Assembly: GCA_964641255.1 (NCBI GenBank)
Contig: CAZXMM010000002.1
Span: forward strand, 1 to 61,140
DNA: 61,140 nucleotides
Direction: 5' to 3'
Source: an uncultured Gammaproteobacteria bacterium
Lineage (GTDB): Bacteria; Patescibacteriota; Microgenomatia; JAMCZE01
Shown: piece after piece, positions 1 through 61,140 of the stretch
Layout: each line of letters starts with the position of its first letter
Numbering within the stretch: position 1 is the stretch's first letter
The notes under the pieces: generated by a model
What the model was told of the DNA's origin: nothing
Databases searched by the model: none
Seen by the model: the letters and a program-made list of their open reading frames with translations, nothing else
Made by a program: the position numbers and the translations under genes

Positions 1-649
1 CAGTGGCGGTGGCGGTAGTAGACTTCTTACACGCATTATTGTCACAAATGAGAAAGCCATCATCTGGAGTAGGGTCGTCAGTGGGAGTGCATTTTTTAAT
101 ATCGATGAAATCCAACTGAAAAACCCTGGTCGGGTTGTTAGTTTGCGGGGGCAAAGGGATAATTTCAATCTTGTGTTTGCCACAAGGTAACACGCGCGAA
201 GTCCAAGGGGAATTATTTTGATAATTGAGTCGATCGGTATTACTAAAGCTGTCAAACGTACCAACATTTTTACCATCTATAACCACTTTAGCTTTAGTGC
301 GGCGTGGGGCACTTAAAAAACCGACTTTTACTTGATCGAAAGAAAAATTTTCGGAACTTAAATCGAGAACGGCCTTACTGTCTGCAAATTTGTTTGAAGA
401 CGTATCAATGCTTTGGTGCCAGCTGCCACCACGAGCTTTGTAGCTGCCACCGTTTTTATTCAGTACAAAATGAGAATATTTAAAACGCGAGTCACTGTTT
501 TCAATTTTGACCCATTTATCTCCAGCCGCGAAATTGACCAGCAAATTTTTTCCAGTCTGCAGTCCGTAAACAATAAAAAGCCCTGCTATAGCTACTAACA
601 GGAGTATTACTAGTGACAGTAGTGTTTTATTGCGACTGATTATTTTCAT
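1..649 (-). CDS. membrane-anchored/secreted hypothetical protein (3' end cut by window edge); its C-terminal part enters the Cys-module family
   Basis: Minus-strand frame is open from ATG 649-647 (GGAG just upstream) to position 1, checked codon by codon. N-terminal anchor LLSLVILLLVAIAGLFIVYG. The end reads DDGFLICDNNACKKSTTATAT. Absent from the ORF track because no stop lies inside the window. Confidence 0.6.
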   Translation of the reverse strand, partial: MKIISRNKTLLSLVILLLVAIAGLFIVYGLQTGKNLLVNFAAGDKWVKIENSDSRFKYSHFVLNKNGGSYKARGGSWHQSIDTSSNKFADSKAVLDLSSENFSFDQVKVGFLSAPRRTKAKVVIDGKNVGTFDSFSNTDRLNYQNNSPWTSRVLPCGKHKIEIIPLPPQTNNPTRVFQLDFIDIKKCTPTDDPTPDDGFLICDNNACKKSTTATAT

Positions 650-704
650 AAACTCCATTTAGTATAACACTGGCTGTTTAGTTTCTGCCATTGACAAAGG
701 TTGA

Positions 705-1514
705 GTGCCCATGGTTGAATGGACTACATCTATGGCAATAGCAAGCACTACTACTAGTAGTAAACGATCTTTCCCCAAACTAAACCTCAGTTTCTTAAAT
801 GATAGTCCAATAGTTTCTATTCTCGCCGCCATGGTGATCTTTCTCTTGGGAGCGGCCATGGGTGGCATGTATACTAAAATTCAGTATTTGGAAGGTAAAA
901 CTCCTGGAGTAACTCCAACGGTGGTTCAAAATCCTACCGCTCCGGCCGCTCCTTCTGAGCCTGAAGCCCCCACGGTGGTGACCCCAACGGTGACAGCTAA
1001 TGACCCTTTTCTGGGGAACGCTAACGCCGAAGTTACTATTGTTGAGTGGGCAGATTATCAGTGTCCATTTTGTGAACGGTATTTTACTGACATCTTTGGT
1101 CAAATTAAGAAAGACTATATCGATACTGGCAAGGTTAAATTTGTCTTTAAGAACTTAGCTTTCCTTGGTAAAGAGTCGACTGACGCGGCCAACGCCGCGA
1201 TGTGTGCCAAGGAACAGAATAAATTCTGGGAATATCATGACTATCTCTTTACCAACCAACAGGGAGAAAATCAGGGAGCTTTTTCAGTGGACAACCTGAA
1301 AAAGTTTGCCGTGACACTGGGGCTAAACGCAGCCCAATTTAACAGCTGCTTAGATAGCCAAAAATATAATACCCAGGTTCAGGAAGATATCGCTGATGCT
1401 AATAAGAACGGCTTTAATAGCACTCCTTCAACGGCGGTAGGGAGTACACCCATTGTGGGAGCTCAGCCCTACGCTACCTTCAAAGCGGCCATTGAGGCCG
1501 AACTGGCAAAATAA
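705..1514 (+). CDS. DsbA-family thiol:disulfide oxidoreductase, membrane-anchored
   Basis: Thioredoxin-fold active site WADYQCPFCERYF (CPFC). TM helix IVSILAAMVIFLLGAAMGG. The true start may be an internal ATG (711, 732 or 831). Confidence 0.8.
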   Translation: MPMVEWTTSMAIASTTTSSKRSFPKLNLSFLNDSPIVSILAAMVIFLLGAAMGGMYTKIQYLEGKTPGVTPTVVQNPTAPAAPSEPEAPTVVTPTVTANDPFLGNANAEVTIVEWADYQCPFCERYFTDIFGQIKKDYIDTGKVKFVFKNLAFLGKESTDAANAAMCAKEQNKFWEYHDYLFTNQQGENQGAFSVDNLKKFAVTLGLNAAQFNSCLDSQKYNTQVQEDIADANKNGFNSTPSTAVGSTPIVGAQPYATFKAAIEAELAK

Positions 1515-1605
1515 CTAGGAGATAATGTTAGAGGCGTTGCGTCCTCCTGGAAAATTAAGCGTTTTCTTGTATTTCTACTGCTAACTGACTATTCTTAATC
1601 ATAAA

Positions 1606-3201
1606 GTGAAGATACCAACTTCTGGGTCAGTAGCGACAGCCGTAATAGCCCTGCTCTTTTTATTGGGGGGTGGAATTGTGGTTTTTTTATTGAGCCAGAA
1701 CAGGCTTAGCTTTAATTCTCGGGCCAGTAGTACAGAAACTGAAAGTTTACAAGAAAAAATCTTACAAGGAAAAGCCGTAAAAAAGAAATTAGGAGTAATC
1801 ATTTTTAACCCCAAACTAAAAAGCAAAGGTCAAAAAACCCTGGTCGAATATAAAAACTGGAACGATCCCGACCAAATGACTGAGGCTCTCATCAAAGATT
1901 TCCAAGAGGTGAGTGGAGGCTACCTAAATTACGAAGTTAGCTACCGCCGGGAAGTAAACGACTTTGAAAAGAAAACTGACGGTTTTCGCTACGATGAAAA
2001 AACTCTACTGGCTGCACTTAATGACCCAACTAAAGCTCATAGCCCCAACGAAATAGATTACCCCTGGCTAATCAGTGCTTACAAGTTATGCGATCTGTTT
2101 AATAGGGGGAAGGTTGAGGAAATCTGGTTGTGGGGCCACCCACTTTCAGGTTACGAAGAGGCTGTGATTATGGGTCCCGGCGCCTTTCCAATCTTTGGTA
2201 GTACCGATCCCATAATAGGAACAGACTGTAAGGGGAAATTAATTTTGATGGGTTTTAACTATGAGCGCGGCTTGGGTATGGCCCTAGAATCATATGGCCA
2301 CCGGGTAGAAGCCACAATGAGACATGTATTTGGCGGTTCGTGGGCATATAAATATGGTCCTCCTCCAGCCAATAATCCTGCCAACCCTACCCCCTGGGAC
2401 AGGTTTACCAAGCGAGGTTTTGATCCGGAATTACCCTCTGGTTGTGGCAACATTCACGGCGGTCTAAACACTTTAGAATATGATCCGAACAATTTTTATA
2501 ATTATGACTGGACAAACACCGCTACAGTTCGAAGTTATTGTGAGGATTTTCTCACTTATCCCGCAGTCGGTAGCGAAATTAAAAATATAAGTTGTGAAGC
2601 CTGGGCGGATTGTTCTCCTTGCACCCCATTTTCTCCAGAGAGAGGAACGTGTCGGAATAAGTGGCTTGATTATGGCTATGCTTTTAAAAAATGGTGGCTT
2701 AGCCATTTACCCCGAGCGAACTATTTTACTAGCGGTATTGCTAATAATTGGTGGGCTTACATCGCAAACTATGACAAAACGATTAAAACAAAAGTCGAAG
2801 CAACCACCTGCCGGCTCGAATACTATGAGGATAATAGTAAAAATATTCCCGGTAAATATTATCTTGAAAACAAAATCACCACCGCTGGTCCGGGCCAAAC
2901 TATTGTACTGTATGCCGGGGTTGTCAATATTGGAACTATTACTACTAACGTGTCATTAGTAGATAACCGTCTGGCGACAGATTTGACTGCGATTGACGGC
3001 GATAGCCACTGTTCAAAAACTAACCAAGGCTATACTTGTCGTGGGTATAGGATTACTCCTGGTCAGACCAGTGGAGGAGCTTATCGGGTGAAATTATCCC
3101 CAGCGTTAGTGCCCGGTACCATAATTGATGGTAGACTAATCGTCTATAAAGATAGCGTCGTTGATGAGCTATGTGCTACGGCGCAGCTCAAAATTAACTA
3201 A
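1606..3201 (+). CDS. secreted hypothetical protein, paralog A of an uncharacterised ~380-aa extracellular domain
   Basis: GTG start and N-terminal TM anchor. Colinear motif matches to 4311..6071: VSGGYLNYE/VSGGYLKYQ, TDGFRYDE/TDGFKYND, EIWLWGHPLSGY/ELWLSAYPYSGF, GHRVEATMRHVFG/GHRLESTMRQIYG, CGNIHG/CGNVHF, KWWLSHLP/KWWLSHIP. Confidence 0.6.
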   Translation: MKIPTSGSVATAVIALLFLLGGGIVVFLLSQNRLSFNSRASSTETESLQEKILQGKAVKKKLGVIIFNPKLKSKGQKTLVEYKNWNDPDQMTEALIKDFQEVSGGYLNYEVSYRREVNDFEKKTDGFRYDEKTLLAALNDPTKAHSPNEIDYPWLISAYKLCDLFNRGKVEEIWLWGHPLSGYEEAVIMGPGAFPIFGSTDPIIGTDCKGKLILMGFNYERGLGMALESYGHRVEATMRHVFGGSWAYKYGPPPANNPANPTPWDRFTKRGFDPELPSGCGNIHGGLNTLEYDPNNFYNYDWTNTATVRSYCEDFLTYPAVGSEIKNISCEAWADCSPCTPFSPERGTCRNKWLDYGYAFKKWWLSHLPRANYFTSGIANNWWAYIANYDKTIKTKVEATTCRLEYYEDNSKNIPGKYYLENKITTAGPGQTIVLYAGVVNIGTITTNVSLVDNRLATDLTAIDGDSHCSKTNQGYTCRGYRITPGQTSGGAYRVKLSPALVPGTIIDGRLIVYKDSVVDELCATAQLKIN

Positions 3202-3220
3202 GTCCCTTGCACTTCTTAGG

Positions 3221-4297
3221 GTGAACTATTACATTAATTGTGTGAGTAAAAAATTTACTGGTGGTTTTGCCCCACTTCTGAGTTTGATCATAGTATTTGT
3301 GCTGGCTTTAGGCGTGGCTGGGGCGGTGGTAGTGATTAATCGTAGCCAGGGAACCCAGTTTTTCTCTAATGCTGGCAGGAATCAAAGTGAAGCAATTGAA
3401 GAATCTATAGCAGCTGTTCCTGCAGATCTAGGATTGACTGTTGTTCCTAAACTTAATCCTGAAATGGGTAAAATTGATTTGGTTGCCAAGTGGAAAAACC
3501 CAAGATCGGTCGAATCTGAGGGGAAACTGACACTTTCCCATTACAAGATTACCGTTCGGAAAATGCCTATTACTGACTATGCTACTAATTTGATTAGTGA
3601 TTATAGTCTGGCTAAGGTCTTAGTAAGCGAAAACCCAAGTCGAACCCTTACCGCTTTACCAGTCAAAAGTGGCGAAAGCTACTACGTCCAGCTTCGAGCA
3701 ATTTATTACAATAATGAAAGTAAAAAAGTATTAGTTAAGGTCCAGCGAGTCGAGTTTGAGTATTTTGAGGACAGATTCGAGAATAACTTGAGAAACTGGA
3801 TTAATGATAGTCCTAATTCTATTAAGCCAAGCATAAATAACGGACAACTTTTGATAGAGACTATCGGGCCGACCCGTGATGCCAGACTAGTAGTCAAGCC
3901 AGGAGCAATTCCAAAAATAAAAAACAGGCTTACCCCTTATGCTGTTGGCGTGACCGTATCTGGCTATGTAAATGAACTAGGACTGGAGGGGGGAGATGTT
4001 TCTCTGGTGGGATCAGGAACTCGTGAATATGGATTCAATTTTAGAAACACAGGTATACCCCGGGTTTACTTATTGGTTCCAGGCGGACCAGATAATGGGT
4101 ACTATAACATCCCGCTTCAACCACCGATTACTTTGACTAGCTATTTCGATGGGTCTAATTTTTCCTATCTTTACAATTTTAATCAAATTGGTGATAGTTT
4201 TTTTGCAGTAGCTCCAGTATCCTCCCTTTCGTTGGGATTCTCTGGAAATGGTTATAGTGTGTACCTAGATGATTTTAGGTTGGTTTGGGTGAAATAG
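3221..4297 (+). CDS. membrane-anchored hypothetical protein with an FN3-like segment
   Basis: 378-aa ORF in the track from 3161. Likely start is GTG 3221 or 3242, just before KKFTGGFAPLLSLIIVFVLALGVAG. The N-terminus resembles the next gene (RFSSGFAPIVVVLALALLGAG). Confidence 0.5.
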   Translation: MNYYINCVSKKFTGGFAPLLSLIIVFVLALGVAGAVVVINRSQGTQFFSNAGRNQSEAIEESIAAVPADLGLTVVPKLNPEMGKIDLVAKWKNPRSVESEGKLTLSHYKITVRKMPITDYATNLISDYSLAKVLVSENPSRTLTALPVKSGESYYVQLRAIYYNNESKKVLVKVQRVEFEYFEDRFENNLRNWINDSPNSIKPSINNGQLLIETIGPTRDARLVVKPGAIPKIKNRLTPYAVGVTVSGYVNELGLEGGDVSLVGSGTREYGFNFRNTGIPRVYLLVPGGPDNGYYNIPLQPPITLTSYFDGSNFSYLYNFNQIGDSFFAVAPVSSLSLGFSGNGYSVYLDDFRLVWVK

Positions 4298-4310
4298 TCC
4301 AGAAGTAGCT

Positions 4311-6071
4311 ATGGCAACAAGATTTTCTTCGGGTTTTGCCCCAATTGTCGTGGTCCTTGCGTTGGCTCTGCTCGGGGCTGGCCTCTTTGTGGGCGTAGGT
4401 CTGGTGCAGCAACAAACTACTACAGTTACTAAAGCCGCGCCTTTGGTAACAAGAGTCCATTGGGAAGAAAACAATCGTATCCTATCTGATAGTTTTTTCT
4501 CTACTAGGCGTTTTAAAGACCTCAAAGCCAGTGGTAAATATTACGCGGCTATTTTTGGCGGCGGTAGGGGATATATTAGTTTCTTTGGTAAAAAATTTAC
4601 TTTGGGGTTGGCTAAGGGAAATACTGGGGGCAAAGGACTGTTGAAAATTAAGATTAAGGGGTTGGAAGACCATAAGGTTTATTACAACCAAACTCAGGTG
4701 CTCAACCAGCGCAAGCCTGGAGCCATGGAGTATTACAAATTGCCCTCCGATTTGATGATGGCTAAGGCACCAAAAGGACAGTGTTATGACATCACGATTG
4801 ATATCATAAACCCTAACCCCGATGACCATCAGGGAAATCACCTCAGGGATTTACTTTTCTTTGACTATATCGATGCCGAGCAGTGTGATGCTTCAGATAA
4901 GCCAGTTTTTGTCTGCAAAAACAACGCTTGCACCATCTCTAGAAGTGGACGCAATTCTGACACTCGCTGTGAGGGACATCTTCTTAATGATCCGTGCGGC
5001 TATTTGACTTGTCAAAATAACGCCTGTGTGATTGATAGTAGCGCTAACTCCAGTGATCAGGGTTGCCTAGGTGGTAGGTTCCCAAATGACACTTGTCAAG
5101 GACAAGCGACTGTCCCCACCCCAATTGTTAAAAAGGTTCAGGTCATAATTTATGACCCTATTCTAGAAAATTATGATAACAAACGTCTTAGTAGTCACCT
5201 GACTGGTATTGAGATTTCGCCAGAGGGGGAAATCAATAATTTAATTACTGATATGGAGACCGTTAGTGGCGGCTATCTTAAATACCAGATAGCAGAGATC
5301 AAAAAACTAGATGAATACCTGGAGTATACCGATGGATTTAAGTACAACGATGAGACTTACTTATCAGCCTGGGATAACGGGCAAAGTTTTGATCACGGCA
5401 GCGCTAAAACTTTTATGGCCAATTTCAATAAAATACTCGCCGAGCATAATACCTGCCAAAAGCTAAATGTCGGGGAAATTGACGAGTTGTGGCTGTCAGC
5501 TTATCCTTATTCAGGCTTTTGGGAAAGCTTTCTGGCTGGTCCCAGACAGTCATTTTTCTTAAACGGTCCAGAGCTGAAGATTGATGCTTGCCAAAAGTTT
5601 CTTCCTGTCATGGGCTACGATTCTTCTTCGGGAGCTGACTACATGCTCCATGACATGGGCCACCGTTTGGAGTCAACTATGAGACAGATCTACGGTAACG
5701 GCGCGTGGCCAGGTGATGATTCCAATCCCTGGTCTACCTTTTCACTGCGTCAGTATGATATGCCTGGGAAAATTTACTGCGGTAATGTACATTTCCCTCC
5801 CAACGTTAACGAGGAGGAGCAGTACTACTATTGGTCTCCCCAAGAAGTAAATACTTCTTGTGACGACTGGTCTTTGTACCCAGATCTTCCTAATCCACCA
5901 ACAACGAAAAATATTACTTGTACCGAGTGGGAATGTACTCCCTACGGCTATTACAAGTGGTGGTTAAGTCACATTCCGAAAAAAGATGGCAAATACCAAG
6001 GGACTGACCTTAACTGGTGGAAATATTTTGCTGATCTAAACTATACAATGAGTATTCTTGAGGCAAGATAG
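4311..6071 (+). CDS. secreted hypothetical protein: two Cys modules plus paralog B of the uncharacterised extracellular domain
   Basis: N-terminal anchor. VCKNNACTISRSGRNSDTRCEGHLLNDPC and TCQNNACVIDSSANSSDQGCLGGRFPNDTC at about 4905-5100. The C-terminal 400 aa is colinear with 1606..3201. Confidence 0.65.
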   Translation: MATRFSSGFAPIVVVLALALLGAGLFVGVGLVQQQTTTVTKAAPLVTRVHWEENNRILSDSFFSTRRFKDLKASGKYYAAIFGGGRGYISFFGKKFTLGLAKGNTGGKGLLKIKIKGLEDHKVYYNQTQVLNQRKPGAMEYYKLPSDLMMAKAPKGQCYDITIDIINPNPDDHQGNHLRDLLFFDYIDAEQCDASDKPVFVCKNNACTISRSGRNSDTRCEGHLLNDPCGYLTCQNNACVIDSSANSSDQGCLGGRFPNDTCQGQATVPTPIVKKVQVIIYDPILENYDNKRLSSHLTGIEISPEGEINNLITDMETVSGGYLKYQIAEIKKLDEYLEYTDGFKYNDETYLSAWDNGQSFDHGSAKTFMANFNKILAEHNTCQKLNVGEIDELWLSAYPYSGFWESFLAGPRQSFFLNGPELKIDACQKFLPVMGYDSSSGADYMLHDMGHRLESTMRQIYGNGAWPGDDSNPWSTFSLRQYDMPGKIYCGNVHFPPNVNEEEQYYYWSPQEVNTSCDDWSLYPDLPNPPTTKNITCTEWECTPYGYYKWWLSHIPKKDGKYQGTDLNWWKYFADLNYTMSILEAR

Positions 6072-6106
6072 GAAAACTATTCTTCTTTAACTCCAACTGC
6101 AGTAGA

Positions 6107-7033
6107 ATGAATCTAGTTATGGACCGGCTCACACCACTACTACTACAACTGCGCTCCCGGCTGCTTTTTTATAGCATTGTTGGGGGGGTAGTTTTGACCG
6201 GACTACTACTTTTTCTTCTCGTCAATGAGTCTCCTCTTTTCCCCAGACAAATTGCTGGAGAAAAAACCAAAGGAGAGGTAGCTCAGCCTACAATCGTAAA
6301 TGGAGAGCTGGTTTTACCCAAGGAGGTCTCCCTGGGTCAATCTGGGGGACTGGGACAACTAGCCCAGAACAATAGGTTGGTGGTTAATTCAGCCATTCTA
6401 AGTCCCGTCTATGACCAACAGCAAAAACTGACTGGTATTCGTATCCTGGGGGAGGTTACTAACATCGGCACCAAAGTGATTGACGGTGTTAGCCCGGTCG
6501 TCCGTTTTTTTAGCGACCAAGGGGTGTCAGTGGGGCAAAAGGTAGGCGTTCTTAGCTCTGGCTACCGGTTTTTTAGCCTAGAACCGGGAGCTAGAAGTGT
6601 TTATGATGTAACTGTCGATAATCCTCCGACCTCGGACCGTTTGGAAATTGTCATGAACGCGACCTCCGCTACCAGTTCTGCCTTGTTTGAGCCAATGAAA
6701 ATAGCTAGCCGGTCGGTGGAAGTAAAAACGGCCAAGCGGCAAATTGATGCTTCTGCTTCCGCCGAGCTGCCCAGTAGCGTGGAGTATTTTACCGTTAGCG
6801 GCAGCGTGGTGAACATCGCCAGTGATCCCTTTTCTGAAATTACAGTTTATGCTTGGGCTAAGGGGACCGATGGTAAAATCCTCTCTTTTGCCACCCAGGA
6901 ATTTAGAAACGATCTCTTAAACCCAAGTGATAAGTTGGATTTTAGGATTACCCTCCTACCCTTTAGAGAGGGGATTAGTTATGATACAACTGAAATTGCC
7001 GCCTGGGGCAAGAGGTATAAGTTGAATTTATAA
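6107..7033 (+). CDS. membrane-anchored hypothetical protein
   Basis: 308-aa ORF with TM helix LLFYSIVGGVVLTGLLLFLLV. No recognisable motif. Confidence 0.5.
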   Translation: MNLVMDRLTPLLLQLRSRLLFYSIVGGVVLTGLLLFLLVNESPLFPRQIAGEKTKGEVAQPTIVNGELVLPKEVSLGQSGGLGQLAQNNRLVVNSAILSPVYDQQQKLTGIRILGEVTNIGTKVIDGVSPVVRFFSDQGVSVGQKVGVLSSGYRFFSLEPGARSVYDVTVDNPPTSDRLEIVMNATSATSSALFEPMKIASRSVEVKTAKRQIDASASAELPSSVEYFTVSGSVVNIASDPFSEITVYAWAKGTDGKILSFATQEFRNDLLNPSDKLDFRITLLPFREGISYDTTEIAAWGKRYKLNL

Positions 7034-7109
7034 TAGGCACCAAAACGCAACTTATTAATGACAACTAGGACAACCAATGGTATAATTATTCTATAACCTA
7101 TAGGAAAGT

Positions 7110-7751
7110 ATGTTACCAACAAGACTAGAAACTGGGATCGATGATTCAGCAATAGGTGATCCCCTAACACTGGCTGAACCCCCTTCCTTTAACGATTTAA
7201 TGAAATCAGTTATGTCTGCCGGAGAGACAGTCTTAGCAATGGACCCCGAGGTTACAGATGCAACAGCTTCTATTGGCGACGGGTCTTTGTTTGGGGGCAT
7301 TAGAGCCACTACAGATATCACAGGTCTTGACGGCCAACGGTATGTTGTAGAGGTTCGCTGGGTAACACCAAATGGCCGGGAACTTAAACATGCTTCTCCA
7401 GAAAAAATTCAAAGTCTTTTAGAAGATGCACAAACATGGCGTAAACATCCACTGTGGGTTCAGGTAGATAAATTGAAAAGTGACCAAAATTCTCCAGCTG
7501 CCGACTTGGTTAGAGAAACGGTTCTATTGGCTGATGGGGGGTGGCCCAAAGCTCCTGCCATAACAAAAGAATTAGGTACAAGGCGACTGGTCGTAAGTGC
7601 TAATTTTGGAAAACTTGCGTGCCATACTAGTTATAAGGAAGATGACCGATTGGGACCGTCTAAGTACGTGGCCAATGCGGCTAAGTTTGCTGTAGCAGCA
7701 AACGAAGTTCTACGTAATCTTCGCTTACCCCAGGCTCTAGCTGCGGAATGA
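7110..7751 (+). CDS. hypothetical protein
   Basis: 213-aa ORF with coding-like composition and no recognisable motif. Confidence 0.4.
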   Translation: MLPTRLETGIDDSAIGDPLTLAEPPSFNDLMKSVMSAGETVLAMDPEVTDATASIGDGSLFGGIRATTDITGLDGQRYVVEVRWVTPNGRELKHASPEKIQSLLEDAQTWRKHPLWVQVDKLKSDQNSPAADLVRETVLLADGGWPKAPAITKELGTRRLVVSANFGKLACHTSYKEDDRLGPSKYVANAAKFAVAANEVLRNLRLPQALAAE

Positions 7752-7782
7752 AAAAGTCACGACCAGGCCAGCTAACAGCTCG

Positions 7783-7811
7783 TTGACTTAGCCATACTAT
7801 TTAATTATAAT
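7783..7811 (+). promoter_or_regulatory. sigma70-type promoter TTGACT-17-TATAAT, candidate 16S operon promoter
   Basis: TTGACT at 7783-7788, 17-nt spacer, TATAAT at 7806-7811. Lies in the intergenic region about 220 nt upstream of the 16S 5' end. Confidence 0.5.
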
Positions 7812-7863
7812 CGCGTCTAGAAATGAAGAAAACCTAGCTACGAGCTTAATGGTTAAATTTTTA

Positions 7864-7885
7864 ACCCGCTCCAGCGGGTTTTTTA
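7864..7885 (+). terminator. hairpin plus U-tract in the 16S leader (intrinsic terminator/attenuator or boxB-like hairpin)
   Basis: ACCCGC-tcca-GCGGGT followed by TTTTT. Confidence 0.45.
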
Positions 7886-7900
7886 GTCTCATTTCTTCCT

Positions 7901-7913
7901 CGCACCTTAACAA
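7901..7913 (+). promoter_or_regulatory. boxA-like element in the 16S leader
   Basis: CGCACCTTAACAA matches the E. coli boxA TGCTCTTTAACAA at 10 of 13 positions. It lies downstream of the hairpin, as in rrn leaders. Confidence 0.3.
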
Positions 7914-7969
7914 GTTAATATTTTTCTATTGACGAAAAGAAATTAAAGAATCGAACAGTCAATTTTTAT

Positions 7970-7997
7970 TTGACTTTTTTTAAAAGTGGTAGGAAAC
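7970..7997 (+). other. 5' arm of the pre-16S processing stem
   Basis: TTGAC-T7-AAAAGTGGTAGGAAAC is complementary to 11158-11183 (GTTTCCTGCCACTTTTAAAAAGTCAA), with one G-U pair and a 2-nt T bulge. The two arms bracket the 16S. Confidence 0.7.
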
Positions 7998-8936
7998 ATC
8001 TAGTTGTAATTTTTTACAATTAGCAATTTTTTTGAGAATTTGATCCTGGTTCAGGATGAACGCTGGCAGTGTGCCTTACGCATGCAAATCGAACGGGATT
8101 TATCCGCAAGGATAAATTTAGTGGTGGACGGGTGAGTAACACGTGGGAACGTACCCTTAGGTATAGGATACCTCGCCGAAAGGCGAGTTAATACTGTATG
8201 GTCTCGCAAGAGTAAAGCGCTTAACTGCGCGCCAAAGGAGCGGCCTGCGGCCTATCAGCTAGTTGGTGAGGTAAAGGCTTACCAAGGCGATGACGGGTAG
8301 GGGGTGTGAGAGCATGGCCCCCCACAATGGGACTGAGACACGGCCCTTACAACTACGGTTGGCAGCAACGGGGAATCGTTCGCAATGGGCGAAAGCCTGA
8401 CGACGCGACACTGCGTGGAGGATGACGGCCCTCGGGTTGTAAACTCCTTTTGATTGGAAAGAATACCTCGCAAGAGGTTTGACGGTACCAATAGAATAAG
8501 CCGCTACTAACTACGTGCCAGAAGTCTCGGTAATACGTAGGCGGCGAGCGTTATCCGGATTTATTGGGCGTAAAGAGACGTGTAGGCGGTCTCTCGCATC
8601 TTGTTTCAAAGACCCTGGCTCAACTGGGGGAAGGGGCAAGAGATGGAGTGACTAGAAATCTTTCGGGGCAACTGGAACTTTAGGTGAAGCAGTGAAATGC
8701 GTTGATATCTAAAGGAACACCGATGGCGAAGGCAGGTTGCTAGGAAGACTTTGACGCTGAGACTCGAAAGCTAGGGGAGAGAAGCAGATTAGAGACCTGC
8801 GTATTCCTAGCCGTAAACGCATGGGTGCTAGATACTCGTCCCGCCGAGAACGTAACAATTGTTGCGTCTTGGGCGGGATGAGTGTCGCAAGCTAACGCGT
8901 TAAGCACCCCGCCTGGGGAGTACGAGCGCAAGCTTA

Positions 8937-8970
<34 letters not shown>

Positions 8971-9412
8971 AGTGGAGCGTGTGGTTTAATTCGATTCTAA
9001 GCGAAGAACCTTACCAGGGCTTGACATGATACTGCAAGAGCACGGAAACGTGTTATCCTCGAGAGTGTATCAAAGCTGCTGCATGGCTGTCGTCAGCTCG
9101 TTCCGTGAGGAGTACCCTTAAGTGGGTTAACGAGCGCAACCCTCATCCTTTGTTAAATATTCAAAGGAAACTGCCCTGGCAAAACCAGGGAGGAAGGCGA
9201 GGACGATGTCAAGTCAGCACGGTGCTTATGTCCTGGGCTACACACACCCTACAATGGCGAAGAACAATGAGTCGCGAAGTCGTGAGGCTAAGCAAATCTC
9301 AGAAATTTCGCCCCAGTTCAGATTGAAGGCTGCAACCTGCCTTCATGAAGTCGGAATTGCTAGTAATGGCGCATCAGCAGGGCGCCGTGAATACGTTCTC
9401 GGGTCTTGTACA

Positions 9413-10203
9413 AATTAAAGGCGTCTGGCAGCTAAAGAAGCAAGATGGTGTGAATCCATCGCAATAGTAGAAGAACAGGACCTATCCCGTAAGAGAAGGT
9501 CTGAAGGGTTCGATGTAACAAAGAGCAGCCCAAATATAAAAAGATGCATCGACTCTTAGGTGTACTAAGAGGAAGATGCTCAAAAAAATCTTTTGGGATG
9601 TTTGAAAGTGTTTCTTAAGTGACCCAGAGAGATCCTGTATCACACACAAGAACAATTTTGGGTACAGGAAGTCAGCTGAGTCCATAGTAGTTAGAAGTTG
9701 TATACTTTTAACGAAGGGATGAACTCTAAACTAAACCCTTATTATTTGGTTGGTCTTGTTGATGGAGAAGGCTGCTTTTGTGTAACCTTCAATAAACACA
9801 AGAATAATCGACTCCTTGAAGTTAGACTCATCTTTGAGATCGAACTTCGGAAAGACGATAGGGAAATCTTAGAAAGAGTAAGAGAAACTTTGCAGTGCGG
9901 CAACATTTACGATCTCTCTTATGAGAGATACAGCAAATGGAAACCCCATTGTAAATTTAAAGTTTCCAATATAAAGGATATTACTCAAAAAGTGATTCCT
10001 TTCTTTCAAGATTTTCCTTTACAAGCAAAAAAGAAGCACAGTTTTAAAACATTCTGCGAAGTCGCAAAGTTAATGCTGAATAAGCAACATTTGACCGCTT
10101 CTGGGATTAATGAAATTAGGGCTTTGAGGGAATTTAGTAAGAGACTCGCTGGATGCGGGAAATCCGCACGTCCAGTGGGGAGGGACAGGTTTCTGATCCC
10201 AGT
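9413..10203 (+). mobile_element. 16S intervening sequence 1 (intron-like, class undetermined), inserted in the TGTACA/CACCGCCCGTC block (E. coli ~1397)
   Basis: The conserved 16S sequence breaks after ...CTTGTACA and resumes at CACCGCCCGTCA. Boundaries are uncertain by a few nt. No canonical terminal G or GAAGATATAGTC motif was seen. Confidence 0.6.
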
Positions 10204-10240
10204 CACCGCCCGTCAAGGCAGCAAAGTCGACAGCGCCTGA
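9698..10240 (+). CDS. LAGLIDADG homing endonuclease (single-motif type) encoded in 16S insertion 1
   Basis: LVGLVDGEGCF motif near the N-terminus; 180 aa. The ORF stop lies about 37 nt inside the downstream 16S exon. Confidence 0.75.
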   Translation: MYTFNEGMNSKLNPYYLVGLVDGEGCFCVTFNKHKNNRLLEVRLIFEIELRKDDREILERVRETLQCGNIYDLSYERYSKWKPHCKFKVSNIKDITQKVIPFFQDFPLQAKKKHSFKTFCEVAKLMLNKQHLTASGINEIRALREFSKRLAGCGKSARPVGRDRFLIPVTARQGSKVDSA

Positions 10241-10293
10241 AGATCCCCGCTTGCGGGGGTTGACGGTGAGGCCGGCGATGAGGCTTAAGTCGT

Positions 10294-11009
10294 GGAGCCG
10301 AAAAGGCTTTTTGTCGCGACCTTTCAAAGTAATTTGGATGCAAAATTTGGCTGTATCGGTGGAGCCTAACTTGTGATTAAATTTAGTCACTAACAAGGTA
10401 ATACCGAGGGAAGTCTCCTGATTAAAAGGGATGACCCCGTAGAGACTACATGCCAACACCACAGATAACAAAGGCTTATTTGCTTGGAATATTACATGAC
10501 GCAACTGAAAGAAAAACTACTTTCAGAATCGCCACTAAGAACATTGATTTCGCTAAAATACTTGTGAATGGTATTCATTCACTTGGAGTAGGCGCTTGGT
10601 CTTATAAAGAAGGAAAGACTCGCAATCTCTGGATTGTTGAGTTTTCAAAATCTTTGTTAAATGACACAAGCGTTTCCTCAAAAAGGGATAAAATTGATTA
10701 TCTTAGGGGATATTTTGATGCTGAAGGTGGAATTGCCAAGAATTCGAGTATTCGTTACTATCTCTACTTTTGCCAAAAAAATAAGACAGAATTAGAAGAA
10801 GCCAAGAAATACTTAGAAGAACTCGGTATCAATTGTGGCAAAGTACATAATCCAAGCGTTAGGATGGATCCTAATTATTGGCGGTTTTTTGTAGGAGTAA
10901 AATCCTATAACAAATTCGCTAAAACAATTGGGTCATTGCATCCAGAAAAAGTTTGTTATTTGCGGATGAAGATATAGTCCATGCCCCACGAAAGTCGGGG
11001 ATTAACATG
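10294..11009 (+). mobile_element. group I intron in 16S between AAGTCGT and AACAAGGTAACC (E. coli ~1495)
   Basis: The upstream exon ends in T (10293) and the intron ends in G (11009). Core-like ATACCGAGGGAAGTC...GACCCCGTA and GAAGATATAGTC motifs are shared with the 23S introns. Confidence 0.7.
10450..10977 (+). CDS. LAGLIDADG homing endonuclease encoded in 16S intron 2
   Basis: AYLLGILHDAT (degenerate first motif) and YLRGYFDAEGGI (second motif). 175 aa, entirely inside the intron. Confidence 0.75.
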   Translation: MPTPQITKAYLLGILHDATERKTTFRIATKNIDFAKILVNGIHSLGVGAWSYKEGKTRNLWIVEFSKSLLNDTSVSSKRDKIDYLRGYFDAEGGIAKNSSIRYYLYFCQKNKTELEEAKKYLEELGINCGKVHNPSVRMDPNYWRFFVGVKSYNKFAKTIGSLHPEKVCYLRMKI

Positions 11010-11157
11010 AACAAGGTAACCGTAGCCGAAGCTGCGGTTGGATCACCTCCTTTCTAAGAGGTATCTCACTTCATTCAAAGACCCCGCCTCTGGCGAGGTA
11101 CCGGATGATAAATAACTCTCAGTTTTTTTAATTGGTTTACTGACTAAAGAAAACCAG

Positions 11158-11183
11158 GTTTCCTGCCACTTTTAAAAAGTCAA
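11158..11183 (+). other. 3' arm of the pre-16S processing stem
   Basis: Reverse complement of 7970-7997 (see the 5' arm). Confidence 0.7.
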
Positions 11184-11203
11184 AACTTTTTGTCAAACAT
11201 ACT

Positions 11204-11229
11204 ATCCCACCTTTTTGGTGGGATTTTTG
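11204..11229 (+). terminator. intrinsic terminator ending the 16S transcription unit
   Basis: ATCCCACC-ttttt-GGTGGGAT followed by TTTTT. Confidence 0.55.
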
Positions 11230-11412
11230 TTAGCTGGAGTGTCCGACAATGCTTGGAAAAGTAGCGTTGTGCTGATCCATTAATAGACGGAAGCTCTGGG
11301 GCAGGAGCACTAGTTATAAATCTAGCCTTTGACCACCTATTAAAAAAATTGTTAGAGTTCGCTAGTAAAGTTTTTATTGACAGTTAGCCCAGTTATTAGA
11401 TACACTAAAACT

Positions 11413-11877
11413 ATGGAAAATCCTACTTCTACTTTGGCCCCAGTTAGCTATGCCTCTGTCGGGCGGCGCTGGGCCGCAATTATTGTTGACGCCATTATCA
11501 TGATAGTGGCGATTTTTGCTGTCATGATTCCCGTTGTTGCTGTCGTGGGCCTTAGTTCTGGGTCTGAGTATACTGAAACCGGGGGACTACTCTTGTCAGT
11601 TATCTCTCAACTATTATTTTTGGTAGTAGTGGTAGCCTACTCAGTCTTTTTCATTGGTAAAAAAGGGCAAACTCCGGGCAAAATGCTTCTAAAAATTAAA
11701 GTTGTCAAAATTGGCACGAGCGATGCCCCCGGCTACTTACGAGCGTTTCTGAGGGAAATCGTCGGTAAATTTATCTCGGGAGTAGTCTTTGATCTAGGCT
11801 ATCTCTGGGCTATTTGGGATAAAGACAAACAAGCTTGGCATGATAAGATAGCCCAAACTGTGGTAATTAAAGTGTAG
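11413..11877 (+). CDS. RDD-family membrane protein
   Basis: RRWAAIIVDAIIM..., GQTPGKMLLKIKVV and WDKDKQAWHDKIAQTVVIK are typical of the RDD family. The track start at 11377 coincides with a TTGACA -35 box, so ATG 11413 (MENPTS) is preferred. Confidence 0.7.
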   Translation: MENPTSTLAPVSYASVGRRWAAIIVDAIIMIVAIFAVMIPVVAVVGLSSGSEYTETGGLLLSVISQLLFLVVVVAYSVFFIGKKGQTPGKMLLKIKVVKIGTSDAPGYLRAFLREIVGKFISGVVFDLGYLWAIWDKDKQAWHDKIAQTVVIKV

Positions 11878-11881
11878 TTTT

Positions 11882-12844
11882 GTGTCACAGATAGATTTTG
11901 GTGCCATCATTCGGCGCTCCTTTGAACTTACCAAAAAACATAAGTGGCTCTTAGTGTACGGACTCATCTTGGGGGCAGCCTCGGGAGGCGGGGGGTTTAA
12001 CGGCTTGGGAAATTTCAACTCTGACGACCCGGCCAAAGATTTAAATTTCCCTGCGGTGTCTTACGACTGGCTAGTAGACGCGGTTTATGCCGTGCCCCCC
12101 ACTACTTGGTTACTGCTGGGGTTGGGGGTAATTTTTCTACTCATTTTAGGAATTGCGGTTTCTTGGGTGGCGCAAAGCTTTGCTAAAGGGGCCCTGATTG
12201 GAGGCCTAATGGAGGCGGAGAATAAGGGGGAAGTGACCCTTAGGACCAGTGGCCGTTTTGGGTTAGCCACGATTAAACCCCTGATCCTGTACAACTTACT
12301 AGTTTTTGGGGTGACAATACTAATTGTTGGCGTGGCCCTATTGCTCGTTATTCTTAGCAGCCTCGTGTTTACCGTTCTGAGACTGGAATTTTTAATTGCC
12401 GTGGTGGTCTTTATCGCGCTGTTAATTTTTATTATCGCCATGCTGGTATTAGCGATGATGCAAATTTATGCCGACCGACTGATTGTGCTTAAGGGCTACT
12501 CTCCAGATCAAGCTTTGCGTCGGGCACTGTCACTGTCACGGGGCCATTTTTTAACCACTGTTTTAATGAGCCTTATCAATATGACAATTTCTTGTAGTCT
12601 AGGCTGCCTCAGTACGGTTTTCCTCGCCGTTTTCTTGGGCATTCCCGCGGCGATTGCCCTGATCCCATCTTTTCAAAACGGTTTTCAACTGCCCTCAGTA
12701 CCCGTGCTAATCTTTTTAGCAGTGCTTTTGATTTTAGCGGTTATTGCCGGAACGGTTTTTCGCGCGGCGGTAGTGGTGTTTAATTTTAGCAACTGGAACC
12801 TACTCTTTACTAAACTACTTGCAGACGAGGAGGAAAATAAATGA
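11882..12844 (+). CDS. polytopic membrane protein, unknown function
   Basis: 320-aa ORF with a GTG start and multiple long hydrophobic helices. Its stop overlaps the next start (ATGA at 12841-12844). Confidence 0.55.
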   Translation: MSQIDFGAIIRRSFELTKKHKWLLVYGLILGAASGGGGFNGLGNFNSDDPAKDLNFPAVSYDWLVDAVYAVPPTTWLLLGLGVIFLLILGIAVSWVAQSFAKGALIGGLMEAENKGEVTLRTSGRFGLATIKPLILYNLLVFGVTILIVGVALLLVILSSLVFTVLRLEFLIAVVVFIALLIFIIAMLVLAMMQIYADRLIVLKGYSPDQALRRALSLSRGHFLTTVLMSLINMTISCSLGCLSTVFLAVFLGIPAAIALIPSFQNGFQLPSVPVLIFLAVLLILAVIAGTVFRAAVVVFNFSNWNLLFTKLLADEEENK

Positions 12845-13401
12845 CGACCAAAAATGAGTCACCCGCCCATCCACTACACCGGTTTCTCGCCTGGTTGACC
12901 GATTACCTCCTTGGTTTTCTCAGTGTCCTAGGTGGCGTCTGGTTAGTCTCGACCACGACCAGGCTGGAGGTAATTCTAGCTAATCTGGCGCTGTCCCTAG
13001 CCCTAGTTTTAATAGCTCCACTGGTTCTACTGGGGCTCAATACTTATCTCACGCACCGGGTGGGGGGTAGCCTCGGGAAAATTGTTTGGGGTTTGGCCAT
13101 TTCTACCCACGGTCACTACCTGTCTTTTGGGTTGGCTCTCTTTCGCAGTACCGTGGGTTACTTGGTGGCTGGTAGTTTTTGCGGTCTGGGCTTTTTGTGG
13201 AGCCTATTTAACCCCCAGCGCCAGGGTTGGCACGACCTGATCCTTGACGATGTAGTGCTAGTTAAAGACCGTTGGGGTTTAATTATTGGCACTCTTAGCC
13301 TAGTCGCCTTAGTGATTGCTTCCAGTTGGCTACTAAGTGTCTCGGTCGCCAATTTTCAGACCCATTCTGGCCTGTATCAGCAAATGGCTAAAAGTTTTTA
13401 G
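12841..13401 (+). CDS. RDD-family membrane protein (second copy)
   Basis: HRFLAWLTDYLLG..., GGSLGKIVWGL and NPQRQGWHDLILDDVVLV. Confidence 0.65.
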   Translation: MTTKNESPAHPLHRFLAWLTDYLLGFLSVLGGVWLVSTTTRLEVILANLALSLALVLIAPLVLLGLNTYLTHRVGGSLGKIVWGLAISTHGHYLSFGLALFRSTVGYLVAGSFCGLGFLWSLFNPQRQGWHDLILDDVVLVKDRWGLIIGTLSLVALVIASSWLLSVSVANFQTHSGLYQQMAKSF

Positions 13402-13429
13402 TAGTTAAAAATCTCCTGCCCAAAAAAGT

Positions 13430-14080
13430 ATGACGCAAATCAACGTTTATTTGTACGGCCCTCCCGGTTGTGGTAAAAGTACCGCCTTTTCACTGTTTAA
13501 AACCAGTCTCAGGCAGCCATTTAGCGAGATTCAAACCGGGCATATCTTTAGAAACGCCAAGCTTGGTGGCGCCTATGAGTGGGTGTGGCATAAAATCCCC
13601 TCAGTGGCCGCTACTATTGCAGGTGGTCGGCTAGTAAATAGTCCGGATACGGTTAGAGTAGTGCGTCTGGAGGAAGAGAGAAATAGACATAAGCCCGGCA
13701 GCAAGCTGCGTTTTTATGACGGTTTCCCTCGGACCCAGGCTCAGCTTTGGGCTAATGATAAACATAATAATTACCTGAGGCGCTTGGGTCAGAGAATTAT
13801 TGAAGTCCATGTGTTGTTTGAACTAGCCAAAGAAGAGGCGGAAAAACGGATGAATCTGGGGGATACGACTGACCGTCAGGACCGCTCTGACCGGGGGAAA
13901 GCCAAGAAGCGTCTCCACACCTACTTTAGTCAAACGGCCCCGATGATTGAGACTCTACGGCAGCAGGGCCGGTTACTGGTAGTTGATGCATCCCTGACTA
14001 GGGAGGAAGTCGCTAGTCTGGCTAAGCAGGTAATTGCTCAGAGTTTAGAGTCGCGGAATATAAGCGGGCTAGTAGGTTAG
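13430..14080 (+). CDS. adenylate-kinase-family P-loop nucleoside monophosphate kinase (divergent)
   Basis: P-loop LYGPPGCGKST, GHIFRN, and YDGFPRTQAQ (compare the adenylate kinase GFPRTxxQA motif). Confidence 0.55.
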   Translation: MTQINVYLYGPPGCGKSTAFSLFKTSLRQPFSEIQTGHIFRNAKLGGAYEWVWHKIPSVAATIAGGRLVNSPDTVRVVRLEEERNRHKPGSKLRFYDGFPRTQAQLWANDKHNNYLRRLGQRIIEVHVLFELAKEEAEKRMNLGDTTDRQDRSDRGKAKKRLHTYFSQTAPMIETLRQQGRLLVVDASLTREEVASLAKQVIAQSLESRNISGLVG

Positions 14081-15115
14081 CTACTTAGTCTTTTGGGTAA
14101 AATTATCGAATTCCTGCAAAAATTGCTGGCCACTAGCAGGGATAATATCCAGGATAGCGGTTAACAAGTGGGGTAATTCTTTGGCGAAGGGTCTAATCTT
14201 AGCTTCGATCAAGGGTTTTAGCCAGGGGTTTTGTCTCCAAGGATGAAGAGACCCACCAAGATCAGTCACAAATTTATCAGCCCAATCAAGCCGAAATGGT
14301 TTAGTCAATCCCGCGATCAGTTCCGGAGCGGCTAGGGCTAGGTCTCTCTCTTTGGCCGCTAGCTGATCTAGGGGCAAGGCGGCCAAATCAACAAATTGTT
14401 CCACTAGGGGGAAACTACTCTTAGCGATTTCCCTTGGGCGGGTTTTTAGCTCGGTAGCTACTGCGACCAGGGCCTGGGCTGCGGCTTCGGAAAGGGAAAG
14501 CTTGGGATTTGACTCTTTAACTTGGTAGGTTTTGTCATGGACTAGATCTAAAAATTTCCGAGCCTCCACTGTGGCTTCTTCTTTGGGGCTAACAAATTGA
14601 GTCAGCTTTTCGACAGTGGGCCGGATTTTTTTCAGCTCAGCCCGGGCTTGGGGTAATAGAGAGGGAACGATCTCTAAAAGCTTCTTATCAATTTCCCGAC
14701 CAAGAAAGTATTGACAAATCAGGGCTACTGGTAAGAGGAAAATAGTTGCGGCCATGAGGTTGAGAATAAAATCTAAGCGTTTGGCCGGGTGGTGATTTGG
14801 TAGTAGTGCCAGAGCGAAATTGCGGTAGGGGGACATGTCGTCTGGCTGAAGCTTCCTGGTAGCTGCCTTTTCAGCTAAAGAGACAAGAGCTAGAGCCCCC
14901 CTGACTCGGCCTAAATCAGCCAGTTTACTGTCAGCGGCTGGCCCCTGTGCGGTGTAGAGGGTTCGTTCTGCCCGGTGGAGGGTATTAGCAATATTTTTTT
15001 TGGGAACACCAAGTAGTTGGTCGGGGAGGGTGTTTTTTGGAGCGCTACCTAGAGCTCGCCAAACTTGTTCTTTAGTCACTTTCGGGCCAACTGCTGAAAT
15101 TTCTTGTTTTATCAT
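14081..15115 (-). CDS. hypothetical protein
   Basis: 344-aa ORF, mostly helical-looking, with one hydrophobic segment (LMAATIFLLPVALICQYFLG). Confidence 0.5.
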   Translation of the reverse strand: MIKQEISAVGPKVTKEQVWRALGSAPKNTLPDQLLGVPKKNIANTLHRAERTLYTAQGPAADSKLADLGRVRGALALVSLAEKAATRKLQPDDMSPYRNFALALLPNHHPAKRLDFILNLMAATIFLLPVALICQYFLGREIDKKLLEIVPSLLPQARAELKKIRPTVEKLTQFVSPKEEATVEARKFLDLVHDKTYQVKESNPKLSLSEAAAQALVAVATELKTRPREIAKSSFPLVEQFVDLAALPLDQLAAKERDLALAAPELIAGLTKPFRLDWADKFVTDLGGSLHPWRQNPWLKPLIEAKIRPFAKELPHLLTAILDIIPASGQQFLQEFDNFTQKTK

Positions 15116-15151
15116 CTATTAAATTCCGCCCTTTGCTCTAATAAAATCTTG

Positions 15152-15224
15152 AGGCTTGGAGGGGAATCGAACCCCTGCAGTAGAAGTTTTGCAGACTCCC
15201 GTGTTTCCACTTCACCACCAAGCC
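15152..15224 (-). tRNA. tRNA-Cys: tRNA-Cys (GCA)
   Basis: Reverse complement folds as GGCTTGG/CCAAGCC acceptor, anticodon arm GGAGT-CTGCAAA-ACTTC, and T arm AGGGG-TTCGATT-CCCCT. No encoded CCA. Confidence 0.85.
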
Positions 15225-15530
15225 ACCAGGCTATTTTAGCAGATTTAGAGGTGCTTCAGGAATCTTTCACAATCCATACCAAAATTTTGTTGTCTTCACT
15301 TTTGGATGGAGTATGGTGCGTGTACGCTTGAGTTACATATTCCAGAACTATTGCTCGCGGCACTATTTCTGTTTGTGGGGGATGCACTCATTCGGTAAGT
15401 GGAAACTACTTCTGAGAAGCTGTTGTTTTTCTTGGGTGATTTAATTAACGAGGTTTTTTGTTGGCTTTTGAAGCTATGGTGCAAGTGGTTAGGCTAGGCA
15501 ACAATTTTTCTAAACTTCATTTAATATAGA

Positions 15531-17744
15531 GTGATGAATAATTATGGCGAACCCAGCTCGGGAGATGTCCTTGGAATAACACAATCACCTGCACAAGAAG
15601 GTAATGAAGTGTCTCATGACAAAATTCGATTACAAGAACGATTTGAACTCGCTGATACCAGCGAAAAGCTAATAGTAGAAAACTTTTTTCTTCTTACTTG
15701 TGTGGGAAAAGGGTTTAAACCTTTAGAGCGAGGTCCTGAAGAAGCTGAAAAAACGTTCACAACCCAAGATGGCGTCATTTTTAAAACCAAAGGAGCCAAA
15801 GGATACTTTTCTGTTCCACTTAGAAACAGACATTCTCAAATAGAAGACAGATTGTGGATAGAACGAGAGTTTAGTTCTCCTGAAGAACTAGTTTTTTTCT
15901 TGAGAGAACACGAACTAGATCCCACCCAAGAGAGAGACGATTCGTCTCCAAGCCCCTTTGGACAGAACTTGCCTGAAGACTATGACATTCAAAGTTTTGT
16001 GGCGGAAACAGAGCGGCATACAATCCCTCATATTATCGAAGAATATGGTACCGGTGATTTATTTAGAAGTGTCTACGGAGGTATATCGCGGATTGAATAT
16101 AAAAATGCATTCAGAGAAGTGCTTAAAAGTGCAGATCCTCATTTGATCAGGAAAATAAAAAGATTTATCGCTCATGATGGCAAACTGTTGCAGGAAAACT
16201 ACGTAGCAATGATTGCCAAACTCGGTGATGAAGGGAATTTTAAATTTAGTCAAAAGTTACCATTTCAGGAATTAACTCATTATTCTTCTGAACCACTAAC
16301 TGGAAATCAAATTAATTCATCTCATGCCTTAACTAATGCTCTGTATCCCGAGGGATTTCAAAAGTATCTTTTTGACGTTATAAAATCCGGTAATCAGGAG
16401 GAGGCAAATCAAATCTTATTCGATCATTCATACCAACCCCAACCTGAAGGAACAACATTTGGATACCCAGTTAAGGGAAGAATTCGTCCTTATAATGTCT
16501 TTTTAGGCATTCATGACAGTGTGTTTCTGGGGACAGAATTTGGTTGTGGAATGGCTGCTAGAGCCATTGGAGCCTTTCGAAATAGTTTTTCTGTAAATGA
16601 ACTGCTTAAGGCTCCTATGTTGGTTGTCCCAGGTAACTTTGATCAAGTTCTCAATACTATGTCGAGAGATTTGACAACCTCAAGATCAATTACTAATTTC
16701 ACTAGTGAGCAAATACAGATGGCACTAGGGCAAATCATCGATCAATCTATGGATTTACCTCATTTTTTAGAATATTTCAAAAGGTATGTGGAAGTGGTTT
16801 TCAACTCGGAGGAATCATATTGGAACTACATCAAGACTCAATCTGCAACTGCCCGCCCCGCGCAAGTCTCGCTGCTTGGTCAATACGGTCTTGACGGTCT
16901 TAAACCCGATGAACAAAAACGCGCTAGAGATTTATGGCAAGAATCTGGGATAATTCCTCCTTTTATGTCGGAATTCCTAGTGCGCAGAAACCTAAACATT
17001 GCTGAGGAAAACAAAGACTACCAGTTTTTAGGGCACGAATTAGATGGTGCAGAATTTAAATTGCGCCAAGTTAATATAGCGGTGGGCTCCAATCAAGGAT
17101 TTTGGGCAGAAGATGAAACTCGCCAACAATGGTATATAAAAATGTATCCTCATCCCTCGCAAGTAATTGTGGAACAGCTGTCAAATGAAGTTTACCGTGA
17201 ACTAGGTATTCCTGTAGCAGAAACAAAAATAATTACCCTAGGTGATAGGGTGGCTTTTTGTTCGAAGAAATTGCCCAATGTTTCTCTTTGTAGTGTTGCT
17301 GACTTGGAGAAAGATAGTGAGTTTAAAAAGTATTTTGTTGTTGATGCCTATTTGGGGAATCGGGATGTTATTGGGGAAGGTAACCAAGAAGCGCAGAATG
17401 TAGTCCGAAGTAATGAGCGTTTTTATCGAATCGACCAAGGAGGTTGCATGATCTTTTCAGCCCAAGGGGATCGTAAGGATTTTGGTCGAGACGTTGCAGA
17501 AATTGATTCGATGAGAAATGAGGCTATCAATCCTGCCGCCGCCAAAGTCTTTATTGGCCTAGATGATAGCGATATTTTAAATGCTGTAAGGGAGATTTCT
17601 GAAAAAATCACTCCTGAATGGATAGAAAAAAAACTCGAAAAATATACTATAGATCCAGCTGACAAAATGGCGATTATGGCAGGTCTCTTAGGGAGAAGAG
17701 ACTATTTGAGAGAAAGGTTTTTAGCTGAAAAAATAGAAGTGTAA
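15531..17744 (+). CDS. large hypothetical protein with a C-terminal PI3/PI4-kinase-like (atypical kinase) domain
   Basis: GSNQGFWAEDETRQQWYIKMY (G-loop plus Lys), NEVYRELG, VVDAYLGNRDVIGEGNQEAQNVV (catalytic-loop-like D..N.D....N) and YRIDQGGCMIF (IDNG/DFG-like). The first ~500 aa have no recognisable motif. Confidence 0.5.
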   Translation: MMNNYGEPSSGDVLGITQSPAQEGNEVSHDKIRLQERFELADTSEKLIVENFFLLTCVGKGFKPLERGPEEAEKTFTTQDGVIFKTKGAKGYFSVPLRNRHSQIEDRLWIEREFSSPEELVFFLREHELDPTQERDDSSPSPFGQNLPEDYDIQSFVAETERHTIPHIIEEYGTGDLFRSVYGGISRIEYKNAFREVLKSADPHLIRKIKRFIAHDGKLLQENYVAMIAKLGDEGNFKFSQKLPFQELTHYSSEPLTGNQINSSHALTNALYPEGFQKYLFDVIKSGNQEEANQILFDHSYQPQPEGTTFGYPVKGRIRPYNVFLGIHDSVFLGTEFGCGMAARAIGAFRNSFSVNELLKAPMLVVPGNFDQVLNTMSRDLTTSRSITNFTSEQIQMALGQIIDQSMDLPHFLEYFKRYVEVVFNSEESYWNYIKTQSATARPAQVSLLGQYGLDGLKPDEQKRARDLWQESGIIPPFMSEFLVRRNLNIAEENKDYQFLGHELDGAEFKLRQVNIAVGSNQGFWAEDETRQQWYIKMYPHPSQVIVEQLSNEVYRELGIPVAETKIITLGDRVAFCSKKLPNVSLCSVADLEKDSEFKKYFVVDAYLGNRDVIGEGNQEAQNVVRSNERFYRIDQGGCMIFSAQGDRKDFGRDVAEIDSMRNEAINPAAAKVFIGLDDSDILNAVREISEKITPEWIEKKLEKYTIDPADKMAIMAGLLGRRDYLRERFLAEKIEV

Positions 17745-17745
17745 T

Positions 17746-20142
17746 CTAGCCTGAGTGGTATTGTTTCGAATTCAATACTTTTTTACTCACTTCATCCTCC
17801 ACCGTGTCTTGAATGTATCTTTTAATTGACCTGGCGCCAAAAGCGGGGTCATAGCCCTCTTTAATGATTTTTTCTACCAGGAGTGGGGAGGGGTCAAAGA
17901 CGATCTGTTTTTGAGCCAGTCGCTTTTGGAGATTAGTGAGCAGTAGTTCGGTAACTACCCGAATCTCCTCAAAGGAGAGGGGTTTAAAGACAATGACACC
18001 GTCAAAACGGTTTAGAAACTCGGGAGAAAAAATCTTCTCAGACTGGACATACTCTAGGAGCTTCTTGGCTAGTGACGGCCCGCTGACACCGGCCAAAACC
18101 TGGTTTTTGATAAAAAGTCCACCGGCGTTTGAGGTTCCAATGATGATGGCTTGTCTTACAGTCACCTGGTGATTAAAAGCGTCGGTGAGGTAGCCTTCAT
18201 CAAGAAGGGTGAGGAAGAGATTGAGAATCAGCGGGGGGGCTTTTTCGATTTCGTCTAAGAGAATTACCGAAAAGGGATTACTAGCCAGGGCGCTAGTGAG
18301 TTGCCCCGGACTATTTTGCTCTTTGGAGCCAATCAGTTTAGTTAGCCCTTCTTCTCCTTGATACTGACTCATGTCAAAGCGGATCAGTTTTGTTTCCGCC
18401 CCAAAATATAGGTCTGCGAGCGCTTTAGCTGTTTCGGTTTTTCCAGAGCCAGTGGGACCAAGGAACAAAAAAGTGCCAATGGGTTTTTTGGGATCAGAAA
18501 TCTCCAGAACACTGCGGCGTAGAGCCTTAGCTAGAGCAGAAATGGCTTCGTCTTGGCCAATGATTCTTTTATGGAGGGTACTCTCAAGGGTGGCCAATTT
18601 TTCCTTATCCTTTTTACTGAGAGTTCCCACGGGAATGTTAATTTTTTCTGCCAGATAGAGCTCAATATCGTTGTCCCACAGGAGCTTCATATGGGGATGC
18701 TGGGATTTAGTAAAGACAATGGTTTCATCCATCAGATCAATGGCTTTTTCGGGGAAGGGAGTGGCACTGAGAAAGCGGTCCGCGTTAGTAATGGCTTTTT
18801 TAATCGCAATGTAGGAAATTTCCACCCGGTGCCGCTTTTCCAAAATGGGGGCAATTGAGAGCTCCATTTCCAAATACACTGTTTCCGTGTCTGGCGGTTC
18901 AACAATGACTGGGGCGAAAATTTTTTGGAGCGTTGCGTTTTGGCTAAGATAATGGTGATAACTGTCAAGTGTGGTGATGCCAATAACCCTTAGCTGGCCA
19001 CTAGTAAGGTACTGGGTAAAAATGTCACTTAAATCTAGGCGCTCGTCTTTAGTTTCCAAATATTTGTCTAGATCATCGATGACCAAAATGATGTTACCCG
19101 CCTGTCTGCCTTCTTCAAGGAGAGTGGAGACCTGTTGCCGACTGGTTGTCGGATCGCCACCAGTTAGGGCGGCTTTAAGATCGAGATAAATTACTCTAGT
19201 GGAGCTGAGAGCCTGGTCAATTTGTCCTTCGTAAAGGCGCCGACAAAACTCATCGACAATCGCGTGTCTGCCGATGCCAGGATCACCTGCCACCACCGCG
19301 CTATTGTGGGCAGTTTTAGCCAGGATTTGCGACAGGGCAGTCAGCTCTTTTTCTCGGCCCACCAGGGTTGTAAACTGGGAAAAATCTTGGCTGATCTGAA
19401 ACTTTTCTAAACCGTTGGTGTAGCCAAAAGACCAGGTGGCACCAATACCCCGAATGCGCATTAAATGCTCGCTGTTGTCCCAGAAGGAGGGGGGAGCGGT
19501 GTGTAAGCGCCGGTGCCAGTCAGTGATGCGGCCAAAGTCTTGATAGTCGATTTGTTTTTTGGCCAGCAGCTGTTTAAACGGGGCAAAATCTTTAGCCAGA
19601 CTCAAAAGAAATTCCTCAATTGATGCTGGGGTAGTTCGGAGAGAAAATTCAGAAGTTGTACCAATTAACTCAAGCACTTCTTGTGAGCTTAGAGCTAACT
19701 TTCGTACAATAAATCTACCCAGGGCAGTGTTAGTGAAAATTTCCTTGAGTGCCAGGTCGGGGTCACTGGCCATTTTTAAAACTAGCCTCTTTAACTGTCT
19801 TTTAGCCACCGTTTTTTGCAGGAGAACTTTGAGGGCGATTAGGGGCAGGCAACAAAAAAATAGGGGAAGAGAAATTAGGACCGTGATCAGAGCACAGCTA
19901 AACAGGAGCAGGCCAGTGACAATCACCAAAGTTCTCGCCACTATCCCTATCCCAATTGACACTAGATTAAAGGAGAGGACTTCAGCGATTTGGTCAAAAT
20001 GAACCCCGGGGCGGTTACTGGTGAGAGCCATTCTTTTAAACGGGGCAAAAAAAGTGGCCAAGTGATGAGGGAGAGCAAAGGAATAGATAATAAAAAGTAA
20101 GAGGTGGCCACAAAATTTTAGATAGGCAGCGGGCAGGGTCAT
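17746..20142 (-). CDS. Clp/Hsp100-family double AAA+ ATPase with an N-terminal transmembrane domain
   Basis: NBD2 has FLFLGPTGSGKTETAKALA, VILLDEIEKA and SPEFLNRFDGVIVFKPLS. NBD1 has GDPGIGRHAIVDE and ILVIDDLD. The N-terminal ~110 aa are hydrophobic helices rather than a Clp_N domain. Confidence 0.85.
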   Translation of the reverse strand: MTLPAAYLKFCGHLLLFIIYSFALPHHLATFFAPFKRMALTSNRPGVHFDQIAEVLSFNLVSIGIGIVARTLVIVTGLLLFSCALITVLISLPLFFCCLPLIALKVLLQKTVAKRQLKRLVLKMASDPDLALKEIFTNTALGRFIVRKLALSSQEVLELIGTTSEFSLRTTPASIEEFLLSLAKDFAPFKQLLAKKQIDYQDFGRITDWHRRLHTAPPSFWDNSEHLMRIRGIGATWSFGYTNGLEKFQISQDFSQFTTLVGREKELTALSQILAKTAHNSAVVAGDPGIGRHAIVDEFCRRLYEGQIDQALSSTRVIYLDLKAALTGGDPTTSRQQVSTLLEEGRQAGNIILVIDDLDKYLETKDERLDLSDIFTQYLTSGQLRVIGITTLDSYHHYLSQNATLQKIFAPVIVEPPDTETVYLEMELSIAPILEKRHRVEISYIAIKKAITNADRFLSATPFPEKAIDLMDETIVFTKSQHPHMKLLWDNDIELYLAEKINIPVGTLSKKDKEKLATLESTLHKRIIGQDEAISALAKALRRSVLEISDPKKPIGTFLFLGPTGSGKTETAKALADLYFGAETKLIRFDMSQYQGEEGLTKLIGSKEQNSPGQLTSALASNPFSVILLDEIEKAPPLILNLFLTLLDEGYLTDAFNHQVTVRQAIIIGTSNAGGLFIKNQVLAGVSGPSLAKKLLEYVQSEKIFSPEFLNRFDGVIVFKPLSFEEIRVVTELLLTNLQKRLAQKQIVFDPSPLLVEKIIKEGYDPAFGARSIKRYIQDTVEDEVSKKVLNSKQYHSG

Positions 20143-20200
20143 AGTCAGGTGTAACTAAGAATACCAAAATCTAAGTGGGGATGATAGAATCGTTGGACTA

Positions 20201-20272
20201 GGGCGTTTAGTTCAGCGGTAGAACGCTGTCCTGATAAGACAGAAGTGGATGGTCCGACTCCATCAGCGCCCA
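20201..20272 (+). tRNA. tRNA-Ile: tRNA-Ile (GAU)
   Basis: GGGCGTT/AGCGCCC acceptor, anticodon arm CTGTC-CTGATAA-GACAG, T arm GATGG-TCCGACT-CCATC. Confidence 0.85.
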
Positions 20273-20295
20273 CAATTTCATACCTTCGTCTATAA

Positions 20296-20787
20296 CTATT
20301 TTCTTTTATTAGACTCTGGTTTAACCAGTTTGGCGGTGTAGATAATCTGGCGCAGTTCTCCAGTGCTGTCTTCAAATTCTCTGGATCCTGTCATTTTGGC
20401 GTAATCTTGCAAGTAATCCGATAGGCTCTGTTTCATCTCTTTAACGGTCGTGGCCATGTCTTTGACTTTTTCTGCAAGAGTGAGCAAAGTTGGCTGCTTT
20501 AAAATCTGCATTTTGGTGGCATTTCTAATCTTAGCTGCGGCTTTGACCGCTGCTTCGTGCTCCCGGTAGGTAGGGTCATTGGCAAAAGCGTCGGTGAGCA
20601 TCTGTTTATGGGCAGATAGCTCCGCTTGGGAGCGCTCCAGGTTAGTAATATAGCCTTGAATGAGGCCAGTTAGGGTCACTAGGTCATTAGCACTAGTGGT
20701 GGAAGCTGTGGCAATTTCCCCCTCAATTATTTTTTGGTCATCAGAATCCATAGGGATTAAATTAACTGAATTTTGGGCAAGGCACAA
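20296..20787 (-). CDS. hypothetical coiled-coil protein
   Basis: 163-aa ORF with a TTG start in the track. An alternative ATG lies at 20751 (MDSDDQ...). Confidence 0.45.
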   Translation of the reverse strand: MCLAQNSVNLIPMDSDDQKIIEGEIATASTTSANDLVTLTGLIQGYITNLERSQAELSAHKQMLTDAFANDPTYREHEAAVKAAAKIRNATKMQILKQPTLLTLAEKVKDMATTVKEMKQSLSDYLQDYAKMTGSREFEDSTGELRQIIYTAKLVKPESNKRK

Positions 20788-20800
20788 GGGGAAAAATAGT

Positions 20801-22351
20801 CTACTTGGTTAAATCCAAGGTTTGGGGGTTAATGATCAGAACCGCACCTTTGCTATTGACTATTTGTAGACCTTGAGGAGTTTTACTAAAACTAAGCGGC
20901 CCCATGAGGCTTTCCGGATCGGGAAGGGGGGAGTTATCCTTAGTAAATAGTTTAAGGAGCTTTTCGAAGGAGAGATCAAAAAGCCAAATTCTGGGGTTAG
21001 TGCAAGTTGGCATCATTCCCATGGGATTACAACCTGAATTGACAACCAGGGCGTATTTTACTGCATCATCCACCCAGAAGCTCAAATTATTTTCGTTGCT
21101 ATTAAAGTCAGTAGTGCTTCTGGAGATGGCTATATCTTGACCCAGTTTGAATAGAATTTTCGGGTAGGGGTCATCGATTTCCATTTTGTCTACTGTAGCG
21201 TTTGTCAAAATATAGCGAGCATTATTTATTACGGGAGTGATAAACAGGCTGGCTCGGCCATCGATGAGATAGGGCGTTTTTTTGCCATCTGTTCCCCTGT
21301 GAACAAGTTGGGTCAAATAAAAATCGTCATTTTCTACCTCCCAGTTCTCGGGAAGTCCAAATTTCCACCCAGTATCTTCTGCGAGCTCTCGACAGGCATT
21401 GGGGTCTGAATCGCTCACCGCCTGGACGGTAGTGAATTTATTGGTTTCGTAAGCAAATTGTTTCAGGGTACAAACATACGGGGCACTACCGCTAAGCCCT
21501 TTGGATTCATAACTTGAGACCAATACTTTATCCGGAAACTTTGACGACCACCCGGTAAGGTCAAAACGTGACTTGTCGAAATCTCGAAGTTCGCTCGGAC
21601 CAAATGCCTGCCACTTTTGAGTCTGTTTATCATAACGTGCAATTCCTCCTTGGGAGTAGGCGTGGGCAGGAAAATAAGCCCAAATGGAACGCTCGTCAAT
21701 AAGGACCCGACTGACATCAAATTTGCTGGCAGAAATTCCAATTTCTTTGCCAAAGTTAGTAAATTTATCTTGACTGTCAATTTTCGTTATTCCCTCGAAA
21801 GTAGCAAGCCAAATATCAGTTCCGTCGGGGTAAACAGTGTAGTTACTACTTCCTTGAATGCCATTAGCAGCGTTAAAGGTCTTTTCTACAAGGAGCGTGT
21901 CAAGATTTACTTTGTAAAGTGTCTGCGGCGAAAAATAATCAGAGTTAGCAAAACAGGAAAAATAGAGGTGATTACCAATAATAGCTAGGTTGCTAAAGCA
22001 AGAGCCAAAGAAGTCGGTACTGACGTGGGTGATTTCGTTGCGACTGGGATCAAATTCGATGACCCGTCCGTCAACTACGAGCCAGAGCTTATTTTTATAC
22101 TTGCCAATTCCATTAACACTGGCTGTATTGGGAATGTCACTAAGACGAAGCTGCGCCAGTGAGGGAAGGGGGGTGGTGAAGTATTTATTAGTTGCGGGAT
22201 AAAGAGATTGATCCGCTCGTTCCTTCTTTGAAGGTTGCTGGGTGCTGGGTGGTTTTTGGCTTTGCAGATAAAAAAACACCGCTGCAGCGGTGGTAATTAC
22301 TAGGAGTATCGCGAGAGGAATAATGAGGATGCTTCCCTTATTTTTGACCAT
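20801..22351 (-). CDS. membrane-anchored secreted hypothetical protein (beta-rich)
   Basis: 516-aa ORF with N-terminal anchor ILIIPLAILLVITTAAAVFFYL. Confidence 0.55.
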   Translation of the reverse strand: MVKNKGSILIIPLAILLVITTAAAVFFYLQSQKPPSTQQPSKKERADQSLYPATNKYFTTPLPSLAQLRLSDIPNTASVNGIGKYKNKLWLVVDGRVIEFDPSRNEITHVSTDFFGSCFSNLAIIGNHLYFSCFANSDYFSPQTLYKVNLDTLLVEKTFNAANGIQGSSNYTVYPDGTDIWLATFEGITKIDSQDKFTNFGKEIGISASKFDVSRVLIDERSIWAYFPAHAYSQGGIARYDKQTQKWQAFGPSELRDFDKSRFDLTGWSSKFPDKVLVSSYESKGLSGSAPYVCTLKQFAYETNKFTTVQAVSDSDPNACRELAEDTGWKFGLPENWEVENDDFYLTQLVHRGTDGKKTPYLIDGRASLFITPVINNARYILTNATVDKMEIDDPYPKILFKLGQDIAISRSTTDFNSNENNLSFWVDDAVKYALVVNSGCNPMGMMPTCTNPRIWLFDLSFEKLLKLFTKDNSPLPDPESLMGPLSFSKTPQGLQIVNSKGAVLIINPQTLDLTK

Positions 22352-22642
22352 ACTGTAACTATCACAGTATTAGAAATTAATTGCAATATATCCCCAGGCC
22401 AAAATTTGAGGGAAGGAAACTTGGAGGCAGTTTTGGGGGAAGGCCTTCTCTTAGGGCTTGGCTATAGCGCATCATTTATCCAGTTTTAATCGCAGAAAGC
22501 CTAATTAGTGTTGTAGCCATCGAACACTGACAGGGAGTGTATAAATCGACAAGTTTACAGAGCTTGTCAGCTGGGCCACTTTAAGCCTGTAAGTCATGGA
22601 GCTTTTCTTGCATTTGTAACAACGAACATTCATAATTAGGTT

Positions 22643-23419
22643 GTGCAATCAATCTCTACCATTCCCGACCTGTTAAGAGATTCGGCCCAGCAGTATCAAA
22701 AACAGGCCCGAAGTCTTTTAGTGATTGCCTCTTTTTACCTGGTGGCAATCGGTCTCCATCCGGTCCTAGGGCTGGTAGGAATCTCGGGGTCTGGCTGGTT
22801 GGGGGTGGCCGATCAGGCACTCTTTTATCTGGGTATCTTTTTGTCGGGTTGGTTTTCGATAGCCCTCATTAGACAAGTGGCTAACGGTGGCCAACAACTA
22901 GAGAAAAATATTTTTTCAATTTCCCTAGATCAGGCTGGTAGCTTTTTCCTTCTCACTGTGTTCATGCTAACCCTACTTTTTGGTGGCTTGACGCTGCTAG
23001 TTATTCCCGGGGTGGTGCTTCTTTTTCTGATGAGCTTCGCTCGCCTTTTCCTCGTCCTAGAGAAGAGAGGGATTCTAACAAGTGTCTACGAAAGTAGGGG
23101 GCTCATCCGGGGGTACGGTTGGCAAGTCTTTATTCGGCAACTAGTTGTGATACTGCCCCCCATACTCGTAGTTCTCATACCACTGGTGCTGGGAGCGTTT
23201 TTAGTTCCGGCGATTGTTTTGGTGTCAATTTTACTTCAGACCATTTATGCGCCATTCGAACTGATTTATTCCTACAAAATGTACCAGCAGTTGAAAAAGT
23301 TAAATCCCGTGGCCAAAGACTATCAACCATCAGGCTGGTTTAAAGTGGGGTTAATTTTGAGTGCAATTTTGGGAACGCTGCTTCTTGTGGCGGTCTTTAC
23401 TAGCACTGTCTGGGCCTAA
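22643..23419 (+). CDS. polytopic membrane protein, unknown function
   Basis: 258-aa ORF with a GTG start and several TM helices. Confidence 0.5.
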   Translation: MQSISTIPDLLRDSAQQYQKQARSLLVIASFYLVAIGLHPVLGLVGISGSGWLGVADQALFYLGIFLSGWFSIALIRQVANGGQQLEKNIFSISLDQAGSFFLLTVFMLTLLFGGLTLLVIPGVVLLFLMSFARLFLVLEKRGILTSVYESRGLIRGYGWQVFIRQLVVILPPILVVLIPLVLGAFLVPAIVLVSILLQTIYAPFELIYSYKMYQQLKKLNPVAKDYQPSGWFKVGLILSAILGTLLLVAVFTSTVWA

Positions 23420-23424
23420 AAGAC

Positions 23425-24795
23425 CTATTTATTCTTAGCTACCACTTTGATTTGTGTCCCCTCCAAAAAGCCGTATTTACCGTGCTCCCGGCCAAAGCCA
23501 GAATTTTTGTAACCCCCGAAGGGATTGAATGGTTTAATGTAACTTACGCCGTTGACTGAAACCATGCCAGTTCTAAGTTCCCTGGCCAGTCGGTCTGCCC
23601 GGGCGCAGTCTTTAGTAAAGACATAGGAGCCCAAACCATAGGAGGTGTTGTTAGCCAAATCAATGGCTTCATCGTCCGTTTTAAAAGTGTGCACGGGGAG
23701 AACCGGCCCAAACACCTCTTCATTCCAGACGCGCATCGATGGAGTAATCCCTGTAATAATGGTTGGTTCAAAAAATGCCCCGCCCAGGGTTTTTTCAAGT
23801 GAGTGACCACCCGTCACTATTGTCGCACCCTTAGCTGTGGCATCCTCCATTTGGGCTATGAGCAGGTCGAGCTGACGCTTGGCGACGAGCGGCCCGATTT
23901 CTGTTGTTTTTTCTTCGGCGTTGCCAATTTTTTTGCTGGCAAAGACCTTAATTAATTTCTTAATAGTTTCCTCAGAAACTTTTTCTTCAACAATTAATCG
24001 TTTGAGCCCATCACAGCATTGACCTTGATTGTACAAACGATTAGCACAGATTGTGCCAATTGCGACGTCAATATCGGCGTCTGCAAAAACAATTCCTGGA
24101 GCTGAGCCGCCGAGTTCCATGACTGCCTTGATGAACTTTTTGCCGGCTAACTCATAGAGAAATTTGCCGGTTTTGGTGCTGCCAGTGAAGGCAATCATGT
24201 CGATCTGTTCATTGGCCAAGGCAGCGCCCACGTCCCCAGCCCCATAAACCTCCGAAAAGACGCCCTCCGGCAGATGGGATGTTAAAATATCTTCCAACAG
24301 TTTCCCATTTAACAGACACTCTTCCGAGTGTTTCAAAACCACAGTGTTACCGGCAATCAGGCTTTGCACTGCTCCCCAGACCAGATTGGCGAGGGGAAAG
24401 TTCCAAGGAATAATGACAGCGGCCACGCCGAGGGGTTCGTAGAAGACCTGATGGATCTCCGTGGCGGTTTCCAAAGTAATTTCGGGCGCTAGATATTTTT
24501 CCGCGTTGTCAAAATACCACTTGGCGAAATTGATGCTGTCATCCACATCAATTATGGCATCGGTAATGGGCATACCCATCTCCAAAGCTTCGAGACGGCC
24601 AATTTCTTCTCGGCGCTCGGCGATCTCTCCGAATGCTTGACGCAGACAATTGACTCTCCCCGTCACTCCCAAAGCGGACCAGGCAGGCTGGGCTTTTCTA
24701 CTTTGAGCCACCTTCGCTGTGATCTCTTTTGGGGTGGAGACTTCCACTTCACCCAGAAGTTGGTAGTTGGAAGGATTAATTGACTTAAGTTTCAT
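23425..24795 (-). CDS. NAD(P)-dependent aldehyde dehydrogenase
   Basis: FTGSTKTGK, ELGGSAP, catalytic-Cys region NQGQCCDGLKR and EEVFGPVLPV. Confidence 0.9.
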   Translation of the reverse strand: MKLKSINPSNYQLLGEVEVSTPKEITAKVAQSRKAQPAWSALGVTGRVNCLRQAFGEIAERREEIGRLEALEMGMPITDAIIDVDDSINFAKWYFDNAEKYLAPEITLETATEIHQVFYEPLGVAAVIIPWNFPLANLVWGAVQSLIAGNTVVLKHSEECLLNGKLLEDILTSHLPEGVFSEVYGAGDVGAALANEQIDMIAFTGSTKTGKFLYELAGKKFIKAVMELGGSAPGIVFADADIDVAIGTICANRLYNQGQCCDGLKRLIVEEKVSEETIKKLIKVFASKKIGNAEEKTTEIGPLVAKRQLDLLIAQMEDATAKGATIVTGGHSLEKTLGGAFFEPTIITGITPSMRVWNEEVFGPVLPVHTFKTDDEAIDLANNTSYGLGSYVFTKDCARADRLARELRTGMVSVNGVSYIKPFNPFGGYKNSGFGREHGKYGFLEGTQIKVVAKNK

Positions 24796-25688
24796 GACTG
24801 GGACTTATTATACGCTAGCTTTCGTAAAAGATCAGGAACATTTGGGATCAGAGCAGCTAAGATAATGGCGACTCCACCAAGGGTAATTTGTAGGGTGAGT
24901 GGTTCGCTAAAAAAGATCATCCCAAAGGCAAGCCCGAAAATTATTTCCATTAGCCCAATAATGCTGCCAATGCTAGGCTCCACATATTTATAGCCTACAG
25001 TGACCAAATAGAAGGCGCCAATTGATGTCAAGGCATAAGCTATCACGGCTAACCAGGAAGGGGATAATCCTAGCTGGGGAAGTGGGGACAGCAGAAAAAG
25101 TGACAAAACAAAATGAGTAAGGAAAATAACGATCCACAATAGGAGAGTAATTTGTAAAGCGGAATATTTTCCCGAGATTTTTTTAGTGAAGACCACTTCA
25201 ATGCCGCCTCCGCTGCCAGCAACAATGGCCCAGATTGCCCCCAAGATTAGCCCACTTTTAAATGACAGGTCGAAAAGTAGTCCCAGACCAGCTAGAGCGA
25301 GCAGCAGAGAGACTATTTTGCCTATCGTTAGTTTTTCTTTGAAGAAGAGGATGCCCAAAACATAGGATATTATGGTGTAGGAAGCGTAAAAAAGCAGTGT
25401 TGAAGGGCCAACCCCGATTGTGTTAACCGCATAGAAAAAGGGGGCGACAGCGCAAGAGCCAAACAGTGTAAAAATTGCCATCCATTTCCAGTCCTTGTGG
25501 TCAACCCATCGCAAACTCTTTGTTAGTAGTCCTATAGGTAGTAGGATAGCGACGATAATGAGGCTACGTGCCCAGATTTGCACAAAGTTGTCTAGAGAAT
25601 CACCAATGAGTTTGGCCCAGATGCCATAGGAACCAAAGAACAAACTAGATGCCAGGACAATCAGACTGCCTTTAGTTTGGGCATTCAT
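24792..25688 (-). CDS. EamA/DMT-family transporter
   Basis: 298 aa with about ten TM helices in two EamA-like halves. 4-bp overlap with the dehydrogenase start. Confidence 0.75.
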   Translation of the reverse strand: MNAQTKGSLIVLASSLFFGSYGIWAKLIGDSLDNFVQIWARSLIIVAILLPIGLLTKSLRWVDHKDWKWMAIFTLFGSCAVAPFFYAVNTIGVGPSTLLFYASYTIISYVLGILFFKEKLTIGKIVSLLLALAGLGLLFDLSFKSGLILGAIWAIVAGSGGGIEVVFTKKISGKYSALQITLLLWIVIFLTHFVLSLFLLSPLPQLGLSPSWLAVIAYALTSIGAFYLVTVGYKYVEPSIGSIIGLMEIIFGLAFGMIFFSEPLTLQITLGGVAIILAALIPNVPDLLRKLAYNKSQS

Positions 25689-25723
25689 CTGGCAATTATC
25701 CTCTTTGAGGGGGTATAATCAAG

Positions 25724-26539
25724 TTGATGTCCACCCAAACAGACACCGCCTGCCAACGGCTTGCCGACTACGGATTGCAGCCAGAGGAGGCGAAAATATA
25801 TCTTCATTTAGGTCAAAAAGGAGCACAAACTGCTCTCCAGATGAGCCGGAGCCTTCACCTGGCTAGGACGAAGGTGTACAGAATTCTGGACAAATTGATC
25901 ACTAAAAAGTTAGTTTCCGTCCAGCTGGGTGATATGGGAAAAAAGTTTGTGGCCAATTCCTATGAACAGCTAAAATTTTTGGTTACGGAAAAGGAAGTGG
26001 AAGCGGTCAGGTTGAGGGAAGACCTTCCCGAGACTTTTAAACAGTTAGCTACGCTGTGGGGAAAGGGGGAAGGAACGTCCAAAGTGCTCTATTACACCGG
26101 ATTGGCCGGACTGGAACAGGTAACCTGGAATTCACTGAATGCCAAAAAAGAGTTGCGGATTTATGAAATTGGTCAAGATATGAATACTTTTATTGCTCCA
26201 AAACTGTCTGAAAAAATTCGTCAAGAGTTGGCAGATCGGGGAATAACAACACTCCAGCTAAGTAATAGACAAAGAATTGAACCATTTACCAAAGTAACCA
26301 GGCTACCAAAAGAGTTTTGGCAAGTCCGCTATATCGACCCCCAGAAGTTAAACATGCAATTTGAATGTTTGATTTATAACAATGTTTTTTGTCTCTATCA
26401 ATTCTTTGGCGCAGATCAATTTTGCGTAGAAATTTACAACGACAAGTTAGCCGCGATGCAAAAACAGTTGTTTGATTTTATCTGGGATAATGCAGAGAAA
26501 ATGAAAATTTTGAATGAGTGGGGAGAAGCCAGAGTCTAA
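25724..26539 (+). CDS. TrmB-family transcriptional regulator
   Basis: N-terminal winged HTH LADYGLQPEEAKIYLHLGQKGAQTALQMSRSLHLARTKVYRILDKLITKKLV. Divergent from the transporter/dehydrogenase pair. ATG at 25727 is also possible. Confidence 0.7.
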   Translation: MMSTQTDTACQRLADYGLQPEEAKIYLHLGQKGAQTALQMSRSLHLARTKVYRILDKLITKKLVSVQLGDMGKKFVANSYEQLKFLVTEKEVEAVRLREDLPETFKQLATLWGKGEGTSKVLYYTGLAGLEQVTWNSLNAKKELRIYEIGQDMNTFIAPKLSEKIRQELADRGITTLQLSNRQRIEPFTKVTRLPKEFWQVRYIDPQKLNMQFECLIYNNVFCLYQFFGADQFCVEIYNDKLAAMQKQLFDFIWDNAEKMKILNEWGEARV

Positions 26540-26561
26540 TTTCTTATGGTAATCTATAACC

Positions 26562-27761
26562 GTGTACCAATCTAAGGCTGGATTTACTACCTTTGTTACT
26601 TTGGGAGTCATTGCTTTCCTTCTTATCGTGGCCTCTTTTTTTATTTGGCCCTTTGCAGTAAACAAATTGGCACCTAAATCAGTCACTACCTCAACTAAAG
26701 AGACACTAACTAAAAATACCCTGAGTGGGCCCAGCCGCAAAGCCCCGCCCCACACTACCTGGATATTAGAGCGCAACCTGGCAACCGGATCAGCGGAAAT
26801 CTCTCGTTTTACTGAGAGCGATTCTGCTGAATTTGCTCTTATTAAGAACCATCTTTATTGGGTAACAGCAACAGAGTTAAGGCACCTTAATTTGATAACG
26901 GGCGAACTAACGCAGCTTTTTAATCTGGATATGGCCGCCACTTTTGGAATAAAAGGTCGCCGTGGTTCGGTGCAAAATCTAGAAATAATAGATGATCAGT
27001 GGCTACTTTTTTCGGTGGGCGGGTACCTAGCTGATGGGGGACTATTCTACCTTCCTGTCGGAGAGCGTGGACCAGTTAGACAAATAAAAGGACCCCAAGG
27101 TGGACATGTAGAAAAAATGGGTTCTCACATTTTTGTAACCACTGGCTTTGGTGATGCCTGCTACGGCAGCGTTACTTATTCGCTTTTGGACACGACTACG
27201 TTTATTTTACAAACAGTGGCTACTCTTGATGGAAGCTGTGAGGAAGGAGAGCAATTTATTGGTCTCGATAGTCGCGACCGTTTTTTGGTGGCAGGCTATA
27301 GTGCAGATGCTAGTGGAAACCAAACGCATTTGACCTACGTCACTGCTCGGGCCGTATCTAGTCCCGAAGCTATAGAGGGGGTTATCGCCAAGCAGGAGAT
27401 GCCCAAAGAAGTAAAGGCTATGGCCCTGTCTTTAGATAAACAAACTTTGTTCCTCTCTTCCTTAACCAGTATCTTTACTTTTGATCTTAAAGCCCAAAAA
27501 ATGGAAAAAGTTTTTGATTTTTCTCAAGCGCTTGCCAATTTGCAGGGTATCTCCGCTTTGGCAGGAAATGAGGTGTGTGTTTTTCTACCAGCAGAAGGAA
27601 ACTACCGCTTCTTTAAGGTTAATACTCTAGCCAAGACACTTGACGATGCGGGCACGGGTTGTCCCGCTAGTCCCCCCTACTACTCTGATACACGAATAGA
27701 TAGAATTATTGCTGAATTAACACTGCCAAAGGGTTACTCTTTTAAAAAGATCGTTGAATAA
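26562..27761 (+). CDS. membrane-anchored secreted hypothetical protein
   Basis: 399-aa ORF with a GTG start and anchor FTTFVTLGVIAFLLIVASFFIW. Confidence 0.5.
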   Translation: MYQSKAGFTTFVTLGVIAFLLIVASFFIWPFAVNKLAPKSVTTSTKETLTKNTLSGPSRKAPPHTTWILERNLATGSAEISRFTESDSAEFALIKNHLYWVTATELRHLNLITGELTQLFNLDMAATFGIKGRRGSVQNLEIIDDQWLLFSVGGYLADGGLFYLPVGERGPVRQIKGPQGGHVEKMGSHIFVTTGFGDACYGSVTYSLLDTTTFILQTVATLDGSCEEGEQFIGLDSRDRFLVAGYSADASGNQTHLTYVTARAVSSPEAIEGVIAKQEMPKEVKAMALSLDKQTLFLSSLTSIFTFDLKAQKMEKVFDFSQALANLQGISALAGNEVCVFLPAEGNYRFFKVNTLAKTLDDAGTGCPASPPYYSDTRIDRIIAELTLPKGYSFKKIVE

Positions 27762-27786
27762 GAACATTTTGTGCTAAAGTAAATTT

Positions 27787-27879
27787 ATGACCTCACTTGA
27801 CAATGTTGCTGCGATGCAAAAACAGTTATTTGATTTTATCTGGAATAATGTTACCAACCTCAAAGTGCTATGGGATTAA
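27787..27879 (+). pseudogene. 30-codon hybrid mini-ORF: pgi 5' end fused to a trmB-like 3' end
   Basis: 27787-27822 equals 29196-29231 (start of the PGI gene) with 1 mismatch. 27808-27850 equals 26450-26492 (end of the TrmB gene) with 3 mismatches. Peptide: MTSLDNVAAMQKQLFDFIWNNVTNLKVLWD. Confidence 0.55.
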
Positions 27880-27901
27880 GCGGTTACTATAATTCAGAGC
27901 T

Positions 27902-29170
27902 ATGGGTAAGGATCTACAACCAAAAGTCTCGGGAACAAATTTTGCCACCTCAGAATATCACCCGATGGGCCCTATTAACCCTTGGACTAATGAGAAAATT
28001 ACACATGATCAGCCTCTTGCCACGAAAACGAGACGTGACTTTTTAGAAATATTTGCTGTCGGCACTGCACTGACTACGTTGGCAGCGGCCGAATCAGCTG
28101 TAGCCAACGCCTTTCCTTTTATTAAAGGTTCCCCAACTAGACCAGTGTGGGAACAACTAGCGACTGGGACAGTTGGTGCTGATGTTGAAGAGTTACGACG
28201 CTCGGTAGAACAACGTTTTGGTATTCAGTTTTTGAATCCAGACACGGGAATGCTAGCAGCAAGTCTTAAGGGAGAAGTATACCCAACTTGCTTTTGGGAT
28301 GCTCCCAGATTGGAAACAGTGAGACGATCTCTATCTATTCTTCCCTCTCACTTTTATGCTCCGCGCGAAGATTCTGATGGCAAGAAAAAGCCAATTCTAT
28401 TGGCCCTGGTTGATATACCTACGGCAAAGTTGCTGGAAAATAAAGTGGTAGTGGCCGAGTGTCAATGTGCCGAGCCCAACAATCAGACTATCGTCTTTGA
28501 TCGTAGTAGCTTGCCCGCAGTTTGGGGTTTTGGTTCTCAAGCATCAGCTATGTTGGCTCACGAACTCGTCCATACTCTTACTACACCTGAAATTGGTAGT
28601 TTCGCAGCGAAAATTTGTGGTGAACTGGAATGGGGTGGCCTAGGGATACGGCAACTGTTTCAATCGGAGATTACTACCCACCCCTTAGCAATGGAAACGT
28701 GGACAAATTTGCTCAACCTGAACTGGTGGGACAAAAACATAACCAACCTGCCGAACGGACGGATAGTATTCAAAAACCCTCACCAATATGTTCGCATCCA
28801 CCCTCAAGTACTAGTTCCCGCTGAACTATATTACTTGTTTGGTAAATATCTTTTTATATCAAGATTAGAGTCTATTTTACTGGCCAACCCTAAAGTGCTT
28901 GGGGAAAAAGGAGATGATTATTTGCTGAGTCCTAATAACGGTATCCGCAATAACAATGCTAGTCCGGATTTGGAAAGCTATACTAGTCATTTGGGCTATG
29001 GTGCCCGAACTATGCACGAATTTATTTCCGTTGCATCAGAAATCTATCTTCAAGGGAAACCTACCTTTTTAGGTCAATACGGTGTATTCATGGGTAGCCG
29101 GGTGGCAGAAAATTTATACCAAAGAATAAAGAAGGAAATTTATCAGGGAATAGAATATCCTAGCGCTTGA
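27902..29170 (+). CDS. putative Tat-exported zinc metallopeptidase-like protein
   Basis: Twin-arginine motif TRRDFLEIFAVGTALTTLAAA. HExxH motif in MLAHELVHTL. Confidence 0.5.
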   Translation: MGKDLQPKVSGTNFATSEYHPMGPINPWTNEKITHDQPLATKTRRDFLEIFAVGTALTTLAAAESAVANAFPFIKGSPTRPVWEQLATGTVGADVEELRRSVEQRFGIQFLNPDTGMLAASLKGEVYPTCFWDAPRLETVRRSLSILPSHFYAPREDSDGKKKPILLALVDIPTAKLLENKVVVAECQCAEPNNQTIVFDRSSLPAVWGFGSQASAMLAHELVHTLTTPEIGSFAAKICGELEWGGLGIRQLFQSEITTHPLAMETWTNLLNLNWWDKNITNLPNGRIVFKNPHQYVRIHPQVLVPAELYYLFGKYLFISRLESILLANPKVLGEKGDDYLLSPNNGIRNNNASPDLESYTSHLGYGARTMHEFISVASEIYLQGKPTFLGQYGVFMGSRVAENLYQRIKKEIYQGIEYPSA

Positions 29171-29195
29171 TCTACTGACATGATAAAGTAGTGCT

Positions 29196-30266
29196 ATGAC
29201 CTCACTTGACAATGTTGCCGCGATGCAAAAATTGGACCCCGGGCAGGTACTAGAATCAACCGCTCAGTATGTTGATCAGTGTGAAGAGGCCTGGCGGGAA
29301 TCCTCCCAAATTGATTTCCCTCTCGAGTACAAAACCTGTTTTAATGTGGTGGTAGTCGGCATGGGGGGGTCGCAGTTTCCGGCGAGGACCGTCAAGGCGC
29401 TGTTTTTTGACCAGATCGCCGTGCCCTACGAAATTGTCAGCGACTACACTTTGCCCAGTTATGTCCATAGTAACAGTGTTGTGGTTTTGTCCTCGTACTC
29501 AGGTACTACTGAGGAACCTATCTACGCCTGTGGGGACGCCCTTAATCGGGGAGCAAAAATTACCGGAGTCACCCGAGGTGGTCAGGTTGCCGAGTTTTTA
29601 AGGAGTCAACGGCTGCCCAGCTATATTTTTTCTGATCGCTACAATCCCTGCGGGGAGCCACGGGTGGGTGGGGGATATATGCTACTTGGACATATGGGAC
29701 TCCTTAAATCTCTGGGGCTACTGGCTATTTCCGACACTCAGGTCGAGGCCGCCCTCGGTTTTGCCCGTAATTTAGTGGCCACCATGCTACCTACTGTGTC
29801 CGAAGGGCAAAATCCCGCCAAACAGCTGGCTCGAATTTTACAAGATACTCAGCCGTTTTTTATCGGTGCGGGCTTTTTGCAGGGTTTTCTTAACGGTTTT
29901 GGCAATCAAGTCAACGAAACGGCTAAAACTATTTCGGATTTTCGGGTCATTCCCGAGCTCAATCATCATTTGCTGGAAGGACTGCAGTTCCCAGCTACGC
30001 TTCATGAGACTGGGCTATTTGTGTTTATTGAATCCGACCTTTACTCGGATAAAATTAAAAAGCGCTTCGTGGTGACCAAAGATGTTGTGAAACAGCAAAA
30101 AGTAAAGACTCACGTCATTAAACTAACCGGTTCCACCCAATTGGCCCAGGTACTAGAGGGCTTTGTTCTGTCTAGTTTTACTACTTTTTATATGGCCATG
30201 TTAAGAGACTTGGATCCGGCGTCCGTTCCTTGGGTCGACTATTTCAAAAAAGAATTGGCTAGATAG
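29196..30266 (+). CDS. bifunctional phosphoglucose/phosphomannose isomerase (SIS-domain type)
   Basis: VVVVGMGGSQFPARTV and VVVLSSYSGTTEE are SIS-domain motifs. Length and layout fit archaeal/bacterial PGI-PMI. Confidence 0.75.
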   Translation: MTSLDNVAAMQKLDPGQVLESTAQYVDQCEEAWRESSQIDFPLEYKTCFNVVVVGMGGSQFPARTVKALFFDQIAVPYEIVSDYTLPSYVHSNSVVVLSSYSGTTEEPIYACGDALNRGAKITGVTRGGQVAEFLRSQRLPSYIFSDRYNPCGEPRVGGGYMLLGHMGLLKSLGLLAISDTQVEAALGFARNLVATMLPTVSEGQNPAKQLARILQDTQPFFIGAGFLQGFLNGFGNQVNETAKTISDFRVIPELNHHLLEGLQFPATLHETGLFVFIESDLYSDKIKKRFVVTKDVVKQQKVKTHVIKLTGSTQLAQVLEGFVLSSFTTFYMAMLRDLDPASVPWVDYFKKELAR

Positions 30267-30274
30267 ATAACTCT

Positions 30275-30913
30275 ATGGCCAGGCTGCCCTTACTTGCTAC
30301 TGTGACAATCCTGCTGGGGATTTCTCTCCTTGTAAATATTCAGCTTCTAACGGCGCGGGCTAAAGAAGACACTGTTTCTTCGGTGGTTGACGGTGATACT
30401 TTTCAACTAACCTCGGGTAAGCGGGTCCGACTTATGGGGGTAGATAGCCCCGAATCTCAAAGTTGTGGGGGCAGCGAAGCCAAACAGAGGCTTTCTGAGC
30501 TGGTTCTTAATAAGGCAGTGCTTCTTAAAGAGGGGGTCAGTGAAGCTTATGGTCGCACCCTGGCGCTGGTGTATGTCGATGACCAGCTTATCAACAAAAT
30601 TATTATGGAAGAGGGCTGGGGGCGACCAGATTACCGGAAGAACTCACAAAGAGAGGTGTTGACCCGGGCCTATAAACAGGCAGTCAAGAACAAGTTAGGT
30701 TTGTGGGGCCAGTGTATAAGTCGGGATGCTTTACAGTCCCAGTGTCAGATCAAAGGCAATATTGACACCGCTACCTACGAAAAGTTTTACCATCTCCCTA
30801 GTTGTACCCATTATAAAGAAACAGTTTTAAATCTGGCGTTTGGAGAAGCATGGTTTTGTTCGGAAAAAGACGCTCGGGATGCCGGTTTCAAAAAAGCCCA
30901 AAGTTGCCCTTGA
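30275..30913 (+). CDS. secreted thermonuclease (staphylococcal nuclease-like)
   Basis: N-terminal signal/anchor. VVDGDTFQLTSGKRVRLMGVDSPES SNase motif. C-terminal Cys-containing tail CQIKGNID...YHLPSCTHY...FCSEKDARDAGFKKA. Confidence 0.8.
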   Translation: MARLPLLATVTILLGISLLVNIQLLTARAKEDTVSSVVDGDTFQLTSGKRVRLMGVDSPESQSCGGSEAKQRLSELVLNKAVLLKEGVSEAYGRTLALVYVDDQLINKIIMEEGWGRPDYRKNSQREVLTRAYKQAVKNKLGLWGQCISRDALQSQCQIKGNIDTATYEKFYHLPSCTHYKETVLNLAFGEAWFCSEKDARDAGFKKAQSCP

Positions 30914-30924
30914 TGAATTCATCG

Positions 30925-30953
30925 TTGACAGCCATACACGCGTCATTTATAAT
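30925..30953 (+). promoter_or_regulatory. perfect-consensus sigma70 promoter TTGACA-17-TATAAT
   Basis: TTGACA at 30925-30930, 17-nt spacer, TATAAT at 30948-30953. It lies 12 nt after the nuclease stop and about 190 nt upstream of tRNA-Ala. Confidence 0.6.
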
Positions 30954-31074
30954 CCCAGAAGTTCACGGTTCGGGTGAACAATTCTCGATGCAAAAACAAG
31001 CAACATATTCTAAGTCTGCCCCGCTGGGGAATTTTGTGCCGTAAAGAGCTTGTTTTTACTTCGCAGAGCTTCAC

Positions 31075-31097
31075 CCGTCCGGAAAGGACGGTTTTTT
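31075..31097 (+). terminator. hairpin plus U-tract (intrinsic terminator/attenuator) between the consensus promoter and tRNA-Ala
   Basis: CCGTCC-ggaaa-GGACGG followed by TTTTTT. Confidence 0.5.
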
Positions 31098-31144
31098 AAT
31101 TCTGGTCGCACTTTTAAGATAGCGGGATTGTAGGCAGAACACTC

Positions 31145-31219
31145 GGGCCGTTAGCTCAGTGGTAGAGCACTTCATTTGCAATGAAGGGGTCAGGAGTCCG
31201 ACTCTCCTACGGTCCACCA
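31145..31219 (+). tRNA. tRNA-Ala: tRNA-Ala (UGC), CCA encoded
   Basis: GGGCCGT/ACGGTCC acceptor with G3:U70, anticodon arm CTTCA-TTTGCAA-TGAAG, T arm AGGAG-TCCGACT-CTCCT, ACCA end. Confidence 0.9.
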
Positions 31220-31267
31220 AGGGTTATCGGTTCTTAGGCACCAAAATCTGATAGTTGGTGATTAGGA

Positions 31268-31504
31268 ATGGGTAATCAAGAAAAGATTGACCGACTGCTC
31301 ACAGAGTATCAAAGACTGGTCTCAAGGCTCAATGACATCAATGACCAGATGAACGAGGTCGGGACAGACACAGAAGACATGATACCCGGGCACGACGAAG
31401 GAGGTGAATTTTACGCTAAATTCGTCAAATATCAATCGGTAATGGCGCAAATTACCTCAATCCGAGGTGAACTAAGAAAACTAGGGTACAAACGGGCACT
31501 TTAA
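31268..31504 (+). CDS. small hypothetical helical protein lying between tRNA-Ala and 23S
   Basis: 78-aa ORF with charged, coiled-coil-like composition (IDRLLTEYQRLVSRLNDINDQMNE). No convincing RBS. Confidence 0.35.
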   Translation: MGNQEKIDRLLTEYQRLVSRLNDINDQMNEVGTDTEDMIPGHDEGGEFYAKFVKYQSVMAQITSIRGELRKLGYKRAL

Positions 31505-31564
31505 AAAGTTATCAATAAGTAGGTTTAGGCGAATTGAAGCTAGTTATTGGTGACTTTACTCTCT

Positions 31565-31577
31565 TGCTCTTTAAAAA
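31565..31577 (+). promoter_or_regulatory. boxA antitermination-like element upstream of 23S
   Basis: TGCTCTTTAAAAA versus E. coli boxA TGCTCTTTAACAA (12 of 13). A second GCTCTTTAAAA lies at 35991-36001, between 23S and 5S. Confidence 0.5.
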
Positions 31578-31589
31578 GTGAATAGAAGG
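31573..31589 (+). other. 5' arm of the pre-23S processing stem
   Basis: AAAAAGTGAATAGAAGG is complementary to 35958-35974 (CCTTCTGTTCACTTTTT), with one G-U pair. Confidence 0.65.
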
Positions 31590-32123
31590 TAAATAAATAT
31601 ATGCCGCACTTAATTGTGTGGCATAGAGGAAGTATTTTTACAGCAAAAATTGATCTACTCATAATGCCAGTGGTGGATGCCTTGGCAGAAAGAACCGATG
31701 AAGGACGGTTATACGACGCCGATATGGTTGGGTTGCTGTCTATTAAGCATTATCCAGCCGTTTCCGAATGGAGCAATCCTCGTTGCGAAGAGCAGCGAAC
31801 CTACCTATGAATACATAGTATGTAGGGGGCAACCTCCTGAACTGAAACATCTAAGTAAGGAGAGGAATAAAAAATAATAATGATTCCCATAGTAGCGGCG
31901 AGCGAACTGGGAAGAGACTAAACCGATTCGCAAGAATCGGGGTTGCGGGACCACAACATAGTATTAGCTTTGTATAGAAGAATTCCCTGGAAAGGGGAGC
32001 CAAAGAGGGTGATAGCCCCGTACTCGAAATGTGAAGCTAGCTTAGTGGTATCCCAAGTATCACGGGGCACGACACCCTGTGAGAATTCGTGACGCCCAGC
32101 GTCATAAGTCTAAATATTCTTTC

Positions 32124-32170
<47 letters not shown>

Positions 32171-33635
32171 GGAAGGGGAGTGAAATAGTAACTGAAACCA
32201 TTGGCTAACAAACAACAGGAGCGCTCATTTCGCAAGGAATGGGGGTGACTGTGTGCCTATTGAAGAATGAACCGGTGAGTTGCTCAATGTCCGTTTTGTC
32301 TAAGCGATTCTGTCGCGAAGCGTAGTGAAAGCAAGGCTTAATTGGCCGAAATTCCACGGATATTGGCAGACCCGAAACCTGGTGAGCTAACCATGAGCAG
32401 GGCGAGCTCCAACGAAAGTTGGAAGGAGGCCCGAACTCGTTGTCGTTGCAATGACATGAGATGACTTGTGGTTAGGGGTTATATGCCTAACGAACCAGGA
32501 GATAGCTGGTTCTCCCCGAAATATATATAGGTATAGCGGTTGATGATCCTCTTTGGTGGTAGAGCACTGGATGGCCCCGGTAGCGCAAGCTGCTGTGGGC
32601 TAACCAAACTCCGAATGCCGAGGAGTCTATAGTCAACCAGTCAGAAGGCGACGGCTAAGCGCCGTCTTCTAAAGGGAAACAGCCCAGACTCAAAGCTAAG
32701 GTCCCTAATGAAATCTAAGTCTTAAGGATGTGAGACTTTTAAGACACCCAGGAGGTTGGCTCAGAAGCAGCCATCCTTTAAAGAAAGCGTAACAGCTCAC
32801 TGGAATAAAAGTTTCGCGCCGAAAATGATCGGGAATTAAGATTTCAACCGAAGCTTGAGATTTTGTATTTTATACGAAGTGGTAGGGGAGCGTTCTCTTC
32901 TAGAGTGAAGGTAACTCGTGAGGGTTGCTGGACGAAAGAGAAGTGAGAATGCCGGTATGAGTAGCGTTAAAATTATGTGAGAACCATAATCGCCGAAAGT
33001 CTAAGGTTTTCCATTCAACGTCAATCGGAATGGAGTGAGTCGGCCCTAAGCGTGACCCGATTGGGATAGCGCGATGGATAACAGGTTAGTATTCCTGTAC
33101 AAGGAGTAAGTCGTTATCAGCTAAGGAAGGACAGAGTGGAGATAGTCTAGTCCGCCCATCGAACATGGCGGATCTAAGTACTGAAATAGTGGTGAGTAGT
33201 AAATCTCTCACTATGTTTAATTGAGGTACGAATGCAACCCAAAGCAAAAACTAGGGGAGTAGGCAAGACTTGACTCTCGAGAAAAATTTCGTAGCGAGAC
33301 TTATTTTTTCCCGTACCAACAACCAACACAGGTGGACTGGTAGAGTATACCAAGGCGATCGGAAGAACTATGCTTAAGGAACTCGGCAAAGCAGCTCGGT
33401 GTAACCTAGGGAGATACCGTCCCCAATTTATTTGGGGTGCAACAACTGATTGCTATGCGACTGTTTAACTAAAACACAGGCCTCTGCAAAGCCGAAAGGC
33501 GACGTATAGGGGCTGACACCTGGCCAGTGCTAGTAGATTAAGACTGGTAGTGAAGACCGTAAGGTATCAGCTATTGGTTTAAGTCCTAGTGAACGCCAGC
33601 AGTAACTATAACTGTTCTAAGGTAGCGAAGTTCCT

Positions 33636-34657
33636 CGATAGGGGTCCCGCCGTTTGGCGGGAGAATCTAGCTATTTGCTGAAATCTCTGCCAGTATCTTG
33701 CACTACCTGACAAAGAAGAATAACGTTATTCTATGTCGGGTGAAAATGTGTCAAGTGACGCAGACAATCAGCAGGAAACACTGTATTACTTCTCCGGTTT
33801 TTTAACAGGAGAAGGGTCAATAAGCCTTATTAAAGCGACCAACAAAAAAGGAGGGACGGGGTTTTACTTTACTCCTGATATTACTGTCAGTAATGCAGAT
33901 TTGCATCTTCTTGAAGAGGTAAATCAAGTTATTGCCCAAAATAGAGGGATTATTACCGCGATTAAGGGAGGATATAACCTTTCATTTCGCGGTAAAGAAA
34001 AAGTAAAGCTTGTCCTTTCCTTCCTAAATAAGTATCCACCTATCGCGGGTGATCTTATAAGGGAGAAAATTCTTCTTTTAAAGCAAGCGATTGCTATTTT
34101 GTCCAAAAAGCAGAATAGCAATAAGCGGTTGAATAAAGAAGTAATTCGGATTGAAAAGTTGCGGTCTAGGCTTAAAGAAATTAAGAAAGATGCTAAACCA
34201 AGAAAGAATTTTCTTAATGTTCCTGCAAATCATAAGGAAATAGGATATTTTCTTGCTGGAATAGTTGACGCTGAAGGATCAATGGGATGGCGCAAGTCGG
34301 GTGACCGACTCCAACCATACTTTTGTGTTCTCATGCGGGAAGAAGCGATTATCAATTTATTACAAAAATATTTTGATTGTGGCCATATCTACTATCGCCC
34401 AGCAGAAAAATTATTTCACTTTGAGACAGGTAAAAGGGAAAATGTTTTTGAGCTTTGCTCATTCTTTTTACACAAATCTCCAGTGCGCCTTACTAAAAAT
34501 ATTGTGCGCATGCGAGACATACAGCGGATCCTCAACGACTATACGCTAGAACATCTGAGAAATTAGATGGAAGATATAGTCTGAACTTAATAGCGATATT
34601 AAGAGTCTTTGATGGAACTAGAAAGACATTCTGATATTAATCAGAATTAACACATTG
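33636..34657 (+). mobile_element. group I intron in 23S at the E. coli ~1917 site, carrying a LAGLIDADG ORF
   Basis: The exon ends ...GAAGTTCCT (T at 33635). The intron ends in G (34657) before TGTCGGGTAAG. GAAGATATAGTC motif at about 34568. Confidence 0.75.
33733..34566 (+). CDS. double-motif LAGLIDADG homing endonuclease
   Basis: FSGFLTGEGSI and FLAGIVDAEGSM motifs about 150 aa apart; 277 aa. Confidence 0.8.
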   Translation: MSGENVSSDADNQQETLYYFSGFLTGEGSISLIKATNKKGGTGFYFTPDITVSNADLHLLEEVNQVIAQNRGIITAIKGGYNLSFRGKEKVKLVLSFLNKYPPIAGDLIREKILLLKQAIAILSKKQNSNKRLNKEVIRIEKLRSRLKEIKKDAKPRKNFLNVPANHKEIGYFLAGIVDAEGSMGWRKSGDRLQPYFCVLMREEAIINLLQKYFDCGHIYYRPAEKLFHFETGKRENVFELCSFFLHKSPVRLTKNIVRMRDIQRILNDYTLEHLRN

Positions 34658-35121
34658 TGTCGGGTAAGTTCCGACCCGCACGAAAGGTAGAACGACATAG
34701 CGACTGTCTTGAGCATAGGTCCGGCGAAATTGAAATGGCTGTGAAGATGCGGCCTAGACATACTTGGACAAAAAGACCCCGTGGAGCTTTACTGCAACTT
34801 GGCATTGTTGAGCTTTTTTTCATTGTCTAGCAATAGGCGGGAGGCGCAAGCCACTAATGTAAGACCGCTCTTGAGAGATTGTGAGACTCACCTCGTTCCT
34901 GTCAAAAATTCAGGCGAGGGACATTGTCTGGTGGGCAGTTTAACTGGGGAGGTTGACTCCTAAATTGTAACGGAGTCGTACAAAGGTACGCTAGCCTCGG
35001 ATGGAAATCGAGGTGATAGGGCAAACCCAAAAGCGTGCTTGACTGCGAGACATACAAGTCGAGCAGAGACGAAAGTCGGTGTTAGTGATCTGGCTAATGC
35101 TTACTGGTAAGCATAGAGCTT

Positions 35122-35154
<33 letters not shown>

Positions 35155-35197
35155 GATCTCGCCCAAGCGTCCACAGCGACGGCGTGGTTTGGCACCT

Positions 35198-35534
35198 TAA
35201 ATAAGACATTGGGGTGATATGAAAGTAATTTCGTACCAATAGTTATCATAGAAAGTCTTTTTGAAATGTAAATTCAGCTAATATCGGTGAAATCCTGAGT
35301 TACCCATTGGACACTTGAGAGAGTGAGAGTAACGGATAATACCGAGGGAAGTCGACACAAACAGTGTTTGACCCCGTATCGACTGATTTCTTAGCAACTT
35401 GTTGTTAAGAATGAGATTGAGAATAAATCGATATCAACTCAATCACACGCTGACCCCTGACAATTATCAGGGTGAAGATATAGTCAGATCTCTTCAGAAA
35501 CGAAGAGTGCAAAATTCCATTTTTTGGAATATTG
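35198..35534 (+). mobile_element. ORF-less group I intron in 23S at the E. coli ~2500 site
   Basis: 337 nt between GGCACCT and CGATGTCGGCTCATC. 5' exon ends in T, intron ends in G. ATACCGAGGGAAGTC...GACCCCGTA and GAAGATATAGTC motifs are shared with 16S intron 2. Confidence 0.75.
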
Positions 35535-35957
35535 CGATGTCGGCTCATCCTATCCTGGGGCTGGAGAAGGTCCCAAGGGTCCGGCTGTTCGCCGGTTAAA
35601 AGGGTACGCGAGCTGGGTTCAGAGCGTCGTAAGACAGCTCGGACTCTATCCAGTATGTCCGTGGGAATTTTGAGGGGAGTTGAGCCTAGTACGAGAGGAC
35701 TGGCTTGAACGAATCCCTGGTGTGCCAGTTGTTCCGTCAGGAGCATCGCTGGGTAGCTATATTCGGATTGGATAAGCGCTGAAAGCATCTAAGTGCCAAG
35801 CCAACCCCAAGATAAGAATTCCATCCCCACCTCGGTGGGGTGAAGACCCCTGGTAGACTACCAGGTTGATAGGCGACGAGTGTAAGGCCAGTAATGGTTT
35901 CAGCTGAGTCGTACTAATTTGGTCGAATGTAGATTATTCTTTGCAGTTAAAAATACG

Positions 35958-35974
35958 CCTTCTGTTCACTTTTT
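35958..35974 (+). other. 3' arm of the pre-23S processing stem
   Basis: Reverse complement of 31573-31589. Confidence 0.65.
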
Positions 35975-36015
35975 ATTGAGTAAGTAGTAAGCTCTTTAAA
36001 AGTTTAATACGAATT

Positions 36016-36141
36016 GTTCTGTCGGTCTCTTGAGCGGTCTGGAACCACTCCTTCCCATTCCGAACAGGGATGTGAAACGGGCCAGCGTCGACAATACTTG
36101 ATGGGAAACTTTCTGGGAAGATAGATCGAGGCCGGTAGAAC
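36016..36141 (+). rRNA. rrf: 5S rRNA
   Basis: CCCATTCCGAACAGGGATGTGAAACGGGCCAGCG core. Termini GTTCTGTCGG/CCGGTAGAAC pair, extended by the perfect flanking complement TACGAATTGTTCT/AGAACAATTCGTA. Confidence 0.8.
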
Positions 36142-36164
36142 AATTCGTACTAATGTAAACCAAA

Positions 36165-36186
36165 CCTGGCGCCGGCCAGGTTTTTT
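36165..36186 (+). terminator. intrinsic terminator of the 23S-5S unit
   Basis: CCTGGC-gccg-GCCAGG followed by TTTTTT. Confidence 0.7.
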
Positions 36187-36213
36187 GATGCCTTGTTCTG
36201 GTATCATCGTCGT

Positions 36214-37194
36214 ATGGTAAAAAGAGGTCCGGTCTTTCTTGTCGCGATTTTCCTTATTGGGGTAGTTGGGCTCTTTAGTGTGGGTAACTGGTATCTAGCG
36301 CCAGTTGGGGGGGGTAACTCCTTGGAGCAAACGATAAGCTTTACTACTGACACCGATCTGATGCTAGTTAGTCAAAAACTCAAGCAAGAAGGATTCATCA
36401 GAAGCGAAACAGTATTTAATCTGGTAGGAGAATTCCGTACTAAAGAGAGAATCATTCCCGCCGGAGGCTACAAAGTGTCTAAAGCGATGGGAGTGTTTGA
36501 GCTGATTGATGCCATTTATCGGGGACCCCAACTCAAGTGGATCACAATTCCCCCGACTCTGCGGAAAGAGGAAATAGCGGAAAAGCTGGCGGTAAGTTTT
36601 GAGTGGGGAGAAGAGGACGCCAAGGGATTTCTTAGTGCGTATCAAAAAGTACCAGGAGCCACCGCCGAGGGTATGTATTTCCCAGATACCTATTTAATCC
36701 CCATTGACGAGAGTGGAGAACAAGTGGGGATGCGAATGATTTATCATTTTAACGATCAGGTGGCGCCTTTAGTACCGAAATTTGCTGCGGCAAATATCAA
36801 GTTAGACACCGCTCTCAAGATTGCCTCTCTCGTGCAAAAGGAAGCGGGAGCTACAGACAAAAAATTGGTCGCCGGGATTATTTGGAACCGCTTACTAAAG
36901 GGGATGCCCCTGCAGATAGATGCTACCGTGCAATACGCTAAGGGCAAGGTAGGGAACACTTGGTGGAGTCGGGTAAGTCGGGACGACTATAAATTTGACT
37001 CACCGTTTAATACCTATAAAATACCTGCTTTGCCGCCCACCCCCATTGCTAATCCGTCACTAGCTGCTATTGAGGCGGTGCTAAATCCCGATCAAACTGA
37101 CTGCCTTTTTTACTTGCACGATCCTTATCGGGATATTTACTGCAGTCCTACCTACGAAGGTCATTTGAAAAATATTGACAAATATTTAAAGTAG
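36214..37194 (+). CDS. mltG: endolytic murein transglycosylase MltG (YceG-like)
   Basis: EGMYFPDTYLIP, ASLVQKEAG, IWNRLLKGMPLQIDATVQYA and SPFNTYKIPALPPTPIANP. ATG 36214 is preferred over the track TTG 36193, which abuts the terminator. Confidence 0.85.
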   Translation: MVKRGPVFLVAIFLIGVVGLFSVGNWYLAPVGGGNSLEQTISFTTDTDLMLVSQKLKQEGFIRSETVFNLVGEFRTKERIIPAGGYKVSKAMGVFELIDAIYRGPQLKWITIPPTLRKEEIAEKLAVSFEWGEEDAKGFLSAYQKVPGATAEGMYFPDTYLIPIDESGEQVGMRMIYHFNDQVAPLVPKFAAANIKLDTALKIASLVQKEAGATDKKLVAGIIWNRLLKGMPLQIDATVQYAKGKVGNTWWSRVSRDDYKFDSPFNTYKIPALPPTPIANPSLAAIEAVLNPDQTDCLFYLHDPYRDIYCSPTYEGHLKNIDKYLK

Positions 37195-37216
37195 ACATTT
37201 TGCTACAATCACTGGT

Positions 37217-38203
37217 ATGCGGGTATCGGTCGTTATTGTCTCCTACAACGCCAAAGAGCTCTTTAAAAAGTGTGTGGATTCCATCCTGGAACACACCCGG
37301 GACTTCGAATACGAAATTATTGTGGTTGATAACGCGAGCACCGACGGAGTGGTAGACGTCATAAAAAGCTACGGTACTAAAGTTAAAGCTATCTTCTTAA
37401 AACAAAATTTAGGGTTTGCCGGAGGCAATAATTTGGGGATTAAAGAAGCTAAAGGAGACTATATTCTTCTCCTTAATAATGACACTGAACTCATTGATAA
37501 CTCTCTGCCCCTGATATACTTATGGATGGAAGCCCATAGGAAAGTAGCTGTCTCCTCGTGTCAAATGTTAAATAGTGAACAAAAAGTGTCTCCAACCGGA
37601 GGTTATGCCCCCACCCTCTTTAGAGTCATGTCTTGGGCCCTTTTCTTGGACGATTTACCCCTCATTAACCAAGTCTTTACCTCCTATCATCCTCACTCGG
37701 GTGGGGTGCCCTGGGGATCTTTTCTGGCGGACCTGCCAGTTATCGGCAAGTTAAAAAAACAGACGGGAGCAACCGTGTCAAAAGAGGAAACAGCGGTTTT
37801 TCATTACGACCGAGAGTTCTACCCCGACTGGGTGACTGGCGCCTTTTTCTTTATGCGCCGTCAAGCTCTTGACCAAATTGGCCCGCTGGACGAAAACATT
37901 TTTATGTACGGAGAGGATTTAGAATGGTGCCTGCGGGCCAAACAGAGCGGTTGGACAGTGGGTTATACCCCAGTAACGCGGTTTATTCATCACGAACGGG
38001 GTAGTCAGGGTGGCGTACCCAGGGGGGCGGTCCTGGGGGAATTTCGCGGGCTTAAATATCTCTACGGTAAATATGAGCCAATTTGGAAGCAACTACTATT
38101 GGGAACGCTTTTAGATGTGGCCGCTTTTGTCCGCGTGTTATTTTGGCTAGTAAGATTGAAGCCGGCAATGGTGAAAGTCTATATAGAAGCCCTAACTCTT
38201 TGA
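37217..38203 (+). CDS. family 2 glycosyltransferase
   Basis: VSVVIVSYNAKE, VVDNASTDG, GFAGGNN and LLLNNDTE. Confidence 0.8.
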   Translation: MRVSVVIVSYNAKELFKKCVDSILEHTRDFEYEIIVVDNASTDGVVDVIKSYGTKVKAIFLKQNLGFAGGNNLGIKEAKGDYILLLNNDTELIDNSLPLIYLWMEAHRKVAVSSCQMLNSEQKVSPTGGYAPTLFRVMSWALFLDDLPLINQVFTSYHPHSGGVPWGSFLADLPVIGKLKKQTGATVSKEETAVFHYDREFYPDWVTGAFFFMRRQALDQIGPLDENIFMYGEDLEWCLRAKQSGWTVGYTPVTRFIHHERGSQGGVPRGAVLGEFRGLKYLYGKYEPIWKQLLLGTLLDVAAFVRVLFWLVRLKPAMVKVYIEALTL

Positions 38204-38208
38204 ACGCC

Positions 38209-38538
38209 TTACCTGATTCGCTGGCGCATTCTTCCCCCCTTAACTAGAACATATGTTCCCTCGACTCCTTTAGCTAGAACAAGAGCAAGAGATGGAAGAG
38301 CAAGCGGGGGGAAAGCTGCTGCGGCCACGCCCAGAATACCTATGATTGCAGCTGTTCGATAGGTAGCCCAAATTTCCTTTCTGGACAGGTCTTTATTCAT
38401 TTCGACAACCCCTTTAGGGGAATGGCTGTCTAACATATTTGACGCTTGCCATTCGCTGAGACGAAGATATTCACTCCCGGGTACGAAGCTGCGAATAAAT
38501 TTTCTACTAGATCTTATGAGAGTTTCGGTTAAAGCCAT
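38209..38538 (-). CDS. small hypothetical membrane protein
   Basis: 109-aa ORF with a C-terminal hydrophobic segment AAIIGILGVAAAAFPPLALPSLALVLA. Confidence 0.35.
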   Translation of the reverse strand: MALTETLIRSSRKFIRSFVPGSEYLRLSEWQASNMLDSHSPKGVVEMNKDLSRKEIWATYRTAAIIGILGVAAAAFPPLALPSLALVLAKGVEGTYVLVKGGRMRQRIR

Positions 38539-38605
38539 GAATTGATTGTATCAGACCTATAGTAAGATTTCAAGTTAAAGTGTTTTGATATACAATATTG
38601 AAAAC

Positions 38606-39625
38606 ATGATTTCTGTCATTATTCCCCACTACGATGATATTTCGCTCCTTCAGGAGCACTTGCCCAAACTAACCAAGTTGCTTTCTGCCTCAAAGTTGGA
38701 ATTTGAAGTTATTGTTAGTGATGATGCTAGTCCGGTAGGGGTAGTGGCTGAGCTTAGAAAACTCCAAAAAATTTATCCCGCTATTTCATTTATTCTTAAA
38801 GAACAAAACGAAGGTTTTGGGCCAAGTGTAAATCGGGCCGTGAAGCAGGCCCGAGGGGAGTTTGTTTTTGTGCTTAAAAACGACACTCTTCCGGCGAGAG
38901 CCGACTTCTTTGCTCTCCTGCTCAAACATTTTGCCGATCCGCAGGTCTTTGCCGTGTCAGCAGCTTCTCAAACCGAGGAGGATGGCCAGCCCGAGATTCG
39001 CGGGCAGGGTATCATCATTTTTTTCCGAGGGTTTTTCCTGCACTTTAGAACGAGAAGCGATTACGGGAAATGGTTACTGACTAGCCGGTCGACTCGTAGC
39101 CTGGGTGAAAAATTGAGCGCTAACACCCAATCTGAGGCCCCGGGTACTAAACACTCAGCCTGGGCGGATGGCGGATCGTCAGTCTTTAGGCGCGAAGTTT
39201 TTTTAAAACTCGGCGGCTTTAACCAAGTTTACGCCCCATTTTATTGGGAAGATACCGATCTAGGCTATTTAGCTTGGAAAGCGGGATACACGATCGACTT
39301 TGAACCCCAAGCCCTTCTAGTTCATGAGCACCGGCAGGGCACTATTGCGAGACACTATTCAGCCAAGGCGTTAAAGATCCTAAATATCCGTAACCAGTTT
39401 AATTTTGTGTGGAGTAACGGAGATGGGGAACACCTCCTGCAACATTTTTTTTGGTACCCCTACCACTTTTTAGTTGCCCTAAAGAATAGAAACTGGACCT
39501 ATTTTCAGGGACAGTTTGTCTCGATCTTGAAAATCCCAGGATTATTGGCGGTTCGAGCTCAGCGGAAAGGTCTAGTTAATAGATCAGATAGCGATGTTCT
39601 TAAAGAATTCGAGGTTATACAATAG
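38606..39625 (+). CDS. family 2 glycosyltransferase
   Basis: ISVIIPHYDD, VSDDASPVG, GFGPSVNRA and VLKNDT. ATG 38606 is preferred over the track TTG 38585. Confidence 0.75.
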   Translation: MISVIIPHYDDISLLQEHLPKLTKLLSASKLEFEVIVSDDASPVGVVAELRKLQKIYPAISFILKEQNEGFGPSVNRAVKQARGEFVFVLKNDTLPARADFFALLLKHFADPQVFAVSAASQTEEDGQPEIRGQGIIIFFRGFFLHFRTRSDYGKWLLTSRSTRSLGEKLSANTQSEAPGTKHSAWADGGSSVFRREVFLKLGGFNQVYAPFYWEDTDLGYLAWKAGYTIDFEPQALLVHEHRQGTIARHYSAKALKILNIRNQFNFVWSNGDGEHLLQHFFWYPYHFLVALKNRNWTYFQGQFVSILKIPGLLAVRAQRKGLVNRSDSDVLKEFEVIQ

Positions 39626-39753
39626 ATCTTGTTGGGGTTTTACACTCTTGTTCCAACTGGGTCAATTGGTTATAATCCTACCTACTACTAAGCAACTTAG
39701 GTAGGTCTTATGGGCTAAAAAGTCCGAAAGAATGAGAAAGGAAGTGTTCATGC

Positions 39754-40956
39754 TTGAAAAAATCATCAACTACATCAAAGCGCTCTTTAGAAAAAACTAA
39801 GGTTGGTTCTGAAGTAAAAAAAGTAAAAACTCCTAAAGAGAGCGTGGACGCTTTACCTACTCCCGTTGTAAAAAAAGCAGCTAAAAACGTGGCTGAAGCT
39901 ACCACGATGGAGGAGCTACTCGCTCAGGAAAACTACAGCTTTAAAGGTTTTAAAAAGGGTGACAGTGTCACTGGCAAGGTCGCGGCCATTACTGGTAAAC
40001 AGGTGCTACTTGATTTCGGCGGCAAAACTGAGGGGATCGTTGGCGAGAAAGAATGGGAGCAGATCAAAGACTTTGTCTCCACCCTAAAAATTGGCGATCC
40101 GATTGATGCTATTGTCATCTCGATCGAAAACGACCGGGGTCAGATGGTTGTGTCAATCCGTAAAGCAGGGAGCAAATACCGTTGGCAACACGCTGATGAG
40201 CTCCTCAAAAGTGGTGATCCGGTCAGTGTCCGGGGGACCGAAGTCAACAAGGGTGGGATTGTGGTGGATTTTGAAGGCTTAAAAGGCTTTGTTCCTGGCT
40301 CGCAATTTTCTTCTGAGTACCAAAATGATATTGGCAAAATGCTCGGTAAAGTCTTCTTAGCTAAAGTTATTGAGGTTGATCAGGCTCAAAACAGACTGAT
40401 TTTTTCCGAGAAAGCGGTGTCCGGAGCCAAGGATCTTGAGAAAAAGCTCACTGATGTTAAGGGTAAAGTTAATGTTGGGGCTAAATATTTAGGCAAAGTC
40501 AGCGCCATCATGCCTTATGGGATTTTTGTTAATCTTGATAACGGGGCTGATGGCCTGGTACACATTAGTGAGGTCTCTTGGCAAAAGGTGGAGAATTTAG
40601 CCGATTTGTTTAGCGTGGGCCAAGAGCTTGAGGTTCTAGTTTTGGGGATTTCCGATTCTGACGCCAAATTAAACTTGTCCCTCAAACAGTTACTACCCGA
40701 TCCCTGGGTCAAATTGGCTCAAAAATATTCTGCGGAGCAACAGGTTAAAGGTGAGGTGACCCGCCTGTCTCCTTACGGTGTGTTTGTCAGACTGGAGGAC
40801 GGCATTGAAGGGCTGATTCATATTTCCAAAGTTCCAAGTGAAGTCACTTACGAGGTGGGCCAGGACGTGAGTTGTACCATTGAGTCAATTGATGTGACCG
40901 CACATCGTATTTCCCTAGTCCCGGTGCTAACGGCCAAACCAGTAGATTATCGCTAG
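39754..40956 (+). CDS. rpsA: 30S ribosomal protein S1
   Basis: Four S1/OB repeats (GDSVTGKVAAITGKQVLLDFGGKTEGIV, GDPVSVRG..GGIVVDFEGLKGFVP, GLVHISEVSW, GLIHISKV). TTG start preceded by GAAAGGAAG. Confidence 0.85.
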   Translation: MKKSSTTSKRSLEKTKVGSEVKKVKTPKESVDALPTPVVKKAAKNVAEATTMEELLAQENYSFKGFKKGDSVTGKVAAITGKQVLLDFGGKTEGIVGEKEWEQIKDFVSTLKIGDPIDAIVISIENDRGQMVVSIRKAGSKYRWQHADELLKSGDPVSVRGTEVNKGGIVVDFEGLKGFVPGSQFSSEYQNDIGKMLGKVFLAKVIEVDQAQNRLIFSEKAVSGAKDLEKKLTDVKGKVNVGAKYLGKVSAIMPYGIFVNLDNGADGLVHISEVSWQKVENLADLFSVGQELEVLVLGISDSDAKLNLSLKQLLPDPWVKLAQKYSAEQQVKGEVTRLSPYGVFVRLEDGIEGLIHISKVPSEVTYEVGQDVSCTIESIDVTAHRISLVPVLTAKPVDYR

Positions 40957-40960
40957 TTTT

Positions 40961-42100
40961 ATGAAGCTCTCCGAGTCGGCTGCCCTGACTTTATTTGCTA
41001 ATCACGGCCTTGCGCACCCCAAGTTCATTGTTACCTACGCTTCCGGATTAGCTAGATTACCTAAAGGTGACCATTTTGTTCTAAAAGCTAACGGGGCGGT
41101 GGGGGGGAAAAAGAAACTAGGACTGGTAGAAATTGCCAAGCGGACAGAAGTGGGGAAGAAAGTCAAAGAGCTACTTGGGAAAAGCACGCCACAATTGCCG
41201 TTTGATTCAATTCTCGTTCAGGAATTTGTTCCCCATGACAAGGAATATTATTTGGCTCTAAAAGCGGTTCGTGAAGGCGTAGAAATCTATTTTTCAGAGC
41301 TGGGGGGCATAGAAATTGAATCCCATTGGGAGAAGGTAAGAAAGCTAGTTATAACTACAGACGAACTCATGGAAACGGGCTATTCGGAAGAAAAATTGGC
41401 AGATCTTATTCCCAATTCCTTCATTCAGGATTTTACGAAAGACGCCCTGCTATTTTTTACTGCGGAGGACGCGACCTATTTGGAAATTAATCCGATTGTG
41501 GTGACCAAAGACTATCAGGCAATACCACTGGGCGTGGTTCTTGTTCTTGATGAAGCTGCCAAGTTTCGCCATCCCAATTGGCCCAGTGAGTCGGTTAGTG
41601 GGACTAAGTCGCCGAGAGAAAAAAGAGTTGCCGAGATTGACGCCCAAATTAAGGGCTCAATAAAACTGGTCGAAGTGCCAGGAGGCGGGGACACCGCTAT
41701 TCTTCCTGGTGGAGCAGGAGCCGCGCTATTTTTGTGTGATGCCATTGTAAAAAACGGCTTAAAACTGGCCAATTATGCCGAGTTTTCTGGCAATCCCCCA
41801 GATTTTGCGGTGGCGGAACTGACCAGACAAGTCTGTGCCCTGCCTGGGATTAAAAATTTAGTGATTGGTTCGGGGATTGCCAATTTCACTTCGGTGGTAG
41901 GTAATGTGCGGGGTATTATTGAAGGGTTTAAGTCTTCTCCACAAGCCAAAAAACTCAATATTGTGATCAGGCGGTGTGGTCCCGGGGAAGACGAAGCGAT
42001 TGAACTAATGAAGAGCTTTGTCAAAGAGTCGGGCATGAAGATCCAAGTATTTGGGAGAGAAACAGGGATGACAACTATTGTGGCTAAGCTAAATGATTAA
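40961..42100 (+). CDS. ATP-grasp subunit, ATP-citrate lyase B / citryl-CoA synthetase large subunit / SucC-like
   Basis: 379 aa with a SucC-like N-terminus (KLSESAALTLFANHGLAHPKF) and ATP-grasp layout. 8-bp overlap with the next gene. Confidence 0.65.
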   Translation: MKLSESAALTLFANHGLAHPKFIVTYASGLARLPKGDHFVLKANGAVGGKKKLGLVEIAKRTEVGKKVKELLGKSTPQLPFDSILVQEFVPHDKEYYLALKAVREGVEIYFSELGGIEIESHWEKVRKLVITTDELMETGYSEEKLADLIPNSFIQDFTKDALLFFTAEDATYLEINPIVVTKDYQAIPLGVVLVLDEAAKFRHPNWPSESVSGTKSPREKRVAEIDAQIKGSIKLVEVPGGGDTAILPGGAGAALFLCDAIVKNGLKLANYAEFSGNPPDFAVAELTRQVCALPGIKNLVIGSGIANFTSVVGNVRGIIEGFKSSPQAKKLNIVIRRCGPGEDEAIELMKSFVKESGMKIQVFGRETGMTTIVAKLND

Positions 42101-43028
42101 TTCTTTTCGCACCATTCTTATCGGGGGAGACTCTGCTAAAAAGGCGGCTAGCCGGATTGGGGAGTTTGACTATCTTTGCGATTTGCCGTTTTCTGTGTCG
42201 GCTTTTATCAATCCGTCCGCTTCGGCTAGATTTCAACTCGTCAGTTCTGGTGACACCTGGCACGATGTTCCCACCTATCACACCTTAGCCGAAGCGGTCA
42301 AAAATGATCCGAACAGTGATACAGTAAGTATTCATTTTAACGCGAAGTATGTCCTTTTCTGGGTACAAGAAGTGATCAAGTTTAATCAGCTAAAAAATGT
42401 AGTTATTTTGGCCGAAGACGTCCCTGAAAGAGATGCCAGAGAGATTGTGGCACTGCAAAAAAAATATGGCCTTAACATTCTTGGCCCCTCGTCACTCGGA
42501 ATGATCATTCCTGGCAAAGGGCGCGTGGGCGAGATTGGGGGAGATTTTAAAAATCTGCAGCTATGTAGACTGGATAAACCCGGTCCGGTCGGTCTAATCA
42601 CCAAATCCGGAGGGATGTCTGGAGAACTAATGTGGGTAATTTCTCAGCACACCCCAGGTCTATCCGGTATTTTCCAAATTGGCGGCGACGCTTTTCCTGC
42701 TACAGATTTTGTCCACTGGTTAGACTTTTTTACTCGCGAGCCAACCACTAAGGTGGTGGTGTTATCAGGCGAAGCTGGGGGAGACTTAGAAGAACGTGCG
42801 GCAGCGTGGATTAAACTACATAAACCCCGCTATAAAGTCGTTGCGGTGATTTCTGGTAGATTTTTGGAACAAATGCCCAAAGGACAAAAATTTGGCCATG
42901 CCGGGGCGATGCAAGAAGAGTCGGGTTTTGGCTCAGCAGCCCATAAAGTCAAAGTCTTAAAAGAAGCGGGAGTGGAAGTGGTAGAATTTGAGGAGTTAGC
43001 AAAGACCCTAGAAAATTCGAACCTGTGA
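42093..43028 (+). CDS. CoA-ligase alpha-type subunit, ATP-citrate lyase A N-terminal / citryl-CoA synthetase small subunit-like
   Basis: GPSSLGMIIPG, ITKSGGMSGEL, QIGGDAFPATDF and the phosphohistidine loop FGHAGA. An insert IGGDFKNLQLCRLDKPG resembles ACLY rather than SucD. Confidence 0.7.
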   Translation: MINSFRTILIGGDSAKKAASRIGEFDYLCDLPFSVSAFINPSASARFQLVSSGDTWHDVPTYHTLAEAVKNDPNSDTVSIHFNAKYVLFWVQEVIKFNQLKNVVILAEDVPERDAREIVALQKKYGLNILGPSSLGMIIPGKGRVGEIGGDFKNLQLCRLDKPGPVGLITKSGGMSGELMWVISQHTPGLSGIFQIGGDAFPATDFVHWLDFFTREPTTKVVVLSGEAGGDLEERAAAWIKLHKPRYKVVAVISGRFLEQMPKGQKFGHAGAMQEESGFGSAAHKVKVLKEAGVEVVEFEELAKTLENSNL

Positions 43029-43273
43029 TTAAAAGATATTTGATTATCGGGATAGGCGCCTATTTGGCGATTGGGGCTGGGGTCATGGCACTAACGATAG
43101 CCAAAATTTACCCCGGGATACCGCTTAGTTGTCCGGAAGTAAACATTTACGATTACCCGTGTATAGATTTTTTTCCCTTTTATCTTGAGGAGGCCAAAAG
43201 TGCCCCATTCTGGTTTAGCGGAGTGCTTCTTTGGCCATACTATCTACTGATCCTAGTGTTGTATTGGAGATGA
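43025..43273 (+). CDS. small two-TM membrane protein embedded in the citrate-cleavage operon
   Basis: 82-aa ORF. Its GTG start overlaps the upstream stop (GTGA) and its stop overlaps the downstream ATG (ATGA at 43270-43273). Confidence 0.45.
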   Translation: MIKRYLIIGIGAYLAIGAGVMALTIAKIYPGIPLSCPEVNIYDYPCIDFFPFYLEEAKSAPFWFSGVLLWPYYLLILVLYWR

Positions 43274-44049
43274 CTATGAAAGATCTTCCAAAACCAGTTG
43301 AACCCCTGATTGTTTCCTCAGTTTCTCAGCGAAATCAGAACGACGAGATTTCTTATCGTGGTCATGCAGTGTCTGAATTATTAAGAGATAAACGCACGAT
43401 TGAAGAAGTTGTCTGGCTCCTTTGGACTGGAAAATTGCCATCTAAAATTGAGGCAGAATTAGCTCGAACTATTATTGTCATGGTCGCTGATCATTCTCCG
43501 GGTGTGGCTGGTGCCTATGCCACCATTTTGGCAGCCTCTGCGGGGCTGTATATGCCTCAGGCGGTGGCAGCGGGCGTACAAATGATTGGGCCACGGTTTG
43601 GGGGAGCTGCAGGCATGGCTGCCGAAGCTTTTAAGCAGGCGGTAGACCATGATTTTACTGTTGAGCAATTTGAAGATTGGGCAAAAAAAACAAAGGGCTG
43701 GCATACTTTTCCAGGCATTGGTCACAAAATTTTTTCTCGTTCCCGTCCCGATAGTCGGGTTGCTGAACTTAAAACATTTGCAAAAAAAAATTTGAAGCAA
43801 ACAGCTCATTTAGATTTTGCGGTCAAACTGGAGGAAGCACTTCTCAAAAAAAATGAAAAACTTATTCTCAATGTTGACGGTGCAATTGGTGCAATTCTTA
43901 TGGATGTAGGGTTCCCTTTGGAAGGTGTTGATGGCTTCTTTATTCTTTCCCGAACAATCGGCCTCATTGCCCACTACATTGATCAGAAAGAGCGGGGGAC
44001 GGGCCTTATTCGCTTACCAGAAGAGCTAGTCATGTATAAACAAAAATAG
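43270..44049 (+). CDS. citryl-CoA lyase-like protein (citrate-synthase fold, ACLY C-terminal module-like)
   Basis: VADHSPGVAGA, IGPRFGGA, PGIGHKIFS, LILNVDGAIGA and IGLIAHYIDQ. About 260 aa, too short for a full citrate synthase. ATG 43270 is preferred over the track start 43231. Confidence 0.7.
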   Translation: MTMKDLPKPVEPLIVSSVSQRNQNDEISYRGHAVSELLRDKRTIEEVVWLLWTGKLPSKIEAELARTIIVMVADHSPGVAGAYATILAASAGLYMPQAVAAGVQMIGPRFGGAAGMAAEAFKQAVDHDFTVEQFEDWAKKTKGWHTFPGIGHKIFSRSRPDSRVAELKTFAKKNLKQTAHLDFAVKLEEALLKKNEKLILNVDGAIGAILMDVGFPLEGVDGFFILSRTIGLIAHYIDQKERGTGLIRLPEELVMYKQK

Positions 44050-44050
44050 A

Positions 44051-44620
44051 GTGAATTTTGCTGAGTGGTTAATTAGGGTTGAAGTCGAAAAACCTGAGGC
44101 GAGAAGTGTCACAGGAGCCCTTCTTGGTGTGGCTTTGCCCGTTTCCCACCTCTTTGACCCTCTTGCTACGGTAGTGTTCGATCCAAAAGTCTTAGCCAAG
44201 CCATTTCGACCCTTCGTCGTCCACGGACTGGCTGGTGTTCCTGAGACGGCAGTAAAGCTGGCTATTGGGGTCATTAACAGTGCAATATCCGTAGGGATAG
44301 GAGCCTTGTCACTGGCGGCCATCGAGAACGTCAGTGGTATTAAGTTTTTACCCGCTGAGTATCTCGCTGTCGCTTATCCAACCCTCGAGACTGTTGGTTG
44401 GATTACCGATCACTGTGCCCCGTTTTTGGGGGAAGCGCTCAAACATTTAGGTCTGCCGGTGAATGACTATTATCTAGCGACCATGAATTTAGCCTTAGCC
44501 CGTGAGTCAGTGAGAGCTATTGGTTTGATCTTTGCCAACGAAAATGATCTCTCTCGTCGCGATTCTGAAGTAGTAAGTTCCGATTATCAACAAGAACCGC
44601 ATCAGAGCCAGTGGAGTTAG
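44051..44620 (+). CDS. hypothetical protein
   Basis: 189-aa ORF with a GTG start 1 nt after the upstream stop. Confidence 0.4.
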   Translation: MNFAEWLIRVEVEKPEARSVTGALLGVALPVSHLFDPLATVVFDPKVLAKPFRPFVVHGLAGVPETAVKLAIGVINSAISVGIGALSLAAIENVSGIKFLPAEYLAVAYPTLETVGWITDHCAPFLGEALKHLGLPVNDYYLATMNLALARESVRAIGLIFANENDLSRRDSEVVSSDYQQEPHQSQWS

Positions 44621-44748
44621 TAGACCAGTTAAGGCTCCATTCTCTAGCTTGTGGGGTTGGCTACTACTAGACTTGAAGATTGACCCATTTGCTATAATGG
44701 CCTATATGAACGGGCCTGACCAGTTTATGGAAGGAAGGCTTTGCCACT

Positions 44749-45132
44749 ATGTTAAAGGGTGAGCTTGGATGCACTCAGCCCAGGTTATTTCGGGGAGCTC
44801 TTATTGACTTTCCTGGAAATTCTGGGGCGGGTTTAGACTTGGGGTACAGTGTTTCTACTCGGGGGTTGCCCTCAGCAAAGGGTGTCTTGGTTACTGTTAA
44901 GTTGGCTCAATTACATCCCAATACCTCTCCCCCCGCTCCAGCCAATAATTCGAGGTTTACGGTTGAGAGTTTTTTTGTTGGCTGTAGGGTCATTGATGGG
45001 GGCGGGGAAAGTCGGTTTCTTCTGGCTGATAGACCCAGAGGTCAAGTATTTGAATTTGCTGGCAGACCTGTTTTAGTGACTCCTACCTGGGGTAATGAAG
45101 TTAGTGTTAATAATAAGGTGATTTTAAGATAA
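44749..45132 (+). CDS. hypothetical protein
   Basis: 127-aa ORF with no motif. Confidence 0.3.
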   Translation: MLKGELGCTQPRLFRGALIDFPGNSGAGLDLGYSVSTRGLPSAKGVLVTVKLAQLHPNTSPPAPANNSRFTVESFFVGCRVIDGGGESRFLLADRPRGQVFEFAGRPVLVTPTWGNEVSVNNKVILR

Positions 45133-45179
45133 AACCTAAGCCAGATTATTTACTCTGAAAATTGGGGGAGGTGAGAGAT

Positions 45180-45338
45180 GTGTCAAAAGAAAAACCTAGT
45201 TTGATAGTAAGGGCTAAAAATACTAAGGAGGCCTTTATTAATCTAAAAAAACAAATTTTTCCCAGTAAACCAGAAAAAGTCAAACCTGATGAGAAATGGA
45301 GTGAAGTTCCGCCTAAAAAAGACCAAGGCTCAAACTAA
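45180..45338 (+). CDS. possible 52-aa lysine-rich small protein
   Basis: GTG preceded by GGGGGAGGTGA at 5-nt spacing. Followed by a long hairpin GCGGTGCCACCTA...TGGGTGGCGCCGC (about 45346-45390), flanked by A and T runs between convergent genes. Confidence 0.25.
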   Translation: MSKEKPSLIVRAKNTKEAFINLKKQIFPSKPEKVKPDEKWSEVPPKKDQGSN

Positions 45339-45390
45339 CAAAAATCGCGGTGCCACCTATGGGAGTAAAACACTGTGGGTGGCGCCGCTT

Positions 45391-47397
45391 TTAGAGTGTC
45401 TGATTGAAGTATTTGGCAAAGCAGGCAAAGTCGACCATATTGATGGCGCCGTCGCCGTTACAATCTTGGCAGCTGGGATTATCTTTATCAGGACAGGCTG
45501 CGACTTTACAAGTAGCGTTTGGCCTTATACAACCGTCCCTGTTGGTACCGACTCCAATGACTTTTTGACAGGCACTATTTACGCAGGCCAGATAAAATTC
45601 TTCAGTGGTGTCGCCCCCGTTGTTATTGCCACTTCCTTCCTCAATACAGGTGGCTCCAGCGACTTTGTTAGCACAAGTGGGGCTATCAGCTGTAGCCGTG
45701 GTGGAGAGCTGACAGGTATTATTGGTGCCGCAAACTAAAAAGCCACTAGCAGGAGGAGGGGTTGTGTCACAACTCGCACCCTGGGTTTTACCGACACAGA
45801 GTGGATCGTCAGTAGTGGCAGTGGTGGACGGTTGACAAGCATTGCTAGAACAAATTAGCCTGGCAGTGGGTGGGGTACAAGTAGCTCCTGGAGTTTGGCA
45901 CTCGTCAGTACCAATTCCTGAGACTACCGTACAGGCATTATTTAAACAGGCTTTATGACTGGGGCTACTACTACAAGTACTGCCGGCGACGGCACAGGAG
46001 TCGGTGCCGGGGCCGTTGACCACCGTACAACTATTATTGCGACATTCTTTGTGGGTGGTACTTGAACCACAGCTTTGACCTATCGCTGTACACTGATTGC
46101 TACCAGCGCCCGCCACCCGCACACAGGCATCATTAATACACTCGTTATGACTGTCGGTTAGGCCACAAGTGCTGCCGCTGGGAGCACACTGGTCAGCTCC
46201 AGCTCCATCAACTTCGGTGCAAGCATTATTCACGCACTCGTTATGCTTGTTGGCATTACCGCAGGCGCTCCCTGGGGTAGCACATTGACTACTACCAGTG
46301 CCGGGGACACTAACACAGGCGTCGCTGACACAAATATTGTGAGAATTAGCCCCACAAGAGATACCAACTGGAGTACACTGGTCGGTTCCAGCTCCGGCCA
46401 CTTGGGTACAGGCATTATTGACACATTCATTATGTTTGGTACTGTCGCCGCAGCTTTCTCCGACTTCTTCACAGCTGTCAGTTCCCGGTCCCGCTACTTC
46501 AGTACAGGCGTTACTGACACAGACAGTATGGCTAGTTTGGGTAGGGTCAATAACTTCGATGGTGGCAGAACACTTTTCCGATCTTTGGTTGCCGTCTTTG
46601 ACCACGCCGCTAATTTCAAAGACGCCGGCGGTAGTAAAGGTGTGGGTCAAATTTTTCTTGGCCCCCGAATATTCCTGGCCCTCAATCGTAAAGATGTATT
46701 CCAGATTTTTAGCTTTAGTGGCCGGGATACCCACCATGGTGGCGGTAGCACTCAGGTTGGGCAAATTACCAAAACTGGGGTTGACTGTCAGTTCGTCGCA
46801 GACTGGTTCGGGAGCGCTGCTGGCCGCCCGGATGACATAGTTGGCGTTTTTAATTACGGCCGCGTCCATGACGTTCTCTCCCTTTTTAGTCGTTTTTAGG
46901 AAAGATTGGGTTTGGTCAACAGTAACATTGGTAGCGTTAGTCGTGGTCGCTTTTCCGCGCAGGACAAAAGTAAAAAGAACTCCGCCCGCAAAAGTTTGTT
47001 TTTTGGCTAACTTGGTTTGAACGATGATGGTGCCGGTAGCGTTAGCTTCTTTAGCAGTCGATTTTTTAACAATCTTGCCGAGTTTTTTAGCGTCGATTTT
47101 TGGTTCTCCCACCACTTTGAGATAAGTCTTGTCAAATTTGATGACGATTTTTGTGCTATTAACCGGTTTTTTAGTCGACAGCAGGACACTGACGTTAATA
47201 TTTTTCTTCGCGGCTGTATTGGAGGTTTTGGGAGTAATCTCCACGACTGTATCGGCAGCCGCTTGGGAGAAGAAAGAAATCCGGTCTTTAAAGAAAAAGG
47301 TGGTGCCAACGATGGCAATGGCTATAACGGGAAGGATAGTGACTATTAAGAGAAGTTTAAGATTGCGAAAAAGATTCACTCTCTCAGTATTTCGCAA
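45391..47397 (-). CDS. secreted modular protein: cohesin-like domain, PKD-like domain, ~10 four-Cys modules, dockerin-like C-terminus
   Basis: N-terminal anchor LLLIVTILPVIAIAIVG. Cohesin-like VVEITPKTS...VLFTFVLRGKA. PKD-like CDELTVNPSFG...THTFTTAGVFEISGVVKDGN. Tandem HNECVNNACTQVAGAGTDQCTPVGISCG-type units (+ strand about 45470-46533). The end reads CQDCNGDGAINMVDFACFAKYF. Confidence 0.75.
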   Translation of the reverse strand: MRNTERVNLFRNLKLLLIVTILPVIAIAIVGTTFFFKDRISFFSQAAADTVVEITPKTSNTAAKKNINVSVLLSTKKPVNSTKIVIKFDKTYLKVVGEPKIDAKKLGKIVKKSTAKEANATGTIIVQTKLAKKQTFAGGVLFTFVLRGKATTTNATNVTVDQTQSFLKTTKKGENVMDAAVIKNANYVIRAASSAPEPVCDELTVNPSFGNLPNLSATATMVGIPATKAKNLEYIFTIEGQEYSGAKKNLTHTFTTAGVFEISGVVKDGNQRSEKCSATIEVIDPTQTSHTVCVSNACTEVAGPGTDSCEEVGESCGDSTKHNECVNNACTQVAGAGTDQCTPVGISCGANSHNICVSDACVSVPGTGSSQCATPGSACGNANKHNECVNNACTEVDGAGADQCAPSGSTCGLTDSHNECINDACVRVAGAGSNQCTAIGQSCGSSTTHKECRNNSCTVVNGPGTDSCAVAGSTCSSSPSHKACLNNACTVVSGIGTDECQTPGATCTPPTARLICSSNACQPSTTATTDDPLCVGKTQGASCDTTPPPASGFLVCGTNNTCQLSTTATADSPTCANKVAGATCIEEGSGNNNGGDTTEEFYLACVNSACQKVIGVGTNRDGCIRPNATCKVAACPDKDNPSCQDCNGDGAINMVDFACFAKYFNQTL

Positions 47398-47410
47398 TTG
47401 GGCAGTAATG

Positions 47411-47656
47411 TCAACGACTACCCGAACAATTGTCCTTGGTTGGATTAGCGCTTGTTGTCATGATTACCTGTTGCCGGTTTTGAGCAAGTAGTACTAACTT
47501 TTCGAATTCATTACATACAGTTATGGCACTAATCACATACGCAGATATTTGCTGTGAATTATTTGAACTCTGGATCATACGAGCGAATTCACAAGGTTTC
47601 CCTGAAACACCACAAATACATTTTTGACTATTTACTTCTGTACCTACTGTATTCAT
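47411..47656 (-). CDS. small hypothetical protein upstream of the modular protein gene
   Basis: 81-aa ORF ending 13 nt before the downstream start. Confidence 0.3.
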   Translation of the reverse strand: MNTVGTEVNSQKCICGVSGKPCEFARMIQSSNNSQQISAYVISAITVCNEFEKLVLLAQNRQQVIMTTSANPTKDNCSGSR

Positions 47657-47697
47657 GAGAATCTGATTTTCTCATTTTTCCCTAAATTTGTCCATCC

Positions 47698-48126
47698 TTG
47701 ATCACCTATAGTATAATTAGGGCAGATATGATTTCTAAAACTGAGAGTTTAGCCTTTCCCCAAAGACAGATCCCTCGGGGCGTGGAAGTCTTTGGCAGTC
47801 CCACGTTGGGGAATCTCGCTTTGGTGCCGGCACGAGCGGATGATACTGTAGATTACAACGTTCGCGATGGTCAAGATAAGCTGGTCTGTGGTTTGAAAAG
47901 TTTCGGGGCCAGAGGAGGCTCTGTTCGGATTTCTCAATCTTCAGAGGAAATACATATTCTTTCAGATTTACCTGTAGGGGTGGGGGAAGTTCGACTAATA
48001 TCGAGAGGGGGGAAACTACCAGTGATGTTTGTTATAGGAGATGCAACGGACAGCATTACTGTTGTGACTCTCACTCCTAGAGATTGGGTTCTTTTGCTGT
48101 CTGGACTGAGAAACGCAATAAAGTAA
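47698..48126 (+). CDS. hypothetical protein
   Basis: 142-aa ORF with no motif. Confidence 0.35.
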   Translation: MITYSIIRADMISKTESLAFPQRQIPRGVEVFGSPTLGNLALVPARADDTVDYNVRDGQDKLVCGLKSFGARGGSVRISQSSEEIHILSDLPVGVGEVRLISRGGKLPVMFVIGDATDSITVVTLTPRDWVLLLSGLRNAIK

Positions 48127-48218
48127 CACGCCACTGCTTCTTTTACAAAATTACGCTCCTTAGCGACCAATGAAGAGATCTCAGATCTAGCAGAGTTGCT
48201 ATCTGTTAAGATGTCCTC

Positions 48219-49520
48219 ATGGGAAAAAGGGTAGCGAGTACTTTTGTTTGCCAACAGTGTGGTTACCAGTCGCCAGCATTTTTAGGGCGCTGTCCCAGCT
48301 GTCAGGCTTGGAATAGTTTGGTGGAAACACTCGAGGATACAAGGGCGGTCAGAAATCAGCGGCCTAATCCTACTACTAGTCGCCCGGTTAAGTTGGCTGA
48401 AATTTCCAACACCGTGCTTACTCGGCAGACTACAGGAATTACCGAATTGGATTTGGTGTTGGGGGGCGGGGTGGTGCCTGGCATGGTTACCCTTCTCACT
48501 GGCGAGCCGGGGATCGGCAAATCTACTCTTCTGTTAGATTTGGCTGCCAATTGGCCCGACCCAGTCTTATACGTGGCTGGAGAAGAAAGTGCCAGTCAGA
48601 TTAAACTTCGGGCGCAGCGACTGGGGATCACTTCTAACAAGATTATCATTTTAGAAGCAACAGACGTCGATGCTATTACTGAACAAGTCAGTCAGTTGGC
48701 CACCGTCAGTCTCATTATTGTTGATTCAGTCCAAACCCTCACGACTGGGGATTTAGCTGGCATGGCGGGGACGGTGGGCCAGGTGCGGGAGTGCAGTGCC
48801 AGGCTGATTGCGGCGGTCAAGCCGCGGGGGATCCCACTTTTTTTGGTGGGCCACGTCACTAAGGAGGGAACAATTGCCGGGCCCAAGGTGCTGGAGCACG
48901 CAGTGGACACTATCATCTTACTGGAAGGGGAAAAGTTTAGCCCCTTGCGGTTGGTGCGGAGCCAAAAAAACCGTTTTGGTCCCACAGATGAAGTGGGAGT
49001 GTTTGAGATGACAGAGGGGGGGTTTAAAGCAGCAGACGTGGCCAATTTAACTAATCTGACTACTTTGCCCAGTGGATCCGGTTCTTGTCTCACGGTGGCG
49101 CTGGAAGGTAGTCGGCCCATTCTTGTAGAGATTCAGGCTTTAGTGACTTCAACCCCACTGCCTAACCCTAGGCGGGTGGGAGCGGGGGTAAGTTACAATC
49201 GGTTACTAACGATAGTCGCAATACTACAAAAGCACTTAAACCTCCCACTTTACAAAGAAGATATTTACGTCAATGTGGCTGGGGGATTATCAGTAACTGA
49301 GCCGGCGGCCGATTTGGCTATTGCCCTGGCCATTATTTCTAGCTACCGCGATAAACCACTAGCTCCTCAAAGCTTGGCTATTGGCGAGCTTGATTTACTG
49401 GGCCACGTTCGCCCGGTGCAAAATGAAGACAAGCGTCTTAAAGAAGCCAAAAAATTGGGTCTGACCCATATTTTCTCCAGTAGCAATTTGCGCACCCTGT
49501 CCCAGTTTAGTCATAACTAA
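48219..49520 (+). CDS. radA: DNA repair protein RadA/Sms
   Basis: N-terminal zinc finger CQQCGYQSPAFLGRCPSCQAWNS, Walker A GEPGIGKSTLLL, KNRFGPTDE and a Lon-like C-terminal domain. Confidence 0.9.
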   Translation: MGKRVASTFVCQQCGYQSPAFLGRCPSCQAWNSLVETLEDTRAVRNQRPNPTTSRPVKLAEISNTVLTRQTTGITELDLVLGGGVVPGMVTLLTGEPGIGKSTLLLDLAANWPDPVLYVAGEESASQIKLRAQRLGITSNKIIILEATDVDAITEQVSQLATVSLIIVDSVQTLTTGDLAGMAGTVGQVRECSARLIAAVKPRGIPLFLVGHVTKEGTIAGPKVLEHAVDTIILLEGEKFSPLRLVRSQKNRFGPTDEVGVFEMTEGGFKAADVANLTNLTTLPSGSGSCLTVALEGSRPILVEIQALVTSTPLPNPRRVGAGVSYNRLLTIVAILQKHLNLPLYKEDIYVNVAGGLSVTEPAADLAIALAIISSYRDKPLAPQSLAIGELDLLGHVRPVQNEDKRLKEAKKLGLTHIFSSSNLRTLSQFSHN

Positions 49521-49931
49521 ACTGGTATTGACACCCAGAAAAGTTATAACCAAACCAGTAAGGGCTCCAAAATTTTCGATCCCCAAGTTATCCCCAAGAC
49601 CCTGAAACCAGTTCCTAGAGGGAAAAAGCTTGATTTAACAGTCTTCCCTTCTTTCAATTACTATGGGTAGTACCTATAGTTGGAGAGATGTTAACTACAG
49701 GACTTGACAAGTCTGATTTTGTGTTATACACTCCCAAACAGAGAAGGCAGTCTCTAAAAAAAGTTTATGGCCTACAAAGGTAAGTTTTGGAAAAAGATTC
49801 GAAGGTGGTTAGGGCAAAAAATGTTGTTGTCCCAGGGGGGCAGTCAAACTGCCGTTCTTAGTCAACAGGTCGGTAAGCTCTTAAAACAGAGGGGTAGCGA
49901 GCTCATCACGATGACCACGCTTTAAAAATTT

Positions 49932-50306
49932 ATGTCGGAAAACTTTGTAAGATATCTAGATATGGCTATTGCTAGTGCTGCAGGAGGGCGGGGAGGAAAT
50001 ACTTTTTCGGCTCTGGCGGATCCTCGGGGAACTGGTGATTCAGTTCTTACGTCTGTGACTACTCGCGGACTTGGTGATGTGGCTGATCTTATTCAGGCTA
50101 ACCGACCCTTTTTGCAGGTGGTACAGGTTGTTGAGACGGTTAGGAGTGGTAGGAGAAGTGTGTTTAATGTCCTTGACTGTATTCATAGGTTGCCAAATGA
50201 GGGGGAAGCACAAAGACTTCTCCTTACAAGGGAGCAATTTTTAGGTTCTAGTTTTCAAATCGCTAGATCTCGTAGAAGTCGAAGTGGATCGGGTAATCGT
50301 AGATAA
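49932..50306 (+). CDS. hypothetical protein
   Basis: 124-aa ORF. TTGACA-17-TACACT lies at 49704-49732 upstream, with a 52-codon ORF (49767-49925) in between. Confidence 0.3.
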   Translation: MSENFVRYLDMAIASAAGGRGGNTFSALADPRGTGDSVLTSVTTRGLGDVADLIQANRPFLQVVQVVETVRSGRRSVFNVLDCIHRLPNEGEAQRLLLTREQFLGSSFQIARSRRSRSGSGNRR

Positions 50307-50551
50307 ATTTCACAAGTTAATAATAAAAACGCAAAAAGCATCACTTCCGCAGCCTGAGTGTCTCGAAAAGTGATGCTCAATTTGGTTTTTGATTTCTAGG
50401 CAGTAGAAATCAAAAACACATAAGTCTATTGATAGTGGATCAGAAGACAATTGTCAAATTGTTTTTCACGGTCAAATTCAAGACTTTAGCCTAGATTAAC
50501 GGTCATTATTTAGTACGGTTTTAACAGCCATACTTGGGGTGGTGCAAATGA

Positions 50552-52525
50552 GTGGTATTAGACAAGATTTTCAAGGTTGCCCATAAAATTGCCCAGACTT
50601 GGAAAGAATGGGAAGTGTTTGCTCCTCGCGTGCTTCTGGCTCTGATCGGCTTCGCCCTCTTGACTCTTTTCGTCCAGCTGTCACTGTCTACTTCTCGGGC
50701 GGCTAACTACTTCGGAGTCATAATTGAGCAGCCCATTCAGTCCAATGCTGAGGGTAGTGAGGCGGAAATGAATCTGCGTTTCACCAATGAAAATGATAGC
50801 GATGCGACCATTGTTGTTGTCAAAGCTAGGTGGAAGTGTAAGAAGCCGGGGCCAGCATATGGATCGGCCGTAATTACTTGTACTGAGACTAAGGTGGAGC
50901 CAGACGAGACCCAGACAATTGTGGTGGCTCCTGGGGATACTAAAAAAACCGGGAATTGGAAACAGCCAGTAGGAGGAACGGGTAATTGCGGAGCAGCTCA
51001 GGTAGATATGACTGTGACTATCAATGGACAAAGGACTCCAACAGATTTTTGGGGTGTAGCTTTCAAACCAAATAATTGTGAGGAGCCCAAATACACCTGT
51101 CAAAACAACGCCTGTCAACTATGTACTTCTGGAGACTGTAATACTAATAAGTGTAGTGGGCCAGGAGACCCGATTTGTAATACGGTCCAAACCCATTTTG
51201 AGTGTGATTCTGTCCAGGGAGCCTGTACTGGAGGACACCCTGGTCCTGGTGATAACGAAGCCCAGTGTAATGCTAAGTGTAAAAAGGTTGTTACTCACTA
51301 TAAGTGTAATGCCAACCAGACCTGTGCCCCCTTTACTTGTAACGAAGGTGATCCAGGTTGTTCGACGTCTTGTGATCGAAACGACCTTAACGCTTGTAAA
51401 AACCAAGTTACCAAGTACAAGTGTAATGCCAATAACTCTTGTGCTCCTTTCCAGTGTTATCCCGGGACTCCGGGTTGTGAAACGAGTTGTGATGTTAATA
51501 GTCCGGTTGCCTGTCAGGATCTAGTCACCAAGTATAAGTGTGACACTAATTTATCTTGTGCCCCTTTCCAGTGTTATCCGGGTACCCCTGGTTGTCTGAC
51601 GTCTTGTGATCGTTTTGATCCCTATGCCTGTCAGTCGACCGTGACTAAATATAAGTGTGATGCCAATGACACATGTGCCCCTTTCCAGTGTTATCCTGGG
51701 ACTCCAGGTTGCGTAACAAGTTGTGATCACAATAATCCTAACTCTTGTAAAACCCAGTCAGCAGTTTGTAACAGTTTGTCACTCAATCCTTCGGTTGGTA
51801 GTGACCCAGTCACCGTGACAGCCAATCTTAGTGGTCAAACTAACGGTGGAGGGTCGATTGTTGCCTATCGTTTTGCTTGGGGAGACGGGACGGAAACCGT
51901 TACTGGTAACTCTCAGACCACTCACACTTACAATATTCCGGGGACTTTCACTGTGGTTGGCTTTGTCAAAGACAACCTAGGCAACGAAGTGACTGACGTT
52001 AGTCGGTGTGTCAAAGAGGTGACTGTTAACTGTACTGATTGTACCGAGAAGACCCACGTGGAATGTATTAACAATCAGTGCCAAATCAGAAGTGGCGACG
52101 GCCCCCAGTCTTGTAGTTCTGACTGTGGTCAGGCGCACCACGTCTGTCGAAATGAGAGTTGCCAGTACATTGCCGGAGCTTTAAGAGACGGGGATGTTCT
52201 CTGCGCCAGTAATAAAGATTGTCAAAAAGACGAGTCAGAGCATTTGGAGTGTCGCAGCGGAGCTTGTACGATTGTAAAAGGAGCGGGATCCGATACTTGT
52301 TCCACTGATGCCAACTGTCAAACTAAGCCTACCCATACTGTCTGCCGGGATGAGGCGTGTATCACCCTCGCTGGCAGCGGTAAGAGTCAGTGTATCATGA
52401 GTTCCGATTGTGTCCGCACGGTAGTTTACGAGACTATTCCCAATACCGGCCCAGAAATGCCTATTCTTGGTGGCTTGTTTGGTAGTGGAATCTTGGGTTG
52501 GTTTATTAGAAAGCTCAAATTTTAG
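50552..52525 (+). CDS. cell-surface modular protein: six-Cys 39-aa repeats, PKD-like domain, four-Cys modules, LPXTG-like sorting signal
   Basis: N-terminal anchor. 4 x VTKYKC-x5-CAPFQCYPGTPGC-x-TSC-x7-C. PKD-like CNSLSLNPSVG...THTYNIPGTFTVVGFVKDNLGN. HVECINNQCQIRSGDGPQSC-type modules. The end reads IPNTGPEMPILGGLFGSGILGWFIRKLKF. Confidence 0.75.
   Translation: MVLDKIFKVAHKIAQTWKEWEVFAPRVLLALIGFALLTLFVQLSLSTSRAANYFGVIIEQPIQSNAEGSEAEMNLRFTNENDSDATIVVVKARWKCKKPGPAYGSAVITCTETKVEPDETQTIVVAPGDTKKTGNWKQPVGGTGNCGAAQVDMTVTINGQRTPTDFWGVAFKPNNCEEPKYTCQNNACQLCTSGDCNTNKCSGPGDPICNTVQTHFECDSVQGACTGGHPGPGDNEAQCNAKCKKVVTHYKCNANQTCAPFTCNEGDPGCSTSCDRNDLNACKNQVTKYKCNANNSCAPFQCYPGTPGCETSCDVNSPVACQDLVTKYKCDTNLSCAPFQCYPGTPGCLTSCDRFDPYACQSTVTKYKCDANDTCAPFQCYPGTPGCVTSCDHNNPNSCKTQSAVCNSLSLNPSVGSDPVTVTANLSGQTNGGGSIVAYRFAWGDGTETVTGNSQTTHTYNIPGTFTVVGFVKDNLGNEVTDVSRCVKEVTVNCTDCTEKTHVECINNQCQIRSGDGPQSCSSDCGQAHHVCRNESCQYIAGALRDGDVLCASNKDCQKDESEHLECRSGACTIVKGAGSDTCSTDANCQTKPTHTVCRDEACITLAGSGKSQCIMSSDCVRTVVYETIPNTGPEMPILGGLFGSGILGWFIRKLKF
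51290..51757 (+). repeat. four in-frame tandem repeats with an exact 117-bp period (coding)
   Basis: Unit starts at 51290, 51407, 51524 and 51641 (ACTCACTATAAGTG / ACCAAGTACAAGTG / ACCAAGTATAAGTG / ACTAAATATAAGTG). Units are diverged at synonymous and some non-synonymous sites. Confidence 0.8.
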
Positions 52526-52601
52526 TCTCTTTCTAGAGAGGGGTATACCGGTTGGGCAGGCCGGTGTATCCCTTTCTAGGAAGAATATTTCGTGTGACCC
52601 C

Positions 52602-52630
52602 TTGACAAGGATTTGATTGAGAGGATAATT
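52602..52630 (+). promoter_or_regulatory. sigma70-type promoter TTGACA-17-ATAATT upstream of rho
   Basis: TTGACA at 52602-52607, 17-nt spacer, ATAATT at 52625-52630. Confidence 0.5.
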
Positions 52631-52685
52631 AGTTTTAGATTAACCCCAGGAACAACTGTCCTTTTTCCGAAAAATTTGCAAATAT

Positions 52686-54062
52686 TTGGCTATGCCTCCC
52701 AGATTTAATTCCCGACGTAATAACAATTTTGGTTCCCAGCCTGCGGGCTCATTTCCGCGCCGGGGCTTTTCGCGTCCTCAGAGAACCCCTTTTGCCCACT
52801 CCAATACTACCGATAATGCCAATGTGGCCCGTTATGATCCCGAGGATTTGATTGGCATGCCGCCGCCTACCACGGGAGAGGGAGAGATGAATGCCGCTAG
52901 CTCTACTGGACCACAGCCCCAGCGCCTGCACGATCTGGAAGATAGTTCGATTCAGACTCTTGAGCTTAAGGGAGTACTAGATATTACCCCGGAGGGTCAT
53001 GGCTATTTGCGCCCCAAATTTATTCCCTCGGACAAAGACGTCTATATTTCTCTGTCCCAAATTCGCCGGTTTAACCTTAGGCCAGGCGATGTGGTCACTG
53101 GGGTGGGTCGGCCACCAAAAGAGTCGGAACGCTATTTTGGACTGCTGCGAGTGGATAGTGTCAATGATTTGCCAGCCGATCAGGCGATGAACCGGCCCAG
53201 CTTTGACGACCTAGTACCCATCTATCCCGATATTCAGCTCAAGCTCGAGACTGGCCCACTGCCTTTATCAACGCGGATTATTGATCTAGTCGCTCCCATT
53301 GGTCGGGGTCAGCGGGGACTGATCGTGTCACCGCCTAAAGCTGGCAAAACTTGGTTACTCAAAGAGATCGCCAATGGTATTACTACCAACTATCCCGACT
53401 TTCATTTGATGGTGGCTCTGGTGGGGGAACGGCCGGAGGAAGTCACTGATATTAGTCGGGGGACCAAGGGCGAAGTGATTGCTAGTAATTTTGACCAATC
53501 GCCGGTGGAGCAGGTACGGGTGGCCGAAGTAACCATGGAGCGAGCCAAAAGACTGGTGGAGATGGGCAAAAATGTGGTTGTGCTACTCGATTCGATTACT
53601 AGACTGGCTCGGGCCTACAATTTGGCGATGCCCTCTTCTGGTCGCACCCTCTCAGGGGGGTTTGACCCCTCCGCTCTGTTCCCACCTAAAAAATTTCTGG
53701 GAGCCGCCCGCTGTGTCGAAGAGGGTGGGTCATTAACCATTATTGGAACTGCCTTAGTCGAGACCGACTCGCGGATGGATGATCTCATTTATGAAGAGTT
53801 TAAGGGTACCGGTAACATGGAGCTCCATCTGGACCGCAAACTGGCGGAGAGGCGGATCTACCCGGCCATTGATATTGGCAGAAGTGGCACGCGCAATTTT
53901 GAGCGCTTGGTCAGCCCAGAGAGGCTCAAACAACTTGATACTTTGATTCGGATGATTCACTTACTTAATGATTCGGAGCGCACCGAGGTGCTAATTGAAC
54001 GGCTCACTAAGACTAAGAGCAATGAAGAATTTCTAGAGACCTTAAGTGCCGGTGGAGTCTAG
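52686..54062 (+). CDS. rho: transcription termination factor Rho with an Arg/Asn/Pro-rich N-terminal extension
   Basis: RPGDVVTG in the OB/RNA-binding region, Walker A GQRGLIVSPPKAGKT, LDSITRLARAYN and GTALVETDSRMDD. ATG at 52692 is the likely start. Confidence 0.9.
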   Translation: MAMPPRFNSRRNNNFGSQPAGSFPRRGFSRPQRTPFAHSNTTDNANVARYDPEDLIGMPPPTTGEGEMNAASSTGPQPQRLHDLEDSSIQTLELKGVLDITPEGHGYLRPKFIPSDKDVYISLSQIRRFNLRPGDVVTGVGRPPKESERYFGLLRVDSVNDLPADQAMNRPSFDDLVPIYPDIQLKLETGPLPLSTRIIDLVAPIGRGQRGLIVSPPKAGKTWLLKEIANGITTNYPDFHLMVALVGERPEEVTDISRGTKGEVIASNFDQSPVEQVRVAEVTMERAKRLVEMGKNVVVLLDSITRLARAYNLAMPSSGRTLSGGFDPSALFPPKKFLGAARCVEEGGSLTIIGTALVETDSRMDDLIYEEFKGTGNMELHLDRKLAERRIYPAIDIGRSGTRNFERLVSPERLKQLDTLIRMIHLLNDSERTEVLIERLTKTKSNEEFLETLSAGGV

Positions 54063-54111
54063 AGAGTAGAGTTGACCGCTTCTTATTACAATAGTAAAAT
54101 TACTCCCACAC

Positions 54112-55212
54112 ATGGTGATTGTTGATTTTGGAGCTGATTTAGTGGAGTTTGGTAAAACTCTTGGTTGGTATACCTCCCGGAAACTGCGTTTTTTGGGTGA
54201 TAATTTTGAAAGCGCTAAAGGTTTAGTGGTGGATATTCTCAAAGCCAGACGGGGGACCTACCAAAAACCCTTTTTGCACGTAGGAATGGTGTTTTTAATG
54301 GTGACAGTAATTCTGTTGGCTCCGATAATTGCGACAGAATATCCTAGTGCTTTTGCCGCCTCTGATTCTTTATCTATAGCTCCTCCTCCCTCCGCTATTT
54401 TAAGTGCCGCAGACATTACCAATATGGATACAGTGACAAAGGAGTCGGAAAAACCGCGTAAAGAGGTTTTAAACTACACGGTTAAAGGCGGAGATACTTT
54501 GTCTGGAGTAGCTAAAGCTTATGGTGTTGATGTTGACTCGATTGTCTACCTCAATGACTATGCCTCTGCCAACAAGGTGCTCAAGCCAGGTGATGTGGTT
54601 AAAATCCCACCAGTCTCAGGAGTAATTGTTAAGGTCAAATCCGGGGATACGATCGCTTCACTGGCTAAAAAGTATGGACTGGCTAGTTCCCAGTCAATTG
54701 TCGATTGGCCGTATAACGAGTTTGCCAATGACGAGACATTTGCACTTTCTGCCGGTCAAAGTCTCGTTATCCCCGGCGGCAAGGCTCCCGAAGACGTGCC
54801 GCTTAATTTGCCGGTCTTTAGGACGCCCCAGACAATGTTTGCTGGTGGTAGTGGCCAATTTGGCTGGCCCACTCAAGGGATTATTACTCAGTACTATAGT
54901 TCCTATCACAGTGGTCTCGACATCGCTAGTGGGATTGGTACTCCAGTGTTAGCTGCTGATGCCGGTAGGGTGGAATCAGTAATTTATGAGAAAGTCGGCT
55001 ACGGGATCCATATCATTGTAAACCATGGTAATGGCTTAAAAACCCTTTACGGCCACCTGTCCCGAGTTAGTGTCGCTGAGGGTCAAAACGTGGGTCGGGG
55101 AGATCTCTTGGGTGATATGGGTAGTACTGGCCGCTCCACTGGGCCCCATCTCCATTTTGAAATTATGTCCGCCGTTGGCGCACGGACTAATCCTCTTTCG
55201 TTTCTCAAATAG
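54112..55212 (+). CDS. LysM-domain M23-family peptidoglycan metallopeptidase
   Basis: Two LysM repeats (YTVKGGDTLSGVAKAYGV, VKVKSGDTIASLAKKYGL). M23 motifs HSGLDIA and GSTGRSTGPHLHFEI. N-terminal TM helix. Confidence 0.85.
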   Translation: MVIVDFGADLVEFGKTLGWYTSRKLRFLGDNFESAKGLVVDILKARRGTYQKPFLHVGMVFLMVTVILLAPIIATEYPSAFAASDSLSIAPPPSAILSAADITNMDTVTKESEKPRKEVLNYTVKGGDTLSGVAKAYGVDVDSIVYLNDYASANKVLKPGDVVKIPPVSGVIVKVKSGDTIASLAKKYGLASSQSIVDWPYNEFANDETFALSAGQSLVIPGGKAPEDVPLNLPVFRTPQTMFAGGSGQFGWPTQGIITQYYSSYHSGLDIASGIGTPVLAADAGRVESVIYEKVGYGIHIIVNHGNGLKTLYGHLSRVSVAEGQNVGRGDLLGDMGSTGRSTGPHLHFEIMSAVGARTNPLSFLK

Positions 55213-55214
55213 TT

Positions 55215-55288
55215 TGGTGGACCATACCGGAATCGGACCGGTGTTTCTACAATGCGAATGTAGCGCACTACCACTATGCTAATGGCCC
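55215..55288 (-). tRNA. tRNA-Ala: tRNA-Ala (CGC), CCA encoded
   Basis: Reverse complement folds as GGGCCAT/ATGGTCC acceptor with G3:U70, anticodon arm CTACA-TTCGCAT-TGTAG, T arm ACCGG-TCCGATT-CCGGT, ACCA end. Confidence 0.85.
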
Positions 55289-55330
55289 AACTAGTTTACT
55301 GATTATAACAATAGTTGTATTCTAGATTAT

Positions 55331-56806
55331 ATGTTTAGTGTGAAGCCTAGACGTTTGGTTGTTTTAGGGGCGCTTTTTGCTTTAGCTGTTTTGCTTGTAG
55401 TACTACTACTAACCGTCTTGCGGGTGCAAAACCGAGCGGCCACTATTACTCAACCCCGGGCTGACTGGATTGAGTGTAAAGATCACATCACGAGTGATGG
55501 TAAGGGCGACGAAAAACCGTTTTGTTTTAGTAGCAAATTAATAAAGTGTGTCGGGACTCCCGATCATGTGACCATGTATGTCCATGATCCTTGTCTCAAC
55601 GTGGGGTGCGATCCTGCTACTAATAAGTGTAATGCTAGCGCTCCCGTCTGTCCAGCTGATAAGGGTTATGGGGTTTGTCGTCCGGGGCGCTTTTGTGTGG
55701 AGCCCGGAGATATTGGTATCCCTGGTTGCTATTTGGATTATTGTGGTAAATCTCAGCCCGAACATACTATTTTAGCTGGCGGGGCTTGCTACTATGATGA
55801 CGAATGTGTTGCGGGTTTAGGCTGTAGTACTGCTGGTAATGGTACTTGTAATCAGGGTGTTTGTGAAGAAGATGCCCCTCCACCCCCTGGAGGAAATAAT
55901 GGTGGCGGTGGCGGTGGCGGGGGCGGAGGAAGTGGCACTACTACTACCACTACCACTACTCCTCCACCAGCCACTCCCGGTGACCCCCGGGGGTGTAATA
56001 GTAGTAGTCCGAATGATGTCTGGGCGTGCTACCAAAAGACTGGCAGTTGCAGTGGCAGCTGGGCCTGCCATGATAGTCCTGGATCCAGTGCCTGTCCCGA
56101 AGCCTGTGGTGGACTCTCTAGCTGTAGTAAGGATAAGGACTGTGAGAGTGGGGAAATGTGTAAGGACGGCAAATGTACTGGTAACTCCTGTAAGAGTGAC
56201 AGTGATTGTAGTGGAAATAAAGCCTGTATTGATGATACCTGTTACCGTCGGGGTCAAACCCACCTGGCCTGTATAGAAAATGCCTGTACCCGGGTAGTAG
56301 GTAAAGGTGACCATCAAGACGGTTGTACCAGTGATAGTGCCTCCTGTGTCACTCCCGTCACTACTCATCTCACCTGTGGAGTGGATAACACCTGTAGACG
56401 GGTGGAAGGTAGCGGGACTAGTACCTGTTTGTCAGAAGGGAGCGTCTGTGTCCAGAGAGCTACTTATCTGACTTGCAGGAATAGTACGTGTACTAGAGTC
56501 ATTGGCACTGGCACTAGTACCTGTGTGTCAGAGAATAGTGCCTGTGGGACTCCCACTGCTACCCACCTCACCTGTGGTACTGATAAGACGTGTAAACGGG
56601 TAGCTGGTAGTGGCACTAGCACCTGTAGTTCAGAAGGTAGTCCCTGTGGTGGAGTCAGTGAGTGTTGGGGAAATGAAGGAGTGGATGGCCAGTGCTACGA
56701 TGTCAATGGTGACTCTGTTATCAATATCCTGGACTTCTCCTGCGTCAGTAACCTCTGGTTAGCGGATATCACTCCCACTAGTAGTCCTAAGTGTGGGGGG
56801 AGGTAG
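55331..56806 (+). CDS. secreted Cys-rich modular protein: Gly/Thr linker, four-Cys modules, dockerin-like C-terminus
   Basis: N-terminal anchor LVVLGALFALAVLLVVLLLTVL. GGNNGGGGGGGGGSGTTTTTTTTPPP linker. THLTCGVDNTCRRVEGSGTSTCLSEGSVC-type units x4 (56258-56660). The end reads CYDVNGDSVINILDFSCVSNLW. Confidence 0.75.
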   Translation: MFSVKPRRLVVLGALFALAVLLVVLLLTVLRVQNRAATITQPRADWIECKDHITSDGKGDEKPFCFSSKLIKCVGTPDHVTMYVHDPCLNVGCDPATNKCNASAPVCPADKGYGVCRPGRFCVEPGDIGIPGCYLDYCGKSQPEHTILAGGACYYDDECVAGLGCSTAGNGTCNQGVCEEDAPPPPGGNNGGGGGGGGGGSGTTTTTTTTPPPATPGDPRGCNSSSPNDVWACYQKTGSCSGSWACHDSPGSSACPEACGGLSSCSKDKDCESGEMCKDGKCTGNSCKSDSDCSGNKACIDDTCYRRGQTHLACIENACTRVVGKGDHQDGCTSDSASCVTPVTTHLTCGVDNTCRRVEGSGTSTCLSEGSVCVQRATYLTCRNSTCTRVIGTGTSTCVSENSACGTPTATHLTCGTDKTCKRVAGSGTSTCSSEGSPCGGVSECWGNEGVDGQCYDVNGDSVINILDFSCVSNLWLADITPTSSPKCGGR

Positions 56807-56842
56807 AAAGCCTAGCAAGTCTTTTGTATAATCAGGTAACAG

Positions 56843-56915
56843 GGGCCCGTGGTGAACCGGCTTATCACGTCGCTATGGCATAGCGGAGTAGGGGGATCGT
56901 CCCCCCCCGGGTCCA
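56843..56915 (+). tRNA. tRNA-Ala: tRNA-Ala (GGC) with a non-canonical T-loop
   Basis: GGGCCCG/CGGGTCC acceptor with G3:U70, anticodon arm TCGCT-ATGGCAT-AGCGG, T arm GGGGG-ATCGTCC-CCCCC, 4-nt variable region. Needs covariance-model confirmation. Confidence 0.65.
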
Positions 56916-57038
56916 CAACGGTCCAAATTTTGTTCCACGAGAGGACGGGCAAGTGGTAACTAGCAACTGCTGCACTTCGGAGTAGACTGTACCGAACTTA
57001 TCAAATCTCTAAAAATATCCTATAATATACATTAATAT

Positions 57039-58043
57039 ATGGCCAGATATCCGATTCCTCGAAGAACGTTCAACAGGTGGGCTTTTCTATCTCTTGCTGC
57101 CGGACTAACTGCTAGCTGTGCGGCCGGAGAGCAAGCTCCTGTAGTCAACCCGGAAAATATGGTTTTTGCAAGTAAGATGGCCGAGCTAGTTGGTGTTGAT
57201 CCAACAATGCCAGTAGATAGGTTGACTAGTATAGTGTTTGCTAGAACTTATTTAGATCCGCTTACTAAACAAGTGGGAGTAAAGCAGGACATAGGCCAAT
57301 TTACAACCGACAAGAGTAGACAAAGAGTACGTGTTCAACTCACTGATGCGGGTCAAATATTTTACCCTGATTTTCAGAAACCGTTCCCTTTGAGGAATTT
57401 TTCTGCCCCGGCAGAGCCTAGTATTGTGGCGTTTAGTGAGTCTGGCGTGGTTGATTATAAAGGGCTAAATACTAAACCTGATGGCATTAAGGTCCTTGGT
57501 ATCTTTTATGGCACTCCTGGTGCTATTGGAAGGATAGCAGCTAATGAAAGCATTATAAAAAAACATTTAGCTGATATAGCTGCGAGAACAAAGGCGGAGT
57601 TGGATGTAACTCACTATAGTCTCATGCCATCAACTCGGTTTCATACCTTTATCGATGTGGGGGGGACACAACCGGTGAATCCTGAGATACAGCCGGCCGC
57701 TAATCGACCGACTTGGGATACTCAGCGGGGAGTGGTGACTAGACATGACACGGTTTATATGGCTGATATGACTCTACGAGAAGGGGATGCAATTGGAATG
57801 TCCTATGCAGCGATTCAAATACAGAATGAGGCTAACGAACAAGTAAATAAATGGGCTAACCAACATGATTTGACACGGAAGACTGGTATGACTAACAAGA
57901 AGGGGGACGAGGGTCCGAGTTCACTTTTGGGATTAGCTTCTATGTTTAGCCCTGATTGGCAGAGGGTGCTCCTAGGGGAGAACTTTAAGCCGTTTGTAGA
58001 CATACTGGCAAAAGAAGTAACAATTTTGGAAAAAGCATCCTAG
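57039..58043 (+). CDS. putative Tat-signal lipoprotein, unknown function
   Basis: PRRTFNRWAFLSLAAGLTASC combines a twin-arginine motif with a lipobox-like LTASC. Confidence 0.5.
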   Translation: MARYPIPRRTFNRWAFLSLAAGLTASCAAGEQAPVVNPENMVFASKMAELVGVDPTMPVDRLTSIVFARTYLDPLTKQVGVKQDIGQFTTDKSRQRVRVQLTDAGQIFYPDFQKPFPLRNFSAPAEPSIVAFSESGVVDYKGLNTKPDGIKVLGIFYGTPGAIGRIAANESIIKKHLADIAARTKAELDVTHYSLMPSTRFHTFIDVGGTQPVNPEIQPAANRPTWDTQRGVVTRHDTVYMADMTLREGDAIGMSYAAIQIQNEANEQVNKWANQHDLTRKTGMTNKKGDEGPSSLLGLASMFSPDWQRVLLGENFKPFVDILAKEVTILEKAS

Positions 58044-58202
58044 AGGTAGTCTTTAAGTAGTAATTTTTGGTAACTTAGGTTATAATCCCTCTTACCAGTT
58101 CGGAAGCCTCAGTTTAGTAACCCTTTTCCTGGAATTCCAGGTAAGACAATAGAAAGTGGAGGATAACCCTGGAATTCAACTACGGAGGAGGTGTATTCAT
58201 AA

Positions 58203-58568
58203 ATGGATCAAAATTCAAATTCAGGCAATTTCTCAGACCAAAATCTAACCTGTCGCGACTGTGGAAACGCATTCGTTTGGACCGCATCGGAACAAGATTT
58301 CTATGCGCAAAAAGGTTTTGGTAACGCTCCTGTTCGTTGTCCTTCCTGCAGAGCTGCCAAAAAAGCAGCTATGGGTGGAGGTGGCGGTGGTGGGATGCGT
58401 GGAGGCGGTGGCTACAGTCAAGGCCCACGGCAAATGTTTGATGCTACTTGCAGCAACTGCGGCAAGCCGTGTCAAGTGCCGTTCCAACCACGACTCGACC
58501 CAACTACCAACCAACCAGTCAAGCCAATTTATTGCAACGACTGTTACCGGCAAATGAAAGGAAATTAA
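58203..58568 (+). CDS. zinc-ribbon protein (CxxC...CxxC, two copies)
   Basis: CRDCGNAFVWTASEQDFYAQKGFGNAPVRCPSCR and CSNCGKPCQVPF...IYCNDCY, separated by a Gly-rich linker. Confidence 0.6.
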   Translation: MDQNSNSGNFSDQNLTCRDCGNAFVWTASEQDFYAQKGFGNAPVRCPSCRAAKKAAMGGGGGGGMRGGGGYSQGPRQMFDATCSNCGKPCQVPFQPRLDPTTNQPVKPIYCNDCYRQMKGN

Positions 58569-58591
58569 TTTTTCTCTAGTTTGTTAACAAA

Positions 58592-58621
58592 AAGGCTCTC
58601 TAGAAATAGAGAGCCTTTTTA
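58592..58621 (+). terminator. intrinsic terminator
   Basis: AAGGCTCTCT-agaaat-AGAGAGCCTT followed by TTTT. Confidence 0.65.
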
Positions 58622-58748
58622 CTGGTGAAAATTATATTTTGAAACCAATAATTACTCACTTAAGCATTGACATACAATGATAAAAAGCTGCATACTGAAT
58701 ATGTTTGTGAAAATTCTATGCACCAGCAATAATTGAAGCTAAAATTCT

Positions 58749-61140
58749 ATGCAAGCTGCCCACAATTTAGTTTCCATCGGGGAAGCCAAAAAACTCCTAG
58801 GTATCAGTATTGATACTCTCAGGCGTTGGGAAAAGAAGGGTCTGGTTAAAGCACTTAGAAGTAGTGGGGGGCACAGACGTTATCCAAAAGCGGAACTACT
58901 GCGTCTTAAAAACAAACAAACTTCAGCTGTTGCCACTACGACAGAACTTGAGTTTGAACCGATAAGAAAACTGGCGGCAGATTTAGTCAATCCGCAAGCT
59001 CCAGTTCTTTCTGATAGTTTCAACTCTGCCAGGGAATATCTGAGTAGTCAGGCGATGAAACCGTTTGCACCGATAGCTCCAAACGAGACTCCAATTGTTA
59101 ACAATCCTGTCAATCGGCTCAAATTGTCCTCACTAATTCTAGCTGGAGCTGTAGCACTGGCGACTTTTCTGATCGCGGTACTGGTTTTTCCCCTGAGGGA
59201 AAAACCACCGCCACCTAGTACTAAAGTAGCCCGCCAAGTGTTGGCTGCTACTACTGCCAGGCCAGAGCTAACAATTGATACCGATACCGCCATTAACGGC
59301 AGCCTTGTGGTTAATGGCGCTACTATTAGCGCTTTACCCCAAGGGCTGACCCCCACTGACACTCCTAGTTTTGCTTCCCTGATTTTAACGGCTCCGACCA
59401 ACCAGATTGTCGTCAACGACTACAGTCTAACTATTGATGCTTCGGGGACACTAGCCCTGGTGGCAGCCACCCAGACACTGACTAACAAAACCTTATCTGG
59501 TAGTAGCAATACCTTCACTAACATTCCTAATGCCGCCTTAGAAAATGCTACGATCACTATCAATACCTCTGGTAACCTATCGGGTGGTGGGGAGGTGGAG
59601 CTTGGGGATAGTCTAGATTTGAGTCTGACCTCAAGTCCAACTTTTACTAGCCTGACTGTCTCAGGAACTAGTACCTTGGGAAGTGTGAGTTTAAATAGTG
59701 CCACGGTCTCGGGTAGTTTTGGAATCGGTGGAGTAGCCAGTTTGTCTGGAGGATTAACTTTTGACGGAACCGCGCAAATTGATGCCACTAACAATCGCCC
59801 ACTCCGTTTAGGGTTTAATACAACTGGCGCGATCCAATTTTTAAACTCCAGTAACTATATTGATAGTTCTGGCAATTTTTACCTTAACGGTATCATAGTA
59901 GCCAATTCCTCTGGTTTAGTAGTGTCACAATATTTTCAGAGAACTAATGGACTGTTGACTCCGAGCATCTTAACCGACTCGCTAAATTTGGGAACCACCG
60001 CCTCAAGTTCAGCTCTGACCCATCTGGCTGCTATCAGTTCAGACAATACCTTCTTTATGAATCTCTTGGGGATTGGAACCAGGTCACCCCAGGCATCATT
60101 GCATGTTCTGGGTCAGTCCGGAGTTCTTCCTGTTGCCAGTATTGCAGGCAGCACAACGCGAGCGGCTTTGGTGGTCGATAATTCTGTCGGCGACCTTTTC
60201 ACCGCCTCTTCCTCGGGATTATCAAGATTCGTAATTACCCAGAATGGGAATGTAGGACTGGGTACAACCTATCCGGTAGCTCCTTTCCATCAGTATGTCC
60301 CAGATGGCAATTCAAGTTCAATTATATTTCGTGTTGATGATGAAGTATCTGACTCAACGAGTTTTGTTATAAATGACAACGGAAATGTAGGCATAGGGAC
60401 AGTAACCCCAAGTTACAAATTGGCGGTAGTTGGATCTGGAGATGCTCTCTATTCTTATTCCGATGTTGGACGGTCGATTTTGGGGGTTAGTTTTAGTGGG
60501 GATGCGATTTACGGTAATAGTAATATTGGTTGGTCGGGATACTTTGTTGGAAAGACCTATATAGGTGGGAATTTGGCTGTGGGAACTACCTCGCCACTGG
60601 GAAGACTAGATATTCGTAGTAGTTTAGGAACTGTTCCTATCGCTACATTGTCTGGAAGCACTGCCCACGCGGCTTTGGTGGTCGATAATTCTGTCGGCGA
60701 CCTTTTCACCGCCTCTTCTTCGGGCTTGTCCAGGTTTACAATTACTCAAGGCGGCAATGTGCTTCCGGGTCTTAATGACTTGCAAGATCTTGGGTCCAAT
60801 AGTTTGCGGTGGCAGGATCTCTATCTTGGTCCGGGGAGTCTCCACGTGGGGACATCAACTAGTGACGAAGGCCTCATAACGTATAACACTACTACAAACG
60901 ATACCCATATTTCCAGTACTGGGGATTTAGTTTTGCAAGGATCGGGGGGCAATGTGGGGATTAATATTGCCACGCCCTCAGCGAGTTTAGAGATTCAGTC
61001 AGCGAATGTGGCAATACCAGCTCTTCAGCTGCGGGCGGCAGTGGGCCAAACGGCCAATTTGTTCAATTGGACCGATTCCAGCGGTAACGTCCAAGGCTAC
61101 GTCAACTCTGCTGGTCAGCTTATTCTCGCTAACTCCCAAA
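58749..61140 (+). CDS. HTH - TM helix - long fibre-like repeat protein (3' end beyond the window)
   Basis: Open frame from ATG 58749 to the window end, checked codon by codon. MerR/excisionase-type HTH IGEAKKLLGISIDTLRRWEKKGLVKALRSSGGHRRY. TM helix LSSLILAGAVALATFLIAVLVF. Then Ser/Thr/Gly/Asn-rich repeats with GNVGLGTT, GNVGIGTVTPSYKLAV and LGSNSLRWQDLYLG, which are tail-fibre-like. Confidence 0.7.
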   Translation, partial: MQAAHNLVSIGEAKKLLGISIDTLRRWEKKGLVKALRSSGGHRRYPKAELLRLKNKQTSAVATTTELEFEPIRKLAADLVNPQAPVLSDSFNSAREYLSSQAMKPFAPIAPNETPIVNNPVNRLKLSSLILAGAVALATFLIAVLVFPLREKPPPPSTKVARQVLAATTARPELTIDTDTAINGSLVVNGATISALPQGLTPTDTPSFASLILTAPTNQIVVNDYSLTIDASGTLALVAATQTLTNKTLSGSSNTFTNIPNAALENATITINTSGNLSGGGEVELGDSLDLSLTSSPTFTSLTVSGTSTLGSVSLNSATVSGSFGIGGVASLSGGLTFDGTAQIDATNNRPLRLGFNTTGAIQFLNSSNYIDSSGNFYLNGIIVANSSGLVVSQYFQRTNGLLTPSILTDSLNLGTTASSSALTHLAAISSDNTFFMNLLGIGTRSPQASLHVLGQSGVLPVASIAGSTTRAALVVDNSVGDLFTASSSGLSRFVITQNGNVGLGTTYPVAPFHQYVPDGNSSSIIFRVDDEVSDSTSFVINDNGNVGIGTVTPSYKLAVVGSGDALYSYSDVGRSILGVSFSGDAIYGNSNIGWSGYFVGKTYIGGNLAVGTTSPLGRLDIRSSLGTVPIATLSGSTAHAALVVDNSVGDLFTASSSGLSRFTITQGGNVLPGLNDLQDLGSNSLRWQDLYLGPGSLHVGTSTSDEGLITYNTTTNDTHISSTGDLVLQGSGGNVGINIATPSASLEIQSANVAIPALQLRAAVGQTANLFNWTDSSGNVQGYVNSAGQLILANSQ

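Follow-up and report, generated by a model that had tools for sequence, protein, structure and literature searches.

A putative ATP-citrate lyase of the Chlorobium/Nitrospira type encoded as three polypeptides in a CPR-like genome

ATP-citrate lyase (ACL) is usually described as a fusion, in which a tetrameric citryl-CoA lyase core is covalently tied to modules resembling succinyl-CoA synthetase, and Verschueren and co-workers are said to have seen, in 2019, the unfused pair of citryl-CoA synthetase (CCS) and citryl-CoA lyase (CCL) of Aquificae as the ancestral state. Among CPR bacteria, a two-subunit, archaeal-like aclAB is present in a Gracilibacterium (PMC6851277) and an enrichment in aclAB has been described for Saccharimonadia MAGs (PMC12577380); a Gottesmanbacteria homologue of the genes considered below bears the UniRef name 'ATP citrate synthase'. 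The preliminary description of the present locus, which called a citrate module in such a genome metabolically unexpected, was right as to an ATP-dependent citrate-cleaving system but overstated the surprise, ACL in CPR having already been published.

We analyse here a locus in a window of 61,140 nucleotides (the whole stretch of DNA studied) and propose that it very probably encodes a functional ACL (EC 2.3.3.8) of the Chlorobium/Nitrospira type, made of three polypeptides via a fission of aclA at its linker, with an 82-aa ORF that would be an orphan insert. The host, from activated sludge, has a tiny genome and is CPR-like, more precisely Gottesmanbacteria-like. The CPR-like nature, proposed at the outset, is backed by a 16S gene unlinked from a 4.3-kb, intron-bearing 23S gene, by the presence of LAGLIDADG ORFs, and by the nearest named relative, Candidatus Gottesmanbacteria.

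Four ORFs had been announced between positions 40961 and 44049, and all of them are borne out, on the + strand; with their neighbours, they read as follows:

39754..40956, + strand: rpsA, ribosomal protein S1 (Pfam S1 2e-49, and NCBIfam S1 models)
40961..42100, + strand: aclB (gene 1), putative ACL beta subunit with ATP-grasp and citrate-binding domain, 379 aa
42093..43028, + strand: aclA-N (gene 2), putative N-terminal half of the ACL alpha subunit with CoA-binding and CoA-ligase domains and phosphohistidine loop, 311 aa
43025..43273, + strand: orphan ORF of 82 aa (gene 3) between the aclA halves, GTG start, predicted two-helix membrane hairpin
43276..44049, + strand: aclA-C (gene 4), putative stand-alone CCL module of ACL, 257 aa
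44051..44620, + strand: orphan ORF of 189 aa, GTG start, beginning 1 nt past the CCL stop codon

The co-directional rpsA lies directly 5' of aclB, with a 4-nt spacer (TTTT), and this synteny is kept in the clade (L001, L003, L005, L014, L016, L019). The ORFs had been presented as overlapping and translationally coupled: the overlaps can be read in the sequence (ATGATTAA at the gene 1/2 junction, GTGA at 2/3 and ATGA at 3/4), and, on account of these overlapping stop/start codons and of the position directly 3' of rpsA, we think that the ACL genes are probably co-transcribed and translationally coupled. The 189-aa ORF is possibly the last gene of this transcription unit, and is not conserved in relatives; it matched nothing in Pfam, NCBIfam or PHROG, nor, by tblastn, any related locus. 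Its coding score, +0.23 per codon, is typical of real genes. Gene 4 had been announced as a citrate-synthase-fold protein of about 260 aa, and its start had to be corrected: of the three candidates (ATG 43276, ATG 43270 and TTG 43231), ATG 43276 (257 aa) is the most likely, since the resulting N-terminus MKDLPKPVEP is conserved in all clade members and GGAG stands 6 nt upstream. Contigs from two distinct activated-sludge runs, at depths of 40x and 61x, matched positions 40800-44200 with 0 differences, and this identity of two independent assemblies indicates that the locus is not an assembly artefact. The locus turned up in no RNA run.

The similarity of these genes to the solved ACL of Chlorobium limicola is far beyond chance (PDB E-values 1e-65 to 1e-72). 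In the PDB sequence search, AclB matched Chlorobium AclB (6hxj_A) at E 5e-69 (237 bits), against 9e-19 (71 bits) for SCS-beta and 2e-13 (54 bits) for the CCS large subunit of Hydrogenobacter (6hxq_B), while AclA-N matched residues 9-302 of Chlorobium AclA (6hxj_B) at 3e-72 (247 bits), against about 1e-29 to 6e-33 (118 bits) for SCS-alpha and 5e-26 (95 bits) for the Hydrogenobacter CCS small subunit (6hxq_A). Similarly, AclA-C matched residues 340-597 of the same Chlorobium chain at 1e-64 (222 bits) and the Chlorobium CCL core (6qcl) at 8e-65, against 4e-23 (85 bits) for Hydrogenobacter CCL (6hxp_A) and 1e-17 or weaker (66 bits) for citrate synthases. In all three parts, Chlorobium ACL scores two to four times above Hydrogenobacter CCS/CCL. 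Fold comparison gave the same order: the top Foldseek matches of the AF2 model of AclA-C were to the complete Chlorobium CCL module (TM 0.66), and Hydrogenobacter CCL came at rank 40. With Chlorobium ACL as their best PDB match, the first two genes are closer to ACL than to SucCD, in keeping with the ACLY-like motifs pointed out earlier in gene 2, and the whole supports an ATP-dependent citrate-cleaving system rather than SucCD together with a citrate synthase.

Assignment by curated HMMs, also proposed in the preliminary description, formally failed. In the NCBIfam search of the ACL genes no model reached its curated cut-off, whereas AclB passed two Pfam cut-offs, Citrate_bind (2e-37, 128.9 bits, cut-off 26.8) and Citrate_synth_N (5.7e-24, 85.2 bits, cut-off 83), and so combines an ATP-grasp with the ACL-specific citrate-binding domain. 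The best NCBIfam models for gene 4 were citryl-CoA lyases, yet none of them scored above 125 bits, their cut-offs being 193-409. Of the 357 positions of Pfam Citrate_synt, gene 4 covers only 164-355; a complete citrate synthase, with both domains, has about 360-430 aa. Two other assignments were tried and rejected: succinyl-CoA synthetase (sucCoAbeta 94 bits against a cut-off of 376, sucCoAalpha 150 against 353) and, for gene 4, citrate or 2-methylcitrate synthase (best citrate synthase model 77 bits, cut-off 421).

The motifs on which the first reading of the locus relied are present in gene 2 (FGHAGA at 267-272, TKSGGMSGE at 170-178, IGGDFKNLQLCRLDKPG at 148-164) and in gene 4 (ADHSPGVAGA, GPRFGGA, GIGHKIF, LILNVDG, AHYIDQ), and the catalytic His and Asp residues are kept. 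In AclB, the human-numbered positions S308/G309, N346/T348 and R379 are conserved; from human citrate-complex structures, we take N346, T348 and R379 to have citrate-site roles. The single change is at G282, where AclB reads G-A-G at human G281-283 and its relatives have GGG. AclA-N aligns with the citryl-CoA synthesis centre (residue list from PMC11365397) at every position, with E599 = E108, S663-G665 = S172-G174 and, in the phosphohistidine loop GHAGA, H760 = H269. Finally, in AclA-C, H900 = H73, H975 = H150 and D1026 = D201 (human numbering transferred via L009 to 6hxh) are invariant in a 21-sequence family alignment; the titles of PDB entries in which D1026A and D541A mutants trap citryl-CoA support the role of the Asp.

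The alpha subunit is thus not a single polypeptide joining a CoA-ligase half to a CCL module, but two ORFs with the 82-aa ORF in between. Gene 2 ends at a domain boundary, with the final helix of the ligase domain, and the start of gene 4 coincides with that of the crystallised CCL module; aclA would have been cut exactly in the linker between its two halves. Two sets of partial proteins, about 25 of AclA-N alone (303-342 aa) and about 34 of CCL alone (236-276 aa), share 55-73% identity, and every related locus inspected (51-73% identity) has the three-gene arrangement, with a conserved CCL start (MK[DS]LPKPVEP) and a conserved gene end. All three ACL genes are under strong purifying selection (pN 0.16-0.29, with a saturated pS of 0.75-0.9). 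In a second Microgenomates lineage (L011/L012), an ACL of a different type, from the human/archaeal branch, is cut at the same linker.

Two alternatives to a functional, conserved fission deserve discussion, and the trees bear on the first. These were neighbour-joining trees with limited references, one of AclA-N rooted on SCS and a separate one of the CCL module; the Aquificae CCS/CCL sequences stand outside them and were compared by PDB scores only. ACL is monophyletic in both (bootstrap 100), and, within these limits, all parts fall inside the ACL clade and not with SucCD or citrate synthase. The split clade has a bootstrap of 100 and is sister to the fused Chlorobium/Nitrospira ACL at 86, a relationship that is weakly supported in the CCL-module tree (26). 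One could nevertheless imagine that the locus encodes an Aquificae-type two-subunit CCS plus CCL, which simply retained the ancestral unfused arrangement. The architecture would be the same, gene 4 being a separate polypeptide of 257 aa, its best NCBIfam models are labelled citryl-CoA lyase, and CCS/CCL-like sequences in CPR have been reported in a preprint. However, the Hydrogenobacter proteins fall far below ACL for every part (54, 95 and 85 bits versus 237, 247 and 222), the NCBIfam CCL matches stay below cut-off (125 versus 212 bits), gene 1 carries the ACL Citrate_bind domain, and the clade is nested among fused ACLs; moreover, the fused sisters on both ACL branches make two fissions more parsimonious than three or more fusions. 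We consider this alternative extremely improbable and largely refuted here, and of the two possibilities left side by side in the preliminary description, a disassembled ACL or a CCS/CCL type, it is the former that PDB scores and both trees (100% bootstrap) retain.

It could also be argued that aclA was disrupted recently, through an insertion or nonsense mutation, and that the genes are heading to loss. CPR genomes are reductive, and decay is visible in the closest named relative, Gottesmanbacteria L014/L015, where aclB is frameshifted and the CCL gene has been lost by deletion, which indicates that ACL is dispensable in this sister lineage. For the present genes we find decay very improbable, since the same split, with the same start and end, recurs across relatives at 51-73% identity, purifying selection is strong on all three genes, the catalytic residues are intact, and both assemblies give complete reading frames.

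The 82-aa ORF has hydrophobic segments at residues 7-25 and 61-79; its coding score ranks first among the six frames and exceeds that of every out-of-frame window, with P(open frame) at 0.008, and its AF2 model (pLDDT 68) has helices at 2-28, 49-59 and 61-81. It is thus probably translated, into a small membrane peptide with two predicted helices. Its only match in 5.8 billion clusters was itself, likewise in 1.84 billion representatives searched with index-free HMMER; it belongs to no Pfam, NCBIfam or PHROG family, and it is absent from all related loci, without homologues co-located with ACL in related genomes. The preliminary description rightly saw a real ORF foreign to any described ACL, but it is no conserved part of the present ACL either: judged by these searches, it is an orphan insert specific to this lineage rather than a component of ACL. 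Indeed, the fission junction tolerates insertions throughout the clade, being occupied by unrelated cargo in 6 of 10 loci (in relatives, NUDIX, Maf, DUF805 and NYN genes). The peptide might still be a functional accessory, for instance a tether holding ACL to the membrane beside a citrate transporter: its ORF overlaps, stop to start, with the ACL genes on either side, which suggests that they are translated together, and in two relatives small membrane proteins of different families lie at the junction (DUF805 for L018; for L005, a 116-aa ORF that weakly resembles a T4SS pilin). We give very little credence to such a role, because the ORF is without homologue in the databases searched, the membrane proteins at this site share no homology with one another, and elsewhere the junction is either empty (4 of 10 loci) or filled by soluble unrelated enzymes (NUDIX, Maf, NYN). 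The orphan gene would rather have landed in the fission junction and have no part in ACL catalysis.

Judging from homologues, AclB, with its ATP-grasp and citrate site, and AclA-N, with the CoA site and the phosphohistidine H269, would act together, the histidine being phosphorylated from ATP and the reaction proceeding through citryl-phosphate to citryl-CoA, which the stand-alone CCL (H73, H150, D201) would then cleave into acetyl-CoA and oxaloacetate. The operation would be akin to that of the two enzymes CCS and CCL, and the descent that of ACL. The most likely role would be the conversion of imported citrate in a fermentative scavenger or symbiont, with a flux direction and a citrate source that we infer; no citrate transporter or other TCA enzyme was seen within the 61-kb window. 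The same enzymes could run in reverse, CCL condensing acetyl-CoA with oxaloacetate and AclB/AclA-N turning citryl-CoA into citrate and ATP, a substrate-level phosphorylation in a fermentative CPR bacterium. Desulfobacter postgatei reportedly runs its ACL in this citrate-forming, ATP-yielding direction (according to Moeller and co-workers in 1987), and other TCA genes are apparently missing from the window; in addition, ACL works near equilibrium, its reaction free energy being quoted as about -8 kJ/mol (PMC13147460). Against this, the sequence carries no sign of direction, neither an oxaloacetate source nor a citrate exporter was seen in the 61 kb, and the published inference for CPR is citrate cleavage (PMC6851277), so that we regard reverse operation as unlikely. 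This alternative bears on direction alone and would leave the gene identities unchanged. A bolder proposal, which we put forward as a doubtful one, is that Microgenomates twice independently undid the fusion that led from CCS/CCL to ACL, once in a Chlorobium-type and once in a human/archaeal-type enzyme, leaving the modules as a reversible couple, possibly citrate-forming and ATP-yielding, and the junction as a neutral landing pad for new genes, the 82-aa ORF among them. If it were true, the covalent tether between lyase and synthetase would be dispensable, and a fermentative step of substrate-level phosphorylation would be possible.

The three-polypeptide ACL would be a novel architecture for an enzyme already known, the use of citrate as a source of acetyl-CoA and oxaloacetate having already been proposed for other CPR lineages. 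A split ACL that is conserved, under selection, and arose twice in one group would be a natural experiment on the need for the tether (in assembly, substrate hand-over or regulation), and would indicate that the transition between unfused and fused states can run backwards. In practice, annotation pipelines that expect a two-subunit aclAB will miscall the split genes as 'succinate-CoA ligase alpha', 'citrate synthase' or 'hypothetical', with the consequence that citrate-cleaving capacity is under-counted in CPR genomes and surveys of rTCA markers are distorted.

Compared with known systems, the locus is closest to Chlorobium limicola AclB/AclA (6hxj; CCL core 6hxn/6hxo/6qcl), which matches each of the three parts best (about 46% identity for the CCL module) and shares their catalytic residues and domain order (ATP-grasp and citrate-binding, CoA-binding and His loop, CCL). 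However, Chlorobium AclA is one chain of 617 aa in the solved structure, whereas the window encodes it in two genes, of 311 aa and 257 aa, having lost the linker of about 35-40 residues and with the unrelated 82-aa ORF between the halves; furthermore, the host belongs to the CPR and is no rTCA autotroph. Hydrogenobacter thermophilus CcsAB (6hxq) and Ccl (6hxp) also consist of three polypeptides with a separate lyase, and presumably proceed by the same two chemical steps, with citryl-CoA either free or channelled, but they are much more distant, and the shared organisation most likely reflects secondary fission rather than descent.

The ACLs of Gracilibacterium (PMC6851277) and Saccharimonadia (PMC12577380) likewise belong to small-genome CPR bacteria without a TCA cycle, for which conversion of scavenged citrate to acetyl-CoA and oxaloacetate was proposed; their aclAB is described as two-subunit, whereas aclA is split in the window and in L011/L012, and the type is Chlorobium/Nitrospira-like here but archaeal-like in Gracilibacterium. 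Finally, the AclA proteins of Nomurabacteria MCB9834978.1 (L009, 588 aa) and L010 (594 aa) share with the present ones a CPR host, the order aclB-aclA and the catalytic motifs, but they retain the canonical fusion and fall in the other branch of ACLs, which includes the human and Methanosaeta enzymes.

All four ORFs of the preliminary description are found in the window, the overlaps that it claimed are seen at all three junctions (in order, ATGATTAA, GTGA and ATGA), and the motifs that it quoted are present, without exception, in the translated ORFs.

40961-42100, plus strand: gene 1, aclB, 379 aa
42093-43028, plus strand: gene 2, aclA-N (the CoA-ligase half), 311 aa
43025-43273, plus strand: gene 3, 82-aa ORF, GTG start
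43276 (start taken) to 44049 (ORF end), plus strand: gene 4, stand-alone CCL (aclA-C), 257 aa

For gene 4 the most likely start is the second ATG, at 43276, because a GGAG lies 6 nt upstream of it and the N-terminus that it gives, MKDLPKPVEP, is common to every relative. An assembly or frameshift artefact can be ruled out as the origin of this interrupted arrangement, since the contigs of two separate activated-sludge runs (40x and 61x depth) agree with 0 differences over 40800-44200. A consensus scan for promoters and terminators over 39500-45400 returned sites no commoner than in shuffled sequence, so that it does not delimit the transcription unit, and none of the RNA-seq runs searched contains the locus. 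A 189-aa orphan ORF (44051-44620, plus strand; coding score +0.23 per codon) starts 1 nt past the CCL stop; it has no Pfam, NCBIfam or PHROGs family and no counterpart among the relatives' loci, and could be one more lineage-specific gene at the operon's end.

Bit scores against PDB structures (ACL, ATP-citrate lyase; SCS, succinyl-CoA synthetase, SucCD; CCS/CCL, citryl-CoA synthetase/lyase of the Aquificae type)
gene 1: Chlorobium ACL 6hxj 237 (AclB, E 5e-69); human/Methanosaeta ACL 116-130; SCS or citrate synthase 71; Hydrogenobacter CCS/CCL 54
gene 2: Chlorobium ACL 6hxj 247 (AclA residues 9-302, E 3e-72); human/Methanosaeta ACL 125-132; SCS or citrate synthase 118; Hydrogenobacter CCS/CCL 95
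gene 4: Chlorobium ACL 6hxj 222 (AclA residues 340-597, E 1e-64); human/Methanosaeta ACL 129-146; SCS or citrate synthase 66; Hydrogenobacter CCS/CCL 85

These scores decide between the candidate enzymes. A SucCD pair accompanied by a citrate synthase is ruled out by its weaker matches (71, 118 and 66 bits) and by the NCBIfam models for SucC, SucD and citrate synthase, all of them far under their cut-offs. Membership of the Aquificae CCS/CCL is ruled out by the 54, 95 and 85 bits of the Hydrogenobacter enzymes against 237, 247 and 222 for ACL, and the NCBIfam citryl-CoA-lyase models likewise stay far under their cut-offs. The preliminary description had hesitated between a split CCS/CCL type and a disassembled ACL; the PDB scores and the trees retain the latter and dismiss the former. 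In the assignment by HMM, which it also proposed, the ACL-specific Pfam domains Citrate_bind and Citrate_synth_N were found in gene 1, and no NCBIfam cut-off was reached by any part. The AlphaFold model of gene 4 (pLDDT 69) has as its top fold match the complete Chlorobium CCL core, followed by the human and Methanosaeta modules, then by Hydrogenobacter CCL (rank 40) and the citrate synthases.

The catalytic His and Asp, for which a check had been advised, are intact in genes 2 and 4 according to alignments from which the human ACLY numbering was transferred. Gene 2 (residue list from PMC11365397) has E599 as E108, S663-G665 as S172-G174 and H760 as H269; in gene 4, H900, H975 and D1026 correspond to H73, H150 and D201, invariant throughout the family; gene 1 conserves S308/G309, N346/T348 and R379, with G-A-G at G281-283. 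The glycine motifs vary within the clade: residues 172-174 of gene 2 are S-G-G in the window vs S-G-T in the four relatives compared (L001, L003, L005 and L006, related loci), and residues 251-253 of gene 1 (human G281-283) are G-A-G in the window and L003, and G-G-G in the other three and in human. This variation may bear on substrate handling.

The break in aclA falls between its two domains. Gene 2 stops just past the final helix of the CoA-ligase domain, the start of gene 4 coincides with that of the crystallised CCL module, and between them the AclA linker (about 35-40 residues) has gone. The 250-bp gap between the halves has no residual likeness to linkers or to related loci; both a degraded linker and a leftover of the relatives' cargo are rejected, blastx and tblastx having given flanking gene ends only. 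The split is not peculiar to the window: database searches gave about 34 CCL proteins that stand alone (236-276 aa, 55-73% identity) and about 25 proteins that consist of AclA-N only (303-342 aa, 58-70% identity). The three ACL genes occur in all eleven related loci read (L001/2/7, L003/4, L005, L006, L008, L013 and L016-L019, the L008 contig being without aclA-N), mostly in a conserved rpsA ... radA neighbourhood. Pairwise pN is 0.16-0.29 for each gene, with pS saturated at 0.75-0.9, and this low pN against saturated pS indicates that, since they diverged long ago, all three have been under strong purifying selection. Intact catalytic residues, a conserved split and purifying selection on all three genes rule out a recent pseudogene.

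In an SCS-rooted neighbour-joining tree of AclA-N (100 bootstraps), ACL is monophyletic with support 100, as it is in the CCL-module NJ tree (ACL membership 100), which answers the call for a phylogeny in the preliminary description. The split clade also has support 100 (96 with L013 included), and its sister group is the fused Chlorobium/Nitrospira ACLs (86). A second split lineage lies on the other ACL branch, which contains human ACLY, Methanosaeta ACL and a fused Nomurabacteria sequence (L009). It comprises L012 (Candidatus Microgenomates bacterium CPR3; 3931-6795) and L011 (a Collierbacteria-like genome, 965-kb contig; 3539-6795), each with aclB, aclA-N and a 264-aa CCL flanked by yidC, Band_7 and groES/EL, and it pairs, with support 100, with its nearest relative, L010, a CPR locus with a fused AclA. 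Both split clades have fused neighbours, and on these distance trees two separate fissions would therefore be more parsimonious than at least three independent fusions. This conclusion rests mainly on the AclA-N tree because the CCL-module tree, which recovers the second lineage (90), leaves the deeper ACL branching poorly supported (26 for the sister relationship of the first split clade). Four Microgenomates "CoA-binding proteins", from Candidatus Daviesbacteria (P0182, P0184, P0185 and P0188; about 294 aa, about 41% identity to gene 2), are SCS-alpha-like. In the AclA-N tree they branch between the ACL clade and the archaeal SCS outgroups, and they may be unusual SCS proteins or resemble the CCS small subunit.

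Two stretches of the 82-aa ORF are hydrophobic (residues 7-25 and 61-79), and a single-sequence structure model gives a helix-loop-helix hairpin of modest confidence (pLDDT 68). Its codon-usage score is the best among the six frames, exceeds every out-of-frame window and, among true coding windows, ranks in the lowest 3%; a frame would stay open this long by chance with a probability of about 0.8%. No homologue was found in a search of 5.8 billion clusters or an index-free HMMER scan of 1.84 billion representatives, no family in Pfam, NCBIfam or PHROGs, and no counterpart in any related locus compared, which agrees with the earlier claim that it belongs to no described ACL system. What relatives carry at the same place is listed here.

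Content of the aclA-N / CCL junction
window: 82-aa orphan ORF
L003, L016, L017: none, genes overlap
L013: none, 188-nt gap
L006: NUDIX
L019: Maf
L018: DUF805 membrane protein
L001: 240-aa unknown and NYN
L005: three small or unknown ORFs

Cargo is thus present in 6 of the 10 observable loci, and is unrelated save for one pair, the 240-aa and 237-aa proteins of L001 and L005 (34% identity, E 3e-11, without known family). In L008 the CCL gene is directly preceded by a gene for a PMT_2-like membrane protein, aclA-N not being on that contig. The aclB / aclA-N junction also holds cargo in four loci, with a maximum of three genes (L018). Over both junctions (L001, L005, L006, L008, L017, L018 and L019) the cargo includes DUF218, NYN, NUDIX, Maf, DUF805, PMT_2 and adh_short, a weak T4SS-pilin-like ORF and several unknowns. 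Both junctions behave as insertion hot spots whose cargo differs from genome to genome. We conclude that the 82-aa ORF is a lineage-specific insert in an insertion-tolerant operon, outside the ACL machinery; it is probably expressed.

The host was judged from named homologues, and a Gottesmanbacteria-like (Microgenomates) lineage is supported: among them, OGG19250.1 (Candidatus Gottesmanbacteria; 63% identity; UniRef name "ATP citrate synthase") is the one closest to gene 2. This homologue, the gene content and the dispersed, intron-bearing rRNA genes, with 16S about 22 kb away from tRNA-Ala/23S/5S, bear out the earlier label "CPR-like".

8028-9460: 16S, 1433 nt only, though a full-length model match
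9641-9719: group II intron domain match, just past 16S
9698-10237 and 10450-10974: two LAGLIDADG ORFs just past 16S (rRNA region 8028-10977)
31651-35938: 23S, 4288 nt, beside tRNA-Ala and 5S (rRNA region 31145-36137)
33733-34566: LAGLIDADG ORF in 23S
35211-35507: group I intron in 23S

A genome-contig scan found 5 loci, 4 of them labelled "uncultured Gammaproteobacteria". The records of L006, L007, L008 and L010 are titled "uncultured Gammaproteobacteria bacterium", although in gene content and in synteny these MAGs agree with the Gottesmanbacteria-like window; the label is probably wrong, because the synteny is of CPR type. Many proteins of the window are without any family, and no TCA-cycle enzyme besides ACL is encoded within its 61 kb. 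Apart from ACL, the one clearly metabolic or transport module observed in the window is an aldehyde dehydrogenase (456 aa, Pfam Aldedh 2e-135) with an EamA-family transporter (23425-26539, minus strand), adjoining a TrmB-type regulator. A 668-aa predicted secreted or surface protein (45391-47397, minus strand; no Pfam match) has about 8 tandem Cys-rich repeats of about 33 aa (C.NNAC..V.G.G.D.C...G..CG) and a dockerin-like C-terminus (CNGDGAINMVDF); a 491-aa ORF (55331-56806) has a weak dockerin match.

The gene identities, the intact catalytic residues, the conservation and the selection are shown directly. By homology, AclB and AclA-N would form citryl-CoA via phosphohistidine and citryl-phosphate, and the free CCL protein would then give acetyl-CoA and oxaloacetate. 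In its likeliest role the enzyme would supply these two products from citrate that the cell scavenges, as has been proposed for a Gracilibacterium (PMC6851277). The reaction is near equilibrium (about -8 kJ/mol; PMC13147460), and the reverse, ATP-yielding direction is therefore conceivable, though we think it rather improbable. The ACL is dispensable in at least one sister lineage, because the locus is decaying in the closest named relative, the Gottesmanbacteria L014/L015 (the locus of OGG19250.1, L014 4720-6964; seen on 22 contigs). The synteny of the window is kept there, aclB is frameshifted (its residues 1-247 and 256-379 lie in different frames), a deletion has removed the aclA-N C-terminus and reduced the CCL gene to its last 17 codons, and AbiEii and YafQ/YoeB toxin genes lie downstream of the remnants. 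This tempers any claim of a central metabolic role for ACL in the group.

The ACL was at first considered metabolically unexpected in CPR, a view overtaken by earlier published cases (PMC6851277, PMC12577380); CCS/CCL-like sequences misannotated as SCS or CS in CPR have also been noted in the literature. A literature search, mostly without subscription journals, found no description of a three-gene ACL or of aclA fission, nor of ACL in Gottesmanbacteria, Collierbacteria or Microgenomates CPR3. Such absence is not proof of novelty, and we rate the three-gene ACL as a new architectural form of a known enzyme. The parts of ACL are assembled around a CCL tetramer and CCS and CCL are separate enzymes; the split parts described here may work in either way. 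For genes 1, 2 and 4 the closest solved structure is Chlorobium ACL (6hxj), in which a single AclA spans both gene 2 and gene 4.

Follow-up and report, generated by a model that had tools for sequence, protein, structure and literature searches.

A four-cysteine unit recurring in exported proteins of CPR bacteria and DPANN archaea and its possible role as a disulfide-braced spacer

Do the short cysteine-rich segments that recur in neighbouring genes of one locus form a genuine protein family, and what might such a unit do? The locus lies in a 61,140-nucleotide stretch of DNA (the window), where an initial annotation had described a four-cysteine module iterated about twenty times over five genes. 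All five reading frames exist as claimed, and their translations carry the N-terminal hydrophobic anchors ascribed to them (5/5). The module is about 30 residues long and the total comes to about 21 units, the copies in carriers A and B being of a diverged subtype (Table 1).

The unit and its carriers in the window

The consensus is x-H-x-x-C-x4-C-x-x-V-x-G-x-G-x-[DN]-x-C-x5/6-C. A broader HMM of 80 units (profile A1) detects 16 significant units, eight in carrier C and four each in D and E, with per-unit E-values of 1e-6 to 1e-12; about five additional units (two in C, two in B and a cut one in A) belong to the diverged subtype. An HMM built from seven copies of C alone recovers D (E 1.5e-9) and E (E 2.4e-4) from 624 six-frame ORFs. 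The strict pattern has 14 matches in the window against none in 200 whole-proteome shuffles, and at most one in composition-preserving shuffles of each cysteine-rich protein. Profile E-values, cross-protein HMM and shuffle controls thus agree that the repeat is real. As DNA, the seven canonical C copies share 48–71% identity (mean 55%), with 38% at third codon positions and 64% at the first two, confirming the divergence noted earlier. Tandem Repeats Finder called no array over these copies and this, together with their divergence, indicates that the unit array is not an assembly artefact.

Table 1 Carriers of the unit and associated features in the window
Feature	Position	Strand	Description
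Carrier A	1..649	-	Truncated by window edge; N-terminal anchor and domain (translation)
DsbA/MdbA-like thiol-disulfide oxidoreductase, membrane-anchored	705..1514	+	Thioredoxin_4 E 3.4e-38, DSBA E 9.6e-18
Carrier B	4311..6071	+	ORF, 586 aa, 16 Cys; N-terminal anchor, N-terminal domain, 2 subtype units, ~330-aa unannotated domain
B units 1-2, diverged subtype	4902..5096	+	x-C-x-N-N-A-C-x10/11-C-x8/9-C; pattern scan
Carrier C	45391..47397	-	ORF, 668 aa, 46 Cys; N-terminal membrane anchor, beta-rich region, PKD-like segment, 10 units, dockerin-like C-terminal segment
C dockerin-like half-repeat	45403..45465	-	D-x-N-x-D-G-x-I-N-x-x-D; Dockerin_1 E 0.0066, 17.1 bits
C units 8-10	45499..45864	-	Pattern scan
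C units 1-7, canonical	45868..46533	-	A1 34.6-44.4 bits per unit, E 4e-9 to 4e-12
Carrier D	50552..52525	+	ORF, 657 aa, 58 Cys; N-terminal anchor, globular region, six-Cys 39-aa modules, PKD, 4 units, sortase signal
D six-Cys 39-aa modules	51098..51751	+	About 4-6 copies; read from sequence
D units 1-4	52049..52420	+	A1 27.3, 27.8, 42.6, 35.7 bits
D sortase-type sorting signal	52436..52522	+	IPNTG, hydrophobic stretch, RKLKF; from translation
Carrier E	55331..56806	+	ORF, 491 aa, 50 Cys; N-terminal anchor, Cys-rich region, Gly/Thr/Pro linker, Cys-rich sequence again, 4 units, dockerin-like end
E units 1-4	56258..56656	+	T-H/Y-L-x-C ... C-x6-C; A1 30.5-35.0 bits, E 3e-9 to 7e-8

Units 1–7 of C follow the pattern [ST/K]-H-x-x-C-x4-C-x-x-V-x-G-x-G-x-D/N-x-C-x6-C and unit 10 is near-canonical (27.0 bits, E 9e-7 with A1). 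Units 8 and 9 retain the four cysteines without the His and the G-x-G; together with the copies in B and A they make up the ‘S-T-T-A-T’ subtype. A homologue of C (P0002, 45% identical over the full length) aligns unit for unit with units 1–7, and its canonical units align position for position with units 8 and 9, which makes the subtype a diverged version of the unit. The two units of B resemble C units 8 and 9. Canonical profile A1 is non-significant on the B copies (E 0.072, fourth-ranked ORF) and on the cut A copy (E 0.64, fifth-ranked). The final 19 residues of carrier A (bases 2–58) open a subtype unit, GFLICDNNACKKSTTATAT, in which 13 of 19 residues match C unit 9 with one gap. The units of D have spacings of C-x4-C-x10/13-C-x3/5-C.

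The four cysteines are complete in all 1343 distinct units of the set covering all four positions; conservation in distinct units is 96% for the His, 93% for both glycines of G-x-G, 88% for D/N and 75% for the Val. Drifted units lying amid canonical ones keep the four cysteines and their spacing while the remainder drifts, and 64 of 98 segments amid canonical units have exactly four cysteines. Natural two-cysteine half units, which would reveal the cysteines that disappear as a pair, were not found, two anecdotal C-x4-C remnants apart. The cysteine totals of carriers C, D, E and B are even.

Of the parts that the initial annotation had assigned to the carriers, the PKD-like one is present in D (Pfam E 1e-8), as is the sortase-type signal at its C-terminus. 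C has weak Pfam matches to PKD_4 and Dockerin_1. The dockerin-like assignment holds for one half-repeat at the C-termini of C and E, which stays below the Dockerin_1 cut-off of 22.9 bits (17.1 bits in C; 20.2 bits, E 7e-4, in E); the segment of C is kept in P0002. A cohesin-like part was confirmed in no window protein. The six-cysteine modules of D ([KH]-Y-K-C-x5-C-x4-C-x6-C-x3-C-x7/8-C) are related to the four-cysteine unit yet distinct from it; profile A1 does not match them, and Tandem Repeats Finder reports a period of 117 (3.5 copies, 65% matches) at 51352–51760. Carrier B has no Pfam match, and its ~330-aa domain is common to the ORF at 1606–3201 (BLASTP E 7e-44). The DsbA-type gene reported earlier is confirmed; it adjoins carrier A, and its product has a CPFC motif and a Pro/Thr-rich linker. 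No sortase or VKOR gene was found within the window.

Distribution and carrier architectures elsewhere

When 1.84 billion representative proteins were searched with a profile, a search of the kind suggested by the initial annotation together with a phyletic map, 1224 carriers emerged at E<=1e-3, with 108 at E<=1e-30. There are up to ~20 units per representative protein and up to 32 per genome locus. The genome matches were located in CPR bacteria and DPANN archaea; chance matches in ordinary bacteria lacked the unit. The four-cysteine family is thus large and concentrated in these ultra-small prokaryotes.

An N-terminal hydrophobic segment is present in 120 of 155 relatives and a sortase-type end in 19, and partner domains include PKD, CARDB, VWA, Big, trypsin, DsbA and cohesin, which bears out the extracellular, combinatorial use proposed at the outset. 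Units are found singly, joining Ig-like domains, or as arrays of up to 32, and arrays adjoin anchors. In a Woesearchaeota protein single units connect Ig-like domains and one unit sits ahead of the C-terminal anchor. Six relatives have an N-terminal anchor, then 7–13 units, then a DsbA domain, so that the array occupies the position of the Pro/Thr-rich linker in the DsbA of the window. The copy number of the unit changes quickly among related genomes. The counterpart of D in one of these (L001) has 15 canonical units, against four in the window, and the array flanks the PKD domain on its opposite side; a related-genome counterpart of D has VPATG near its end, followed by a hydrophobic stretch and RKLRGIKA.

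Predicted fold and possible function

An AF2 model of C units 2–5, a span of tandem units such as the initial annotation had suggested for prediction, gives one β-hairpin per unit (pLDDT 84.8), with Cys1 and Cys2 cross-strand and the subsequent loop closed by Cys3 and Cys4. The pTM of this four-unit model is 0.38, thus the units are predicted to have no fixed mutual packing. The Cys1/Cys2 pair adjoins the turn-closing pair of the predicted hairpin; this is a non-hydrogen-bonded site, which established β-sheet geometry favours for cross-strand disulfides. The DCA couplings 3-12, 4-13 and 6-11 match the hairpin, while 11-24 and 4-20 put the Cys3–Cys4 loop on the opposite face from Cys1 and Cys2; the signals relevant to pairing are weak, about 2 against 3–4 for hairpin pairs. 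Pairing of Cys1 with Cys2 and of Cys3 with Cys4 is probable.

Starting from what the analysis shows (the repeat with its conservation and distribution, how the carriers are built, and the hairpin that AF2 predicts), we infer, with rather better than even confidence, that the unit is a small extracytoplasmic spacer or stalk module braced by disulfides. Each bead would be a two-stranded β-hairpin with Cys1 facing Cys2 beside a two-residue N-N or N-x turn, followed by the G-x-G bend and then a short loop that Cys3 and Cys4 close. Once the protein has been exported by Sec, its cysteines would most likely be oxidised to two disulfides, the DsbA/MdbA-like oxidoreductase beside carrier A being the candidate oxidant; MdbA-like oxidoreductases are reported to be enriched in CPR (10.1101/335083). 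Single beads, or arrays of up to about 32, would then serve as protease-resistant, semi-rigid spacers or stalks that keep functional domains (PKD, CARDB, VWA, Ig-like and DsbA domains and dockerin-like tips) clear of the membrane or of the point where sortase attaches the protein. The argument for the spacer role is wholly architectural: the stalk suggested by the initial annotation is supported by the anchor-adjoining arrays, the six DsbA fusions and the change from 4 to 15 units between D counterparts. The same positions, between anchor and functional domain or directly ahead of a sorting signal, are taken by Pro/Thr/Ser-rich linkers in Gram-positive LPXTG proteins and in membrane-anchored MdbA/DsbA; these linkers are unstructured and of low complexity, whereas the unit is predicted to be a folded, cystine-framed domain.

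The units could instead be multivalent adhesive repeats that contact glycans or proteins of the host envelope during episymbiotic attachment. The concentration of the family in episymbiotic lineages would fit, as would the long, quickly remodelled arrays and the highly variable surface positions that host-driven diversification predicts. Moreover, for the giant cysteine-rich proteins of Peribacteria a role in rigidity or attachment has been proposed, in the passages of PMC4736985 that describe them. However, only framework residues (Cys, Gly, Val, His and D/N) are conserved in the unit and no conserved surface patch is visible. The carriers already own typical binding domains (PKD, VWA and CARDB). 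Single units acting as connectors of Ig-like domains, and arrays bearing a DsbA enzyme domain, can be explained without binding. We regard an adhesive role as unlikely, if worth keeping in mind.

A metal-stabilised knuckle, in which the four cysteines and the conserved His coordinate a Zn or Fe centre with no disulfides, is distinctly less probable still. Four invariant cysteines and a 96% conserved His within 30 residues invite the idea. In prokaryotes, small Cys4 modules usually bind zinc, and many of the host organisms are anaerobes; anoxic water is the habitat of many CPR and DPANN organisms, and disulfides are less expected there. Zinc binding was likewise assumed for archaeal ‘dark’ cysteine-rich domains (PMC13607799). 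Against this, every carrier is exported, a DsbA-like oxidoreductase lies adjacent, and six relatives have such a domain fused to unit arrays. The cysteine spacings read C-x4-6-C and C-x5-6-C, and Cys1 and Cys2 lie in strands rather than in C-x2-C knuckles at turns; each carrier has 0–2 CxxC motifs and none has CxxCH. Strand alternation in the model would turn the His side chain away from Cys1 and Cys2, onto the other face of the hairpin. We note that a pure spacer model gives no role to the near-invariant His or to the frequent D-x-D-C loop; they could form a metal or ligand site.

Relation to described families

Searches of Pfam-A (2025 copy), NCBIfam 20.0 and PDB sequences, and Foldseek searches of PDB and BFVD, gave no match covering the unit, in line with the earlier failure to recognise it as a named domain. 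The literature on the unit yielded generic remarks about cysteine-rich extracellular CPR proteins only. Relative to the domain and structure libraries searched, the unit is an undescribed family. That it is a diverged member of a named one (DUF7107, DUF4215 or an EGF/LDLa type) seems very improbable, since neither the window proteins nor the excised arrays match DUF7107, DUF4215, EGF or any other cysteine-rich family at E<=10.

DUF7107 (PF23416), for which no literature was found, resembles the unit in being short, cysteine-rich and uncharacterised. It marginally matches one relative (P0005, which has C-S-x-[DN]-x-D-C loops; 27.5 bits against a cut-off of 24.6) and only one of 67 other sampled relatives, and no window carrier. 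However, it is 48 residues long against 30 for the unit, and the 50-residue match is out of register across unit boundaries, taking in the Cys3–Cys4 loop of one unit, all of a second and the hairpin of a third. DUF4215 (PF13948, the Myxococcus cysteine-rich repeat) is likewise a prokaryotic, extracellular, tandem cysteine-rich repeat and occurs in the same proteins as the unit in 5/67 relatives, but as a separate module outside the arrays, and its profile does not match the unit. Eukaryotic disulfide-rich spacers are cystine-braced tandem beads of 17–45 residues in rod-like or spaced extracellular proteins. EGF-like, thrombospondin (TSP) type 1/3 and LDL-receptor class A modules and BAD-1 of Blastomyces, with 41 repeats described in PMC3708853 as disulfide-constrained loops, have a similar outline to the beads proposed here. 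They match the unit in neither sequence nor fold; the unit has four cysteines (C-x4-C-x10-C-x5/6-C) and a His/G-x-G signature, and occurs in prokaryotes of two domains.

Probably the same proteins were described earlier as large, cysteine-rich and extracellular in Peribacteria (Anantharaman et al. 2016, PMC4736985): Peribacteria MAGs, including those from Rifle, contain arrays of 7–32 units (L007, L048, L067, L072 and L121). The passages of that report on these proteins note weak similarity to Myxococcus repeats, which would favour a named family, and give cysteine content and localisation; there the unit, its fold and its spread to DPANN are undefined.

A chance or low-complexity effect of carriers rich in Cys, Gly, Ser and Thr, in which short motifs readily recur, or a collapsed or expanded repeat in the assembly, is refuted by the shuffles, the independent-seed HMM, the 1224 carriers elsewhere, the DNA divergence and the presence of a window-carrier gene on other assemblies.

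The rRNA genes of the window are of CPR type and support the small-genome, host-attached cell suggested by the initial annotation. The 16S and 23S genes are unlinked, homing endonucleases and an intron lie within or adjoin them, and the 16S shares only 68.6% identity with its E. coli counterpart.

The four-cysteine unit and its carriers

Translation of the window confirmed the initial annotation, which had described a short cysteine-rich module repeated in five secreted proteins; all five reading frames (carriers A to E, table) are present as described. The search set comprised all 624 six-frame open reading frames (ORFs) of the window with at least 40 residues. A hidden Markov model (HMM) built from seven copies of carrier C alone found D at E 1.5e-9 and E at 2.4e-4, with B and A the next ranks below. 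With a profile of 80 units (A1), eight units in C, four in D and four in E are significant. The strict unit pattern matches 14 times in the window. It matched nothing when the complete ORF set was shuffled 200 times, and at most one match arose when each Cys-rich protein was shuffled with its composition preserved. In all there are about 21 units, in line with the twenty or so first counted. The assignment to five genes stands for the canonical unit in C, D and E, whereas the canonical profile leaves the copies in B and A below significance (E 0.072 and 0.64). These copies, like C units 8 and 9, represent a subtype in which the His and the G-x-G are missing and S-T-T-A-T is found in their stead. 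The two C units align position for position with canonical units of P0002, a retrieved homologue; the subtype is therefore a diverged version of the unit. DNA identity among the seven canonical C copies is 48-71% (38% at third codon positions against 64% at positions 1 and 2), and Tandem Repeats Finder did not detect the C array. The copies are old and selected at the protein level and not, as had already been argued, an artefact of assembly; chance or artefact as the source of the repeat is so improbable that we set it aside.

Features of the window, with one archaeal locus in its own contig coordinates
Feature	Position	Strand	Details
Carrier A	1-649	-	cut by window edge; 216 aa read; 4 Cys
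DsbA-type ORF	705-1514		CPFC active site
Secreted neighbour of carrier B	1606-3201		shares a ~330-residue domain with carrier B
Carrier B	4311-6071	+	586 aa; 16 Cys
16S rRNA	8028-9460		22 kb from 23S
Group-II-like match	9641-9719		3' of 16S
LAGLIDADG ORF	9698-10240		just 3' of 16S
23S rRNA	31651-35938
LAGLIDADG ORF	33733-34566		inside 23S
Group I intron	35211-35507		inside 23S
5S rRNA	36021-36137
ATP-citrate-lyase-type genes	40961-44049		three adjacent genes
Carrier C	45391-47397	-	668 aa; 46 Cys
Dockerin-like end of C	45403-45465	-	one D-x-N-x-D-[GS]-x-I-N-x-x-D-F-x-C segment
Carrier D	50552-52525	+	657 aa; 58 Cys
Six-Cys module of D	51098-51751		residues about 183-400; about 4-6 copies of 39 residues
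Carrier E	55331-56806	+	491 aa; 50 Cys
Low-complexity stretch of E	55901-55975		residues about 191-215
Dockerin-like end of E	56696-56785	+	one D-x-N-x-D-[GS]-x-I-N-x-x-D-F-x-C segment
L046 (Woesearchaeota)	264-4106		576-kb contig; 1280-residue surface protein

Conservation was assessed in an alignment of 1435 distinct units, drawn from the window, from 165 retrieved proteins and from 119 listed genome loci. Of these, 1343 span all four Cys positions, and every one of them has all four Cys. A His lies three places before Cys1 in 96% of aligned units, the central motif reads V (75%)-x-G (93%)-x-G (93%)-x-D/N (88%) and an Asp directly precedes Cys4 in 55%. The spacing C-x4-C-x10-C-x5-C is commonest (64%); the C-x6-C closing loop of the C and E arrays is a minority form (10%). 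In diverged units amid canonical ones the four Cys and their spacing are kept while all other positions drift, which, judged from the alignment, is the behaviour of a putative cystine framework. The Cys counts of C, D, E and B are all even.

Predicted fold and cysteine pairing

Units 2-5 of carrier C were modelled with AlphaFold2 from a 73-row alignment of in-register four-unit blocks (mean pLDDT 84.8, pTM 0.38). Each unit is modelled as a β-hairpin, with strand 1 x-H-x-x-C-x, a two-residue turn and strand 2 x-C-x-x-V-x, followed by an irregular segment. One hairpin per unit throughout the four-unit model is the consistent fold that the initial annotation had proposed to look for. The high pLDDT combined with the low pTM suggests beads that have no fixed mutual orientation. 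In the modelled hairpin register Cys1 and Cys2 are direct cross-strand partners, one pair off the turn-closing pair; this is a non-hydrogen-bonded site, which by β-sheet geometry is the kind that accepts cross-strand disulfides.

Mean-field direct coupling analysis (DCA) of 1294 units recovered the hairpin pairs 3-12, 4-13 and 6-11, together with weaker couplings 11-24 and 4-20. Only non-invariant pairs were used, pseudocount artefacts dominating the invariant Cys and His columns. The two weaker couplings would place the Cys3-Cys4 loop on the His2/Val11/Val13 face of the hairpin, opposite the Cys1 and Cys2 side chains. This placement, taken with the hairpin register, favours predicted pairing of Cys1 with Cys2 and of Cys3 with Cys4. 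Natural half units, from which the pairing might be read through jointly lost Cys, are almost absent.

Surface architecture and competing roles

The N-terminal hydrophobic anchor first ascribed to every carrier is present in all five. Among 155 relatives, a hydrophobic segment occurs at the N-terminus in 120 and at the C-terminus in 20, and a sortase-type end in 19. Successive units in these relatives are separated by five residues or fewer in 589 of 951 gaps and by more than 60 in 54 of 951, so the unit serves as an isolated connector as well as in tight arrays. The domains that accompany it in 67 relatives are PKD (10), DUF4215 (5) and CARDB (4), and further VWA, Big, trypsin, cohesin, a pilin N-methyl motif and DsbA. 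L046 is rich in N-x-S/T sequons; its Ig-like domains (about 95 residues each) and single units alternate, and one unit lies immediately before the C-terminal membrane anchor.

Carrier D ends in IPNTGPEMPILGGLFGSGILGWFIRKLKF, where an IPNTG signal directly follows four units. It bears out the sortase-type signal first noted among the carriers and has the form of an LPXTG-type substrate, with [LIV]PxTG near the C-terminus followed by hydrophobic residues and a basic tail. A scan for the TLxTC motif found no sortase gene in the window. The protein at the genomic position of D in a related genome has 15 canonical units N-terminal of PKD. Window D has its four units C-terminal of PKD, and a six-Cys module where the related protein has canonical units. 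Unit number and placement change fast while the end domains stay. The six-Cys module, [KH]-Y-K-C-x5-C-x4-C-x6-C-x3-C-x7/8-C with a Tandem Repeats Finder period of 117, starts like the four-Cys unit, yet is unmatched by the unit profile. In carrier E a poly-Gly run (GGNNGGGGGGGGGG), then a poly-Thr run and a Pro-rich stretch form a hinge between two Cys-rich halves.

The dockerin-like parts claimed for the carriers stand as one segment each in C and E, resembling half a dockerin, directly after the arrays; dockerin type I itself is rejected, the Dockerin_1 scores (17.1 and 20.2 bits) being below the cut-off of 22.9 and two Ca-loop segments being required where each end has one. Extra conserved Cys precede the segment, which is itself kept in P0002. 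An end of this kind was seen in only 2 of 155 relatives, and no cohesin partner for the C and E ends was found. The cohesin-like part also claimed for the carriers found no confirmation: the N-terminal region of C has no Pfam Cohesin and no PDB sequence match, and the full-length AlphaFold2 model (two-sequence alignment, pLDDT 41) was too poor for a fold search. A homologue search with the N-terminal 255 residues of C returned no protein; one with a four-unit alignment (A4) returned one.

The DsbA-type oxidoreductase reported beside two carriers is borne out by matches to Thioredoxin_4 (131.9 bits, cut-off 23.2) and DSBA (65.1 bits, cut-off 25.6) and by its CPFC active site, of CxxC type. In six of the 150 best representatives, all outside the window (P0057, P0076, P0064, P0134, P0048 and P0103), an anchor is followed by 7-13 units and a C-terminal DsbA-like domain with CGMC. 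In this architecture the oxidoreductase sits on the very stalk that it may oxidise. The window DsbA has a Pro/Thr-rich linker where the six fused relatives have the array; array and unstructured linker thus seem interchangeable as tethers. CPR bacteria are reported to be enriched in a family of MdbA-like thiol-disulfide oxidoreductases (10.1101/335083).

The best-supported explanation is that the unit is a disulfide-braced hairpin bead, and the disulfide-stapled stalk proposed at the outset gains support accordingly. The unit shows the general marks of a disulfide-rich extracellular mini-domain, namely export, an invariant even Cys framework and a thiol oxidase gene. The carriers would be exported by Sec, the units would be oxidised after export by an MdbA/DsbA-like system, and within surface proteins the hairpin beads would then act as modular spacers or stalks. 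The spacer model does not account for the near-invariant His or for the frequent D-x-D-C loop.

An adhesive repeat would suit the host-dependent lifestyle of the organisms that have the carriers. However, the unit has no conserved surface residue and its arrays carry an enzyme domain, and we regard adhesion as unlikely. Less probable again is a metal site made by the four Cys and the His. That pattern of ligands speaks for it; against it are the export of the carriers, the DsbA that is both adjacent and fused, and the Cys spacing, with no CxxCH and 0-2 CxxC per carrier. Zinc ribbons and knuckles have paired C-x2-C (or C-x2-H) at β-turns in a cytoplasmic or nucleic-acid context, whereas the unit has C-x4-6-C and C-x5-6-C in carriers that are all exported, and they were rejected. 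So was a c-type multihaem cytochrome, as none of the five carriers has CxxCH.

That the disulfide-braced bead is instead a diverged member of a known family seems very improbable. No family of Pfam-A (24,736 models) or NCBIfam 20.0 covers the unit, whether in the window proteins, in 67 relatives or, even at E≤10, in excised arrays. DUF7107 (PF23416), for which membership was taken as an hmmscan score at or above the gathering cut-off of 24.6 bits over the domain, was rejected, with no match in C, D, E, B or excised arrays (E≤1 to 10). It reaches 27.5 bits on relative P0005 and matches one of the 67 sampled relatives; the 50-residue match on P0005 runs out of register, from a Cys3-Cys4 loop through a whole unit into the next hairpin. 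DUF4215, the Myxococcus cysteine-rich repeat (PF13948), matches no window protein and in relatives covers other regions (in P0023 residues 412-441, beyond the array at 3-387). Against PDB sequences, hmmsearch with A4 gave no match and A1 one 12-residue chance match (E 0.44). Foldseek with the four-unit model returned nothing at E≤0.001 from the PDB (best E 2.2) or BFVD (best E 3.4), the sole weak rows being the clostridial toxin repeats TcdA and TcdB (E 2-9). The first impression that this is not a named domain is therefore upheld for Pfam-A, NCBIfam, PDB and BFVD. Protein cluster records read "hypothetical protein" or are nameless, and the literature searched gave general statements and no description of the unit. 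Passages of one such paper report large, very cysteine-rich extracellular proteins in Peribacteria, with a possible role in rigidity or attachment (PMC4736985). A small cystine-framed extracellular spacer repeat is of a familiar kind; what is notable is that this family is described in none of the libraries searched, is large and is concentrated in CPR and DPANN.

Distribution and genomic context

A single-unit profile matched 1224 of 1.84 billion representative proteins at E≤1e-3 (501 at E≤1e-10 and 108 at E≤1e-30); a single protein has up to about 20 units. Genomes, one for each GTDB species, were also scanned with a degenerate DNA pattern for the half unit H-x-x-C-x-N-N-x-C-x-x-V-x-G-x-G, which covers the N-N subtype only; at least 119 loci were obtained, translated and scored with the profile. 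By record label, and among the matches listed, about 43 loci with units belong to CPR/Patescibacteria. They are found in Peribacteria and Peregrinibacteria (up to 32 units) and in Parcubacteria, Saccharibacteria, WWE3, Gracilibacteria, Dojkabacteria, Beckwithbacteria and Yanofsky-, Lipton- and Jorgensenbacteria. About 31 of the listed loci are archaeal and nearly all DPANN: Micrarchaeota (up to 22 units), Woese-, Pace- and Nanoarchaeota, Iainarchaeum and Altiarchaeota, several of them on contigs of 100-580 kb. A Diapherotrites protein with 14 units (P0033) lies on a 637-kb contig. The matches listed further include five loci with units under other labels (Eisenbacteria, Bdellovibrionales, unclassified). 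None of the about 27 loci listed from ordinary bacteria (Mesorhizobium, Bacteroidota, Clostridia and others) has units, and these pattern matches are due to chance. The half-unit pattern (N-N subtype) does not occur in 2.9 million viral contigs.

Thirteen loci with units among those listed come from TPA MAGs labelled "uncultured Gammaproteobacteria". The closest relative of the window, MAG GCA_964554695.1 (L001, L070, L102 and L117), carries this title, as do about a dozen further unit-bearing "SRP..._co" TPA MAGs among the matches listed. The window 16S shares only 68.6% identity with the E. coli gene. We therefore doubt the label; it is rejected as the taxonomy of this lineage on the divergence of the window 16S and the CPR-type rRNA layout, and is probably a pipeline error. 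Unlinked, interrupted rRNA genes and a divergent 16S are typical of CPR bacteria, and the layout of its rRNA genes (table) gives the window the look of a CPR genome.

A large part of microbial diversity consists of CPR bacteria and DPANN archaea, which live attached to other cells and whose surface proteins are mostly without annotation. The unit is recognisable and profile-searchable and marks more than 1,200 representative protein clusters. It offers a handle with which to find and parse surface proteins, set domain boundaries and design expression constructs, and it supplies the MdbA/DsbA-like oxidoreductases enriched in CPR with a concrete and abundant group of likely substrates. It also leads one to ask why two lineages that are unrelated but alike in lifestyle have the unit in common. 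We put forward tentatively, as possible but short of probable, that it is an unnamed domain family, a near-signature of CPR and DPANN episymbionts, shared by inter-domain gene transfer and building disulfide-braced stalks that present host-contact and envelope-maturation domains. If so, CPR and DPANN would have a thiol-oxidising surface biology in common, even in anoxic habitats. Should the unit prove to be only a spacer, the practical yield is a new entry among domain families and improved annotation, not new biology. Being compact and without a fold match, the cystine-framed hairpin bead of 30 residues may also interest protein engineers.

Two further features of the window were observed. 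Carrier B and its secreted neighbour have a domain of about 330 residues in common, at 29% identity (E 7e-44), for which no Pfam, NCBIfam or PDB sequence match was found; among its conserved motifs are SGGYL.Y, E(E/L)WL, GHR.E.TMR, CGN.H and KWWLSH.P. The domain may be an unannotated extracellular enzyme family. The ATP-citrate-lyase-type genes, with Citrate_bind plus ATP-grasp, CoA-ligase and citrate synthase C-terminal domains, are unexpected in a metabolically reduced, CPR-type genome.
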